From the NCBI GenBank assembly GCA_046725795.1, contig JBKOZI010000104.1, positions 1 through 36,800 of the forward strand: DNA of 36,800 bases, written 5' to 3'. Within the stretch, counting starts at the first letter, position 1. Every line of letters starts with the position of its first letter. Below the pieces are notes generated by a model. That model had not been told where the DNA came from, did not search any database, and saw nothing but the letters and a program-made list of their open reading frames with translations. The DNA comes from Actinomycetota bacterium. GTDB taxonomy: Bacteria > Actinomycetota > Thermoleophilia > Solirubrobacterales > JBBDJG01. A program made the translations under genes and the position numbers. Positions 1 to 36,800 of the stretch are shown piece by piece.

Positions 1-179
1 CGGGTACTCAACTGACCATTGGACGATTGCGGCACGATCAGCGGCCATGTCGCGGTGTCAATCCGCGCGGGTCACATGCGAATCGATCAAGCGCCTCAGC
101 CTGACCCCTTGTCGATGCCGATTTTCTGGTCCGCCGCCGACCCGGCGACGCCAACGGGCGAGCGCGGCGCCTGCTACTA

Positions 180-827
180 CTAGCGGGGCGGTGGGCGCCA
201 GCCGCCGGTCGGACCGCGATAAAGGCCCTGGCCGGTGATCAGCAGCCGGGCCGTCTCGGCCAGGATGCGCAGGTCGAGCCACAGCGACCAGTGTTCGATG
301 TACCAGAGGTCGAGCTCGATTCGCTCGTGCCAGGGCAGCGCGGCGCGCCCCTTCACCTGGGCCCAGCCGGTGATCCCCGGTTCGATCGAGAGCCGCCCGA
401 GCTGGCGTTCCGAGTATTGGGACACCTGAACCTGGACGGTCGGCCGCGGGCCGACGAGGCTCATTTCGCCCCGGAGCACGTTGACGAGATTCGGAAGCTC
501 GTCGAGCGAAAGCCGGCGTGCGAGTGCGCCGACGCGCGTGATCCGCGGGTCGCCCTCGTCCACCGCCAGGCCGGCGCCCATCCGCTCTGCGCCGCTCACC
601 ATCGTGCGGAGCTTCAGCAGGTCGAACTGCACGCCGTTCCTTCCCACACGCCGCTGTCGATAGACAGGGGAACCCCGCGTCTCCACGCGGATCGCAACAC
701 ACGTCACCGCAAGGATCGGCGCAGACAGCAGGAGCAGCGTGGCGGACGCCACGAGGTCGAAGCCGCGCTTGATCGTGCGGAAACTCGCCCGCCGCGGATC
801 GGGCGGCACCGGAGGCGAGACCGTCAA
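180..827 (-). CDS. Sugar transferase (Bac_transf / PglC-WcaJ-like priming phosphoglycosyl transferase)
   Basis: C-terminal 215 aa of ORF 180..1277. Motifs KRGFDL, single hydrophobic helix, KLRTM, DPRITRVG, SLDELPNL, GEMSLVGPRP, PGITGWAQV, DLWYIEHWSLWLDL. TTG start at 827 overlaps the upstream TGA (TTGA coupling). Confidence 0.93.
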   Translation of the reverse strand: MTVSPPVPPDPRRASFRTIKRGFDLVASATLLLLSAPILAVTCVAIRVETRGSPVYRQRRVGRNGVQFDLLKLRTMVSGAERMGAGLAVDEGDPRITRVGALARRLSLDELPNLVNVLRGEMSLVGPRPTVQVQVSQYSERQLGRLSIEPGITGWAQVKGRAALPWHERIELDLWYIEHWSLWLDLRILAETARLLITGQGLYRGPTGGWRPPPR

Positions 828-1978
828 GGCCTGCCCTCGGCCCGTTCCCACGTCGCGGGCGTTCCGTGCCGGAGCCAGTCCCAAAGGCCCGCCGCAAGCG
901 ACGCCGTCACCAGCAGGTAGTAGTAGGGCAGCCCCAGCGCGCGCGGCCGCCCACCCGTGAGACGGCCGAGGATCGCCGCCGCGAGGAATGCGATCTGGAC
1001 GCCCAGCGTCACGGCGTAGAAGCTCGACCCGAAGGCCAGCGGCACGTTCGCCGCCAGCGCCAGCACGTGCAGGAACGGCGTCGCATAGCGCAGCAAGCGG
1101 TGCGAGTAGACCTCGAGCGTGTACAGCGGTCCATAGCCCCGCGGGTCGAGCATGCCGCCCGCCAGCACCGCCGGCCAGGCGTGGCTCATCATCCGTCGCT
1201 TGCGGCGAAACTCTCCCTCGATCGAGGCGAGCGGACGCTCGGCCGCGACAGCCTGGGGCTCGTAGACCGCGCGCCATCCACGCTTCACCAGGTTGAAGGG
1301 GAACGACAGATCATGGCTCGTCCGCGGGTCGAGGTGCAGGTACGTCTCGCGCCGGACCGCGTAAATGGCGCCGTTGCCCGCTGTGATCGAGCCGAGGCGG
1401 CTCTCGAGCGCCCGCACCGCTGTCTCATAGCGCCAGTAGACGCCCTCCTGGTTCGTTCCGTCGGGGGCGAGATAGCGAAGCCGGCCGCAGACATAGCCGA
1501 CCTGCGAGTCCGCCAGGCGGGTGACGAGCAGGCGCAGTGCGTCCGGCTTCCAGAGGGCGTTTGCGTCCGAGAAGGCGAGCACCTCTCCCACGGCTTCCTC
1601 GACTGCGGCGTCCTGGGCGCGCACCTTGCCCCGGCGACTCAGATCGAGCACCTTCACGCGTCCCGCCTCCCCCACCTCGGCGGCGGCGCGCGCCAGCTCC
1701 ACGGTCCGGTCGGTGGACCCGTCCGAGGCGACGATCAGCTCGAGCCGCTCCGGCGGGTAGTCGAGCGCGAGCGCGTTCTCGACGCGTCGCTCGATCACCC
1801 CCTGCTCGTCGTGAGCGGCGACGATCAAGGTGACCCTGGGCAGGTCTTTCTCCTCGTCAACCGGCGTGGCACGGCGGCGCAGCCGTGCCAGCGCGGCAAG
1901 GAACAGCGGGTATCCCACGTGCGCATAGACGATCAGCCCAAGCGAGACCCACAGCACGACGGCAAGCGCGAAGCGCAT
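824..1978 (-). CDS. Glycosyltransferase family 2, membrane-associated (CesA/IcaA-like)
   Basis: N-terminal [28 protein letters not shown] (DxD-like), EFRRKRR, C-terminal TM helices. Confidence 0.92.
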
Positions 1979-2031
1979 GGGCGCGCATTATGGCCGTGCC
2001 CGCACGCGTACCATTCGATCTTCCTCTGCCG

Positions 2032-2493
2032 ATGAGATCGCACACCGTGTACAGGACGTTCAACACGCAGCGGCGCCGCGAGCTCGTTCGCATCACCGAG
2101 GACGTCCAGGAGGCGGTCGACGCGGCGGGCGTGCGCGAGGGCCTCGTGCTCGTGTCGGCTATGCACATCACGGCCGGCGTCTGGGTGAACGACGACGAGC
2201 CGGGGATCCACGCGGACACCCTCGAGTGGCTCGACAAGGTCGCACCGCCGAGCTGGAAGGAGCCGGCGAACGAGGTCGCACGGGAGCTGCTTCCGGACGA
2301 CGGCGACTACCGTCATCACCGCGGCGGCGAGGACAACGGCGACGCCCACCTGAAGAATCTGCTCGTGCACCATCAGGTGGTGCTCCCGATCACCGACGGG
2401 CGCCTCGACCTCGGGCCATGGCAGCAGGTGTTCTACTGCGAGTTCGACGGGCGCCGGTCGAAACGCCTCGTGATCAAGGTGCTCGGCGACTGA
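2032..2493 (+). CDS. yjbQ: YjbQ/UPF0047 family protein (secondary thiamine-phosphate synthase)
   Basis: MHITAG, YRHH...[25 protein letters not shown] motifs. Start taken at ATG 2032; ATG 1990 is also in frame. Confidence 0.92.
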
Positions 2494-4114
2494 ATATGGC
2501 GGTCGATCTGGTAAGCAGATCGACCGGTTTCGGGCCGGACGGGCTCGCGATTCTTCGCGCCCGGGATGTCGCGAGGGCCGCGAACGGCGCGATCGCGACG
2601 CCGACGGCGACGATCACCCAGGTGAACGGGTCTTCGAGAAACGCCGCGTAGACGAAGGTATGGAACACGAGCGCGCAGAACAGGGCGGCCAGCGCCGCGC
2701 GCGCCGGCAGGAACGGGTTTTGCACCTGCCCGTCGACTCCCGGTGGCGCTCGCGCGGCGCGTGAGGCGCCGTCACCGAAGAGCGCCCTGAACGCCGCGAT
2801 CAGTACGGCCGCGTATGCGGTCAGGCCGATCAGGCCCTGCTCGGCGCCGATCGTGACCGGCATCGTGTGCGACGCCGACACCGCTTCTTCCTGGTTGCCC
2901 TTGCGCTCCTGCCGATAGGCGCGGCCGAACGCACCGGATCCGTATCCCCAGAGCGGCCGTTTGCCGATCAACTCGAGTCCCCCTGCGACGAGGTCGCCAC
3001 GCCCGCTCGTGACCTTGTTCACACCGGACGAGCTGCCGAGATGGATCTTCAGCGTGCTCTGGAACGCGAGCACGAACACCGTCGCGGCCGCTACTCCGAG
3101 GGCCGCCGCGGCAGCCGTCCGGCGCGCGTCCCACCGCAACGCCGACAGGACCGCCAGCCCGGCGAGCAACGCTGCGAAGCTCGACTGGGAGAAGGTCAGG
3201 ACGAGGCCGCCCCAGAGCACCGCCAGCACGGTAGCCGCGCCCAGCACGACTCGGCCACGGCGTTCCCAGAGCACGAACGCCGTCACGGCGATCATCACGA
3301 GCATCAGGAAGCGCCCGTAGATGTTCGGGTCCCAGAACACCGAGTTGACGCGGAAGTAGGACTGAAGCTGGTTCGCCGCGATCACCTTCGGGTTCCAGAG
3401 GAGCTCGCGGCGGTCGTACTCCCAGAACCCGATGCCCGCGAAGACGACCGCAAGCGCGGCCGCGACGACGCCGCATGCCAGGACCAGCCGGCTCGACCAC
3501 TCCACCTCGACGAGCAACCGGAACAGCAGCGCGAACGGGATGTAGAAGAAGACCACCTGCTCGAGTGCCAGATCGAAATCGCGCGAGTAGAGCGACTGGA
3601 GCGCGTAGAGCGCGACAAAGGCGGCTAGCGCCGCCTGAACATAGGCCGTCGATCGCCAATGCGATCGGGGGGTTTCCGGCGGGACGGGGTTGACGTGCCT
3701 CCACACCCCCCACACGTAGGCAACACAGCCTCCGGCGATCACCAGGTATAGGGGAACCAGCAAATTTGCGGTGCTGCCCGCCGCCGCGATCGGCACGCGG
3801 AAGGGGAGCACGGCGATCGCGAGCAGGGGCAGCGCCGCGGGACGGCGTCGGAAGAGGACGGCCAGCAGGGCGACGGCCGCAACTCCGGCCAGCGAGAGCG
3901 ACACGAGCTTGCCTGCGTCATCGCTGATCGAGTGGAACTGGTCGGTGTCGGCGATATGCCCGACGAGGAGCACGGCCGCCAGCACGAGTGCCGCGACCAT
4001 CAGGGCTGCCCGGCGGCGCTGGTCGCGGTCGATCAGCACCCCGGCTGCGGCGAACGCAGCCAACACGACGCCGAGCTTCGAGGCTGGGTGCGCTACCGCG
4101 AGAGCAGGGCCCAT
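2474..4114 (-). CDS. O-antigen ligase/polymerase (WaaL/Wzy_C-like) polytopic membrane protein
   Basis: Many TM segments. [31 protein letters not shown] and [16 protein letters not shown] match the O-antigen ligase family pattern. Confidence 0.85.
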
Positions 4115-5931
4115 AGCCTGGGCATTATGCGTGCGGCGGGGGAGGACTGACCTCCCTCGGCCAGCGCTCGCCCGAAGCCGTCCACGCCGATGCGGGCCAC
4201 CAGCCCGCCCCCGAAGCGGTACACGACCAGGTCGGGCCTGCGGGGCTCGGCACCTGCCGCCGCCAGCAGCCGCCCCCCCGCCGGCAGCCGCAGTGACTGC
4301 TCGAGTCGCGGAAACGGCCCGAAGACGCCGTTGACGTCCCCGAAGAAGTTGATCCGGTCACCGAGGACGACGAGCGCGCGCGGGCCGTTCTCGATCCGCA
4401 CCCGCTCTCCGAGGAACGACCCCGGGCGACCGCGCACGATCGCGTCCCTCGACACCGTGACCGTCCGTGAGAAGCCTCCGGTACCGACCCACGCGACCCG
4501 GCCTCCCCCCTTCACGTACAGCGCCAGCGAACGCGACAGCACGGTCGGGGCAAATCGCTCGGATCCGGCGATCAGCACGCCTGAGTAACGGCCGAGCACG
4601 GCGGGGCCGCCGCGGAGGATCGCGACGTCGGTGGTCACGTCGTGGCGAACATGTGCTTCGCGCAAAGAGCCCAGCAGCGCCGCGCTGACTCCGAAACCGT
4701 CGGGACGGCCGCCGGCGTCGAAGGGCCGCTCGAGCGAGACCAAGCGGTCAAGCGGCAGCACATCCGGGTAGCCGTCGCCGTTCTGCTCCACCGGGTTCAC
4801 CGCCTGCCACGTGATCGTCGGCAGTACCACCAGCATGGAGCGCCGCTTTCGCGCCTGAACCGCGAACGGGGTCTGGTATCGACGCGAGCGCGAGCTGAGC
4901 TCGAGCAACGCGACGCCGGACGCACCTCGCGGGGCGCGCACGCGCAGCGTCTCCGCGCGGGACCTGCCGCGCGATGTGCTTCGCGTCGAGCCGAGCCTGC
5001 GTACCCGCCACCGGTAACGCTTCCCCGCGGCAAAGACTCTGAATGAGGTGAGCGCCCCGGCCCGGGCGGGCCGCGGCGGTGCTACGGCTGCGAGGTACCG
5101 GACGGCCACGCCGGGATTTCCCCGAATCGCGGCGCGGCGCGGGGGCAGATGCACGGGTCCCACATTGCCGGCCGCGTCCCGCACTCGCACGGCCAGCAGA
5201 TAGCTGCCCGGCGCCGCAAGACGGCGAGCGGAGGGCAGCCCCACCCGCCCGTCCCAGTGCAGCGTGTCGGTGCCCGAACGGCTGGCGTGCCGGGCGACGA
5301 GCCTTGGTCGGTGTAGGTCGGTCCGATACACCAGCAACACCGGCCGGCGCCGTGGTCCGGAATAGCGAAGCGTGGCGACACCCGAGCGGCTGCCGGGCGT
5401 CATGACGGAAGGCTTGACGAAGCCGACCACCGGCCGTGGCGGCGTGGTGTCGAGAAATATCTTCTGCCCGGAGGTGACGACACGCCCCTGCCGGCGGAGG
5501 CTGACGCGCACGTGGTACTCGCCGTCGGGCGCCACCTGACCGGCCGCGTTGCGCCCGTCCCAGCGCATGCGGTAACGCCGGCGCGCGCGAACGGGGAGGT
5601 TCTCGGCGAGCGTCGTGACCCTGCCGCCGTGGCGAGTCACGATCGAGACGGTGACGTCGTCTGTGCGCCGCAGGCGCAGCGCGAACTGCACGTAGTCCGT
5701 TCTGCCGTCGCGGTTGGGCGAGAAGTGACGGTTGAACGACAGACGCTCGATCACCGGCGCCGAGCGCTTCAGCCTGGTGGTGACGAAGAATGCCCCGACG
5801 GTCGCGACGACCAGGGCGGTGAACACGAGCGCCGCGAAGGAGGGACGTGGCGGTATGAGCGTCCTTGCGGGAAGTTCTTCCCGCCCGAAACCCGCCGACT
5901 TGCCTGCAAGTCGGCGGCTGATATTCCTCAC
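4093..5931 (-). CDS. Membrane-anchored exported protein with FlgD-Ig-like domains and C-terminal DMFase-beta-like/GATase-like domain
   Basis: N-terminal hydrophobic anchor. FSPNRDG...WDGRNAAGQVAPDGEY is FlgD_ig-like, with a second WDGR repeat. LVVLPTITWQAVN resembles the N,N-dimethylformamidase beta-like family. GTG start overlaps the upstream TGA; exact start uncertain. Confidence 0.7.
   Translation of the reverse strand: MRNISRRLAGKSAGFGREELPARTLIPPRPSFAALVFTALVVATVGAFFVTTRLKRSAPVIERLSFNRHFSPNRDGRTDYVQFALRLRRTDDVTVSIVTRHGGRVTTLAENLPVRARRRYRMRWDGRNAAGQVAPDGEYHVRVSLRRQGRVVTSGQKIFLDTTPPRPVVGFVKPSVMTPGSRSGVATLRYSGPRRRPVLLVYRTDLHRPRLVARHASRSGTDTLHWDGRVGLPSARRLAAPGSYLLAVRVRDAAGNVGPVHLPPRRAAIRGNPGVAVRYLAAVAPPRPARAGALTSFRVFAAGKRYRWRVRRLGSTRSTSRGRSRAETLRVRAPRGASGVALLELSSRSRRYQTPFAVQARKRRSMLVVLPTITWQAVNPVEQNGDGYPDVLPLDRLVSLERPFDAGGRPDGFGVSAALLGSLREAHVRHDVTTDVAILRGGPAVLGRYSGVLIAGSERFAPTVLSRSLALYVKGGGRVAWVGTGGFSRTVTVSRDAIVRGRPGSFLGERVRIENGPRALVVLGDRINFFGDVNGVFGPFPRLEQSLRLPAGGRLLAAAGAEPRRPDLVVYRFGGGLVARIGVDGFGRALAEGGQSSPAARIMPRLWALLSR
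5867..5917. repeat. Two adjacent perfect inverted repeats (8-bp and 12-bp arms); possible terminator or REP-like element
   Basis: gcgggaag(5867-5874)/cttcccgc(5877-5884) and ccgccgacttgc(5892-5903)/gcaagtcggcgg(5906-5917). Confidence 0.7.
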
Positions 5932-6695
5932 TTGCTACGGTCTGCGCCCACGAGCACGATTGCGTCAAACGACCCCGCGATCTCGGCGTTGACCGAGTCC
6001 ACGGGGCTGGTGGATTGGATGCCGAGGCGGTTCGCGACCGCTCGTGCAGTCGCCGCCTCGCCCTTTCGATAGAGCACCTCGGAGCGGGACTGGTCGATGC
6101 GTGCGGCGTTCCCGATCGTGCCGAGCGTGAACCCCCCGGCGCCGACCTCCTCGCCGATCTTCGCGGCAAGCCCCTGCACGGTCGTCCCGTTCAAGATCGC
6201 AACCGTCACCTGGGACGGATCGACGTTGACCTGCTTGCGCGGTCCGTTTTCATCCCGACCATCCCTCTTGCCCGCGGGCTTTTCGGTCTTGCCGGGCGAG
6301 CCGCTGTCACCCTCGTCTCCGATCAGTGCGACCGCGCCGTAGGCGGCGCCACCGAGCACGAGCACGCCGGCAACGGTGAATGCGAGGTAGCGCGCCTGCG
6401 GGATGTGCACGTTACGAATCCGCTCTCGAAGCGGTTTTCGCTTGCGCACGGACGCTTCGGAAAACGGCGTCGCCGGGAGCTGGTGCTGCGATGCGGGCAG
6501 GGCCGGCGGAACCCGGGTGGCCGGCGTCTGCGCGGCGGCCCGCTCGATGTCCGCCGCTCGCTCCGGCGCCCGTCCCGCCCATTCCCGCAGCCGCCGGACG
6601 TCCCGCGCCTGAGAGAAGTAGAGCAGCGCGAGTATCGCCAGGCCGAGGAACGCGGCCAGGCCGACGTACGAGCCGACGCGCTCGATCAGATCCAT
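5928..6695 (-). CDS. LytR C-terminal (LytR_C) domain membrane protein
   Basis: Two TM segments and a low-complexity linker, then VTVAILNGTTVQGLAAKIG...GFTLGTIGNA...SEVLY...AVANRLG...DAIVLVGAD, typical of LytR_C. No LCP catalytic domain is evident. Confidence 0.85.
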   Translation of the reverse strand: MDLIERVGSYVGLAAFLGLAILALLYFSQARDVRRLREWAGRAPERAADIERAAAQTPATRVPPALPASQHQLPATPFSEASVRKRKPLRERIRNVHIPQARYLAFTVAGVLVLGGAAYGAVALIGDEGDSGSPGKTEKPAGKRDGRDENGPRKQVNVDPSQVTVAILNGTTVQGLAAKIGEEVGAGGFTLGTIGNAARIDQSRSEVLYRKGEAATARAVANRLGIQSTSPVDSVNAEIAGSFDAIVLVGADRSK

Positions 6696-6734
6696 TCGTC
6701 GGCCTTCTCGGAACGTCTCACACTAAAGGGGCGA

Positions 6735-8621
6735 CTATTTCGCGAGGGTACTGAAGTCACTGGCGGCACCGGCGTGAACCGTGCTGGCCAGCTCCGCTAC
6801 GTGCTGCGCCAGGAACGTCTCGTCGCCTTGCTCGACGAGACGTTCGACACGCTCGACCACGCCCTCGACCCAATCCGGATCGAGCGGCGCACGGTCAGCC
6901 TTCATGATCCTGTCGGCGTCGGTCGGCACCGGCCGCTCGCCGTCGTTGAAGAGCTCCTCGCGCAGCTTCTCGCCGGGTCGCGCGCCGATGATCTCGATCG
7001 GGATGTCGCGGTCGACCCGCTGCCCGGAGAGCCGGATCATGTTCCGCGCGAGGTCGATGATCCTGACCTGGTCGCCCATCTCGAGCACGAAGACCTCCCC
7101 GCCGCGCGCTAGGTTGCCCGCGCGGATGATCAGCTGGACGGCTTCGGGAACCGTCATGAAATACCGCTCCATGTCCGGATGCGTGATCGTCACCGGGCCG
7201 CCCTGCTCGATCTGCTTTCGGAAGAGCGGCACGACGCTCCCGCTCGAGCCGAGCACGTTGCCGAAGCGCACGCAACAAAACGTCGTATCCGGATATCGGG
7301 GGCCCAGTGCTTCGACGATCCACTCCGCCATCGCCTTCGAGGCGCCGAGCGCGGTCGCAGGCTTGACCGCTTTGTCGGTCGATACGAGCAGGAAGATGCC
7401 GGCGCCCACGTCTGCCGCCGCCGTGGCGCAGACCTTCGTGCCGATCGCGTTGTTCCGCACTGCCTCGAGCGGGTTGTCCTCCGTCAGGGACACGTGCTTG
7501 TAGGCGGCGGCGTGGAAGACCACCTCGGGCTTGAAGCGCCGCATCACCTCCTGCATGCGCTCGGGCTCCTTGCAGTCCGCGAGGATCGACTCGCAGCCGG
7601 TGAAGTGGCGTTCGTGGATGAGCTCGTGCTCGATGTCGAAGAGGTTGTCCTCGGCGTGATCGAGCATCACCAGCAGGCGCGGCTTCACGCGGGCGATCTG
7701 GCGGCACAGCTCGGAGCCGATCGACCCGCCGGCGCCGGTCACCAGCACCGTGCGGTCGCGCAGCCAGGAGCCGGCCCGGCCGATCTCGAACGGCACGGGG
7801 TCGCGGCCCAGCACGTCTTCCACACGAACCTCGCGCACCTGGCGCATCAGGTTGACCGAGCCCGAGATCAGCTCGAAGACGCCCGGCAGCGTCCGCACCG
7901 GGATGTCTCGCTCGCGGCAGGCGCGCACGACTTTCTCTCGCAGGATCCCCGGAGCCGACGGGATCGCGATGATCACCTCGTTGGGCTCGATGTCGTCGAG
8001 CAGCCGGTCCAGCTTGCCGGTCGTACCGAGCACCTTCAGGCCGTGCATGCGCATCCCGCGCTTGCGCGGGTCGTCATCGATGAACCCGATCGGGGTCTGG
8101 CCGAGCTCCGGGCTGCGCTGCATCTCGCGCGACACCAGCTGACCGGCCTCGCCGGCGCCGACGATCAGGATTTCGCGACCCTTCGGGAGCATCGACCCCC
8201 GCGGCGGCCGCTCGAGCACGCTGCGCACCGCAAGCCGCACACCACCCACGAGCGCGGTCGTAAGCAGCAGGTCCATGACCGCGATCGAGCGGGGCAGGTC
8301 GCTGTCGGTGGGCGACCAGACGAACAGCACGCCGACCAGCACGAGGCTCGCAGCGACGACCGCCTTGAGGATCGACTCGAGATCGCGCAGGCCGACATAG
8401 CGCCACCACTTCTGGTAAAGGCCAAAGGCTGCGAAGATCGCCACCTTGCCGACGATCACGAACGCGATCGTGTCGCGGAGCAGCTCCTCGTAGCGCGACG
8501 GGATGCCCTGGTCGAAGCGCAGCAGGTAGGCCAGAAAGTAGGCAAGGCCGACAAGCGCCGCGTCGACCAGGATCTGAACCGTGCGATGCCGGTACACCGG
8601 GTCGTTCAGACGGGCGGGCAT
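6735..8621 (-). CDS. Polysaccharide biosynthesis protein, CapD/PglF-type UDP-GlcNAc 4,6-dehydratase
   Basis: 4 N-terminal TMs, IVGAGEAG domain, TGAGGSIGSE, HAAAYKHV, STDKAV, GASK, VRFGNVLGSSGSV, RPGEKL. Confidence 0.95.
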   Translation of the reverse strand: MPARLNDPVYRHRTVQILVDAALVGLAYFLAYLLRFDQGIPSRYEELLRDTIAFVIVGKVAIFAAFGLYQKWWRYVGLRDLESILKAVVAASLVLVGVLFVWSPTDSDLPRSIAVMDLLLTTALVGGVRLAVRSVLERPPRGSMLPKGREILIVGAGEAGQLVSREMQRSPELGQTPIGFIDDDPRKRGMRMHGLKVLGTTGKLDRLLDDIEPNEVIIAIPSAPGILREKVVRACRERDIPVRTLPGVFELISGSVNLMRQVREVRVEDVLGRDPVPFEIGRAGSWLRDRTVLVTGAGGSIGSELCRQIARVKPRLLVMLDHAEDNLFDIEHELIHERHFTGCESILADCKEPERMQEVMRRFKPEVVFHAAAYKHVSLTEDNPLEAVRNNAIGTKVCATAAADVGAGIFLLVSTDKAVKPATALGASKAMAEWIVEALGPRYPDTTFCCVRFGNVLGSSGSVVPLFRKQIEQGGPVTITHPDMERYFMTVPEAVQLIIRAGNLARGGEVFVLEMGDQVRIIDLARNMIRLSGQRVDRDIPIEIIGARPGEKLREELFNDGERPVPTDADRIMKADRAPLDPDWVEGVVERVERLVEQGDETFLAQHVAELASTVHAGAASDFSTLAK

Positions 8622-8683
8622 GCTCTGCGCAGTTTAGGGCTTGGTGGCGGCGGCTCGCGTTGGTCGGCCCCGCCCTTGCACCC

Positions 8684-9361
8684 TCACCACTTCCCTCGGT
8701 CTGTCCCGAAGTTGAAGGACCGGAACGCCTGCTTCACGTCATCGAGCACCTCGGCGTCGCGCTTTGTGAAGGTGCCGGCCTTGGTCTGGCGAAGCCTGAG
8801 CACGACGCCGTCCTGGACACTCTCGTCGCCGGGGACCAGGAGCATGTCGCGGCCCCATGTGAAGTTTCCCGGAGGCCCGGCGCGGAAGCCGATCTGGTAG
8901 CCCTGCGCGTCGTTGACTCTCGCGCTTCCTTCGTCGCGTTGCCTGAAGCGATCCAAGCCGTCACGGAGCCGTTCTTGGTAGCCGTCCATGTAGACGGGCA
9001 GCAGCCCGGACGTGACATTGCCGCCGTACCGCGGCAGGTGAAGGCGGCTCACCGTGATCGAAGCGGACAGCTTGCCCTTGTGCGCTTCGAGCCGGACCAG
9101 CTCGAGTCCCCGTGGCGCGACTCGATGCAGAACGTCGGTCGAGTACTGCAGGTTGAACGTCGGACCCGCCCGGTAGACGATCAGCGCAGGCCCGGTGACA
9201 AGCGAAATCACCAGCGCCGCGGTCACAGCGCCGGCGAGCAGGAGCGCCGCGCCGATCGTGACGTGCTCACGGATGCCGAAGCGTCGCCGGAGCAGCGTCG
9301 GCAGGTTGGGCCCGAAGTCCGGGTGGACGGACGGTGCATCGGCGGCGCGGGCGCTTGACAT
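8684..9361 (-). CDS. Hypothetical single-pass membrane protein
   Basis: 225-aa ORF filling the gap between co-oriented genes, with one TM segment (VTIGAALLLAGAVTAALVISLV). TAGCGT box 7 nt upstream of the ATG. Confidence 0.75.
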   Translation of the reverse strand: MSSARAADAPSVHPDFGPNLPTLLRRRFGIREHVTIGAALLLAGAVTAALVISLVTGPALIVYRAGPTFNLQYSTDVLHRVAPRGLELVRLEAHKGKLSASITVSRLHLPRYGGNVTSGLLPVYMDGYQERLRDGLDRFRQRDEGSARVNDAQGYQIGFRAGPPGNFTWGRDMLLVPGDESVQDGVVLRLRQTKAGTFTKRDAEVLDDVKQAFRSFNFGTDRGKW

Positions 9362-9371
9362 CGAGCAGACG

Positions 9372-10358
9372 CTACCGGGGCAGGCAGTTGACGTAGCAGG
9401 GATATGTCATCCAGGCGCGGAGATCCCCCTGCGGGTCGAACAGATACGCGCCATCGCCGAGCCCGCGCCCATCCCGCGTCGCGTTCTCGAAGACCGGATG
9501 GTCGAGGCCCCAGTAGAAGAAGGTGCCGGAGTCCACACCGCTGCCGACGTCGACGGAGATGCTGCCGCCCGGCGGGATCACCGTCCAGGAAGGGAACTCG
9601 TATCGAGCCAGCGACGAGTCGCGCAGCCACCAGCCTTGGAGCGGCACCTCCTGGGCCGAGAGGTTCTCGATTCTGACCTGCTCGCCGTTGAGGTTATGGA
9701 GGTCGCTGCCCTTCGGATCGGGATAGACCGTCAGGCGTAGCGCCGCGGACTCGCTCGGGCCGTCGCCGCAGGCGTTCGTGTCCCACATGTTCACGCGGCG
9801 CAGTGCGGCCTGTTGGGCAAGCCCGCTGTAGGGAGCGTTCCATGCGTACTCGACCGTGTAGGGCAACCACAGCGCGTGCCCCTCGCCGACCAGGATGCGT
9901 CCGAGGTCCTGCCACTTTCCACGGATCTTCACGGCCACCGACCGCCGCAGCCTCCGACGCGAGACGCTGGTGGGGTCCTGTGCCCCGAGGCGGACCGTGC
10001 CGCGGCCCTTTCTGATCAGCTGCTCCAGCCTGGCGGTCGCGGGAAGTGCGTGGCATGCGCCCTTGCGCCTCCGGGGGTTACTCGCGTAGACGCTCTGCTC
10101 CATCGCCTGGATGCCGATGATCCGGACCCGCACGTTCTTCCGCTTCCCGGTCGAGGTGGGCATGTTGACGTCGATCGTGTCGCCGTCGTCCACCCACCTC
10201 AGCTTGCCTCTCCAGAAGTGGCAGGTCGGGTTGGGAGTGCCCAGAGGGACATCTGAAAGGCAGGAACCGAGCCACTCCGCCTGGGCGGTCGGCGTCTGGG
10301 CGACCAGCGCCGACACGGGCGCGATCGCGAGCAGGACGAGCGTGGTCAATCGACGCAT
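9372..10358 (-). CDS. Secreted thermonuclease (SNase)-like plus lamin-tail-domain (LTD) protein
   Basis: Signal peptide MRRLTTLVLLAIAP...AQA. SNase motifs WVDDGDTIDV and VRIIGIQAME. LTD motifs NGEQVRIEN...LQGWWLRD...YEFP...IPPGG...GDGAYLFDPQG. Start moved to ATG 10358. Confidence 0.85.
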   Translation of the reverse strand: MRRLTTLVLLAIAPVSALVAQTPTAQAEWLGSCLSDVPLGTPNPTCHFWRGKLRWVDDGDTIDVNMPTSTGKRKNVRVRIIGIQAMEQSVYASNPRRRKGACHALPATARLEQLIRKGRGTVRLGAQDPTSVSRRRLRRSVAVKIRGKWQDLGRILVGEGHALWLPYTVEYAWNAPYSGLAQQAALRRVNMWDTNACGDGPSESAALRLTVYPDPKGSDLHNLNGEQVRIENLSAQEVPLQGWWLRDSSLARYEFPSWTVIPPGGSISVDVGSGVDSGTFFYWGLDHPVFENATRDGRGLGDGAYLFDPQGDLRAWMTYPCYVNCLPR

Positions 10359-10424
10359 TCGGCAGGTCAGGGTAATCTTCACGCGGCTAAGGCGAGCCGT
10401 CGCGAGACTCTTAGGGGCACGATT

Positions 10425-12062
10425 TTGGTCAAGATCAGCGTCATCGTGCCGGTCTACAACCCGGGCGCCAACATCGACGAGTGCCTCTCCTCCCTGCTGG
10501 GGCAGTCGCTCCCGGACGACGAGTACGAGCTGATCTTCGTCGATGATGGTTCGACGGACGAGACGCCCGCGCACCTGGACGAGCTCGCGCGGACGCGCCG
10601 CAACGTCCGCGTCGAACACATTCCCAATTCGGGGTGGCCGGGTCGTCCGCGCAACATCGGCCTCGAGCTCGCGCGGGGCGAATTCGTCTATTTCGTGGAC
10701 AACGACGACTGGCTCGGGCGCCGGGCGCTCGAGCGCCTGTACGCGTCAGCGCTTCGCAACGAATCGGACATCGTGGTCGGCAAGGTCGTCGGGCACGGCA
10801 AGACCGTCTCACGAGCTCTGTTTCAGCGCAACCGGCGAGCGGCGTCGCTCGAGTGGCCTGCCCTCCTCGGGCTCCTGACACCGCACAAGCTCTTCAGGAA
10901 AAGCCTGCTGGACGAGCACCGGATCCGGTTTGAGGAGGGTCCACGCCGGCTCGAGGACCACCTGTTCGTCGTCCATGCCTATTTTCACGCGAGGCGGATC
11001 TCCGTGCTCGCGACCTACCCTTGTTACCACTGGCGAAGAGTGCCGGACGATTCGAACGCGTCATGGAGACGGTTCGACCCCGTGGGTTACCACAACGACC
11101 TGCGCGCCGTGCTCGACCTCGTCGACCGTCACACCGAGCCCGGGCCCTTGCGTGACGGGATGTACGCCCACTGGTACCGAGGCAAGCTGCTCGCGCGCGT
11201 CGGGGGGGAGTCGTTCCTGCGACGCGACCCGGAGTACCGCCGCGCGCTCTACGAGGAGATCCGTCGCCTGACGCTCGAGCGGTACGGGCCCGAGTTCGAC
11301 GCCGCGCTCTCGTTCAAGCACCGCCTGCGCGCGCGCCTTCTTCGCCAGGACGGCTATGAGGCCCTGGAGGCGCTCGCGGAGTTCGAGTCGGGGCTTCGCG
11401 CGGACGTCATGATCCGGCGCCTGCAAGGTGACGGGGAAAGCGTCGGGATCGAGCTGGAGGCCCGCTTGGGTGGCGAGCGTGAGCCGTTCACGGTCCACCG
11501 GCGTGGAGCGCGAATGTACTGGCTCGCGCCCGAGGCGATCCGCAAAGAGCTGCCTGAGGAGGCACTCGACGTGACCAACCAGCGTCCCAGGGGCATCGTG
11601 CAGCTGCCCAGGGGCATGGTGCAGCTGCTCTTGAAATCGACAAGGGATGGGAGCGAGTTCATGGTGCCGACGGCGTCCGAGATCGTGCTCGTGAGCGCTT
11701 CCCCATCCGGGCAGGAGAAGAGACCCGTCGTGATCGCGGCCGCGGACGTCGAGCGCGGCCGCGCCGCCGCCGGGTCGCGACTTCCCCCCGGCGAGTGGGA
11801 AGTCCAAGTGCTCGTGGACGTGGGCGGTATGCGGGCGACCACGAGCATCGTGCATCTACCCGCTCGCTGGCGGTTCGGGCGGCGGCGGCGAAGGACCGGG
11901 ACGCTGACGCTGCTGGCGACCTGGGACGGTCGCCTCCTCCCCCGGCCGCCTTTCAGACGCCGCATCGCCCGGCGGTTCCCGCGAGCCGCGAGCCTCGCCG
12001 AAAGCTTCAGGCGGCGAGGTCGCGGTGCTGTCGAACCCGCAGGCGGGGACGCGGGCGCTTGA
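10425..12062 (+). CDS. Glycosyltransferase family 2 with extended C-terminus (TarS-like architecture)
   Basis: ISVIVPVYN, FVDDGSTD, NSGWPGRPRN, FVDNDD, HKLFRK, LEDHLF. Confidence 0.9.
   Translation: MVKISVIVPVYNPGANIDECLSSLLGQSLPDDEYELIFVDDGSTDETPAHLDELARTRRNVRVEHIPNSGWPGRPRNIGLELARGEFVYFVDNDDWLGRRALERLYASALRNESDIVVGKVVGHGKTVSRALFQRNRRAASLEWPALLGLLTPHKLFRKSLLDEHRIRFEEGPRRLEDHLFVVHAYFHARRISVLATYPCYHWRRVPDDSNASWRRFDPVGYHNDLRAVLDLVDRHTEPGPLRDGMYAHWYRGKLLARVGGESFLRRDPEYRRALYEEIRRLTLERYGPEFDAALSFKHRLRARLLRQDGYEALEALAEFESGLRADVMIRRLQGDGESVGIELEARLGGEREPFTVHRRGARMYWLAPEAIRKELPEEALDVTNQRPRGIVQLPRGMVQLLLKSTRDGSEFMVPTASEIVLVSASPSGQEKRPVVIAAADVERGRAAAGSRLPPGEWEVQVLVDVGGMRATTSIVHLPARWRFGRRRRRTGTLTLLATWDGRLLPRPPFRRRIARRFPRAASLAESFRRRGRGAVEPAGGDAGA
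11586..11627 (+). repeat. In-frame 21-nt tandem duplication (PRGIVQL/PRGMVQL)
   Basis: cccaggggcatcgtgcagctg followed by cccaggggcatggtgcagctg, 20/21 identical. Confidence 0.85.
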
Positions 12063-12804
12063 GGCGCAGCCCGAGCTCTTCCCGCACGTGTTTGCGAAGC
12101 TGGCGGAGGCCCGGGCCGCGAGGCATCTCCTGCTCGCGGGCGTTCCGCAGCACAGACCAGAACGAAGCAGACAGCACCGCCTCCGGCTCGATCGCGTGCC
12201 GGCGCTCCAGCACGTCCGGGGGAACCCGCTGAGGATCCGGCATGACCGTGCCGAGCACGATCTCGTCGTAGCGACGGTCGAGCACGGAGTTGCCCGGGTC
12301 GAGGCCCAGAACGAGCAGGAGCCCCGTCGGCTGCGTGTCCACCCGCAGGCAGATCAAGTCCGGCCGGTGCCGGGAGAGGATCGCCAGGATCTTGTAGACG
12401 TCGCCGGTCCAGGCGAGCGTTCGCCGTCTCCGCGCGGCCATCTCGACGTTCCCCGGAAAGATGTCGTCGAATACGGCGACGCTGGTCCAGGTCGCATGGC
12501 GCTCGACGTAGATGAAGTCGCGCAGCGCATACTCGACGAGGTGCATGCCGTCGATGAAGCCGAGCGCCACGGGCTCTCCTCCGAACGGCTCGAGCGGGTC
12601 GGGGCGGTCGAAGTACTCGTCGCTGGTCTCGCGAAAGAGCCGGGCGTCGTCACGGATCTCGGTCTGCAGGTTGTAGGCGGGGTCGATGCCCGCGCTGACC
12701 GACCGTGCGACCGCTAGGCTTTGGCCGCGCGCAACCCCGATCTCGAGGTAGGTCGGAGGCTCGAGCACTTCGTGCACCCGCTCAAGGAAGTTCAAGTACC
12801 GCAC
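12007..12804 (-). CDS. Class I SAM-dependent methyltransferase (Methyltransf_24-like)
   Basis: [42 protein letters not shown]. Confidence 0.88.
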
Positions 12805-12847
12805 AGCGCACCTACGCTACTGCGCGTGGCGATCTGAGGACGCGCAG

Positions 12848-14185
12848 TTGACTTCTTCGCAATCAGCGCCAGCGGCGCCGGTGCGTCTCCGGCGTCGCCT
12901 GTTGGGCCCGGTCGCCGTCCGATTGCACCGGGCAGCCCTGCGGCTCGCGCGGCCGCTGGCTCGATCCGGAACCGCCGACGACCGTTCGGGAATGGACAGG
13001 GTATACGTGCTCCTGCTGCATGCGTACGGGATGGGCGGGACGATCCGGACCTCGCTGAACCTCGCCGGCCACCTGGCGGGACACCGCGAAGTCGAGGTGA
13101 TTTCGCTGGTGCGCCGGCGCAAACAGTCCTTCTTCGACGTGCCGCCGGGAGTGACCGTGACGGCGCTCGACGACCGCAGGAAGGGCGCACGTGAGGGGTG
13201 GACCCGCGCGGCACTCGGGAGGCTGCCGAGCCTGCTCGTCCATCCCGACGATTACGCCTACGCCGACTGCAGCCTCTGGACCGACGTGCTGCTCGTCCGT
13301 GCCCTGCGGTCATTGGGCTCTGGAGTCCTGGTGACGACGCGCCCGGCCCTGAACATCCTCGCCGCGAACCTCGCGCGGCCTGGAGTCCTGACGATCGGCC
13401 AGGAGCACATGAACTTCACAAGCCACGACCGGCCGGCGCTGCGAGCCGACATCCGCCGGCACTACCGGAAGCTCGACGCGCTCACCGTGTTGACCCGCGA
13501 CGACCAGCGTGACTATGCCGAGATGCTCGAGCGCGCGCGTACCCGTGTCGTCCGTATCCCGAACGCGGTCGAGAGCCTCGGAGGCGACCCTTCTCCGCTC
13601 GATGGGAACGTGGTCGTAGCGGCCGGCAGGCTCAATCGCCAGAAGGGATTCGATCTGTTGATCGCAGCGTTCGAGCGGGTCGTCCGCGCACGCCCCGACT
13701 GGCGGCTTCGCATCTACGGCAGCGGTCACTGGCGTGATCGGCTCCAGCAGTTGATCCACGCACGGGGCCTGGACGACAACGTGTTCCTGATGGGGCGCTC
13801 GCAACGCCTCGGGGAGGAGCTGCGGAAGGCTTCGATCTTTGCGCTCAGCTCCCGTTTCGAGGGCTTCGGCATGGTGATCGTCGAGGCGATGAGCAAGGGA
13901 TTGCCGGTCGTGAGCTTCGACTGCCCTCGCGGGCCGGCGGACATAATCAGCGACGGGCGCGACGGCATCCTGGTCCCGCCGGAAGACGTCGAGCGCTTCG
14001 CCGCTGCTCTGCGCGAGCTGATCGACGATAAGAAACGACTTCGGCGATACAGCGAGGCTGCGCTCGAGAAGGCCCAGGCCTACGACATCGCCGTAATCGG
14101 CCCGCGGTGGGACTCGCTGCTCGACGAGCTGACGGGCGAACGCGGGAAGCGCGCGGCCGCAAGCCGCGTCGCCGCGGGTGGTTAG
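12848..14185 (+). CDS. Glycosyltransferase family 4 (GT-B)
   Basis: [41 protein letters not shown] (Ex7E), DGILV. Start may instead be ATG 12992. Confidence 0.93.
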
Positions 14186-14285
14186 GCTGAGTTATTTGAC
14201 GAGTGGCGTTGGGCAAACGCACGTGGCACCAGCCGCCGGAGTACCTGAGCGCACGCACCCGGCGTCTCCGAGCGACCGCGTCGGT

Positions 14286-15746
14286 GTGACAACCGCAGTG
14301 CTGTTCGCCACCGCCGAGGCCGAAGATGGCGGACCGGCGGCAGCGCTTCCGTGGGAAGAGAGATCCTTGCTGAGTCGCCTGCTGGCGCAGCTTGCGGAGC
14401 TCGGAATCCGCTCGGCGCACGTCATTACGCGCCCCGGCTGGGAGGAATCGCTGCGCCCGTCCATCGACGGCTCCGGCCTCGCTGCCCAACTGCACGTCTC
14501 CGCCGGTACCCCCGGCGATGTCGCCACGATCGCGGCGCTCGCGACGGACGGCCAGGGCGACCTGCTCGTCGTCTCCGCCGGCATCGTCATCCATCGCGAA
14601 GCGCTCGCCGGGCTGCTCGCCGATCCGCGTGCTTCGACCGGCGCGCTCTGCACGGGCCGAGACATCAGCGACACTTTCAGCCCCGCCGCCCGCACGACGC
14701 AGGGCCGCATCGTGAGCGCGGCCTCTGCCTGTCACGAGGTCAGCAGTCCGAACGCGAGGTTCCTCGGCGTCATCAAGATCGCAGGGGCAAACCGTGCCGC
14801 GCTGGCGGACGCCGCCGCCCGGTTGGCTGCGTTCACCGAAAGGAACCCAAGTGCGCCGCAGGACGCCGTGTCGCTTCTGCTGGTCGGGCTCGTTCGCTCG
14901 GGCGTCGAGGTCGGCGCCCGCCCGCTGCGCAAGCTGTTCTGGGCGCGCCCGCTGTCGAGCCCGGAGGCCGAGCGAGCGGCCGGCGACATCGCCGCCTTGG
15001 ACGAGGACCGCCTGATGCTCGACTCGGCGGTCAAGGCCAACGACAGCTTCTTCACGACCTTCTTCGTGAGCCCGTACTCGAAGTACCTCGCGCGCTGGGC
15101 GGCCCGGCGTGGTCTGACACCGAACCAGGTCACGACGGTCTCGCTCGGCATCGGCGTGCTCGCCGCGGCCGCATTCGCGACCGGCGAGCGAGCCGGGCTG
15201 ATCGCCGGCGCGATCCTGCTCCAGGTGTCGTTCGCGACCGACTGCGTGGACGGGCAGCTCGCCCGGTACGCGCGGATGTTCTCCCGGCTCGGCGCCTGGC
15301 TCGACGCGGTCTTCGATCGCACGAAGGAGTACGCGGTGTTCGCCGGCCTCGCGATCGGCGCGAGCAGGGCAGGCGATGAGGTCTGGGTCCTGGCGGGCGC
15401 GGCGCTGGCGCTCCAGACGGCCCGCCATACGATCGACTTCTCTTACCTGATCCTCGAACGGGAGCGGCTTGCCGCCGTGCGCCGCCCGCCGCTCGAGCAG
15501 CGTGGTGACGGCTCATCGGGAGCCAAGCAGCGCCCGGCTGTGGCCTGGGACATGCTCAACCGGAGTGCGACCATCCGGTACGTCAAGCAGTTCATCGCCT
15601 TCCCGATCGGAGAGCGGTTCGCCGTGATCTCGATCACGGCCGCGATCGCGAGCGCCCGCACGACCTTCGTCGTGCTGCTGGCCTGGGGCGGATTCGCAAC
15701 CGCCTACAAGATGATCGGACGTGTCGTGAGGTCGCTCGGTCGATGA
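14286..15746 (+). CDS. CDP-alcohol phosphotransferase with degenerate N-terminal nucleotidyltransferase-like domain
   Basis: TPNQVT and complete signature DCVDGQLAR...GAWLDAVFD. N-terminus resembles an NTP transferase but lacks GxGxR. ORF is open from GTG 14178; GTG 14286 is chosen as the domain start. Confidence 0.88.
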   Translation: MTTAVLFATAEAEDGGPAAALPWEERSLLSRLLAQLAELGIRSAHVITRPGWEESLRPSIDGSGLAAQLHVSAGTPGDVATIAALATDGQGDLLVVSAGIVIHREALAGLLADPRASTGALCTGRDISDTFSPAARTTQGRIVSAASACHEVSSPNARFLGVIKIAGANRAALADAAARLAAFTERNPSAPQDAVSLLLVGLVRSGVEVGARPLRKLFWARPLSSPEAERAAGDIAALDEDRLMLDSAVKANDSFFTTFFVSPYSKYLARWAARRGLTPNQVTTVSLGIGVLAAAAFATGERAGLIAGAILLQVSFATDCVDGQLARYARMFSRLGAWLDAVFDRTKEYAVFAGLAIGASRAGDEVWVLAGAALALQTARHTIDFSYLILERERLAAVRRPPLEQRGDGSSGAKQRPAVAWDMLNRSATIRYVKQFIAFPIGERFAVISITAAIASARTTFVVLLAWGGFATAYKMIGRVVRSLGR

Positions 15747-16360
15747 CGGCGTTCGAGCTCTGCCGCGACGACGGGCCGCTCGCGCGCGCGCTCGGGGCCA
15801 CACTTGGCCGCCGCCTGCGCCTGCCGGCGATCGCGCTGGTGGTGAGCGGCGTCGTGCCGCTGCTCGCCGTGATCGCACTCGAGGGCGCGGGCGCCGCCGA
15901 TGTCGCGGTCGGCGCCGCGGTGGGGTGGCTTGTCCTGACGGCGGGTGCATCGCGCGGGCGGCCGCACACGGACTCCCTGCGCTGGGCGGTCCCGCCCGTG
16001 CTCCGAATAGGCGAGTACGCTACCGTCATCTGGTTGGCCGCGATCGCCGGCGGAGGTGGGCCGGCCGCCGCCTTCGCCCTGCTCGCCGCCGTCGCGTTCC
16101 GGCACTACGACCTCTTCTACCGGCTCCGCTTTCTCGGCCTGGCGCCGCCCCGCTGGGTCGGCGACGTCGCCGGCGGCTGGGAGGGGCGCTCGATCGCCGC
16201 CTACGTGCTGCTCCTCGCGGGAGCGGTGCCCGCGGGCTTCTTCGTGGCGGGCGGGCTTCTGGGAGCGCTGTTCGTCGGCGAGAGCATCGCCGCGTGGGCC
16301 CGGGCCCAGAGCACCGGGGCAGTCGCCCAGTTCGAGATCGGGGAGGTCGAAGAGGAGTGA
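15743..16360 (+). CDS. DUF5941-like membrane protein (probable degenerate CDP-alcohol phosphotransferase fold)
   Basis: ATGA coupling upstream and GTGA coupling downstream. Hydrophobic, with RDDGPLAR, WAVPPVLRIGEY, FRHYDLFYR, GGWEGR motifs. Confidence 0.8.
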   Translation: MTAFELCRDDGPLARALGATLGRRLRLPAIALVVSGVVPLLAVIALEGAGAADVAVGAAVGWLVLTAGASRGRPHTDSLRWAVPPVLRIGEYATVIWLAAIAGGGGPAAAFALLAAVAFRHYDLFYRLRFLGLAPPRWVGDVAGGWEGRSIAAYVLLLAGAVPAGFFVAGGLLGALFVGESIAAWARAQSTGAVAQFEIGEVEEE

Positions 16361-17100
16361 TCGGCCTGGTGCTCGCCGCAGGCGCCGGGAGCCGCCTCCA
16401 ACCGTGGACGGACACGCTTCCCAAGACGCTGCTGCCGGTCGACGGCGACCGCTCGATCCTCGACGTCGCGCTCGCGAACCTCAAGCACGTCGGCCTCGAC
16501 GAGGTCGTGGTGGTGGTGGGCTTTGCCGCCCAGCGCGTCTCCGAGCGGGTGCCCGAGCTCGAGCGCCGTTACGGACTCCGCCTCGATCTCGTCTTCAACC
16601 CGAAGGCCGAGGAATGGAACAACGCGTACTCGCTGTGGTGCGCGCGCGAGGCGTTGGCCGAAGGCGCGCTGCTCGTCAACGGCGACACGGTCCACCCCGC
16701 CGTCGTCGAGGAACGACTGCTGGAACACCGAAAGGCCGTCCGGGGGAACGACGTTGTGATCGCCGTGGACCAGGCAAAGCCGCTCGGCCGGGAAGAGATG
16801 AAGGTGCACGTCTCTCCGGACGGGTTGCTGGAACGCATCAACAAGGGCATCGATCCCGCGGACGCCCACGGGGAGTACATCGGCCTCACGCTCATCGAGC
16901 GCGAAGCCGCCACGCCGCTCGCAGACGCGCTGGAAGCGACCTGGCGGCGTGACCCCTCTCTCTACTACGAGGACGGCTTTCAAGAGTTCGCCGACCGCGG
17001 TGGGCGGATCGGCATCGCCCCGATCGGCGAGGTCGAGTGGGTCGAGGTCGACGACCATGCCGACCTGGCCCGGGCGCGGGAGGTCGCATGCCGCTGCTGA
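16357..17100 (+). CDS. Sugar/alcohol-phosphate cytidylyltransferase (LicC/IPCT-like NTP transferase)
   Basis: LAAGAGSRL, LPKTLLPV, NNAYSL, LVNGDTV, EEMKV, GEYIG, YYEDG, WVEVDDHADL. GTG start 16357 overlaps the upstream TGA. Confidence 0.92.
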   Translation: MIGLVLAAGAGSRLQPWTDTLPKTLLPVDGDRSILDVALANLKHVGLDEVVVVVGFAAQRVSERVPELERRYGLRLDLVFNPKAEEWNNAYSLWCAREALAEGALLVNGDTVHPAVVEERLLEHRKAVRGNDVVIAVDQAKPLGREEMKVHVSPDGLLERINKGIDPADAHGEYIGLTLIEREAATPLADALEATWRRDPSLYYEDGFQEFADRGGRIGIAPIGEVEWVEVDDHADLARAREVACRC

Positions 17101-18146
17101 CGCGCATGGTCGGGACTCCGCTGGCGATCGACATCCGGCCGGGAGCGGTCACGGCGCTGGCGCCGCTGCTCGCCGACCGGAGGATCTCGAGCGGCGGGCA
17201 CGTGGCGGTGGCGGTCGGACCGGGACAGGGTGAGGAGATCGCCGCGCTGCTTCGGCCACAGCTCGCCAACGCCGACATCTGGACCGTCGAAGGAGGGAGC
17301 GTCGAGGCCGCGCAGGACCTGGGGAAGCGGCTTCGCCAGGGCTTCTATGACGCGCTCGTGGGGATCGGCGGGGGCCGGACGCTCGATGTCGCAAAGCACG
17401 CCGCGAGCATGAGCGGGCTTCCGGTGGTGACGGTCGCGACCAGCCTCGCGCACGACGGCATCGCCTCGCCCGTCGCCTCGCTCGAGGAGGGAGGACGGAA
17501 GGCGTCCTATGGGGTGCAGATGCCGATCGCGGTCGTGGTCGACCTCGACTACGTCCGCCGCAGCGAGCCGGCACTGCGACGATCCGGGATCGGCGACGTC
17601 GTCAGCAACCTGTCTGCGATCGCCGATTGGCGACTGGCGGAGCGCGAATGCGGCGAGCCGGTCGACGGCGTCGCGGTCACGTTCGCCCGCACGGCGGCGA
17701 CCTCTGTGCTGCACCGCGAGGACGGGATCGACGACCAGGATTTCCTGATCGCGCTGGCGGAGGCGCTCGTGCTCTCCGGCCTTGCGATGGCGACCGCGGG
17801 CAGCAGCCGCCCCTGCAGCGGTGGTGATCACGAGATCCTGCACGCAATCGACCACCTGTTTCCGGACACGGCGCGTCACGGCGAGCTGGCGGGCGCCGCT
17901 AGCCTCTTCACGTGCTTCCTGCACGGCGACGCCGCGCTCGCGCGAGACCTCGACGTATGTCTCCGCCGGCACGACCTTCCCCGCACGCCGTCCGAGCTCG
18001 GCCTGAGCGAGGACCAGTTCGTGCAAGCTGTCATACACGCGCCGGCCACCCGCCCCGACCGCTACACGATCCTTGAGCACCTCGACCTCGACGACCAGCG
18101 AACCAGAGAACGCGTCCAAGCGTTCGTCGACGCCTACGATCGCTGA
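17088..18146 (+). CDS. egsA: sn-glycerol-1-phosphate dehydrogenase family (EgsA/AraM; iron-containing ADH/DHQS-like fold)
   Basis: GIGGGRTLDVAK, TSLAHDGIASP, SGIGDVVSNLSAIADW, SSRPCSGGDHEILHA, HGELAG. ATG 17088 follows ggagg. Confidence 0.85.
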   Translation: MPLLTRMVGTPLAIDIRPGAVTALAPLLADRRISSGGHVAVAVGPGQGEEIAALLRPQLANADIWTVEGGSVEAAQDLGKRLRQGFYDALVGIGGGRTLDVAKHAASMSGLPVVTVATSLAHDGIASPVASLEEGGRKASYGVQMPIAVVVDLDYVRRSEPALRRSGIGDVVSNLSAIADWRLAERECGEPVDGVAVTFARTAATSVLHREDGIDDQDFLIALAEALVLSGLAMATAGSSRPCSGGDHEILHAIDHLFPDTARHGELAGAASLFTCFLHGDAALARDLDVCLRRHDLPRTPSELGLSEDQFVQAVIHAPATRPDRYTILEHLDLDDQRTRERVQAFVDAYDR

Positions 18147-18900
18147 GCTGCGGGCGGCGACGCAGCCGCCCTCGCTGTTCGAGCGCAACAGCGGCGAGCA
18201 CTGGACGGGCCGCCTGTACATGCGCCGCCTCTCGCCGTACGTGACCAGGCTGATCCTGCCGACGCGGATCAGCGCAGACGCCGTGACAGGAGCGACGCTC
18301 GTGGCCGGCCTCGCCGCGGCTGCGTTGCTGACGCTGCCCGGCCTGATTCCGGCCGCGGGAGCGGTCCTGCTGATCCAAGCCCAGATGCTGCTCGACTGCT
18401 CCGACGGCGAGGTCGCGCGCTGGCGGCGCCAGTACTCGACGGCCGGCATCTACCTGGACCGGCTGTCCCACTACGTAACCGAGACCGCGTTTCCGATCGC
18501 GCTCGGCGTGCGGGCGGACGGCGGCTGGGACTCGATCGGAGGATGGACGTCGCTCGGCCTCCTGATCGCCGTGCTGGTGCTCTTGATTAGAACGGAAACT
18601 GCGCTGGTGCATGTCGCGCGGGCGGAGTCCGGCAAGCCGCTCGTCGTCGACAGCGAGGCGGTCGCGGCCCCGCGCGGCACCGGGCTGCGGCGCGTCCGGC
18701 GTGCGTTCCGGTTCATGCCGTTCTTCCGCGCTTTCGTCGCAATCGAGTTCACGTTGATCGCATTCGTGGCCGCAGTCGTCGACGCGATCGCGGGCGACCT
18801 CGTGGGCACGCGCGTGTTGCTCGTTGCCCTGCTTCCCGTTGCCGCCGTGACCGCAACCGGACACCTGCTCGCGATCCTGGCCTCCAGCCGGCTTCGTTGA
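18073..18900 (+). CDS. CDP-alcohol phosphotransferase family protein (variant signature)
   Basis: SADAVT; LDCSDGEVARW...GIYLDRLSH, where the last Asp of the motif is replaced by His; multiple TMs. Start uncertain (TTG 18073). Confidence 0.88.
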   Translation: MSTSTSTTSEPENASKRSSTPTIAELRAATQPPSLFERNSGEHWTGRLYMRRLSPYVTRLILPTRISADAVTGATLVAGLAAAALLTLPGLIPAAGAVLLIQAQMLLDCSDGEVARWRRQYSTAGIYLDRLSHYVTETAFPIALGVRADGGWDSIGGWTSLGLLIAVLVLLIRTETALVHVARAESGKPLVVDSEAVAAPRGTGLRRVRRAFRFMPFFRAFVAIEFTLIAFVAAVVDAIAGDLVGTRVLLVALLPVAAVTATGHLLAILASSRLR

Positions 18901-19754
18901 CCGTCACCTGCGTAGTCCTCAGCCAGGGCCACCGGCCCGAGGAGCTGCGACTCGCCCTCGACTCGCTGCTCCGCCAGCGCGGCGTCGAGGTCGACGTGGT
19001 CGTCGTGGGCAACGGATGGAAGCCGAGCGGTCTGCCGGTCGGGGTGCGGAGCATCGCGCTCCCGAAGGACGTCGGGATCCCGGCCGGGCGAAACGCCGGC
19101 GTTCCAGATGCTCGAGGCGAGCTGCTCTTCTTCCTCGACGACGACGCGAGCCTCGCGGCCGACGATGCCCTCACGCGGGTCGCCGCCAAGTTCGACGACC
19201 GGGACCTCGGCCTGCTGCAGCTGCGCGTCGTGCCCCGCTCGGGAGGCCGCCCGCGCCGCGACTGGATTCCGCGCCTGCGAGCCGGAGACCCCGCGCGAAG
19301 CAGCGAGGTGACCGCCGTCTGGGAGGGCGCGGTGGCGATCAGGCGGGGCGTGTTCGAGCAGGTCGGCGGCTGGCCGGCGGAGTTCCGCCACGCCCACGAA
19401 GGCATCGACCTCGCGTGGCGCGTGATGGACGCCGGATATCGCGTCCTGTACGCGGGCGACGTGGCCGCGCTCCACCCGGCGCAGGCCGAGCCGATGCCGC
19501 ACGCGTATTCGTTCTATTTCGGCGCCCGCAACCGTGTGTGGCTCGCCCGCCGCCACCTGCCCTTCCCGCTGGGCGCGATCTATGTCGTAATGTTCGCGCT
19601 CCGCACGGTGCCGCGGCTGCGGTCAGCCCACGCCGTGCGCGAGGCGGCGCGCGGGTACCGGGACGGGATGCGCGGACCATGCGGCGGGCGGCGCAGGCTC
19701 AAAGCGCGGACGCTCCTGCGCATGACTCTGGCTGGCCGTCCGCCCATAATCTGA
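18897..19754 (+). CDS. Glycosyltransferase family 2
   Basis: VVVVGNG, GIPAGRNAG, LFFLDDDA, HEGIDLAWR, ARNRVWLARR. TTGA coupling. Confidence 0.92.
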   Translation: MTVTCVVLSQGHRPEELRLALDSLLRQRGVEVDVVVVGNGWKPSGLPVGVRSIALPKDVGIPAGRNAGVPDARGELLFFLDDDASLAADDALTRVAAKFDDRDLGLLQLRVVPRSGGRPRRDWIPRLRAGDPARSSEVTAVWEGAVAIRRGVFEQVGGWPAEFRHAHEGIDLAWRVMDAGYRVLYAGDVAALHPAQAEPMPHAYSFYFGARNRVWLARRHLPFPLGAIYVVMFALRTVPRLRSAHAVREAARGYRDGMRGPCGGRRRLKARTLLRMTLAGRPPII

Positions 19755-19789
19755 CTGGTCGGCCCCGAGGCCCCCGGAGCGAGAGCGAT

Positions 19790-19795
19790 TAGCCT
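19790..19795 (+). promoter_or_regulatory. Putative -10 box for a leaderless ABC permease transcript
   Basis: TAGCCT (TANNNT) 6 nt upstream of ATG 19802, with no Shine-Dalgarno in between. Confidence 0.45.
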
Positions 19796-19801
19796 GATCC
19801 G

Positions 19802-20737
19802 ATGAGCACGGAGACAGACAGCAGCCGCAAGCACCACGGCGTCGCCGCGCTGCGCCGCCCGTGGGGCAGAAGGAACGGCAGGGCTCATCTGACCCGCGAA
19901 GACGAGTTCACCGGCCAGCGGCACGTCTACGAGCCGCACGCCGCGGGATTGCCGCCGCTCCGGTCCTACGTCCGTGAGCTGTGGCGTCGCCGGGAGTTCG
20001 CCCTGGAGCTGTCGCGCACCAGGTTGCGCGCGCAGCACTTCAACACGGTCTTCGGGCAACTCTGGCTGGTGATCAACCCCCTCCTGCTGGCCGGGGTCTA
20101 CTTCGTGCTCGTCGACATCATCCGGCCGAGCTCGCGCGGCCTCGACTTCTTCGCTCACCTGATGGCGGGACTCTTCGCCTACTACTTCGTCTCGAACGCC
20201 TTGCGGGAGGGAGTCAAGTCGGTCGTGAAGGGCGGCCGGCTGATCCTCAACACCGCCTTCCCGCGCGCCCTGCTCCCACTCTCGTCGGTGATCACCTCGT
20301 TCATGCGCTTCGTCCCGACGATCTTCATCTACGCACCGGTGCACCTGATCGCGGGACTACCGGTCGGGCCGCAGCTCCTCTGGGTGCTGCCGCTCGTGGC
20401 GCTCTTCTTCGTGCTTTCGGCCGGCCTCACGATGCTGGTCGCGGCGGGTCAGGTGTACTTCCGTGACCTCGCGAACTTCCTGCCCTACGCGCTGCGGGTC
20501 TGGCTCTACATGTCGCCGATCCTGTACTACGCAAGCGAAGTCCCCGAGCGCTACAAGTGGGTCCTCGACGTGAACCCGATCGCGCCGCTGCTGACCGCAT
20601 GGAGCGACGTGCTGAATGCGGGCCATGCGCCGAACGGCGGCGACCTGGCGCTGGGCGCGGCGTGGGCGTTTGCGCTGTTCATCGCCGGGGCGCTCTTCTT
20701 CACGTCGCGGGAGCGTGAGTTTGCTGTCCGCCTCTGA
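19802..20737 (+). CDS. ABC-2 polysaccharide/teichoic acid exporter permease (TagG/Wzm family)
   Basis: LWRRREF, FGQLWLVINPLL, FPRALLPL, FRDLANF, YMSPILY, VNPIAP; about 6 TMs. Confidence 0.93.
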   Translation: MSTETDSSRKHHGVAALRRPWGRRNGRAHLTREDEFTGQRHVYEPHAAGLPPLRSYVRELWRRREFALELSRTRLRAQHFNTVFGQLWLVINPLLLAGVYFVLVDIIRPSSRGLDFFAHLMAGLFAYYFVSNALREGVKSVVKGGRLILNTAFPRALLPLSSVITSFMRFVPTIFIYAPVHLIAGLPVGPQLLWVLPLVALFFVLSAGLTMLVAAGQVYFRDLANFLPYALRVWLYMSPILYYASEVPERYKWVLDVNPIAPLLTAWSDVLNAGHAPNGGDLALGAAWAFALFIAGALFFTSREREFAVRL

Positions 20738-21503
20738 CCAGCACAGCGTCTGCGTCGAGGACGTCTCGGTCACGTATCGCACGTCGTTCGAGCGTGCGCC
20801 CACGCTGCGGAGCACGATGCTGCGGCTCGGCCGCCGGGAACGCATGGTCCGCGAGATCGAGGCCTTGAAGGGCGTCTCGTTCGACGTGAAGCACGGCACC
20901 GTGCTGGGCGTCATCGGGGCGAACGGCGCCGGCAAGTCGACGCTGGTCCGGACGGTCGCCGGCATCCTGCCTCCGACCACGGGCCGCGTCGAGGTACGCG
21001 GCCGCGTGAGCACCCTGCTTGCGCTCGGCGTGGGGTTCAACCGCGACCTGAGCGGTCGTGACAACGTCGTGCTCGGAGGGCTCGCGGCCGGCCTCACCCG
21101 CGACCAGATGGCGGAGAAGTACGACGAGATCGTCGAGTTCGCCGAGCTCGCCGACTTCATGGACCTGCCGATGCGCACCTACTCGTCGGGCATGTACGGC
21201 AGGCTCGCGTTCTCGGTCGCCGTGAACATGGATCCCGACATCCTGCTGATCGACGAGGCCCTGTCCGTGGGCGACGCGCGCTTCCGCCGCAAGTCCTTCG
21301 AGAAGATGCGCGAGCTCTGCGGCCAGGCGCGGACGATCGTGCTCGTGAGTCATTCGATGGGCAGCATCAGCGAGCTCTGCGACCAGGCGATCTGGATGCA
21401 CGGCGGCGAGATGCGGCTGTGGGACGAGCCCGACGCCGTGATCGAGGCCTACACGAACTTTCTCGACGTCAAGGACGACGCGATTACGCGCGAGGACGTC
21501 TAG
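20715..21503 (+). CDS. ABC polysaccharide/teichoic acid exporter ATPase (TagH/Wzt family, no C-terminal CBM)
   Basis: ALKGVSF, Walker A GANGAGKST, YSSGM signature, ILLIDEALSVGD, VSH. Start is GTG 20715 or TTG 20721. Confidence 0.95.
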   Translation: MSLLSASDQHSVCVEDVSVTYRTSFERAPTLRSTMLRLGRRERMVREIEALKGVSFDVKHGTVLGVIGANGAGKSTLVRTVAGILPPTTGRVEVRGRVSTLLALGVGFNRDLSGRDNVVLGGLAAGLTRDQMAEKYDEIVEFAELADFMDLPMRTYSSGMYGRLAFSVAVNMDPDILLIDEALSVGDARFRRKSFEKMRELCGQARTIVLVSHSMGSISELCDQAIWMHGGEMRLWDEPDAVIEAYTNFLDVKDDAITREDV

Positions 21504-21666
21504 TGGTCCGTCTCGGAACGTTGGCCTCGAAATGGCGAGGGCCGGGCGTCGGCAGGCGAGGACGCAGGAAGCCCGAATACTGGGCAGTATTCGGGCGACC
21601 GAGGACGAAGCATGGCGGCGATCCGGTGCCGCCATTTCAGGTCGAACGTTTCGGGACGGGCCACTA
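21501..21666 (+). mobile_element. 166-nt palindromic hairpin element, copy 1 (MITE / RPE- or ERIC-like architecture)
   Basis: TAGTGGTC...GGCCACTA termini; 38-nt arms (21500-21537/21630-21667, 31/38 complementary); central perfect hairpin gcccgaatactg/cagtattcgggc; TA at both ends. Confidence 0.8.
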
Positions 21667-23133
21667 GGCACCGCAATTCGGCGCGGCGTACACGAGCCAC
21701 GACCCGTTGCCGTACAGCCGGCTGTAGCTCGCTGGAGGCTTGTAGCGAGGAAAGTTCTTCTTGTAGAAGCCGCGGACGTGTGGCACCGACCGCGGTACGA
21801 CCAGCAGGCGGCCAAGCGGGCTGGCGCCGCTCTCGACCGTTCCGACAGAGCCCGGCCGCCCGTCGAGCCAGTACCGCAGGTAGGGGATCGGTCGGTGGTC
21901 CGCCGCCGAGAGCGGAGCGCATGCGGCGAATGCGTCCCGCACCGGTTTCGCCTGGCCGAGTGACCGCAGATCCGCGTACAGCCTCCCGTTGCGCTCGATT
22001 GCCTTGTGAACGCCCTCCAGCATGTCGGCGTGGCGCGGGATAAAGGCGACCGACAGGGCGAGTGCGAACATTCCGGCCGCCAGCCACCGGCGCCGCGCGC
22101 GACCTTCCGGCAGCAGCGCCCAACCGCACACGGCGAGACCGTAGAAGAGCGCCAGCAGAATCGCGGGCGTGCGGAGGTACCTGCCGATCAACGGCAGCCC
22201 GAAGACCGGGCCGATCGCAAACACCGCGGTCATCGCAGCGGCCACGACCACGGGCAGGATCCCCTCACGGCGGCGGTAGAGCCACGCGAACGCCAGCCCG
22301 ATCGGAACGCCGATCACCAGCGGCTCCCGGAGCGTGAACCCGAAGTACTGCGCGGTCCAGTAGGGCACCTGACTGATGTGGCGACGGCGGTCCTGCTCAT
22401 CGGCCAGCGCGGCTGTGCCGTGAAGCGAATGGAGCGCGTCGTGGGCGATCAGAAGATCGCTCAGCATCCACACCGCCGGCGCGGACGCGGCGATCGCGAA
22501 GAACGCGACGCGGGTTCTCGCCGAGACCGCCGGCCACATGTAGAGGACGTACAACCCCGACAGGAACCAGGCCTCAGGACGTAGCAGCCCGGCGACGGCG
22601 AGCACCGCGAGCACCACGGCGCCTCGTCGAGGACGCCGCGCCTCGAGCAGAACCGCGCCGACGATCAGTGCCGCGAACGGGATGTCCTGGTACGCCAGCA
22701 ACGCGTCACGCTCGAGCGCGGGTCGGGTGAACACGACCGCAGCAGCGACCACGCCCGCCCAGGGCGAGAACAGCTGGGCGCCGAGCCGGTAGACGAGCCA
22801 GACGAGCGCACCGAACGAGAGCAGCACGACCCAGGTCATGAGTTGGTCCGACGCAGCGAAGGGATGCACGAGAAAGCTGATCGCGGTCTGCAGCGGATGC
22901 GGAGTGGGCGCGAACGGCGCCCCGTAGTCGGGACGGACGCCGTCCCAGAGGTCGCCTGCCCAGAGCAGCGCATAGCGGGCGTCGTAGTTCAGGTACCAGG
23001 GGTCGTAGACGACACGCAGCAGCACCGCGACCCCCACGATCGTCGCGGCCGGGACCGCGAAGCGCGCGATCGACCGCGGGATCGGCGCGACCGTGGCGGG
23101 CGCGGAGGGCGTGGTCGTGGAGCTAGTGGTCAC
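21664..23133 (-). CDS. Polytopic membrane protein, probable GT-C fold glycosyltransferase (PMT/ArnT-like)
   Basis: First TM followed by loop YLNYDARYALLW, then PTPHPL, AYQDIPF, AGLLRPEAW, GRYL; about 11-13 TMs. Start GTG 23133; ORF is open to 23181. Confidence 0.75.
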   Translation of the reverse strand: MTTSSTTTPSAPATVAPIPRSIARFAVPAATIVGVAVLLRVVYDPWYLNYDARYALLWAGDLWDGVRPDYGAPFAPTPHPLQTAISFLVHPFAASDQLMTWVVLLSFGALVWLVYRLGAQLFSPWAGVVAAAVVFTRPALERDALLAYQDIPFAALIVGAVLLEARRPRRGAVVLAVLAVAGLLRPEAWFLSGLYVLYMWPAVSARTRVAFFAIAASAPAVWMLSDLLIAHDALHSLHGTAALADEQDRRRHISQVPYWTAQYFGFTLREPLVIGVPIGLAFAWLYRRREGILPVVVAAAMTAVFAIGPVFGLPLIGRYLRTPAILLALFYGLAVCGWALLPEGRARRRWLAAGMFALALSVAFIPRHADMLEGVHKAIERNGRLYADLRSLGQAKPVRDAFAACAPLSAADHRPIPYLRYWLDGRPGSVGTVESGASPLGRLLVVPRSVPHVRGFYKKNFPRYKPPASYSRLYGNGSWLVYAAPNCGA

Positions 23134-23289
23134 GGTCGTGAGTACGGTCGTGCTTGGGCGAGCGAGAACCAAGGCTGGCAAGGACGCAGGGAGGTCGCAT
23201 GCCTAAATGGCATGTGACCGACCGAGGACGCCACCAGGTGCCGGTTCGCAGCCGGCCAAGTGCGGGCGTATTTACGATCGGGGCCACTA
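23124..23289 (+). mobile_element. 166-nt palindromic hairpin element, copy 2
   Basis: TAGTGGTC...GGCCACTA termini; 34-nt arms with 25 Watson-Crick + 7 G-U pairs; central hairpin ggtcgcatgcc/ggcatgtgacc; same internal motifs as copy 1. Confidence 0.8.
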
Positions 23290-24384
23290 ACCATCCGGAT
23301 GTCCGAGCGCATCCACGACCGCGCGCGCGACATCCTCGCCGTAGGTGGGGCCCATTGGGAGCGCGAGGTTCGTGGCGGCCGCCTCCTCCGTGCCCGGGAG
23401 CTCGGCGCCCTTGGCGTACGGCTCCATCCCAGGCTGCCGATGGACGGGAACGCGGTAGTAGCTGCGTGCTTCGACGCCCGCATCCCGGAGGCGGCGCGCC
23501 AGCGCGTCGGGGGCCTCGGCCCGCGTCACGTAGAGATGGTGCACCGGCTCAGTGCCGCCCGGTACGCGAGGTAGGTCGACGTGCCGATCCAGACCCGCTT
23601 GCGTGTAAGCCGCGGCAAGGGCACGGCGGGCCGCGTTGAGGGCGTCGAGCCGCGGAAGCACGGCTCGCAGAACCGTGGCCTGGATCGCGTCGAGCCGCGA
23701 GTTGAAGCCGATTGCGCTGAACCTGTCCTTGTCACGCGAGCCGTGCGCGTGCAGGAGCCTCGCCTTCGCCGCCACCTCCTCGTCGTCGGTTGCGATCGCT
23801 CCTCCGTCGCCGAGGCAGAAGAGGTTCTTGGATGGAAAGAAGCTGAACATCGCTGCATCGCCGAGCGCGCCGGCCCTGCGTCCGTGCAGGGAGGCACCCG
23901 CCGCCTGCGCGGCGTCCTCGAGCACGGCGATCCCTCGCTCGCGCGCGAACGGGACGATCTCGTCGAGCGGCGCGGGCGTCCCGAACAGGTGCACGGCGAC
24001 GATCGCCTTGGTGGCCGGCGTGACCGCCCGCTCGACGGTCTCGCGGGTGATGCAAAATGTCTCGGGATCGACATCGCAGAAGACCGGCCGTGCGCCGGTG
24101 TGCGGGATTGCCTCGGCGCTCGCATAGAACGTGAACGACGGCACGAGTACGTCGTCGCCCGGTCCAACACCCAGCGCGAGCAGCGCGATCGTGAGGGCGT
24201 CCGTGCCGTTACCCACGCCCACCACGTGCTCTACGCCCAGGTAGGCGGCGAGCTCGCGCTCGAACGCCTGGACCTCCGGCCCCAGGATGAAACGGCCGGA
24301 CTCGACCACGGCGGCGATCCGGCTCTTCAGCTCGGGCTGCAGCTCCCTCAAAACCTCGCGGGTGTCGAACAGGGGAATCCGCAC
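23287..24384 (-). CDS. DegT/DnrJ/EryC1/StrS family PLP-dependent sugar aminotransferase
   Basis: FILGPEV, GNGTDAL, VHLFG, EDAAQA, FSFFPSKNL (PLP lysine), GDGG, GFNSRLD. Start GTG 24384 (MRIPLFD) or 24393. Confidence 0.95.
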   Translation of the reverse strand: MRIPLFDTREVLRELQPELKSRIAAVVESGRFILGPEVQAFERELAAYLGVEHVVGVGNGTDALTIALLALGVGPGDDVLVPSFTFYASAEAIPHTGARPVFCDVDPETFCITRETVERAVTPATKAIVAVHLFGTPAPLDEIVPFARERGIAVLEDAAQAAGASLHGRRAGALGDAAMFSFFPSKNLFCLGDGGAIATDDEEVAAKARLLHAHGSRDKDRFSAIGFNSRLDAIQATVLRAVLPRLDALNAARRALAAAYTQAGLDRHVDLPRVPGGTEPVHHLYVTRAEAPDALARRLRDAGVEARSYYRVPVHRQPGMEPYAKGAELPGTEEAAATNLALPMGPTYGEDVARAVVDALGHPDG

Positions 24385-24422
24385 GACGGTCACGCTACCC
24401 TGCCGTTCAGCACGGACGGCCC

Positions 24423-25070
24423 TTGGCGCTCCTTACGACAGCCTCCCTGACCGGACCGCTCGTCGACTTCGCGACGAACGTGATCGGCGACCTCGGCACC
24501 GCCGGGATCTTCATCCTGATGCTGCTGGACAGCGCCTGCATCCCCACGTCGAGCGAGGCGATCATGCTCTTCGCGGGCTTCAAGGTCGCGGACGGCCGTT
24601 TCACGATGCTCGAGATAGTGATCGCGGGTGTGGCCGGAAACCTGGTCGGGTCCTGGGTCGCATACGGAATCGGCTACTACGGCCGGGTCGAGCTGCTGAA
24701 GCGCCATGGTAAGTGGCTGCACATCGGCCCGAAGCAGATCGCGTGGGCCGACCGCTGGTTTGAGCGCTACGGCGACGCCACAGTGTTCTTCTCCCGCATG
24801 CTGCCCGTGATCCGGACGTTCATCTCGCTCCCTGCCGGTGTCGCGAGGATGCCGTTCTGGCGGTTCAGCGTGCTCAGCACGATCGGAATCATTCCGTGGG
24901 TGCTCGCCTGGGGGATCATCGGCAAGCAGGTCGGCAGCGACTGGGACAAGCTCCAGGAGAAGGCGCACTACGCCGACTATGCGATCGTCGCGGGGATCAT
25001 CGTGACGATCCTGTACTTCGTCCTTCGCCGGCGCGCCGGGAAGCCCGCAACCAACACCAGCGGGCCTTGA
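24423..25070 (+). CDS. dedA: DedA family membrane protein (candidate undecaprenyl-phosphate flippase)
   Basis: DSACIPTSSEAIMLFAG, GNLVGSWVAYGIG, WFERYG...FFSRMLPVIRTFISLPAG. Confidence 0.93.
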   Translation: MALLTTASLTGPLVDFATNVIGDLGTAGIFILMLLDSACIPTSSEAIMLFAGFKVADGRFTMLEIVIAGVAGNLVGSWVAYGIGYYGRVELLKRHGKWLHIGPKQIAWADRWFERYGDATVFFSRMLPVIRTFISLPAGVARMPFWRFSVLSTIGIIPWVLAWGIIGKQVGSDWDKLQEKAHYADYAIVAGIIVTILYFVLRRRAGKPATNTSGP

Positions 25071-25945
25071 GCGACGACCGGCTCCCGATCGCGCACGCGG
25101 CCGTGCTCGGCGCGATCCAGGGACCGGCCGAGCTGCTGCCGATCTCCAGCTCCGGCCACCTCGTGCTCGTGCCGGCGATGCTCGGCTGGCGGTACCGCGA
25201 GCTCGATCCCGAGATCCGGAAGTCGGTCGAGGTGGCCCTGCATGCGGGGGGCGCCGCGGCGCTGCTGATCGGCCTGCGCAAGGAGGTCGCCGAGTACGTG
25301 CGGTCCTTCGGGCTCCACAACCTTGCGAGCCTGGCACTCTCCTTCGCACCCGCGGCTGCGATCGCTCTCCGGTTCGAGCAACCCATCGAACGCCGGCTTT
25401 CCGAGCCGCGCCCCGTCGCGATCGCGCTGCTCGCGGGCTCGGCCGCGATGGCCGTCGCCGACGGCCGGCCCGAGCGCCGCGGGCGCAGGGACGCAAGCCT
25501 CGTCGACGCCGTGGTGATCGGAGCTGCACAGGCGTTCGCGCTCGCACCAGGGGTCTCCCGCAACGGGGCGACTCTCGCCGCGGCGCGCTGGCGCGGCTTC
25601 CGGCGACCGGACGCGAACGTGATCTCGCGGCAGATCGCCCTGCCCGTGATCGTCGGCGCGACGGCGCTGAAAGGCGCCCGCCTCGCGACGCGCGAGCTTC
25701 CGCCGGGGATCGGGCAGGGAATGGCGGCAGGCGCGACGGCGGCGTTCTGCTCGACGCTCGTCTCCATGCGCCTGATCGCGATGCTCGAGCGCAGCCGGTC
25801 GCTGCTTCCATATGTCGCCTACCGCACGGTGCTCGGGACGGCTGCCCTGCTCGCGCTGAGAAAGCGCGCTCGGAGCCGGCAACCCGCCCCGCTCTCGATG
25901 AACGGCCACCGTGCCGCGGAGCGCGTGGCCACTCCAGTTCAATAG
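25067..25945 (+). CDS. uppP: Undecaprenyl-diphosphate phosphatase (BacA/UppP)
   Basis: GAIQGPAELLPISSSGHL, VALHAG, AQAFALAPGVSRNGAT. TTG start overlaps the dedA TGA. Confidence 0.9.
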   Translation: MSDDRLPIAHAAVLGAIQGPAELLPISSSGHLVLVPAMLGWRYRELDPEIRKSVEVALHAGGAAALLIGLRKEVAEYVRSFGLHNLASLALSFAPAAAIALRFEQPIERRLSEPRPVAIALLAGSAAMAVADGRPERRGRRDASLVDAVVIGAAQAFALAPGVSRNGATLAAARWRGFRRPDANVISRQIALPVIVGATALKGARLATRELPPGIGQGMAAGATAAFCSTLVSMRLIAMLERSRSLLPYVAYRTVLGTAALLALRKRARSRQPAPLSMNGHRAAERVATPVQ

Positions 25946-25950
25946 CGGCA

Positions 25951-27030
25951 GTGAACCAGGGAGACGCGTACGCCGCAGCCGGCGTCGACACCGCCGAAGC
26001 CGGGCGCGCGATCGACGCGCTCGTCGCTGTTCTGAAGACGATCGATCCCGGGAGGCCGTCGAGCGCTGTCGTCGGCGCCGGCCATTACGCAAGCGTGCTC
26101 GCGCTTGACGGGCAGACCGGCATCGCGCTCTGCACCGACGGCGTCGGTACGAAGCTGATCGTCGCCGAGCAGGCGGGCCGCTTCGACACGGTCGGGATCG
26201 ACTGCGTCGCGATGAACGTAAACGATCTGATCTGCGTCGGCGCGGAGCCACGCGCGATGCTCGACTACCTCGCGGTCGAACAGGCCGACGCGGAGGTGCT
26301 CCAGGCGGTCGCCCGGGGGCTCAAAGCAGGTGCGGAGCGGGCGGGGATCGAGATCCCCGGCGGCGAGCTTGCGCAGCTGCCCGAGATGGTGCGTGGACAT
26401 CCGTCACCACACGGGATCGACCTCGTCGGGGCGGCTTTCGGCACCGTGGACCTCGACCGGATCGTGACGGGAGATGCAACCAGGCCTCGAGACGTGCTGC
26501 TGGGACTGCCGTCGAGCGGGCTGCACTCGAACGGGTTCACGCTCGCGAGGCGTGCGCTGCTCGAGCGGGGCGGCCTCACGCTCGAAGAGTCTCCCGTGGA
26601 GCTCGGCCGCACGGTCGCGGACGAGCTGCTCGAGCCGACCGAGATCTACGTCCGCGCGATCCTCGACCTGCTCGGCTCGGGCCTCGAGGTTCACGGACTG
26701 GCCCACATCACCGGCGAAGGCCTTCTCAACCTGCTGCGCTTGAATGACTCCGCCGGATACGAGATCGACGAGCCGCTTCCCGCCCAGCCCGTGTTCGGCC
26801 TGATCCAGAGACTCGGCGAAGTGCCGCGAACCGAGATGCACCGGGTCTTCAACATGGGAACCGGCTTCGTGTGCGCTCTCGCACCCGATCACGCCGAGGA
26901 CGCGCTCGAGCTGCTTCGCGGGCACTACCCGGCCGCGGCGAGGATCGGAGGCGTGACCGGAGCCGCCGGAACAGTGGTGCTCCCGGCGGCGAGCCTGGTG
27001 GGCGACTCGGACGGCTTCCGCGCCCTCTAG
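25951..27030 (+). CDS. purM: Phosphoribosylformylglycinamidine cyclo-ligase (AIR synthase)
   Basis: YAAAGVD, TDGVGTK, GIDCVAMNVNDL, GGELAQLP, SSGLHSNG, AHITGEG, FNMGTG. Confidence 0.96.
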   Translation: MNQGDAYAAAGVDTAEAGRAIDALVAVLKTIDPGRPSSAVVGAGHYASVLALDGQTGIALCTDGVGTKLIVAEQAGRFDTVGIDCVAMNVNDLICVGAEPRAMLDYLAVEQADAEVLQAVARGLKAGAERAGIEIPGGELAQLPEMVRGHPSPHGIDLVGAAFGTVDLDRIVTGDATRPRDVLLGLPSSGLHSNGFTLARRALLERGGLTLEESPVELGRTVADELLEPTEIYVRAILDLLGSGLEVHGLAHITGEGLLNLLRLNDSAGYEIDEPLPAQPVFGLIQRLGEVPRTEMHRVFNMGTGFVCALAPDHAEDALELLRGHYPAAARIGGVTGAAGTVVLPAASLVGDSDGFRAL

Positions 27031-27035
27031 CTGAC

Positions 27036-27280
27036 CTGCCCAGTCACCTCACCGGGCTCCAGCGTCCCGAGTTTCGTACCCCTCGCGCTACTCCCGGCGG
27101 CGGGCCTTGCCATCCAACCCGCATAACGCCCTCGGCGGCGATGGATGAACATGCGAACCCGACTTGGCCCGAAGACCTATCTCGACGGATGATGTGTCGC
27201 AGGTCCGAAACTTGAACGGCGCGGAGTACGAGAAGTCCCGCCTGCGGGATTCGCTTCCGGTGCAAGGCACCACCGGGCAG
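27036..27280 (-). ncRNA. Candidate structured non-coding RNA (~245 nt; unassigned family)
   Basis: Long interrupted closing helix between 27036-27088 and 27219-27280, two inner arms and a possible pseudoknot. Most non-canonical oppositions become G-U on the - strand. No credible ORF. Confidence 0.6.
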
Positions 27281-27323
27281 AGAAAGGCCGCCGAAAATCC
27301 CGCCACCAAGGCGTGCGCCGAGC

Positions 27324-27436
27324 GTGGTCAACTGCAGATTCGTCGAGCCTCTCAGAACTTGGTTGCAGTTGACCCCGTCATAGGTGGTCAAGTGCAACCT
27401 CGTCGCTGATGCACGGCCGCGTCTGCAGTTTGCCCC
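27324..27436. repeat. Palindromic doublet with exact 60-nt period (REP/REPIN-like)
   Basis: gtggtcaactgcagattcgtcg (27324) vs gtggtcaagtgcaacctcgtcg (27384). Perfect IR ggtcaactgca(27326-36)/tgcagttgacc(27364-74). Confidence 0.75.
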
Positions 27437-27471
27437 CCTGCCTGCCCGAATCTCGACCGTGTTCTAGGGCC

Positions 27472-28317
27472 TCAGTGCCCTTCGGGGGCCTCCCACAGAT
27501 ATCCGGTCAGCCGTCGCAGGGAACGCAGGCGCCACTGCTCGGCAAGGCGGAAGAGCTCCGCGGCCGCACGCGGTCCCGGGAGCTCGCACACGACCTCGAC
27601 CTCGCGTGTCGTCACGCGCCCGAACCGCGCGACGAGGTCCTCGACGCCCGGGGGCCCGGCGCCGGTCGGGGTCGCACCCGCCTCGAGCGCGGCGGTGCGG
27701 TAGGCGTCGTCGGCCTGAAAGCCCGCGACCTCCCGTTCGAGCCCGTCCTCGCCCCGAAAAACGACTGTCGGGAGCGGCGCCCCGCCTGCTCCGTGCGAGC
27801 CGCGAACGCTGGCCTCGTAGCGCTTGCCGAGCGCCTCGGTCCGTTCCAGGTCGGCGGCGAACTCTTCGGTGATCGCATGAGAGCGCAGGCTGAGCCGAAA
27901 GCGCCCGGCGTCGAGGCCCGCGGCGCGGCTCTCCTCGACGAGTGCCTCGACGTTGTCGATCTTGCGGCGCTCGCACATGAGCGCCTCGCGCAGGCGCCGC
28001 AGATACCGGTACCCGCGATCGTCTGCCTGCTCGACGGCCGCTTTGACCGCCATGCATGCCGGGTATGTAGATTCAATCGGTCCATCCACCCACACCAGCG
28101 GATCGAGCGGTGCTTGTGTCTCTTCGCTCACGCGTAGCCACTCCTCGATCATGCCGGCGCGCGCCGCCGGTTCTCGTGCGAGGCTTCGCCCGAGGCCGCC
28201 CATGACGAAGGTCCAATCGAGTCCGCTCCCGAACTCCACCATCAGCTTGCGTACCGTGGGCTCGAGCGCCCACGACCAGGGGCAGGCCGGGTCGGTGTAA
28301 TACATAACCTTGGGCAT
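27472..28317 (-). CDS. DsbA-family thioredoxin-fold protein, YjbH/SpxH-like
   Basis: YYTDPACPWSWALEP, FVMGGL, STYPACMAVKAA..Q, YLRRLREA, PLPTVVF, C-terminal winged-helix-like segment. Confidence 0.85.
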   Translation of the reverse strand: MPKVMYYTDPACPWSWALEPTVRKLMVEFGSGLDWTFVMGGLGRSLAREPAARAGMIEEWLRVSEETQAPLDPLVWVDGPIESTYPACMAVKAAVEQADDRGYRYLRRLREALMCERRKIDNVEALVEESRAAGLDAGRFRLSLRSHAITEEFAADLERTEALGKRYEASVRGSHGAGGAPLPTVVFRGEDGLEREVAGFQADDAYRTAALEAGATPTGAGPPGVEDLVARFGRVTTREVEVVCELPGPRAAAELFRLAEQWRLRSLRRLTGYLWEAPEGH

Positions 28318-28346
28318 GGCGGCGAAAAGTACTGGCTAGGGACGCA

Positions 28347-29831
<1,485 letters not shown>

Positions 29832-29844
29832 CCGGGAGGACCCG

Positions 29845-31659
29845 TTGCTGATCGAGGACTACGCCCTCATCAGCGATCTCCAGACCGCCGCCCTGGTGGG
29901 GCGCAACGGCTCGATCGACTGGCTCTGCTTTCCGCGGTTCGATTCCGGCGCATGCTTCGCGGCGCTGCTCGGTGAGGAAACTCACGGCCGCTGGCTGCTC
30001 GCGCCGGCCGGCACCGTCAAGCGCACCTCGCGTCGCTACCGCATGGACACGCTCGTGCTCGAAACGGAGTACGAGACCGAGGACGGCACCGTGCGAGTCG
30101 TCGACTTCATGCCGCCTCGGGGGCGCTACCCGGATGTGGTGCGGATCGTCGAGGGCATGAGCGGGCGGGTCCCGATGCGGATGCAGCTCGTGATTCGCTT
30201 CGACTACGGGTCGATCGTCCCCTGGGTTCGCAAAAAGGGCAACAACCTGACGGCGATCGGCGGCCCCGACGCGCTGATCCTGCGAACGCCGGTGCCGACA
30301 AAGGGAAGGGACTTCACGACCGTCGCGGAGTTCGAGATCGGTGCCGGCGACTTGATTCCGTTCGCGCTCACCTGGCACGCGTCGAACGACCCGCCGCCGG
30401 ACGCCGTCGACCCGGCTGCGGCGCTCCGCGACACGATCAGCTATTGGACCGAATGGACCGGGCGCTCCACCTATACGGGCGGATGGCGGGACGCTGTGAT
30501 GACCTCTCTGATGGTGCTGAAGGCACTCACCCACGCGCCCACTGGAGGGATTCTCGCGGCCCCTACCACCTCGCTGCCGGAGGAGATCGGCGGCGTGCGC
30601 AACTGGGACTATCGCTACTGCTGGCTGCGCGATGCGACGTTCAGCCTCTACTCACTCATGCAGGCCGGTTACAAGGAGGAGGCGGTCGCGTGGCGCGACT
30701 GGCTCCTGCGTGCGGTCGCGGGCGACCCCTCGCAACTGAGCATCATGTACGGGCCGGCCGGAGAGCGGCGGCTTTCCGAGCTGGAGCTGGGCTGGCTGCC
30801 CGGATACGAGGGCTCCAGCCCTGTCCGGATCGGCAACGCGGCCTCCCAGCAACGCCAGCTCGACGTCTACGGCGAGGTGATGGACTCGCTCTGGGTCGCC
30901 CGGCGGGTCGGCATCCCTCCCGACAGGGCCGCGTGGAACGTCGGGGTCAAGCTGCTCGAGTTTCTCGAGTCGGCATGGCGCGAGCCTGACCAGGGGATCT
31001 GGGAGACCCGGGGGCCGGCGCGGCACTTCACCTACTCGAAGGTGATGGCATGGGTCGCGTTCGATCGTGCCGTCAAGACGATCGAACTGGGGGATCGGCT
31101 CGGCTCGGCGGACCGCTGGAAGCGCCTTCGGGACGAGGTTCGCAGGGAGGTCCTGGAAAAGGGTTTCGACGCGGAGCGCGGCACCTTCGTTCAAGCCTTC
31201 GGATCGAGGGAGCTCGACGCAAGCCTCCTCATGATCCCGCTGATCGGCTTCCTGCCGGCCACGGACGAGCGGATGGTGGGAACGATCGAAGCGATCCAGC
31301 GCGAGCTCGGCCGGGACGGATTCGTGCTCCGGTACGCAACAGGAACTCCCGCAGCCCCTTCGGCCGCGGTCGACGGGCTCCCGCCGGGTGAGGCAGCGTT
31401 TCTGCCGTGCACGTTCTGGCTCGCCGACAACCTCTCGCTGCTCGGACGGGATACGGAGGCGCGGGCAACCTTCGAGCGACTGCTCGAGCTTCGAAACGAC
31501 CTCGGCCTGCTTTCAGAGGAATACGACGTCGCGGCAGGGCGTTTGGTCGGGAATTACCCGCAGGCGTTCACGCATGTCGCGCTCGTGAACACCGCGCGCA
31601 ACCTCTCGCCGGGCCTCGGACCGGCCCTGCACCGCGGCGCGGCGCAGCTCGATCAGTAA
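29845..31659 (+). CDS. Glycoside hydrolase family 15 (trehalase/glucoamylase-like)
   Basis: IEDYALISD, GSIDWLCFPRFDS, RNWDYRYCWLRD, QLDVYGE, GIWE, LGLLSEEYD, GNYPQAFTH. gggagg upstream of the TTG. Confidence 0.95.
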   Translation: MLIEDYALISDLQTAALVGRNGSIDWLCFPRFDSGACFAALLGEETHGRWLLAPAGTVKRTSRRYRMDTLVLETEYETEDGTVRVVDFMPPRGRYPDVVRIVEGMSGRVPMRMQLVIRFDYGSIVPWVRKKGNNLTAIGGPDALILRTPVPTKGRDFTTVAEFEIGAGDLIPFALTWHASNDPPPDAVDPAAALRDTISYWTEWTGRSTYTGGWRDAVMTSLMVLKALTHAPTGGILAAPTTSLPEEIGGVRNWDYRYCWLRDATFSLYSLMQAGYKEEAVAWRDWLLRAVAGDPSQLSIMYGPAGERRLSELELGWLPGYEGSSPVRIGNAASQQRQLDVYGEVMDSLWVARRVGIPPDRAAWNVGVKLLEFLESAWREPDQGIWETRGPARHFTYSKVMAWVAFDRAVKTIELGDRLGSADRWKRLRDEVRREVLEKGFDAERGTFVQAFGSRELDASLLMIPLIGFLPATDERMVGTIEAIQRELGRDGFVLRYATGTPAAPSAAVDGLPPGEAAFLPCTFWLADNLSLLGRDTEARATFERLLELRNDLGLLSEEYDVAAGRLVGNYPQAFTHVALVNTARNLSPGLGPALHRGAAQLDQ

Positions 31660-32666
31660 CGAAAGCCGCGGTCGCGCTCGAAGCGATCGAGCGCGAAGCC
31701 GACGAGGCGATCGAGCAGGTCGGCGTAGGGAACCCCGGAGGCCTCGAACAGCCGGGCGAACACGCTCGTGGACGTGAACCCGGGGATCGTGTTCAGCTCG
31801 TTCAGCAGCACCTGTCCCTCGGCGGTCACGAAGAAGTCCACGCGCGCAAGCCCTTCGCAACCGCTTCGTGTGAACGCCTCGCCCGCAATCCGGCGCACCC
31901 GTTCGCGCTGCGCCACCGAGATCGGCGCCGGCACGACCAGCTCCATCCCGCCCTCCGTGTACTTGGCGTCGTAGTCGTACCACTCTGCGCCGGTGGTCAG
32001 GACTTCCCCCGGTTCGGACACCGTCGGCTCGTCGTTTCCGATCACGGAGCACTCGACCTCCTTTCCGACCGCCGCCGCCTCGACGAGGCAGACGGGATCG
32101 TGCTGGAGCGCCGCCTCGATCGCCCCGGGAAGCTCCGCTTCCGCGCTCACCTTCGAGATCCCGACACTCGAGCCGAGCCGCGCGGGCTTCACGAAGCTCG
32201 GAAGGCCGAGCGCGAGCGTGCGGTCGAGCACCGGCTCTGGAGCGTGCTGCCAGTCGGCGCTCGAAACCACTTCGTAGCGCACCTGTGGCATGCCCGCCTG
32301 TGCCATCAGCCGCTTGAACGCGGCCTTGTCGATGCAGAGAGCGGAAGCGAGCACGCCCGCGCCGACGTAGGGCACGTCGAGACACTCGAGCAGACCCTGG
32401 ATCGTGCCGTCTTCGCCGAACGGCCCGTGCAGGACGGGGAAGACCACATCGGCGTCCAGCAGGCCCTCTCCCGGTGTGAACCCCAGCGGCTCACCGACCG
32501 CGCCGTTCTTTCGCGGATCGCTCACGCGCCAGCGCCCCTCGCCGTCGATCACGACGGGGACCGTCTCGTGTCCAGCCTCCTCGAGCCCCGTCAGAACGGA
32601 CTTGGCCGACTGGAGCGAGACCGTGTGCTCGCTCGAGCGGCCGCCGGCCAGCACGACGACCCTCAT
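31653..32666 (-). CDS. ddl: D-alanine--D-alanine ligase
   Basis: GGRSSEHTVS, PVLHGPFGEDG, DK, VKPARLGSSVG, WYDYDAKY, ARVDFF, NELNTIPGFT. Confidence 0.96.
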   Translation of the reverse strand: MRVVVLAGGRSSEHTVSLQSAKSVLTGLEEAGHETVPVVIDGEGRWRVSDPRKNGAVGEPLGFTPGEGLLDADVVFPVLHGPFGEDGTIQGLLECLDVPYVGAGVLASALCIDKAAFKRLMAQAGMPQVRYEVVSSADWQHAPEPVLDRTLALGLPSFVKPARLGSSVGISKVSAEAELPGAIEAALQHDPVCLVEAAAVGKEVECSVIGNDEPTVSEPGEVLTTGAEWYDYDAKYTEGGMELVVPAPISVAQRERVRRIAGEAFTRSGCEGLARVDFFVTAEGQVLLNELNTIPGFTSTSVFARLFEASGVPYADLLDRLVGFALDRFERDRGFRY

Positions 32667-32671
32667 GGACG

Positions 32672-34618
32672 TCAGGGAACCACTCCGGGCGCGGGCGTGG
32701 TGGTGGTGAGCTCGCCGACCGTGAGCGCCACCGTCGACCCCTCGCGGCGCTCCACGCCGCCGCGAGGCGACTGGGAGAGGACCGTTCCGTCTTCCTCGGG
32801 CAGATCGGTCGGCCGGGTTCTGACCGACGGCGCGAATCCGGCATCCCGGACCTGAGACTCGGCGTCAGCCTGACTCAGGCCGGTCACGTCGGGAACCTCC
32901 TTGACCTTCCCGTTCGACACGAAGATCGTGACGGTCGAGCCCTGGTCGATCTGCTGGCCGCCCACGGGCGTCTGGCTCACGACCGTCCCGGCCGGCTCGC
33001 TCGAGGCCTTCTCGCGCACGATCGCGGTCAGACCCTTCTCACGCAGCGCCGCAACGGCCTCCTGCTCGTCCTGGCCCGTCACATCGGGGACCTCGACCAG
33101 CTCGGGTCCGCTGCTGACCACGAGCGTCACGGTCGACCGCCGGTCGACCGGGCGGCCGCTGCTTGGATCGGACCGGATCACGATCCCGGCGGGAACCTTG
33201 ACCGAGCTCTCGCGTTCCGACTGCGGCCGCAGACCGGCCGCGCGCACGCGTCGCTTGGCGTCTGCCTCGGTGAGACCTACGACGTCGGGCACCTTCACGG
33301 TGCCCGGGCCATTGGACACGAACACGGCCACCGTGGAGCCGTCGTCGACCTTCCTGCCGGCGTTCGGCGCCTGATCGAACACGATGTCACGCGGGGCCCG
33401 ATCCGCCCTTCGCCGGATGTCGATCTGCAAGCCGGCGCGCTCGATCTCGGCACGGGCACTGTCCAGCGTCTGCCCGACGACGATCGGGACGCTGACCTGA
33501 TTGGGCGAGCGCAGCGCGAAGAGGGCGATCAGCCCGAGCGCCAGCAGCGCGAGCGCTGCGACGGGCCAGACCCAGCGGTAGCGTCGACGGCGCCTGTCTC
33601 CGGGCGGCTCTCCGGGCGGGGGTGGCGGCAGCACGTCGATAACCTCGGCTTCGACCGGCGGCGACCCGTCGATCGTTGCCGGGGGAACGACAGCGGTCGG
33701 AACCGATACCGGGGGGGCCCCGGCCGGGGGCGCCCCGGCGGCGACGGGTGCGAAGACCGCGGTGCTCTCCATGTCCGCCGGTCCCCGCCCGAGGCGCGAT
33801 TCGACGGCATCGAGGTCGCGCAGGAACGACTCGGCGTCGGGATACCGATCCTGCGTGTCCTTGGCGAGCGCCTTCAACACGACGGCGTCGAGATTTCCCG
33901 GGATCGTGGGGACCAGCTCGCGGGGGGAAAGCGGGGTTTGGTTCACGTGCTTCAGCGCGATCGCGACCGCGCTCTCGCCCTCGAACGGGGCCTTCCCCGT
34001 CAGCAGCTCGTAGAGCACGACTCCCACGGAGTACAAGTCGGACGCCTGGGTCACGGGCCGGCCCTGTGCCTGCTCCGGCGAGAGGTACTGCGCCGTGCCC
34101 ATGATCGCCCCGGCCTGTGTGATGTCAGAGGCGCCGGCGCGCGCGATGCCGAAGTCGGCGACCTTGACGTTGTCCTCGGCGTCGAGGATCACGTTGTGGG
34201 GCTTGAGGTCCCGGTGGATGACGTTCCGCCGGTGTGCGAAGCGGGCAGCGAGCAGGATCTGCTTCGTGATCGCAATCGCGCGGCGGATGTCGAGCGGGGC
34301 CTCCGACCGGATCACGTCCTTGAGCGAGCGGCCCTCGCAGTACTCCATCGCGATGTAGTAGGTGTCCTCGAACTCCCCGCGGTCGTACACGCCGACGACG
34401 TTCGGGTGCTGAAGCCCTGCAGCCGACGAGGCTTCGCGGCGAAAGCGCTCGACGAACTCCGTGTCCTGGGCAAACCGCCGGTGCAGCAGCTTCATCGCGA
34501 TGCGGCGGCCGAGGTGCGTGTCCTCCGCGCAGTAGACGTCGGCCATCCCGCCCGAGCCGATCTTGTGAAGGACGCGATAGCGCCCGTCGATCACGGTGTT
34601 CTGCGGGACCTCGCTCAT
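32672..34618 (-). CDS. pknB: PASTA-domain Ser/Thr kinase PknB/Stk1 (4 PASTA repeats)
   Basis: GSGGMADVY, HRDLKPHN, DFGIAR, GTAQYLSPEQ; Pro-rich linker; TM; four VP(D/I)V(V/T)G PASTA starts. Confidence 0.96.
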   Translation of the reverse strand: MSEVPQNTVIDGRYRVLHKIGSGGMADVYCAEDTHLGRRIAMKLLHRRFAQDTEFVERFRREASSAAGLQHPNVVGVYDRGEFEDTYYIAMEYCEGRSLKDVIRSEAPLDIRRAIAITKQILLAARFAHRRNVIHRDLKPHNVILDAEDNVKVADFGIARAGASDITQAGAIMGTAQYLSPEQAQGRPVTQASDLYSVGVVLYELLTGKAPFEGESAVAIALKHVNQTPLSPRELVPTIPGNLDAVVLKALAKDTQDRYPDAESFLRDLDAVESRLGRGPADMESTAVFAPVAAGAPPAGAPPVSVPTAVVPPATIDGSPPVEAEVIDVLPPPPPGEPPGDRRRRRYRWVWPVAALALLALGLIALFALRSPNQVSVPIVVGQTLDSARAEIERAGLQIDIRRRADRAPRDIVFDQAPNAGRKVDDGSTVAVFVSNGPGTVKVPDVVGLTEADAKRRVRAAGLRPQSERESSVKVPAGIVIRSDPSSGRPVDRRSTVTLVVSSGPELVEVPDVTGQDEQEAVAALREKGLTAIVREKASSEPAGTVVSQTPVGGQQIDQGSTVTIFVSNGKVKEVPDVTGLSQADAESQVRDAGFAPSVRTRPTDLPEEDGTVLSQSPRGGVERREGSTVALTVGELTTTTPAPGVVP

Positions 34619-36042
34619 CCGCCCCCCAACAGGGTCTGCATGACCTGCTTGGCGATCGGCGCTGCAATGGTGCCGCCCTGTCCCGTCGTCTGCTCGACCG
34701 TGGCCGCGATCGCCACGCGCGGTGCGTCTGCCGGTGCGAACGCGATGAACCAGGCCTGGTTCGCATTGCCCTTCTCCGCCGTTCCGGTCTTGCCCGCCAC
34801 GTCGATTCCCTGGAGCGCGGCAGCCGTACCGGTGCCCTCCTTCACGACCTGGCTCATCATGCCGGCGAGCGCGGTCGCCGTCGCCTCGCTCATCACCTCG
34901 CTCTCCTCGCTCGGCTTGATCCTACGAATCGTTCGCCCGTCCGCGTCGGTCACCTTCTCGACGAGATGAGGCCGCATCAGGCGCCCGCCGTTGGCGATCG
35001 CGGCGGCCACCATCGCCATCTGCAGCGGCGTCACCTGCAGCCGCTCCTGCCCGATCGCGACGCGCCCGATGTCGATCGCGTCGGAAGCGTCCAGCAACTT
35101 GCCGCCGCGTGAATAGACGCCACTGGCGCGGAGCTCGTCCCCGGGCAGGTCGACCGGCGGGCGGCGGTCGAACCCGAAGCGCCTCATGTAGCGGTACATC
35201 ACGGACTTCCCGAGCTTTTCACCGACCTCTGCCCACACCGTGTTGACCGAGTGGGTGAGCGCCGTCGTCAGCGGAATCGCGCCGAACTGCTCGTTGCCGA
35301 AGTTCGAGAGCGGCACGCCACCGATCTCCTTTGGGGACTTCCCGTCCACGACGGAGTTGGGAGTGAACCTCCCGCTGTCGATCGCGGCCGTCGCGGTCAC
35401 GACCTTGAAGGTCGATCCGGGCGGATAGCCGCTCTGGGCCGCGCGATTCAGCAAGGGGGCATCCGGGATGCGGACAAGGCGGGCGAAGTTGTCGGGGACC
35501 GAGTTCAGGTCGAAGCCCGGCACGCTCGCCATCACGCGCACGAGACCCGTCTGCGGCTCGATCGCGACCACCGATCCGGCTCGCCCGGCGAGCCCGGCGA
35601 GCGCCGCTCGCTGCCCGCCTGGATCGAGCGCGGTGACGATGTCATTGCCCTCGCGCTGCTTGCCGCGGAGCTCGTCCAGAATCGTCTCGAACTCATCGGC
35701 CTTGCCGGTGAGGTCATCGTCGTACTTGCGCTCCAGCCCCGAGTTTCCGCGTTCCACGAAGTTGTAACCCACGGTGTGAGGGAACAGCGATCCATCCGGG
35801 TACAGGCGGCTGTAGAAGCGATTCGAGCCGCGTCCGGACGCCTTGTTGCGCGCCAGAATCGTGCCGTCACGGGCGGCGATCAGCCCGCGACGAATCCGCT
35901 GTTGCTCGAGGAGGGGGCGCTTGTTCGCGCGGTTTGCCTCGAGCGAGTTCGCGTCGAACACCGCCCAGTACGACGTGAAGCCGACGAGCAGCGCAAACAG
36001 CAGCACGACCAGCCCGAAGAGGTTGGTGATACGGGTGTTCAT
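34615..36042 (-). CDS. pbpA: Class B penicillin-binding protein PbpA (transpeptidase)
   Basis: N-terminal TM; STFK (SxxK), SVN (SxN), KTG motifs. ATGA coupling to rodA and pknB. Confidence 0.94.
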   Translation of the reverse strand: MNTRITNLFGLVVLLFALLVGFTSYWAVFDANSLEANRANKRPLLEQQRIRRGLIAARDGTILARNKASGRGSNRFYSRLYPDGSLFPHTVGYNFVERGNSGLERKYDDDLTGKADEFETILDELRGKQREGNDIVTALDPGGQRAALAGLAGRAGSVVAIEPQTGLVRVMASVPGFDLNSVPDNFARLVRIPDAPLLNRAAQSGYPPGSTFKVVTATAAIDSGRFTPNSVVDGKSPKEIGGVPLSNFGNEQFGAIPLTTALTHSVNTVWAEVGEKLGKSVMYRYMRRFGFDRRPPVDLPGDELRASGVYSRGGKLLDASDAIDIGRVAIGQERLQVTPLQMAMVAAAIANGGRLMRPHLVEKVTDADGRTIRRIKPSEESEVMSEATATALAGMMSQVVKEGTGTAAALQGIDVAGKTGTAEKGNANQAWFIAFAPADAPRVAIAATVEQTTGQGGTIAAPIAKQVMQTLLGGG

Positions 36043-36800
36043 CTGGTCACCACCGGGCTGTGGAGCGCGGCCCGCGGCTCACGCGCCTCCTGGGAGACCA
36101 TGAGCAGCAGGGCGAGCAGGACGAAGTTGGCCACGATCGAGCTGCCGCCGTAGCTCACGAATGGGAGCGTGACTCCGGTCAGCGGGATCACCCGCGTGAC
36201 GCCGCCGACGATCACGAACGCCTGCAGCGCAAAGACGGCGGTGAGGCCGGCGGCGAGCAGCTTCAGGAAGCCGTCGTCGGCCATCACCGCGACCCGGAAG
36301 CCCCGCTCCGCGAACAGGAGGTAGGTGAGCACGATCGCGGCGGCGCCGAAAAGGCCGAGCTCATTCGTGATCACGGCGTAGATCAGGTCGGTGTCGGGCG
36401 CCGGCGGGATTTGCGCGCCGCCGGGAAGATTCAGCAACGCCTGTCCGAGCCCCTTCCCGAAGAGGCCTCCGTCTGCCTGCGCGAACAGGGACTGGGCGAT
36501 CTGAAAGCCGGACTTGCCCGGATCCTGCCAGGGATCGAGCCAGATGTCGATGCGCTCCTGTACGTGCGGCACCGTTTGCGCGAAGAACCAGGAGCCGACC
36601 ACGAACATCGCCAGCCCGGCGATCACGAACGAGATCCGGCCGGTGGCCACATAGAGCAGGGCCAGGAAGGCGCCGAAGAACATGAGCGAGCTGCCGAGGT
36701 CGCGGATCACGATCAGCATCAACATCGCCGCTCCCCAGACGACGAGCAACGGCCCGAAATGCTTGAGCGGTGGGAGAGTCATCCCCAGGAAGCGGCGGGC
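36039..36800 (-). CDS. rodA: FtsW/RodA/SpoVE SEDS family peptidoglycan polymerase (5' part beyond window)
   Basis: RDLGSS, RIDIWLDPW, GFQIAQSL, TDLIYAVITNELG, PLTGVTLPFVSYGGSS. Frame is open to the window edge. Confidence 0.94.
   Translation of the reverse strand, partial: ARRFLGMTLPPLKHFGPLLVVWGAAMLMLIVIRDLGSSLMFFGAFLALLYVATGRISFVIAGLAMFVVGSWFFAQTVPHVQERIDIWLDPWQDPGKSGFQIAQSLFAQADGGLFGKGLGQALLNLPGGAQIPPAPDTDLIYAVITNELGLFGAAAIVLTYLLFAERGFRVAVMADDGFLKLLAAGLTAVFALQAFVIVGGVTRVIPLTGVTLPFVSYGGSSIVANFVLLALLLMVSQEAREPRAALHSPVVTR

Follow-up and report, generated by a model that had tools for sequence, protein, structure and literature searches.

In Firmicutes, the wall teichoic acid pathway (GpsA/TagD/TagB/TagF, with TagGH) assembles a CDP-activated polyol phosphate at the cytoplasmic face. 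In Archaeoglobus fulgidus, IPCT/DIPPS and AF2299 are CDP-inositol and CDP-glycerol phosphotransferases for soluble phosphodiesters, and the CDP-alcohol phosphotransferases (CDP-APs) of this group use soluble CDP-alcohol donors. In pneumococcus, LicC and LicD place phosphocholine on teichoic acids; in a further pneumococcal route a reductase, paired with a cytidylyltransferase, yields glycerol, a phosphotransferase converts this to glycerol-2-phosphate, and the cytidylyltransferase activates the product. Bacillus subtilis AraM, reportedly shown by Guldan in 2008 to be an sn-glycerol-1-phosphate (G1P) dehydrogenase (G1PDH), leads with PcrB to heptaprenylglyceryl phosphate. CDP-1-glycerol was held to be probably absent from bacteria in a 2021 paper.

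We analyzed a 36,800-nucleotide stretch of DNA from a soil actinobacterium (the window), which contains eight co-oriented plus-strand genes (approximately positions 14178–21503) that form a real, uncharacterised operon, probably for a variant route of polyol-phosphate glycopolymer synthesis. Pfam and NCBIfam recovered the families that a preliminary description had named for all eight genes, and a composition-based gene caller gave the same map. Successive genes overlap by 4, 4, 13, 74, 4 and 23 nt (the 74-nt figure assumes a gene 5 start at 18073); the sole exception is a 47-nt gap between genes 6 and 7 (19754/19802), and the earlier statement that all but one junction overlaps is therefore correct. 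The operon is ended by a long intergenic hairpin between convergent genes (21504–21663, plus strand), which is far more stable as plus-strand RNA (−114 kcal/mol, z −11.9) than as minus-strand RNA (−79.9 kcal/mol, z −6.65) and has no match in Rfam.

For comparison, we used the 80 best-scoring of at least 599 matching loci, nearly all from Actinomycetota; since about 60 of the 80 come from Streptomyces, Kitasatospora and close relatives, locus counts do not represent independent events. The gene order recurs in these 80 related loci, which places the gene set beyond chance. Immediately upstream of the eight genes, a GT4 glycosyltransferase gene (12848–14185, plus strand; Glycos_transf_1, 147 bits) is co-oriented with gene 1, abuts or overlaps it, and may be transcribed with it, possibly as the first gene of the transcript. 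Elsewhere it does not form a conserved part of the cluster, with homologues near only 2 of the 80 best-scoring loci at the thresholds used.

The cluster has a conserved core, in which a LicC/IPCT-like nucleotidyltransferase precedes a G1PDH homologue, and variable partners. Gene 3 (16357–17100, plus strand) encodes a soluble LicC/IPCT-type nucleotidyltransferase (NTP_transf_3/NTP_transferase) whose closest solved relatives are cytidylyltransferases for phospho-alcohols, namely LicC (1jyk, 2.6e-14) and, over the full length, the T. maritima inositol-1-phosphate cytidylyltransferase (4jd0). Gene 4 (17088–18146, plus strand; Fe-ADH_2) encodes a homologue of the EgsA/AraM family that is, by sequence, a G1PDH-family protein: it matches the M. 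jannaschii G1PDH structure at 5e-44, against 1e-7 or worse for true glycerol dehydrogenases, in agreement with the family first assigned to it. The label “archaeal-type” holds for its chemistry only and not for its descent, as actinobacterial G1PDHs group with Firmicutes (PMC6431249) or Gammaproteobacteria (PMC5059525) in the available portions of two published phylogenies. The two genes are tightly coupled. In 79 of the 80 best-scoring loci the nucleotidyltransferase gene immediately precedes the dehydrogenase gene on the same strand, the pair overlaps by an identical 13 nt in 73 of them, and one 579-residue protein (P0197) carries both domains in a single chain. We infer that gene 3 is a CTP:sn-glycerol-1-phosphate cytidylyltransferase.

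Genes 3 and 4 might instead act on another polyol phosphate (ribitol, arabinitol, erythritol or an inositol derivative), leading to a non-glycerol phosphodiester. Sequence does not reveal substrates, gene 3 also resembles inositol-1-phosphate cytidylyltransferases, and gene 4 scores 236 bits against its best NCBIfam model, the G1P dehydrogenase PRK00843, which is under the equivalog cut-off of 413. However, of the 43 columns with 90% or higher conservation among 61 diverse family members, gene 4 retains 42, solved G1PDHs score about 100 bits higher than glycerol dehydrogenases and all other Fe-ADH-type enzymes, and genes for other polyol phosphates, such as inositol-phosphate synthase, were not found in the window. 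We consider a non-glycerol substrate quite improbable. A CDP-2-glycerol route like that of pneumococcal Gtp1/Gtp2/Gtp3 is the most improbable of the readings weighed here: the pneumococcal pathway likewise pairs a reductase with a cytidylyltransferase, but the window offers neither a kinase nor a phosphotransferase as a third gene next to the pair, and gene 4 strongly matches G1PDHs, which act on a phosphate substrate. The genes gtp1–3 are themselves predicted CDP-2-glycerol genes in the available text of PMC1391919.

Gene 1 (14178/14286–15746, plus strand) encodes an IPCT/DIPPS-like membrane protein in which about 280 residues lacking a Pfam family assignment precede a CDP-OH_P_transf domain (residues 314–406, 44.4 bits). 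Among its candidate starts (14178, 14286 and 14367), the true one probably lies near 14178 rather than at 14286 as first annotated, since the N-terminal “TSGVGQT” is common to the homologues P0281 and P0291. The CDP-AP domain is canonical by sequence, with the full DxxDGxxAR..G..D..D motif at 15240. AF2299 is the best PDB sequence match of gene 1, and the top fold match of its AlphaFold model (pLDDT 71.8) is IPCT-DIPPS (4mnd, E 2.8e-13, 479 columns). The N-terminal domain has a nucleotidyltransferase fold, with the G-x-G-x-R motif absent in all 20 aligned family members, and gene 1 scores 50.6 bits against the NCBIfam IPCT/DIPPS equivalog model, whose cut-off is 580. Gene 2 (15743–16360, plus strand; DUF5941, 107 bits) encodes a helical membrane protein with about six helices (model pLDDT 92.6). 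In homologues of approximately 790–830 residues and in Streptomyces-type loci, DUF5941 is fused to the CDP-AP. Genes 1 and 2, listed in the preliminary description as a CDP-AP fusion and a separate DUF5941-like protein, keep their families but not their separateness: they are the split form of one three-domain, IPCT/DIPPS-like protein (nucleotidyltransferase-like, CDP-AP and DUF5941). A complex of the two is predicted with a score of 0.86, against 0.00 for the best control, and in this model gene 2 packs against the transmembrane helices of the CDP-AP domain of gene 1.

Gene 5 (18073–18900, plus strand; start uncertain, 18073 as called) encodes a small, divergent CDP-AP (CDP-OH_P_transf, 26.2 bits, cut-off 22) that matches AF2299 at 1.5e-5. 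Its designation as a second CDP-AP is refined here: the motif reads DCSDGEVAR..G..D...H at 18394, with His in place of the family's fourth conserved Asp. As this Asp is the proposed catalytic base of CDP-APs, the activity of gene 5 is uncertain. Across the 80 best-scoring loci, the position is occupied by His in 37, Ala in 29, Asp in 7 and Gly in 1. A CDP-AP motif is found downstream of the dehydrogenase in 74 of these 80 loci; one locus (L010) has no CDP-AP, and two LicD-family proteins flank its nucleotidyltransferase/dehydrogenase pair. The presence of CDP-AP and LicD, unrelated families that use CDP-alcohols, beside the same pair points to a CDP-alcohol product.

The remaining genes of the operon encode a glycosyltransferase and an exporter. 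Gene 6 (18897–19754, plus strand; Glycos_transf_2) is a soluble GT2 enzyme whose only solved relative is PglI (1e-4), a glucosyltransferase acting on an undecaprenyl-PP-linked glycan. Genes 7 and 8 encode an ABC-2 permease of the TagG/TarG/Wzm type (19802–20737, plus strand; ABC2_membrane) and an ABC ATPase of the TagH/TarH/Wzt type (20715–21503, plus strand; ABC_tran). As had been proposed, their nearest solved relatives are TagGH/TarGH, with TagG (9cfp, 4.1e-11) and TarG (6jbh_C, 4.3e-11) for the permease, and TagH (7dd0, 8.8e-63) and TarH (6jbh, 3.5e-58) for the ATPase, which has no C-terminal carbohydrate-binding extension. The neighbours in the window are also envelope glycan genes, including a TarS_linker GT2, Bac_transf, a PglF-like dehydratase, DegT, Wzy_C, LytR_C and DedA with UppP; because Bac_transf and Wzy_C mark a second glycan pathway, some of these neighbours may serve that pathway. 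Elsewhere, a homologue of this TarS_linker GT2 lies inside one cluster (L019), and in a Nocardiopsis locus (L002) an LCP ligase and a glycerophosphodiester phosphodiesterase are also present. A scan of all called window ORFs gave no match to Glyphos_transf (TagF/TagB, PF04464), CTP_transf_like (TagD, PF01467), HAD or GGGPS, bearing out the earlier observation that TagF/TagB, TagD and an HAD phosphatase are missing from the window.

The operon might supply a membrane lipid head group rather than a polymer, through a single CDP-1-glycerol transfer to diacylglycerol (a Kennedy-type route straight to phosphatidylglycerol with the natural sn-1' head group) or to a glycolipid, giving glycerophospho-glycolipids, with the ABC-2 transporter moving the lipid across the membrane. 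Known CDP-APs are single-transfer enzymes acting on lipids or solutes, and to our knowledge a polymerase role for this family is without precedent. A GT4 gene precedes gene 1 in the window, and seven Micromonosporaceae loci among the 80 best-scoring contain the trio with only a divergent GT4 and no exporter homologue at the thresholds used; the core can therefore function without export. In contrast, AF2299 and IPCT/DIPPS are the best-scoring matches of both CDP-APs, which score lower against the CDP-diacylglycerol enzymes and the PgsA, PssA and PIP-synthase group. Homologues of the permease (64), the ATPase (62) and the GT2 (63, after gene 5 in most) accompany the pair among the 80 best-scoring loci, and the nearest solved relatives of the exporter carry polymers on polyprenyl carriers. 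We regard a lipid product as unlikely.

A soluble phosphodiester of the Archaeoglobus kind (diglycerol phosphate or glycerophospho-inositol) would arise if the core trio joined CDP-glycerol to a polyol phosphate and the product were then dephosphorylated, the flanking envelope genes being unrelated. AF2299 and IPCT/DIPPS of A. fulgidus are the nearest solved relatives of the CDP-APs, and in the available text of PMC8262930 archaeal glycerophosphoinositol biosynthesis needs CDP-1-glycerol and A. fulgidus cytidylyltransferases prefer Gro1P. A tyrosine-phosphatase-family gene also follows the pair directly in two Kribbella loci, one with a Gly-variant CDP-AP motif downstream (L065) and one in which no such motif was found within 9 kb (L058). 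Yet the window genes overlap the GT2 and continue into the exporter as a single operon, most of the 80 best-scoring loci also carry the exporter and GT2 along with the pair, and no phosphatase was found in the window, which together make a soluble product very improbable.

We therefore favor, with slightly better than even confidence, an operon for a glycerol-phosphate-containing envelope glycoconjugate, made by a route without TagD or TagF. Most likely, the operon produces activated glycerol phosphate in its mirror-image form, which unusual membrane enzymes join to a lipid or glycan of the envelope before a teichoic-acid-type pump exports the product. Gene 4 would convert dihydroxyacetone phosphate to sn-glycerol-1-phosphate, which gene 3, translationally coupled to it, would convert with CTP to CDP-1-glycerol. 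At the cytoplasmic face, the membrane CDP-APs, namely the complex of genes 1 and 2 with its canonical active site and the His-variant gene 5, would move glycerol phosphate from CDP-glycerol onto a hydroxyl of a lipid-linked glycan, a glycolipid or a preceding glycerol phosphate. Sugars would be added by the GT2, perhaps also by the neighbouring GT4 and TarS-like GT2, and the lipid-linked product would leave through the TagGH-like ABC-2 transporter. Beyond the observed family assignments, gene order and conservation, split-fusion relationship of genes 1 and 2, and motif states, we infer all substrates, the CTP specificity, the stereochemistry, the acceptor and the number of glycerol phosphates, one or many. 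Comparative data partly support the pathway first outlined for this DNA, through the G1PDH family of gene 4, the coupling of the pair, the CDP-AP or LicD partners, the TagGH-like exporter and the lack of TagF, TagB and TagD in the window; the account is refined for genes 1, 2 and 5.

Our literature search found no biochemical characterisation of the cluster, in line with the preliminary description, and no assayed enzyme of this clade. The only paper found to mention this synteny, PMC13118837 (2026), lists for Streptomyces a CDP-alcohol phosphatidyltransferase, a GT2, a sugar-phosphate nucleotidyltransferase, tagG, tagH, araM and crtB; its available text records synteny only, under teichoic acid biosynthesis, with the proteins as orphans and no pathway or chemistry. 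This region matches our Streptomyces loci: among the 80 best-scoring loci, 70 had enough flanking sequence downstream, and squalene/phytoene synthase genes come after the cluster in 49 of these.

Compared with B. subtilis AraM/PcrB, the operon shares a bacterial G1PDH-family member, whereas the window has no GGGPS/PcrB-type prenyltransferase; the partner of gene 4 is a nucleotidyltransferase, and G1P would accordingly receive a nucleotide instead of a prenyl group. The pneumococcal LicC/LicD and Gtp1–3 systems resemble it in a LicC-type cytidylyltransferase and the transfer of a small phospho-alcohol to a glycan, and L010 even combines the pair with LicD-family proteins; the window's transferases, in contrast, are CDP-APs, and its precursor would come from a G1PDH homologue. 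With A. fulgidus IPCT/DIPPS it shares the two-domain architecture of gene 1 and the pairing of a cytidylyltransferase with a CDP-AP taking a soluble CDP-alcohol, but the gene 1 family lacks G-x-G-x-R and has an extra DUF5941 membrane module, and the operon also includes a GT2 and an exporter. CDP-1-glycerol in this operon, if true, would contrast with the 2021 view of its probable absence from bacteria. The Firmicutes wall teichoic acid pathway is alike in its CDP-activated polyol phosphate, in the cytoplasmic-face assembly proposed here, in its glycosyltransferases, including the neighbouring TarS_linker GT2, and in the TagGH/TarGH-like ABC-2 pair, whereas none of the chemical steps uses homologous enzymes. 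A G1PDH homologue stands in for the supply of glycerol-3-phosphate, a LicC/IPCT-type nucleotidyltransferase for TagD, and CDP-APs for TagB/TagF (PF04464 and PF01467 being absent from the window), and the glycerol phosphate would have the mirror-image configuration.

With a G+C content of about 70%, the window produces raw ORF lists crowded with spurious frames, and the gene map was taken from a codon-position composition caller. This places genes on the + strand at 12992-14185, 14367-15746, 15743-16360, 16357-17100, 17088-18146, 18073-18900, 18897-19754, 19802-20737 and 20715-21503. All gene families named in the preliminary description were borne out by Pfam and NCBIfam. Gene 1 contains a CDP-alcohol phosphotransferase (CDP-AP) domain after an N-terminal region of about 280 aa without an assigned Pfam family. 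Genes 2, 3 and 4 encode DUF5941, NTP_transferase and Fe-ADH_2 proteins, the last with glycerol-1-phosphate dehydrogenase (G1PDH) as its top NCBIfam model, and genes 5-8 encode a second, weak CDP-AP, a GT2 glycosyltransferase, an ABC-2 permease and an ABC ATPase. As had been described, all junctions but one overlap, the sole exception being that at 19754/19802.

The dehydrogenase and the nucleotidyltransferase form the center of this arrangement. Gene 4 (17088-18146) matches Fe-ADH_2 with 99 bits and, in a PDB sequence comparison, aligns with solved G1PDHs from M. jannaschii (5e-44) and from P. calidifontis (3.8e-37), whereas the best glycerol dehydrogenase-named entry outside the G1PDH group reaches 1.1e-7, about 100 bits lower. 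Of the 43 columns with at least 90% conservation in an alignment of 61 family sequences it retains 42, including D123, H248 and H264, which we take to be the Asp/His/His metal-ligand positions. Its score is under the NCBIfam equivalog cut-off for G1PDH (NF002022; 236.3 vs 413 bits). By sequence, gene 4 is assigned to a divergent bacterial branch of the G1PDH family. This placement draws on the gap in PDB scores together with two published trees that show actinobacterial G1PDH sequences within bacterial groupings (PMC6431249, PMC5059525).

The top solved relative of gene 3 (16357-17100) is the CTP:phosphocholine cytidylyltransferase LicC (2.6e-14), and the protein aligns over its full length with 4jd0, described in the fold-search table as the T. 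maritima inositol-1-phosphate CTP transferase. Such relatives would suit a different polyol phosphate as the substrate; the adjoining G1PDH homologue points to sn-glycerol-1-phosphate (G1P), and we consider another polyol improbable. A CDP-2-glycerol route, raised in the preliminary description, would also call for a cytidylyltransferase such as gene 3. That description had reported no HAD phosphatase, and indeed no HAD domain occurs in any window ORF scanned; we find this route hardly credible. An archaeal ether-lipid reading was rejected, as the window ORFs scanned contain no GGGPS domain and the window showed no UbiA-type prenyltransferase.

To place the cluster in a wider context, 61 diverse dehydrogenase homologues were aligned and the alignment was used as the query for a genome scan. 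This returned at least 599 matching stretches, of which the best 80 loci were retained for counts. All 80 belong to Actinomycetota except one metagenome-assembled genome labelled Gammaproteobacteria; about 60 come from Streptomyces, Kitasatospora and close relatives, so that the locus counts represent non-independent events. The window's own genome lies outside this set, whose top locus is 63% identical. Among these best 80 of at least 599 loci, the nucleotidyltransferase lies directly upstream of the dehydrogenase on the same strand in 79, and in 73 the upstream ORF ends exactly 13 nt within the dehydrogenase ORF, as it does in the window. A CDP-AP signature is found no more than 9 kb downstream in 74 of the 80, and homologues of the GT2, the permease and the ATPase are present in 63, 64 and 62, respectively.

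A Pfam survey of 134 proteins from 12 representative loci, with the lower-GC loci L021 and L038 left out, revealed several variations on this core. Gaiellaceae/Thermoleophilia loci combine the core trio with the exporter and sulfotransferases, the Plantactinospora locus holds only the trio and a divergent GT4, and the Nocardiopsis locus comprises an LCP ligase, a GT2, a glycerophosphodiester phosphodiesterase, the exporter, DUF5941, the trio and another GT2. Streptomyces/Kitasatospora loci are complete, with squalene/phytoene synthase genes after the cluster. In the locus L037 (14839-18216) and others of this group, two squalene/phytoene synthase genes and one amine-oxidase-type gene stand directly after the exporter; they resemble hopanoid cluster genes. 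A homologue of the first synthase is located downstream in 49 of the 70 loci whose flank is long enough (among the best 80 of at least 599), and neither gene type occurs in the window. In Kribbella, the nucleotidyltransferase-dehydrogenase pair is followed by a tyrosine-phosphatase-family gene (Y_phosphatase3; L058:11093-11803 and L065) in place of a canonical CDP-AP.

The locus from the Gammaproteobacteria-labelled genome (L010:5269-12534) contains no CDP-AP; here two LicD-family proteins flank the pair, accompanied by methyltransferases and a TagD-like cytidylyltransferase. Two unrelated CDP-alcohol-using families, CDP-AP and LicD, thus adjoin the same pair, and this context is, in our view, the strongest indirect argument for a CDP-activated alcohol as the product of the pair. 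Nucleotidyltransferase and dehydrogenase domains also occur in one chain in the 579-aa protein P0197. A search for longer dehydrogenase proteins gave eight matches, some of them nucleotidyltransferase-dehydrogenase combinations and all single-member clusters, among them P0391, P0392 and P0394 (>617 aa, with an annotated dehydrogenase domain). Such combined chains are rare (P0197, P0391 and P0394), and one also includes DUF5941; the longer fusions are weak evidence, because as single-member clusters they may be assembly or gene-calling artefacts.

Gene 1 (14367-15746) carries a complete CDP-AP signature, sought as D-x2-D-G-x2-A-R...G-x3-D-x3-D and found as DCVDGQLAR-x8-G-AWL-D-AVF-D at 15240, and scores 44.4 bits against the Pfam CDP-AP model (PF01066; cut-off 22). 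The top PDB fold match of its AlphaFold model (pLDDT 71.8) is the IPCT-DIPPS structure 4mnd (E 2.8e-13 over 479 columns), and the modelled N-domain matches RmlA, PntC and the T. maritima IPCT 4jd0. The model thus displays the IPCT/DIPPS architecture, with a nucleotidyltransferase fold N-terminal to a CDP-AP membrane domain; the NCBIfam IPCT/DIPPS score is 50.6 bits vs a cut-off of 580 and covers the CDP-AP part only. Active nucleotidyltransferases are assumed here to carry a glycine-rich G-x-G-x-R near the N-terminus. Because this motif is replaced in 20 of 20 aligned family members, the region reading LATAxxxDGGPAAALPW, we read the N-domain as non-catalytic or repurposed. The IPCT/DIPPS-like architecture would accord with an Archaeoglobus-type soluble phosphodiester as the product, and the exporter genes of the cluster point away from it; we hold this to be very improbable.

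Homologues of gene 1 fall into three length classes: window-like proteins of about 480-500 aa, proteins of about 560-650 aa with a detectable NTP_transf_3 domain in some, and proteins of about 790-830 aa that join the CDP-AP to DUF5941. Some homologues contain PF12804. A tblastn comparison with the 80 loci (best 80 of at least 599) gave no match to the N-domain of the window protein. When aligned to the fused forms, gene 2 resumes exactly where gene 1 ends, and in Streptomyces-type loci the CDP-AP and DUF5941 mostly constitute a single ORF that ends at the nucleotidyltransferase start.

Gene 2 (15743-16360) matches DUF5941 (PF19365) with 107.2 bits against a gathering cut-off of 27. Its model has a pLDDT of 92.6 and no PDB fold match at E 0.001 or better. 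CDP-APs nevertheless account for 8 of the 10 top-ranked chains (AF2299, phosphatidylserine synthase, IPCT-DIPPS and PIP synthase), the best match having an E-value of 0.8, a probability of 0.90 and a query-normalised TM of 0.55. DUF5941 may be a CDP-AP-fold domain that no longer has the catalytic signature, which we treat as a lead only. In complex predictions, gene 1 residues 270-522 and gene 2 scored 0.86, compared with 0.00 for the best of three controls, a result that mainly confirms the fusion evidence because split-gene halves and alignments including fused homologues were used. In the benchmark for this score, 58 of 80 solved complexes and 2 of 110 mismatched pairs attained the mark. 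Runs agreed in at least 84% of contacts, with partner pLDDT of at least 84. The predicted interface joins the helices just past the catalytic motif of gene 1 (370-426) to gene 2 residues 78-131, a segment that contains the invariant residues of DUF5941. The models support binding between the gene 1 and gene 2 products.

The second CDP-AP, gene 5 (18073-18900), lies narrowly above the Pfam cut-off (26.2 vs 22 bits). Its signature is incomplete, reading DCSDGEVAR-x8-G-IYL-D-RLS-H at 18394, with His in place of the fourth conserved Asp, presumably the catalytic Asp of CDP-APs. By profile, gene 5 is a CDP-AP family member with a non-canonical fourth position. Among the best 80 of at least 599 loci, this position is occupied by H (37 loci), A (29), D (7) or G (1) in the small CDP-AP on the downstream side of the dehydrogenase, while upstream gene-1-type motifs have D in 37 of 37. 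In 29 of 29 loci with the Ala form, a canonical CDP-AP lies upstream. The His form is the sole CDP-AP motif in 25 loci whose upstream flank is adequate and in 6 others whose flank is short, and accompanies a canonical CDP-AP in 6. Since the Ala form occurs only with a canonical companion and the His form often stands alone, the pattern suggests that His is catalytically tolerated at this position and Ala is not, a correlation that may reflect shared ancestry, as the Ala loci are probably one related group.

The exporter genes are adjacent, and their closest solved relatives are teichoic-acid exporters of the TagGH/TarGH type. The gene 8 ATPase (20715-21503) matches TagH 7dd0 (8.8e-63) and TarH (3.5e-58), and the gene 7 permease (19802-20737) matches TagG 9cfp (4.1e-11) and TarG (4.3e-11), with the O-antigen and mycobacterial galactan Wzm/Wzt systems slightly behind. 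Scores lie below the equivalog cut-offs both for the TagH models (211.6 vs 538 and 183.8 vs 320) and for galactan Wzt (207.2 vs 400). The GT2 protein of gene 6 (18897-19754) has a single weak solved relative, PglI (1e-4).

The cluster is embedded in an envelope-glycan gene neighbourhood, and the closest protein relatives carry Thermoleophilia/Solirubrobacterales names. On the upstream side are a Bac_transf polyprenyl-phosphate sugar-phosphate transferase (180-827), GT2 genes, one of which (10425-12062) has a TarS_linker domain, a Wzy_C protein, a LytR_C protein, a PglF/PseB-like dehydratase, a methyltransferase and a GT4 gene that abuts gene 1. The same glycan locus includes two large proteins at 4093-5931 and 9372-10619 (- strand), one with FlgD_ig and DMFA2_C domains and the other with a lamin-tail domain; Pfam and NCBIfam gave no informative family for the proteins at 8684-9361 and 9372-10619. 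Downstream there is a DegT aminotransferase, and at 24423-25945 a DedA/VTT gene shares 4 nt with the beginning of a UppP (BacA) gene if the 25067 start is taken; we take both families to be tied to undecaprenyl phosphate carrier recycling. The stretch 28347-36800 is a conserved actinobacterial cell-division/wall region with a Ser/Thr kinase, a GH15 glucoamylase/trehalase-like enzyme, Ddl, a PASTA kinase (PknB-like), a PBP transpeptidase and RodA/FtsW.

The operon converges with a - strand gene (21664-23181) for a 505-aa membrane protein. This protein has about eight hydrophobic segments, indicating a multi-pass topology, and a soluble C-terminal part, and matches no Pfam or NCBIfam family even at permissive thresholds. 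The 160 nt between its stop and that of the ATPase gene (21504-21663) fold into one long, very stable hairpin. As + strand RNA this reaches -114 kcal/mol (z -11.9), compared with only -79.9 kcal/mol (z -6.65) for the - strand, so the arm mismatches seem to be G-U-compatible on the + strand only. An exact-seed (9-base) repeat search of 21400-21750 found no inverted repeat, the hairpin being long but imperfect, and its 24-base central palindrome has no second copy in the window. Rfam gave no match in the window, hairpin region included, and no tRNA was found there.

On balance, we lean towards a general pathway in which all substrates are inferred. Gene 4 would reduce DHAP to sn-G1P, gene 3 would convert this to CDP-1-glycerol, and genes 1 and 2 together with gene 5 would transfer glycerol phosphate to an acceptor in the membrane. 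The GT2 and its neighbours would then glycosylate the acceptor, and genes 7 and 8 would export the product. To our knowledge, characterized CDP-APs perform single transfers, which would suit a lipid head-group as the product; the exporter, the TarS-type neighbour and the Nocardiopsis LCP and phosphodiesterase genes fit a teichoic-acid-like polymer, and we consider a head-group route rather unlikely. We further hypothesize, tentatively and with considerable doubt, that the general pathway is the first bacterial CDP-sn-1-glycerol pathway, with the CDP-APs serving as primase and polymerase of a poly(sn-glycerol-1-phosphate) that is built intracellularly on a lipid anchor and exported by the TagGH-like proteins. 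In that case Streptomyces, Thermobifida and other Actinomycetota would have the long-sought way of making lipoteichoic/teichoic acids without LtaS, and DUF5941 would be a CDP-AP-fold domain devoid of catalytic activity that pairs with the active domain as a pseudo-dimer.

Polymers and decorations of glycerol phosphate have a central place in Gram-positive envelopes. Known bacterial routes draw sn-Gro3P from CDP-glycerol (TagD/TagF) and sn-Gro1P from phosphatidylglycerol (LtaS and GacH-type enzymes). According to a 2021 article, CDP-1-glycerol is probably absent from bacteria (PMC8262930). Lipoteichoic acid is made by Streptomyces and other actinomycetes, and another source describes sequenced actinobacterial genomes as having no clear LtaS orthologues and the lipoteichoic acid route as unresolved, while documenting this production (PMC3196553). 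A 2026 Streptomyces pan-proteome paper lists syntenic genes as orphan or teichoic-acid-associated (PMC13118837). Our literature search, with subscription journals outside its coverage, found no other mention of the synteny and no biochemical characterisation of the cluster. Searches for glycerol-1-phosphate dehydrogenase with teichoic acid returned nothing characterising it, and no publication was found on DUF5941 or on lipoteichoic acid, Streptomyces and CDP-alcohol phosphatidyltransferase jointly. The cluster is real, widespread in Actinomycetota (best 80 of at least 599 loci) and, as far as the literature was searched, uncharacterised. If the inferred pathway holds, the G1PDH and cytidylyltransferase pair of many Actinomycetota would supply CDP-1-glycerol in bacteria, and the cluster is a concrete candidate for the actinobacterial lipoteichoic acid route. 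CDP-APs acting on envelope glycoconjugates would represent new enzymology, including a subfamily with His or Ala at the presumed catalytic Asp position, and DUF5941 would gain its first structural and functional context.

In agreement with the preliminary description, which had reported neither TagF/TagB nor TagD, no Glyphos_transf (PF04464) or CTP_transf_like (PF01467) domain occurs in any scanned window ORF. Classical wall teichoic acid synthesis follows the same logic as the cluster, but the cluster uses another enzyme family at each chemical step, and the glycerol phosphate enantiomer expected from it would be the opposite one.

What the first reader, a model, noticed from the sequence alone, without database searches (positions are those of the whole stretch)
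21501..23289. Two 166-nt hairpin elements with identical architecture but fully covaried stems bracket a GT-C gene: candidate new family of structured mobile RNA/ssDNA elements
Seen: copy 1 (21501-21666) and copy 2 (23124-23289) are both exactly 166 nt and in the same orientation. Both begin TAGTGGTC and end GGGCCACTA. Both carry GGC(G/A)AGGACGCAGG(A/G)A before a central hairpin (21555-70; 23177-92) and GACCGAGGACG right after it at the identical offset (21597-607; 23220-230). The long arms and central hairpins differ almost entirely in sequence between copies, yet each pairs. Arm mismatches are mostly G-U on the + strand (4 of 7 in copy 1, 7 of 9 in copy 2). This pattern points to selection on a single-stranded fold with a conserved purine-rich internal loop, not on a dsDNA transposase-binding TIR. 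The layout recalls Rickettsia palindromic elements and ERIC, whose mobilisation is poorly understood. No transposase is in the window. Inference: a non-autonomous structured element family that targets TAG stop codons and may be bound by a protein at the internal loop. The pair could also mobilise the enclosed gene as a cassette.
Basis: partly seen in the sequence, partly recalled or inferred. Interest (0 to 1): 0.88.

Follow-up and report, generated by a model that had tools for sequence, protein, structure and literature searches.

The report
Hairpin mobile repeats at stop codons
The two 166-base hairpins are recent insertions of a large family of small mobile repeats, found in a class of soil bacteria, that land on stop codons and carry a conserved core which folds on one DNA strand only and whose role is unknown.

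Summary
Both 166-nt copies fold into long hairpins (z about -11). They belong to a family with 34 covariance-model hits in this 2.0-Mb, 58%-complete genome. The family occurs in 74 of 151 sampled genomes of the class (related MAGs are labelled Thermoleophilia).

Two same-genus genomes have the same gene order without either hairpin, so both copies are recent insertions at (C)TAG. The flanked gene is resident, not a cassette. The element ends (TA|G...C|TA) rebuild TAG stops on both sides.

A sister subfamily shares its terminal 14-17 nt with a 1-kb IS982-family insertion sequence, so the family behaves like foldback MITEs. No partner IS was found for the window's own two subfamilies, and several hairpin-rich genomes lack such a transposase.

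Three features are unusual:
- The GA-rich core (AGGACGCAGG, covarying hairpin, CGAGGACG) is conserved while the arms vary.
- Arm mismatches are G:T on the core-bearing strand far more often than A:C (746:59 in long forms). That strand folds better in 83 of 84 elements.
- In three complete chromosomes, 77 of 103 copies have the folding strand on the leading-strand template, antisense to co-directional genes.

There is no Rfam match, and five literature searches found no description. Function and mobilising enzyme remain inferred.

The parts
21501..21666 (+). Hairpin element copy 1 (long form, 166 nt, TAGTGGTCC-type arms). It lies between two convergent genes.
   Evidence: Sequence. Fold -115.1 kcal/mol, z -11.2. 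CM hit at 81.4 bits. Absent from the syntenic site in G002 and G001. Copies 97-98% identical occur on contigs C147 and C88.
21559..21607 (+). Conserved core of copy 1: 5' box AGGACGCAGG (21559-21568), apical covarying hairpin (21571-21596) and 3' box CGAGGACG (21600-21607).
   Evidence: The box columns are invariant in 65 sequences, and all 10 apical-stem pairs show compensatory changes.
23124..23289 (+). Hairpin element copy 2 (long form, 166 nt, TAGTGGTCAC-type arms). It lies between two genes on the minus strand and is antisense to both.
   Evidence: Sequence. Fold -103.3 kcal/mol, z -10.6. CM hit at 90.8 bits. Absent from the syntenic site in G002 and G001. Relatives at 85-88% identity on C3 and C142.
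23181..23230 (+). Conserved core of copy 2: 5' box (23181-23190), apical hairpin (23193-23219) and 3' box (23223-23230).
20715..21503 (+). ABC-transporter ATPase gene. Its TAG stop (21501-21503) is the TA at the junction plus the first base of copy 1.
   Evidence: ORF end. PF00005, E = 3.6e-20.
21664..23133 (-). Its stop (21664-21666) is the last base of copy 1 plus TA. Its likely start, GTG at 23131-23133, lies in the terminus of copy 2.
   Evidence: ORF table and home-made gene caller. No Pfam or NCBIfam hit. Orthologues at 77% identity in G001 and G002 without hairpins. The start-codon reading is inference.
23287..24393 (-). DegT/DnrJ/EryC1-type aminotransferase gene. Its stop (23287-23289) is the last base of copy 2 plus TA.
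   Evidence: ORF end. PF01041, E = 8.8e-108.

Best explanation
The two hairpins are independent, fairly recent insertions of two subfamilies of one large family of non-autonomous foldback mobile elements (MITE-like). The family is spread through a class of Actinomycetota; related MAGs are labelled Thermoleophilia.

Shown:
- The whole 166-nt unit inserts at the TA of a (C)TAG site.
- Because the element starts with G and ends with C, TA+G rebuilds a TAG stop on each side. This lets the element sit on stop codons and in tight gene junctions. Copy 1 now carries the stops of both convergent genes. Copy 2 carries the stop of the aminotransferase gene.
- The interior is a conserved module of about 100 nt: helices with compensatory changes, and invariant purine-rich boxes facing each other across small internal loops.
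- Pairing is preserved on the box-bearing strand only.

Inferred:
- Copy 2 split an overlapping stop/start junction and supplies an in-frame GTG.
- Mobilisation is in trans by a DDE transposase of the IS982-family kind. Its (C)TAG-flanked inverted repeats are carried by a sister subfamily, but the partner of the window's own subfamilies was not found.
- The module works in single-stranded form during propagation. I favour a folded top-strand DNA at the replication fork (about 0.4) over an RNA (about 0.3). It would serve as a docking platform for the transposase or a host protein.
- The 3:1 excess of copies with the strong-folding strand on the leading-strand template, antisense to co-directional genes, reflects survival of 'parked' copies. 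In these copies the exposed or transcribed strand is the weaker hairpin.
For: Family and mobility:
- 28 exact core matches and 34 CM hits in the own genome.
- Present in 26 of 41 relatives and in 74 of 151 class genomes.
- Both window sites are empty in G002 and G001. G002 reads ...ctgTAGggc and ...gagCTAGcca.
- A short-form site is empty in G232.

Stop codons:
- ORF ends fall at 21503, 21664 and 23287.
- Across 84 elements, 18 of 34 inward-reading left genes end within -5..+1 nt of the element end, and 40 of 58 inward-reading right genes end within -7..+2 nt.

IS link:
- A 985-1015-bp IS with CTAGATGATTGATTCCACG-type repeats encodes a 289-aa protein. It scores 158 bits on NF033520, IS982 family, cut-off 130.
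- Hairpins with that terminus at both ends (up to 4 mismatches in 18): 6 in G000, 11 in G043 and 7 in G045.

Structure:
- 19 of 21 predicted pairs show compensatory changes.
- 89.6% of cells are paired against 66.7% in shuffles and 27-38% in slid controls. There are 370 double-change cells against 123.

Strand polarity:
- G:T-type against A:C-type arm mismatches are 746:59 in long forms and 53:18 in short forms. The outer 24 nt give 208:22 and the inner arm 183:25.
- The box-bearing strand is the more stable in 83 of 84 elements with RNA parameters and 82 of 84 with DNA parameters.
- In 41 nearest-relative pairs, shared mismatches are 193:13 and private ones 127:30, with 42 compensated pairs. 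The stronger bias in inherited changes points to selection during propagation.

Orientation:
- 120 elements with close neighbours split as antisense tandem 62, convergent 32, sense tandem 21, divergent 5.
- With replichores set a priori from dnaA and its antipode, 77 of 103 copies have the folding strand on the leading-strand template, p = 5e-7.
Against: - No IS with CTAGTGG-type ends was found in any locus examined.
- No DDE_Tnp_1, DDE_3 or IS982-family match occurs in the own genome, which is only 58% complete.
- The complete chromosome G043 has 41 hairpins but only one DDE_Tnp_1 gene (465 aa, ends not of the CTAG type). It has no DDE_Tnp_1_2 match and no IS982-family match as G007, the same genome.
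- Distributions are discordant. The IS-like protein is in 35 of 201 class genomes (f8 14/35, f9 5/32). The hairpin is in f9 22/23 and f8 1/25.
- No copies above 97.7% identity exist within any genome examined, so there is no sign of current activity.
- The element interior shows no similarity to the IS.
- A variable terminus with a conserved centre is the reverse of an ordinary MITE.
- DDE transposases are not known to need single strands (recalled).
- The orientation bias cannot be assigned to replication. Head-on tandem contexts give 8:9 and convergent contexts 12:6, not significant.
- No expression data are available.
Confidence: 0.6

Rival explanations
1. The conserved module is first of all a structured RNA, either a cis-acting 3'-UTR or intergenic element or a small RNA. 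The host, or the element, selects it as RNA. Possible roles are a direction-dependent terminator or insulator, a processing or stability signal, or a protein-binding RNA. The mobile arms only spread it.
For: - Covarying helices with G:U tolerated, and invariant purine-rich internal loops.
- All copies lie within transcription units, at most 200 nt from genes.
- The RNA of the box-bearing strand folds on average 22 kcal/mol better than its complement. The two directions of transcription therefore see different structures.
- In G044 the core is much better conserved than the outer stems: 11% divergence against 37-40%.
Against: - In tandem gene contexts the box-bearing strand is antisense to the genes in 62 of 83 cases. 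The well-folding RNA would usually need its own promoter.
- No promoter-like or terminator-like consensus was found at the window copies.
- No Rfam family matches.
- The polarity bias is stronger in inherited than in private changes, which fits selection at propagation better than selection at each locus.
- No RNA data are available.
Confidence: 0.27
2. A REP/REPIN-like system: the hairpin is moved as single-stranded DNA by an HUH (Y1, RAYT or IS200/IS605-type) transposase. The enzyme recognises the folded core and cuts next to TA.
For: - Strand-specific fold.
- Orientation linked to the replichore, flipping at dnaA in G045 and G044.
- Termini vary while the structure is kept. The single TA at empty sites fits insertion next to a short target just as well.
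Against: - No Y1_Tnp match in the own genome or in 5 complete chromosomes holding 8-41 copies each.
- The folding strand lies mostly on the leading-strand template. From recall, IS608-type elements are reported in the opposite arrangement.
- A sister subfamily carries the ends of a DDE-type IS.
Confidence: 0.06
3. The pair of direct-oriented copies forms a composite unit that brought in the enclosed gene as a cassette.
For: Two same-orientation copies bracket one gene.
Against: - The gene and both neighbours sit in the same order in G002 and G001 at 76-85% identity with neither hairpin.
- The two copies belong to different subfamilies: 93 of 167 columns are identical.
Confidence: 0.01

Closest known systems
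IS982-family-derived MITEs (for example the Cardinium MITE derived from ISCca4; PMC9769881, passages read)
   Same: Short non-coding repeats flanked by the inverted repeats of an IS982-family IS and assumed to be moved in trans. Here one subfamily carries the terminal 14-17 nt of such an IS.
   Different: - The Cardinium MITE is described as derived from the parental IS ends. Here the interior is unrelated to the IS.
- Here the interior is conserved across subfamilies with different termini and folds on one strand only.
- Here most hairpin-rich genomes lack the IS.
Correia elements of Neisseria and RUP of Streptococcus (recalled, no paper read)
   Same: Foldback repeats of 100-170 bp with terminal inverted repeats, insertion at TA with TA at both ends, location next to genes, long hairpins once transcribed.
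   Different: As recalled, those families keep their termini and have no known strand-specific covarying core. Here the termini vary, the centre is conserved and the polarity is about 12:1.
ERIC/IRU and related enterobacterial repeat units (recalled; PMC2759123 seen only in a search listing)
   Same: Imperfect palindromes of about 127-168 bp, intergenic, with a conserved central part, both orientations and an unknown mobilising enzyme.
   Different: Different phylum and sequence. Here empty sites, TA/(C)TAG ends, an IS link for one subfamily and a replichore-linked orientation are shown.
REP/REPIN with RAYT (PMC2817692 seen only in a search listing; the rest recalled)
   Same: Hairpin-forming dispersed repeats whose single-stranded fold matters.
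   Different: No Y1 transposase was found in 6 of 6 genomes searched.
MIRU of mycobacteria (recalled)
   Same: Intergenic repeats in operons whose ends overlap the stop and start codons of flanking genes. Copy 2 likewise sits in a stop/start junction.
   Different: MIRUs are tandem direct repeats, not foldback hairpins.

Membership tests
MITE (non-autonomous DDE-type element) | Small, no coding capacity, many dispersed copies | tested here: met
   166 nt. 34 CM hits on separate contigs. Short (about 100-112 nt) and long (about 162-170 nt) classes.
MITE (non-autonomous DDE-type element) | Insertion polymorphism with a short duplicated target | tested here: met
   Both window sites are empty in G002 and G001. 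One TA/TAG at the empty site, one at each end of the filled site. The length of the duplication (TA or up to CTAG) is not resolved.
MITE (non-autonomous DDE-type element) | Terminal inverted repeats shared with an autonomous IS | tested here: inconclusive
   Met for the CTAGATG-type sister subfamily. Not met for the window's CTAGTGG-type copies: none of the IS loci examined has such ends.
MITE (non-autonomous DDE-type element) | Matching transposase present in the same genome | tested here: not met
   - G000: none, but only 58% complete.
- Complete G043, 41 copies: no IS982-like gene.
- G045 does have 2 IS copies.
REP/REPIN-RAYT | Y1 (HUH) transposase gene in the genome | tested here: not met
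   PF01797: 0 of 1 and 0 of 5 complete chromosomes. The control genomes do give matches.
Described structured RNA family (Rfam 15) | Match to a curated covariance model | tested here: not met
   No hit at gathering score in the window. Nothing on the elements at E up to 10.
Structured RNA in general | Covariation supporting a fold | tested here: met
   The sequences are related, so the shuffle counts are not probabilities.
Structured RNA in general | Transcript of the folding strand | not testable with these tools
   No RNA run holds the stretch.
IS982 family (for the partner IS, not the hairpin) | Transposase above the curated cut-off of NF033520 | tested here: met
   158.1 bits against a cut-off of 130. 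About 1 kb with inverted repeats.
Composite transposon / gene cassette | The enclosed gene moves with the flanking repeats | tested here: not met
   The gene is resident at the same locus without repeats in two congeners.

The most novel reading that the evidence does not exclude
The conserved GA-rich module is the real mobile or selected unit. It would be a strand-specific folded nucleic acid (ssDNA at the fork, or RNA) recognised by an as yet unidentified protein. It would exchange or regrow its terminal stems, now and then acquiring the ends of IS982-type insertion sequences. That would make it a structure-defined rather than sequence-defined class of bacterial mobile element. Its genomic orientation would be set by replication.
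Probability: 0.2. Interest if true: 0.8.

Novelty: new variant of a known kind. Interest (0 to 1): 0.6.

Why it matters
Small palindromic repeats such as ERIC and Correia are common, yet how they move and why they persist is mostly unknown. This family offers unusually clean handles:
- dated empty sites;
- a candidate parental IS for one subfamily;
- a conserved core with strong covariation;
- a roughly 12:1 strand polarity of tolerated mismatches;
- a replichore- or gene-linked orientation.

Together these make the question 'is the active form single-stranded, and is it DNA or RNA?' directly testable. The family also matters for annotating Thermoleophilia MAGs. The elements supply stop and start codons, they sit at contig ends in some short-read assemblies, and they could be mistaken for terminators or sRNA genes.

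Tried and rejected
Searches that gave nothing:
- Rfam at gathering score and at E up to 10: nothing on the elements.
- Promoter and terminator consensus scan over 21300-23500: 0 sites.
- RNA evidence: no RNA holder listed.
- Laying 4 soil or rhizosphere DNA runs gave only short low-depth contigs. Some bridge the junctions of copy 2. No contig joins across either element.
- Five literature searches found no description of this family.
- No supplements were consulted. Repeat catalogues in supplementary files could still list the family.

Hypotheses rejected:
- Chance.
- Cassette or composite transposon.
- Insertion into pre-existing terminator hairpins. The empty sites in G002 and G232 show no hairpin.
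- Mutational bias as the cause of the polarity. Deamination of the exposed strand would give the opposite sign, and the polarity follows the element, not its context: 83 of 84 (inference).
- In-place selection alone, for the same reason.
- My first label of IS5 family. NCBIfam places the transposase in IS982.
- DDE_3 (IS630-type) in the own genome: none.
- The Myxococcaceae- and Amycolatopsis-labelled pattern hits are chance. L043 scores 16 bits and L072 has no CM hit.

Analyses that failed or stayed weak:
- Using the local gene majority as a proxy for replication direction gave no signal in convergent contexts: 7 of 17.
- The first gene caller, based on GC3 thresholds, was too crude. A codon log-odds caller replaced it. 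All gene-context counts rest on that home-made caller.
- Three scripts were flawed and are not used: fuzzy box matching mis-registered and an ungapped arm register failed.
- Searches failed on input format and were redone.
Full report
**1. Observation**

The sequence is as described. Copy 1 is 21501-21666 and copy 2 is 23124-23289. Each is 166 nt and both lie in the same orientation. Both begin TAGTGGTC and end GGGCCACTA. The two purine-rich boxes sit at identical offsets on either side of a central hairpin (2 matches in the window, 0 in 100 shuffles).

Each copy folds into an almost complete hairpin. MFE is -115.1 and -103.3 kcal/mol, z is -11.2 and -10.6, and none of 200 shuffles folds as well. 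The copies share 93 of 167 aligned columns, so the arms differ a lot but not 'almost entirely'. The reverse strands fold much less well, at -80.5 and -68.8 kcal/mol.

**2. A large family**

- The core pattern AGGACGCAGG-N20-40-CGAGGACG occurs 28 times in the window's genome. That genome is 2.02 Mb in 151 contigs and 58.6% complete. The reversed control pattern occurs 0 times.
- I built a covariance model (R1: 117 positions, 21 pairs) from 65 diverse core regions. It finds 34 copies in the own genome.
- The exact pattern occurs in 26 of 41 genomes, the own one included, with up to 34 matches each.
- R1 hits 74 of 151 genomes sampled across the class. The scored count per genome was capped at 24, and presence by family is patchy.
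- In a phylum-wide sample, matches outside the class come from one further family only: f14, 6 of 10 genomes. Three of those six are unpublished genomes.
Nearly all are MAGs labelled Solirubrobacterales, Gaiellaceae, Thermoleophilaceae or Thermoleophilia, with a few labelled Acidimicrobiia.
- The Acidimicrobiia-labelled hits are true model matches at 47-64 bits. The Myxococcaceae- and Amycolatopsis-labelled hits are not.
- Rfam 15 has no match. Five literature searches found no description.

**3. Anatomy**

Elements come in two size classes:
- a short form of about 100-112 nt;
- a long form of about 162-170 nt, to which both window copies belong;
- some long forms carry an extra insert of about 40 nt just 3' of the core.

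Counts among elements found by the exact pattern:

| Source | Long | Long + insert | Short |
|---|---|---|---|
| G000 (own genome) | 23 | 5 | 0 |
| G043 | 39 | 1 | 1 |
| G045 | 23 | 1 | 14 |
| G044 | 0 | 0 | 19 |

All share the inner module. The boxes AGGACGC.GG and GAGGAC are invariant in 65 sequences. They face each other across small purine-rich internal loops. The apical stem and the helices below the boxes covary.

- 19 of 21 predicted pairs have compensatory changes.
- On a 24-pair structure, 89.6% of cells pair. Column shuffles give 66.7% (0 of 500 reach the observed value) and slid partners give 27-38%.
- There are 370 double-change cells against an expected 123.
- These sequences are related to one another, so the shuffle counts are not true probabilities.

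The outer arms differ between subfamilies but are self-complementary in each.

**4. Mobility and target**

The same-genus genomes G002 and G001 hold the same three genes in the same order at 76-85% identity. The genes are the ABC ATPase, the 489-aa membrane protein and the DegT-type aminotransferase. Neither genome has either hairpin.

In G002 the empty sites read ...ctgTAGggc... and ...gagCTAGcca.... In the window the 166 nt lie between a (C)TA and a TA(G/A). One TA or TAG therefore became two. The palindromic nature of TA and CTAG leaves the length of the duplication open.

Two short-form copies of G044 are likewise missing from G232, which is 86-92% identical in the flanks. The one empty site I read there shows no pre-existing hairpin.

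The enclosed gene is therefore resident. The two copies are separate insertions of different subfamilies, so the cassette idea fails.

Within a genome no two copies are more than 97.7% identical. Deletion derivatives lacking the core also exist. The family looks old and is not evidently active now.

**5. Stop codons**

Because elements read TA|G...C|TA, each end rebuilds TAG.

- Copy 1 carries the stops of both convergent genes (ORF ends 21503 and 21664).
- Copy 2 carries the stop of the aminotransferase gene (23287).
- In G002 that gene's stop overlaps an ATG in the other frame. I read this by eye as the start of the membrane gene.
- In the window the element separates that ATG from the gene body. 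An in-frame GTG at 23131-23133, inside the element's end, is the caller's start. This start-codon reading is inference.

Across 84 elements, 18 of 34 left genes that read inward end within -5..+1 nt of the element end. The same holds for 40 of 58 right genes, within -7..+2 nt. These figures rest on a home-made codon log-odds gene caller.

**6. Link to an insertion sequence**

Related genomes carry an IS of about 1 kb (985-1015 bp). Its inverted repeats are of the type CTAGATGATTGATTCCACG, and it is flanked by CTAG on both sides. Its 289-aa product scores 158 bits on NCBIfam NF033520, IS982 family, against a cut-off of 130. Pfam sees only DDE_Tnp_1.

One hairpin subfamily has these terminal 14-17 nt. 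With up to 4 mismatches in 18 at both ends, that applies to 6 elements in G000, 11 in G043 and 7 in G045. IS982-derived MITEs are known elsewhere (PMC9769881; passages read).

Four results weaken the link:
- The hairpin interior is unrelated to the IS.
- No IS with CTAGTGG-type ends, the type of both window copies, was seen.
- The complete chromosome G043 has 41 hairpins and no such transposase.
- Across the class the two distributions disagree. The IS-like protein is in 35 of 201 genomes (f8 14/35, f9 5/32). The hairpins are in f9 22/23 and f8 1/25.

Y1/HUH transposases were not found: 0 of 1 and 0 of 5 genomes.

**7. Strand polarity**

I aligned each 5' arm with the reverse complement of its 3' arm.

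| Set | G:T on box strand | A:C on box strand |
|---|---|---|
| Long forms | 746 | 59 |
| Short forms | 53 | 18 |
| Outer 24 nt | 208 | 22 |
| Inner arm | 183 | 25 |

The box-bearing strand is the more stable fold in 83 of 84 elements with RNA parameters. Mean MFE is -113.4 against -91.1 kcal/mol. With DNA parameters the figure is 82 of 84.

The sign follows the element and not its surroundings. It is also opposite to what deamination of the exposed strand would give. I therefore read it as selection on the single-stranded fold of that strand.

Among 41 nearest-relative pairs:
- mismatches shared by both copies are 193 G:T-type to 13 A:C-type;
- mismatches private to one copy are 127 to 30;
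- 42 pairs are fully compensated.

The stronger bias in inherited changes suggests that the filter acts when elements propagate. This is inference.

**8. Orientation**

Of 120 elements with both neighbours within 200 nt, 62 lie between tandem genes antisense to them. A further 21 lie between tandem genes in sense, 32 between convergent genes and 5 between divergent genes.

In three complete chromosomes the strand of the copies runs in long blocks. It flips at dnaA in G045 and G044. I set replichores a priori from dnaA and its antipode. On that basis 77 of 103 copies have the folding strand on the leading-strand template (p = 5e-7).

| Context | On leading-strand template | On lagging-strand template |
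|---|---|---|
| Co-directional tandem | 50 | 10 |
| Head-on tandem | 8 | 9 |
| Convergent (not significant) | 12 | 6 |

Replication and transcription therefore cannot be separated with these data.

Either way, the strand that is exposed or transcribed most is usually the weaker hairpin. That fits preferential loss, or excision, of copies in the other orientation. From recall, palindromes are known to be deleted more readily when the stable hairpin lies on the lagging-strand template.

**9. Reading and verdict**

The finding is a real, previously undescribed family of foldback mobile repeats. In target, ends and the IS link of one subfamily it behaves like a MITE. It departs from ordinary MITEs in three ways: a conserved, strand-specific structured core; variable termini; and biased orientation.

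I commit to mobilisation in trans by a DDE transposase of the IS982 kind. I also commit to the core acting in single-stranded form during propagation, with folded DNA somewhat more likely than RNA. Both steps are inferred.

The RNA-element rival keeps about a quarter of the probability. The HUH and cassette readings are disfavoured or refuted.

Noticed in passing
G000 contigs C10:19797-20000, C100, C117, C140, C30, C70, C139 (own genome, outside the window): Some long-form copies carry an extra insert of about 40 nt directly 3' of the CGAGGACG box. The insert is made of two small GC-rich hairpins and brings the element to about 200-212 nt. It occurs in 5 of 28 elements in G000, 8 in the public loci and 1 each in G043 and G045. 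It may be a nested mini-palindrome or an accessory arm.
   Followed up: partly
G000 C127:8965-9014, C112:21459-21496, C22:3513-3536, C3:3797-3852, C3:33813-33835: Derivatives retain only the outer arms, so the core is deleted and a hairpin of about 50 nt remains, or retain only one arm. They look like hairpin-mediated internal deletions.
   Followed up: partly
window 23287-23294 and the matching site in L255 (G002): In G002 the aminotransferase stop and the next gene's ATG appear to overlap (ATGnnTAG type). In the window the element sits inside that junction, and a GTG in its terminus is in frame with the downstream gene. This was read by eye.
   Followed up: partly
L208:1087-2090, L210:973-1969, L204:1411-2405, L211:666-1648, L221:1413-2392: Two IS types of about 1 kb, both flanked by CTAG on each side, recur across the class. 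Some genomes hold many copies, for example 8 and 5 in G044. The first type (L208) scores as IS982 family. The second type (L211, L221) was matched by the same NCBIfam model in genome searches.
   Followed up: partly
G044 loci L184-L201: In G044 all copies are short forms. Their cores are nearly identical but their outer stems are 37-40% diverged between nearest relatives. Many outer stems begin CTGAG or CTGAC and end CTCAG or GTCAG, which are TGA-type ends instead of TAG. About half of the copies show a GC-rich similarity just 5' of the stem.
   Followed up: partly
G014 and G013 contig ends (listing): Many core matches lie within the first 20-110 nt of contigs, so the repeats seem to break short-read assemblies.
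   Followed up: no
window 19802-24393: The neighbourhood looks like a cell-envelope glycan locus: an ABC-2 permease (19802-20737), an ABC ATPase, a large membrane protein of no recognised family, and a DegT-type sugar aminotransferase.
   Followed up: partly
window 10564-10675, 11707-11791, 20563-20710: Three other imperfect inverted repeats, 70-72% complementary, were listed by the repeat finder. None was examined.
   Followed up: no
G000 C3:54320-54345: Just upstream of the C3 copy, a 13-nt stretch repeats the element's own 3' end. It may be the remnant of an adjacent or earlier copy.
   Followed up: no

What the first reader, a model, noticed from the sequence alone, without database searches (positions are those of the whole stretch)
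23118..23294. Copy 2 split a coupled degT/GT-C junction and rebuilt coupling through a 54-codon bridging ORF
Seen (- strand): removing the element and one TA gives gATGGTTAGCTCCACG, where an ATG overlapping the degT stop reads MVSSTTTP in frame with the GT-C gene, a typical 8-nt overlap. With the element present (+164 nt, a frameshift), that ATG (23294) reads 54 codons through the element with no stop. It ends at TGA 23130-32, which overlaps an element-supplied GTG (23131-33) in the GT-C frame (GTGA), giving MTTSSTTTP. Inference: direct evidence of insertion, and a way for the element to stay harmless inside an operon or to become a translational control device.
Basis: partly seen in the sequence, partly recalled or inferred. 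Interest (0 to 1): 0.72.

Follow-up and report, generated by a model that had tools for sequence, protein, structure and literature searches.

The report
Mobile repeat splits overlapping gene junction
A small mobile DNA repeat landed exactly in the stop codon where two overlapping genes of a soil bacterium met, and the repeat itself now supplies a new start codon and an open reading frame that could hand ribosomes on to the second gene, much as is already proposed for mycobacterial MIRU repeats.

Summary
Observation confirmed. On the minus strand degT (23287-24393) ends at TAG 23289-87. An ATG at 23294 overlaps that stop by 8 nt and reads 54 codons through a 162-nt TA-flanked inverted-repeat element (23126-23287) to TGA 23132-30. 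That TGA overlaps GTG 23133-31, which is in frame with the downstream membrane-protein gene (21664-23133). Two same-genus genomes lack the element, and there the downstream gene's start overlaps the degT stop by 8 nt. So the insertion and the split junction are real. The element belongs to an IS630-type MITE family: 35 hits in this 58%-complete MAG, with its core found across Thermoleophilia. Many copies lie in (C)TAG at stop codons and regenerate the stop.

'Rebuilt coupling' is plausible but not shown.
- Against: about half of all frames this long are open here. A second 54-codon ORF (GTG 23287 to TAG 23123) also spans the element. A built-in ORF is not seen class-wide.
- For: no other start, SD or promoter was found. 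The GTG lies in a -76.7 kcal/mol hairpin. The downstream gene is intact with no rate acceleration. Only 5 of 44 simulated family insertions give such a relay.

Precedent: MIRUs. Verdict: a new variant of a known kind, of moderate interest.

The parts
23287..24393 (-). degT-type sugar aminotransferase gene; first gene of a two-gene unit
   Evidence: Pfam PF01041 E=8.8e-108. NCBIfam best hits are PseC, DesI and ArnB-like, all below cut-off. GC3 is 0.85. The ORF listed upstream on the same strand (24390-25991) is not coding: GC3 is 0.58, and uppP/BacA lies on the + strand there.
23287..23289 (-). degT stop codon TAG, made of the left TA of the target plus the first base (G) of the element
23292..23294 (-). 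ATG that overlaps the degT stop by 8 nt; the former start of the downstream gene, now the start of the 54-codon bridging ORF
   Evidence: G002 has an ATG and G001 a GTG in the same 8-nt overlap.
23126..23287 (-).
   Evidence: nhmmer E=2.2e-41. Alignment with sister copies C3 (91%) and C142 (88%). It folds into one long hairpin, -76.7 kcal/mol, z=-3.5. It is absent from the orthologous loci.
23182..23231 (-). Conserved core of the element: two GCGTCC-containing boxes around a covarying hairpin
   Evidence: The same core pattern occurs in at least 121 loci of Thermoleophilia MAGs. A hairpin of at least 6 bp is present in 104 of 121, with 54 distinct stem strings.
23130..23294 (-). Bridging ORF 1: 54 codons in the frame of the old start codon, ending at TGA 23130-32
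   Evidence: no Pfam match
23123..23287 (-). Bridging ORF 2: 54 codons. Its GTG is the first three bases of the element and overlaps the degT TAG by 1 nt (TAGTG). It ends at TAG 23123-25, formed by the right TA plus G.
   Evidence: The same frame is open in 20 of 22 full-length copies of this genome.
23131..23133 (-). GTG in the right terminal inverted repeat, in frame with the downstream gene and overlapping the TGA of ORF 1 (GTGA); the most likely new start
   Evidence: It is paired in the terminal stem of the predicted hairpin.
23170..23181 (-). Two alternative in-frame TTG codons (23179-81 and 23170-72) inside the element, downstream of the last in-frame stop (TAG 23203-05)
   Evidence: no purine-rich SD precedes either (read directly)
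21664..23133 (-).
   Evidence: Homologues were found in 32 of 41 related genomes searched. It is 77% and 75% identical to the G002 and G001 orthologues, with fewer lineage-specific changes than either (30 against 42 and 51). No HMM or PDB match. ESM Atlas neighbours carry PMT_2, PMT or MptA_B.
21503..21664 (-). Second family copy in the window (subfamily F), flanked by TA 21665-66 and TA 21501-02. It sits in a CTAG shared by the stop of the membrane-protein gene and the stop of the convergent ABC-ATPase gene (20616-21503, + strand).
   Evidence: nhmmer E=9.2e-22. ATPase: NCBIfam TagH/Wzt-like. Absent from G001 and G002.

Best explanation
A 162-nt non-autonomous inverted-repeat element of an IS630-type, TA-targeting family inserted into the TA of the degT stop codon. 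It did so in the lineage of this Thermoleophilia soil MAG, after that lineage split from its two sequenced congeners.

Before the insertion, the downstream membrane-protein gene began at an ATG overlapping that stop by 8 nt, and was presumably translated by coupling. The insertion kept the degT stop, because the element begins with G. It cut the downstream gene off from its start codon and shifted its frame.

The gene is now most likely translated from GTG 23133 in the element's right terminal repeat. Ribosomes leaving degT would start again at the old ATG 23294, and possibly also at GTG 23287 (TAGTG). They would translate through the element, which melts its long hairpin. They would terminate at TGA 23130-32 (or at TAG 23123-25) and reinitiate at the overlapping GTG. 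The new protein would differ from the old one only at its first residues.

Shown: the insertion, the frames, the hairpin prediction, the intact downstream gene. Inferred: that the ORFs are translated, that restart occurs, and which start codon is used. The arrangement came with the element and was kept by selection. It is not a design feature of the whole family.
For: - Empty sites with an 8-nt stop/start overlap are present in 2 of 2 same-genus genomes, and degT is adjacent to the membrane-protein gene in both.
- None of the 19 orthologous loci holds a family hit.
- Both junctions are bridged by independent metagenome contigs.
- Frames and codons are verified.
- The only in-frame start codons upstream of the first membrane helix are TTG 23181, TTG 23172 and GTG 23133, all inside the element.
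- No SD-like purine run precedes any of them and there is no TANNNT motif in the element (read). The consensus scan found no promoter or terminator.
- The element folds into a single hairpin of -76.7 kcal/mol (z=-3.5), with the GTG in the terminal stem. Independent initiation there should therefore be poor unless upstream translation opens the stem.
- The downstream gene is intact over 489 codons. It shows fewer lineage-specific amino-acid changes (30) than its congeners (42, 51).
- In a simulation, each of the 22 full-length family copies was placed at this site in both orientations. Only 5 of 44 outcomes put the stop of the ATG frame within -25 to +10 nt of a usable in-frame start, and only 22 of 44 offer any in-frame start. 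This fits a selective filter.
- Both the RNA-unfolding and the reinitiation models of coupling are established, and MIRU ORFs are a published precedent (PMC12548453, passages).
Against: - There is no expression or ribosome evidence of any kind.
- An open 54-codon frame is expected about half the time: 52% of frames in random windows, and 10.8 of 22 expected in shuffles.
- The GTGA is an inherited part of the terminal repeat and is also in copy C3. It is not a repair.
- In an independent class-wide set of 22 TA-bounded elements, no frame is preferentially open (8-13 of 22 in each frame) and lengths are spread over all residues mod 3 (9/7/6).
- Orientation bias at co-directional junctions is weak: 9 against 3 in this genome (p=0.15), and 29 against 14 when pooled with rough class-wide calls (p=0.03).
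- The insertion could be too recent for decay of an unexpressed gene to show. The sister copies differ by 9-12%, but that divergence may predate insertion.
Confidence: 0.55

Rival explanations
1. The insertion is real, but the downstream gene is translated independently of the bridging ORFs. Ribosomes would bind de novo at TTG 23181, TTG 23172 or GTG 23133. This could happen after the long hairpin is cut by a double-strand-specific RNase, or while it breathes. The ORFs through the element would be incidental.
For: - Three in-frame start codons exist.
- Open frames are common at this GC content.
- Neisseria Correia elements, also TA-flanked inverted repeats, are bound or cleaved by RNase III and change expression of neighbouring genes (PMC2649163, abstract seen in the listing; PMC10969869 passages).
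Against: - No SD-like sequence precedes any candidate start (read).
- All candidates lie in the paired right arm of a -76.7 kcal/mol hairpin.
- The old ATG and its upstream context are untouched, so initiation there should persist and ribosomes should traverse the element anyway.
- Only 5 of 44 simulated insertions give the stop-start overlap that is seen.
Confidence: 0.2
2. The insertion silenced the downstream gene, or nearly so. The gene is intact only because the event is recent, and the ORFs and the GTGA have no consequence.
For: - The original start was lost, a 164-nt structured spacer was introduced and no SD is present.
- Subfamily A was found full length only in this genome, as 3 copies among the 18 family genomes searched, which fits recent activity.
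- A paralogue exists elsewhere in the genome (C128, 37% identity).
Against: - The gene is intact over 489 codons and shows no excess of lineage-specific changes (30 against 42 and 51).
- The three subfamily-A copies already differ by 9-12%. If that divergence arose after insertion, it leaves time for an unexpressed gene to decay.
- The filled site occurs in soil runs of different years and studies, and no empty allele was seen. These are contigs only, so this is weak.
Confidence: 0.2
3. Assembly artefact: the MAG contig is wrongly joined through a repeat, and the element does not really lie between these two genes.
For: The genome is a fragmented MAG (151 contigs, 58.6% complete), and the element is a multi-copy repeat.
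Against: - degT is adjacent to the membrane-protein gene in both congeners.
- Contigs from three other runs cross the junctions with 0-1 differences.
- The flanks fit the empty site base for base, apart from the duplicated TA.
Confidence: 0.03

Closest known systems
MIRUs (mycobacterial interspersed repetitive units)
   Same: [quoted passage not shown] This is proposed to let the repeat insert with minimal effect on expression (PMC12548453, passages read). Copy 2 shows the same -4 overlap (GTGA).
   Different: As I recall, MIRUs are short direct or tandem units. They lack terminal inverted repeats, have no TA flanks and no IS630 link. The review says they insert at start codons, whereas this family inserts in TAG or TA at stop codons. 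No sequence comparison with MIRUs was made here.
IS630 / Tc1-mariner-type bacterial MITEs (for example Correia elements of Neisseria, RUP of pneumococcus)
   Same: Shared features are small size, terminal inverted repeats, TA at both ends, many copies, co-transcription with neighbouring genes as a long hairpin, and a conserved core between the repeats (Correia: PMC2649163 abstract; PMC10969869 passages). A 1194-bp IS with a DDE_3 transposase, TA flanks and matching 36-nt ends exists in a same-family genome. The CTAG preference of IS630, and RUP's mobilisation by an IS630-type element, are recalled and come from no call.
   Different: The core sequence is unrelated as far as tested (no Rfam hit). 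The matching IS ends fit 12 of the 22 copies but not copy 2's subfamily, which shares only the terminal TAGTGGCC. No role as a donor of a start codon or as a translational relay is described for those elements in the passages I read.
Chunjie MITE of Geobacter uraniireducens
   Same: A MITE found inside an operon. The original paper's title says the operon structure was not disturbed (seen in the reference list of PMC10969869; the paper itself is not held).
   Different: The review passage says it disrupts one of two phosphate-uptake operons. I could not read whether a coupling ORF was analysed.
Rickettsia palindromic elements (RPE)
   Same: Palindromic repeats of about 150 bp that carry an open frame and are tolerated inside translated regions (PMC10969869 passages).
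   Different: RPEs become in-frame parts of host proteins. Here the element sits between two cistrons, and its ORFs would be separate short peptides.

Membership tests
IS630-type (TA-targeting) MITE | Terminal inverted repeats | tested here: met
   The ends pair over the whole arms in the predicted fold. The termini TAGTGG...CCACTA are shared with sister copies.
IS630-type (TA-targeting) MITE | TA target-site duplication | tested here: met
   The filled site has TA on both sides. The empty site in G002 has a single TA within CTAG. 13 of 22 full-length copies have TA at both delineated ends. Caveat: TA is its own reverse complement, so a duplication cannot be told apart from a 2-nt extension of the inverted repeat.
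IS630-type (TA-targeting) MITE | Small, multi-copy, no transposase of its own | tested here: met
   The element is 162 nt. There are 35 nhmmer hits in the 2.02-Mb MAG. The 54-residue ORF has no Pfam match.
IS630-type (TA-targeting) MITE | Autonomous partner with the same ends | tested here: inconclusive
   No DDE_3 was found in G000, which is 58.6% complete. DDE_3 was found in 2 of the 18 family genomes searched. One 1194-bp IS (L155:1317-2510) has TA flanks and 36-nt ends that are 78-94% identical to 12 of 22 G000 copies, including window copy 1 (86%). Copy 2's subfamily gave no match.
MIRU-like coupling repeat | Lies between co-oriented genes of one transcription unit | tested here: met
   Copy 2 lies between degT and the membrane-protein gene. 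9 of the 28 stronger hits in G000 lie between co-oriented genes in the same orientation as copy 2, and 3 in the opposite orientation (rough gene calls).
MIRU-like coupling repeat | ORF in the repeat overlaps the upstream stop and the downstream start | tested here: met
   ATGGTTAG is at the left end and GTGA at the right. In other junction copies the right-end TAG abuts or lies 4 nt before the downstream ATG: C100, C111, C70, C29 and C105.
MIRU-like coupling repeat | The ORF is a conserved property of the repeat family | tested here: not met
   Within G000 two frames are open more often than in shuffles (17 and 20 of 22, against 10.8 expected), but these copies are kin. In 22 independent TA-bounded elements from other Thermoleophilia genomes every frame is open in only 8-13 of 22, and length mod 3 is 9/7/6.
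MIRU-like coupling repeat | Translation of the repeat ORF and dependence of the downstream gene on it | not testable with these tools
   No RNA holder is listed for this stretch, and the organism is uncultured.
MIRU-like coupling repeat | Sequence relatedness to MIRUs | not tested
GT-C fold glycosyltransferase (label of the downstream gene) | Match to a GT-C family model or a solved GT-C structure | tested here: not met
   No Pfam hit and no NCBIfam hit. No PDB hit by single sequence or by a 15-sequence profile.
GT-C fold glycosyltransferase (label of the downstream gene) | Polytopic membrane protein with a conserved acidic residue in the first loop; relatives in PMT-like families | tested here: inconclusive
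   N49-Y50-D51 is invariant in 15 orthologues. ESM Atlas feature neighbours carry PMT_2, PMT or MptA_B, which is a lead only. No structure was predicted.
DegT/DnrJ/EryC1 aminotransferase (upstream gene) | Full-length match to the family model | tested here: met
   PF01041, E=8.8e-108, positions 5-359 of 360.

The most novel reading that the evidence does not exclude
In GC-rich Thermoleophilia these IS630-type MITEs may act as stop-codon-homing elements. TA and CTAG are scarce in such genomes outside TAG stops, and the element's G...C ends regenerate TAG on both sides. The elements therefore colonise gene ends and operon junctions. At junctions they would survive only when they relay ribosomes, as in copy 2, where the terminal repeat donates a new start codon and a hairpin-gated stop-start overlap. 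That would make translation of the second gene strictly dependent on translation of the first. It would be a mobile, ready-made translational coupling or control cassette.
Probability: 0.25. Interest if true: 0.68.

Novelty: new variant of a known kind. Interest (0 to 1): 0.5.

Why it matters
- It is a clean natural before-and-after case, with filled and empty sites in one genus. A mobile repeat destroyed an overlapping stop/start junction, yet the downstream gene stayed intact. The repeat supplies the new start codon and a ribosome path.
- It extends the MIRU idea to a structurally different, TA-targeting inverted-repeat family in a poorly studied soil class.
- It suggests why such elements pile up at stop codons in GC-rich genomes: 12 of 22 full-length copies abut a flanking gene's stop.
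- It has practical consequences for annotation. Gene callers would probably pick TTG 23181 or miss the coupling. The family is in no Rfam model although its core occurs in at least 121 loci of Thermoleophilia MAGs.

Tried and rejected
- **Rfam:** a scan of 22900-23500 at E up to 10 gave no match on the element. There was one chance-level hit in degT.
- **Expression:** no RNA holder is listed for the stretch.
- **Population polymorphism:** no empty-site joint appeared in the contigs of 4 soil runs, and no single contig spans the whole element.
- **Family-wide built-in ORF (TAGTG to TAG):** this looked promising in G000. Frame 2 is open in 20 of 22 copies, and by my own count from the lengths listed, 18 of 22 lengths are 1 mod 3. 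It failed in the independent class-wide set.
- **Element ends in family relatives:** delineating TAG-type ends worked for only 1 of 24 hits, so I dropped that test.
- **GTGA overlap at the degT start:** I first took the ORF 24390-25991(-) for an upstream gene overlapping the degT start. It is not coding (GC3 0.58), and uppP lies on the other strand. That argument was withdrawn.
- **Window inverted repeat 28866-29021 / 33944-34099:** this is not a copy of the element. It aligns as two paralogous coding stretches. The kinase-like label is recalled.
- **Internal promoter:** none by the sigma-70 consensus scan, and no TANNNT in the element by eye. Actinobacterial promoters are poorly covered by that scan.
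- **Downstream protein:** no family match by HMM or PDB sequence search.
- **Literature:**
  - No paper holds 'miniature inverted-repeat transposable' together with 'stop codon' and 'translational coupling'.
  - The search with Thermoleophilia, 'repetitive element' and MITE returned only papers on mites and unrelated MITEs in its 8 listed rows.
  - The Chunjie paper is not held.
Full report
**1. The observation**

Reading the minus strand:
- The DegT-family aminotransferase gene is 23287-24393 (Pfam PF01041, E=8.8e-108). It ends at TAG 23289-87.
- An ATG at 23294-92 overlaps this stop (ATGGTTAG). It reads 54 codons without a stop to TGA 23132-30.
- That TGA overlaps GTG 23133-31 (GTGA). The GTG is in the frame of the long downstream ORF, 21664-23133, or 21664-23181 from the first TTG.
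- Between the two lies a 162-nt element, 23126-23287, flanked by TA on each side. Element plus one TA is 164 nt, which is a frameshift.

**2. It is a real insertion into an overlapping junction**

- The downstream protein has homologues in 32 of the 41 related genomes searched (this tally includes the unpublished G004, on which no claim rests).
- Of the seven best loci examined, only the two same-genus ones (G002, G001) also carry degT directly upstream.
- In G002 the downstream gene's ATG overlaps the degT TAG by 8 nt (ATGGCTAG). In G001 a GTG overlaps the degT TGA by 8 nt (GTGCTTGA). In both, no other start codon precedes the first membrane helix, apart from one internal GTG at codon 13 in G002.
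- None of the 19 orthologous loci L012-L030 holds a family hit (nhmmer, E up to 0.01).
- The filled site differs from the G002 empty site only by the element plus a second TA.
- Contigs from other soil runs cross the right junction (X1 record 2 and X3 record 20, 0 differences) and the left junction (X2 record 12, 1 difference). One of these runs may be the MAG's source. No contig spans the whole element, and no empty-site joint was seen.

**3. What the element is**

- *Copy number.* A profile of the copies finds 35 hits in this 2.02-Mb, 58.6%-complete MAG, 22 of them full length.
- *Subfamilies.* By eye they fall into about six subfamilies with different arms. These share the termini (mostly TAGTGG...CCACTA) and a conserved core: two GCGTCC boxes around a hairpin whose stem covaries.
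- *Fold.* Copy 2 folds into one long hairpin of -76.7 kcal/mol, z=-3.5.
- *Rfam.* There is no match.
104 of these 121 keep a hairpin of at least 6 bp, with 54 different stem strings.
- *Autonomous partner.*
  - G000 has no DDE_3 transposase. Two of the 18 family genomes do.
  - One 1194-bp IS in G009 (L155:1317-2510) has TA flanks within CTAG.
  - Its 36-nt ends are 78-94% identical to the ends of 12 of the 22 G000 copies, including the second window copy (86%). They do not match copy 2's subfamily A.
  - Subfamily A was found full length only in G000, as 3 copies that are 88-91% alike, among the 18 family genomes.
- I therefore file the family as an IS630-type, TA-targeting MITE. The link for copy 2's own subfamily rests on the shared termini and core.

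**4.

- Twelve of the 22 full-length copies abut a flanking gene's stop codon exactly (using rough GC3-based gene calls).
  - In six (seven counting a TGA case) the upstream co-directional gene's TAG is the left TA plus the element's first G.
  - In six the convergent gene's TAG is the right TA plus the complement of the element's last C.
- The second copy in the window (21503-21664) sits in a CTAG that served as the stop of both the membrane-protein gene and the convergent ABC-ATPase gene (20616-21503). Both stops are regenerated.
- Class-wide, gene 3' ends face the element far more often than 5' ends: 61 against 22 on the left and 50 against 33 on the right, of 119 loci, with 36 uncalled on each side.
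- So copy 2 landing in the degT stop is typical for the family. Because the element begins with G, degT kept its stop.

**5. Is the bridging ORF special?**

*By itself, no.*
- 52% of frames in random 162-nt windows of this genome are open. Dinucleotide shuffles of the elements give 10.8 of 22 in this orientation.
- The GTGA is part of the right terminal repeat and also occurs in sister copy C3, though not in C142. It arrived with the element.
- A second ORF of 54 codons spans the element in another frame. It starts with the element's first three bases (GTG 23287-85, overlapping the degT TAG as TAGTG) and ends at the regenerated right-hand TAG 23125-23.

*Within G000 there is a pattern, but it does not hold class-wide.*
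- At other co-directional junctions the right-hand TAG abuts the downstream ATG (C100, C111, C70) or lies 4 nt before it (C29, C105).
- That suggested a built-in relay ORF. The copies are kin, however.
- In an independent set of 22 TA-bounded elements from other genomes, every frame is open in only 8-13 of 22, and lengths are 9/7/6 over the residues mod 3. I therefore reject a family-wide design.

*The complete arrangement is not trivial.*
- I placed each of the 22 G000 copies at this site in both orientations.
- Only 5 of 44 outcomes put the stop of the old-ATG frame within -25 to +10 nt of a usable in-frame start. With the 13 copies whose ends are TA as found, it was 2 of 26, both from copy 2 itself.
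- Only 22 of 44 offer any in-frame start.

**6. How it most likely works**

degT is the first gene of a two-gene unit. The ORF listed upstream on the same strand is not coding, and uppP lies on the other strand.

The downstream gene lost its own start. The only in-frame starts before its first membrane helix are TTG 23181, TTG 23172 and GTG 23133, all inside the element. None has an SD-like run. The element has no TANNNT, and the consensus scan shows no promoter or terminator. All three candidates lie in the paired right arm of the hairpin.

The old ATG and its upstream context are untouched, so ribosomes that used to start the membrane protein there should still start there. They would read through the element, opening the stem. 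They would stop at TGA 23130-32 on top of GTG 23133, at the -4 spacing most typical of coupled genes (PMC12548453, passages). The resulting protein would differ from the ancestral one only in its first two or three residues.

The gene is intact and has fewer lineage-specific substitutions (30) than its two congeners (42, 51). This argues against loss of function, unless the insertion is very recent.

All steps after 'the insertion happened' are inference. I put the relay at about 0.55, independent initiation at 0.2, a silenced but not yet decayed gene at 0.2, and artefact at 0.03.

**7. Comparison with what is known**

- *MIRUs.* The idea of a repeat carrying an ORF that couples to the gene at its insertion site at -4 nt is published (review PMC12548453, passages). 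The present element works like that but is not a MIRU by structure. MIRU structure is recalled, and no sequence comparison was made.
- *TA-flanked inverted-repeat MITEs.* By structure the element belongs with elements such as Correia, which affect neighbours through promoters, IHF sites and RNase III (PMC2649163 abstract in a listing; PMC10969869 passages).
- *RPEs.* These show tolerance of palindromic repeats in translated sequence, but as in-frame fusions (PMC10969869 passages).
- *Literature gap.* My searches found no paper combining MITEs, stop codons and translational coupling, and nothing on such repeats in Thermoleophilia among the listed rows.
- *The 'GT-C' label.* It rests only on language-model neighbours and an invariant NYD in the first loop. 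HMM and PDB searches found nothing.

**8. Verdict**

The functional reading is reasonable, has a published precedent, and is untested. This is a new variant of a known kind. Interest is moderate (0.5), mainly as a clean natural example and because of the stop-codon targeting of a widespread, undescribed element family.

Noticed in passing
window 21503-21664 (TA flanks 21665-66 and 21501-02): A second family copy of a different subfamily sits in a CTAG that is the stop of both the membrane-protein gene and the convergent ABC-ATPase gene. Both stops are regenerated. So the membrane-protein gene is bracketed by two elements in the same orientation, both absent from the congeners.
   Followed up: partly
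L155:1317-2510 (G009, same family): A 1194-bp IS with a DDE_3 (IS630-type) transposase and TA flanks in CTAG. Its 36-nt ends match 12 of the 22 MITE copies of G000 (78-94%), making it a likely autonomous partner of those subfamilies.
   Followed up: partly
L031-L151 (121 loci of public Thermoleophilia MAGs): The same ~50-nt core (two GCGTCC boxes around a covarying hairpin) is carried by elements with quite different arms and termini, some only about 100 nt long. Many begin at the upstream gene's stop codon. There is no Rfam family. It is unexplained why the core is kept while the arms change.
   Followed up: partly
L048 (Thermoleophilaceae MAG), flanks of the core: The right arm contains a perfect 16-nt reverse complement of the left flank, including the stop and the last 13 coding bases of the upstream gene. 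The stem therefore extends into the coding sequence. The orthologous locus L054 has the core at the same place with other arms.
   Followed up: no
G000 copies C30, C70, C100, C139, C10, C140: A 202-nt length variant carries an extra ~36-nt GC-rich hairpin module in the left arm. It occurs in two subfamilies.
   Followed up: no
G000:C147:5560-5732: A family copy lies inside what looks like the ATP synthase operon. The downstream gene starts MQIKPDEITNILK with its own GAGGGAG about 40 nt after the element. The atpA label is recalled and was not tested.
   Followed up: no
G000:C3:54339-54507: This sister copy of copy 2 is flanked by TGA on both sides instead of TA, and it is followed by a repeat of the element's first 8 nt. 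The downstream ORF appears to start with that repeated GTG.
   Followed up: no
window 24390-25991 (-): A 533-codon ORF that seems to overlap the degT start by GTGA is a shadow frame (GC3 0.58) opposite uppP/BacA (24896-25945, + strand). It is an example of how long spurious ORFs arise at 68% GC.
   Followed up: yes
window 28866-29021 and 33944-34099: A 156-nt inverted repeat, 71% complementary, that aligns as two paralogous coding stretches on opposite strands. The kinase-like motif is recalled. It is unrelated to the element.
   Followed up: partly
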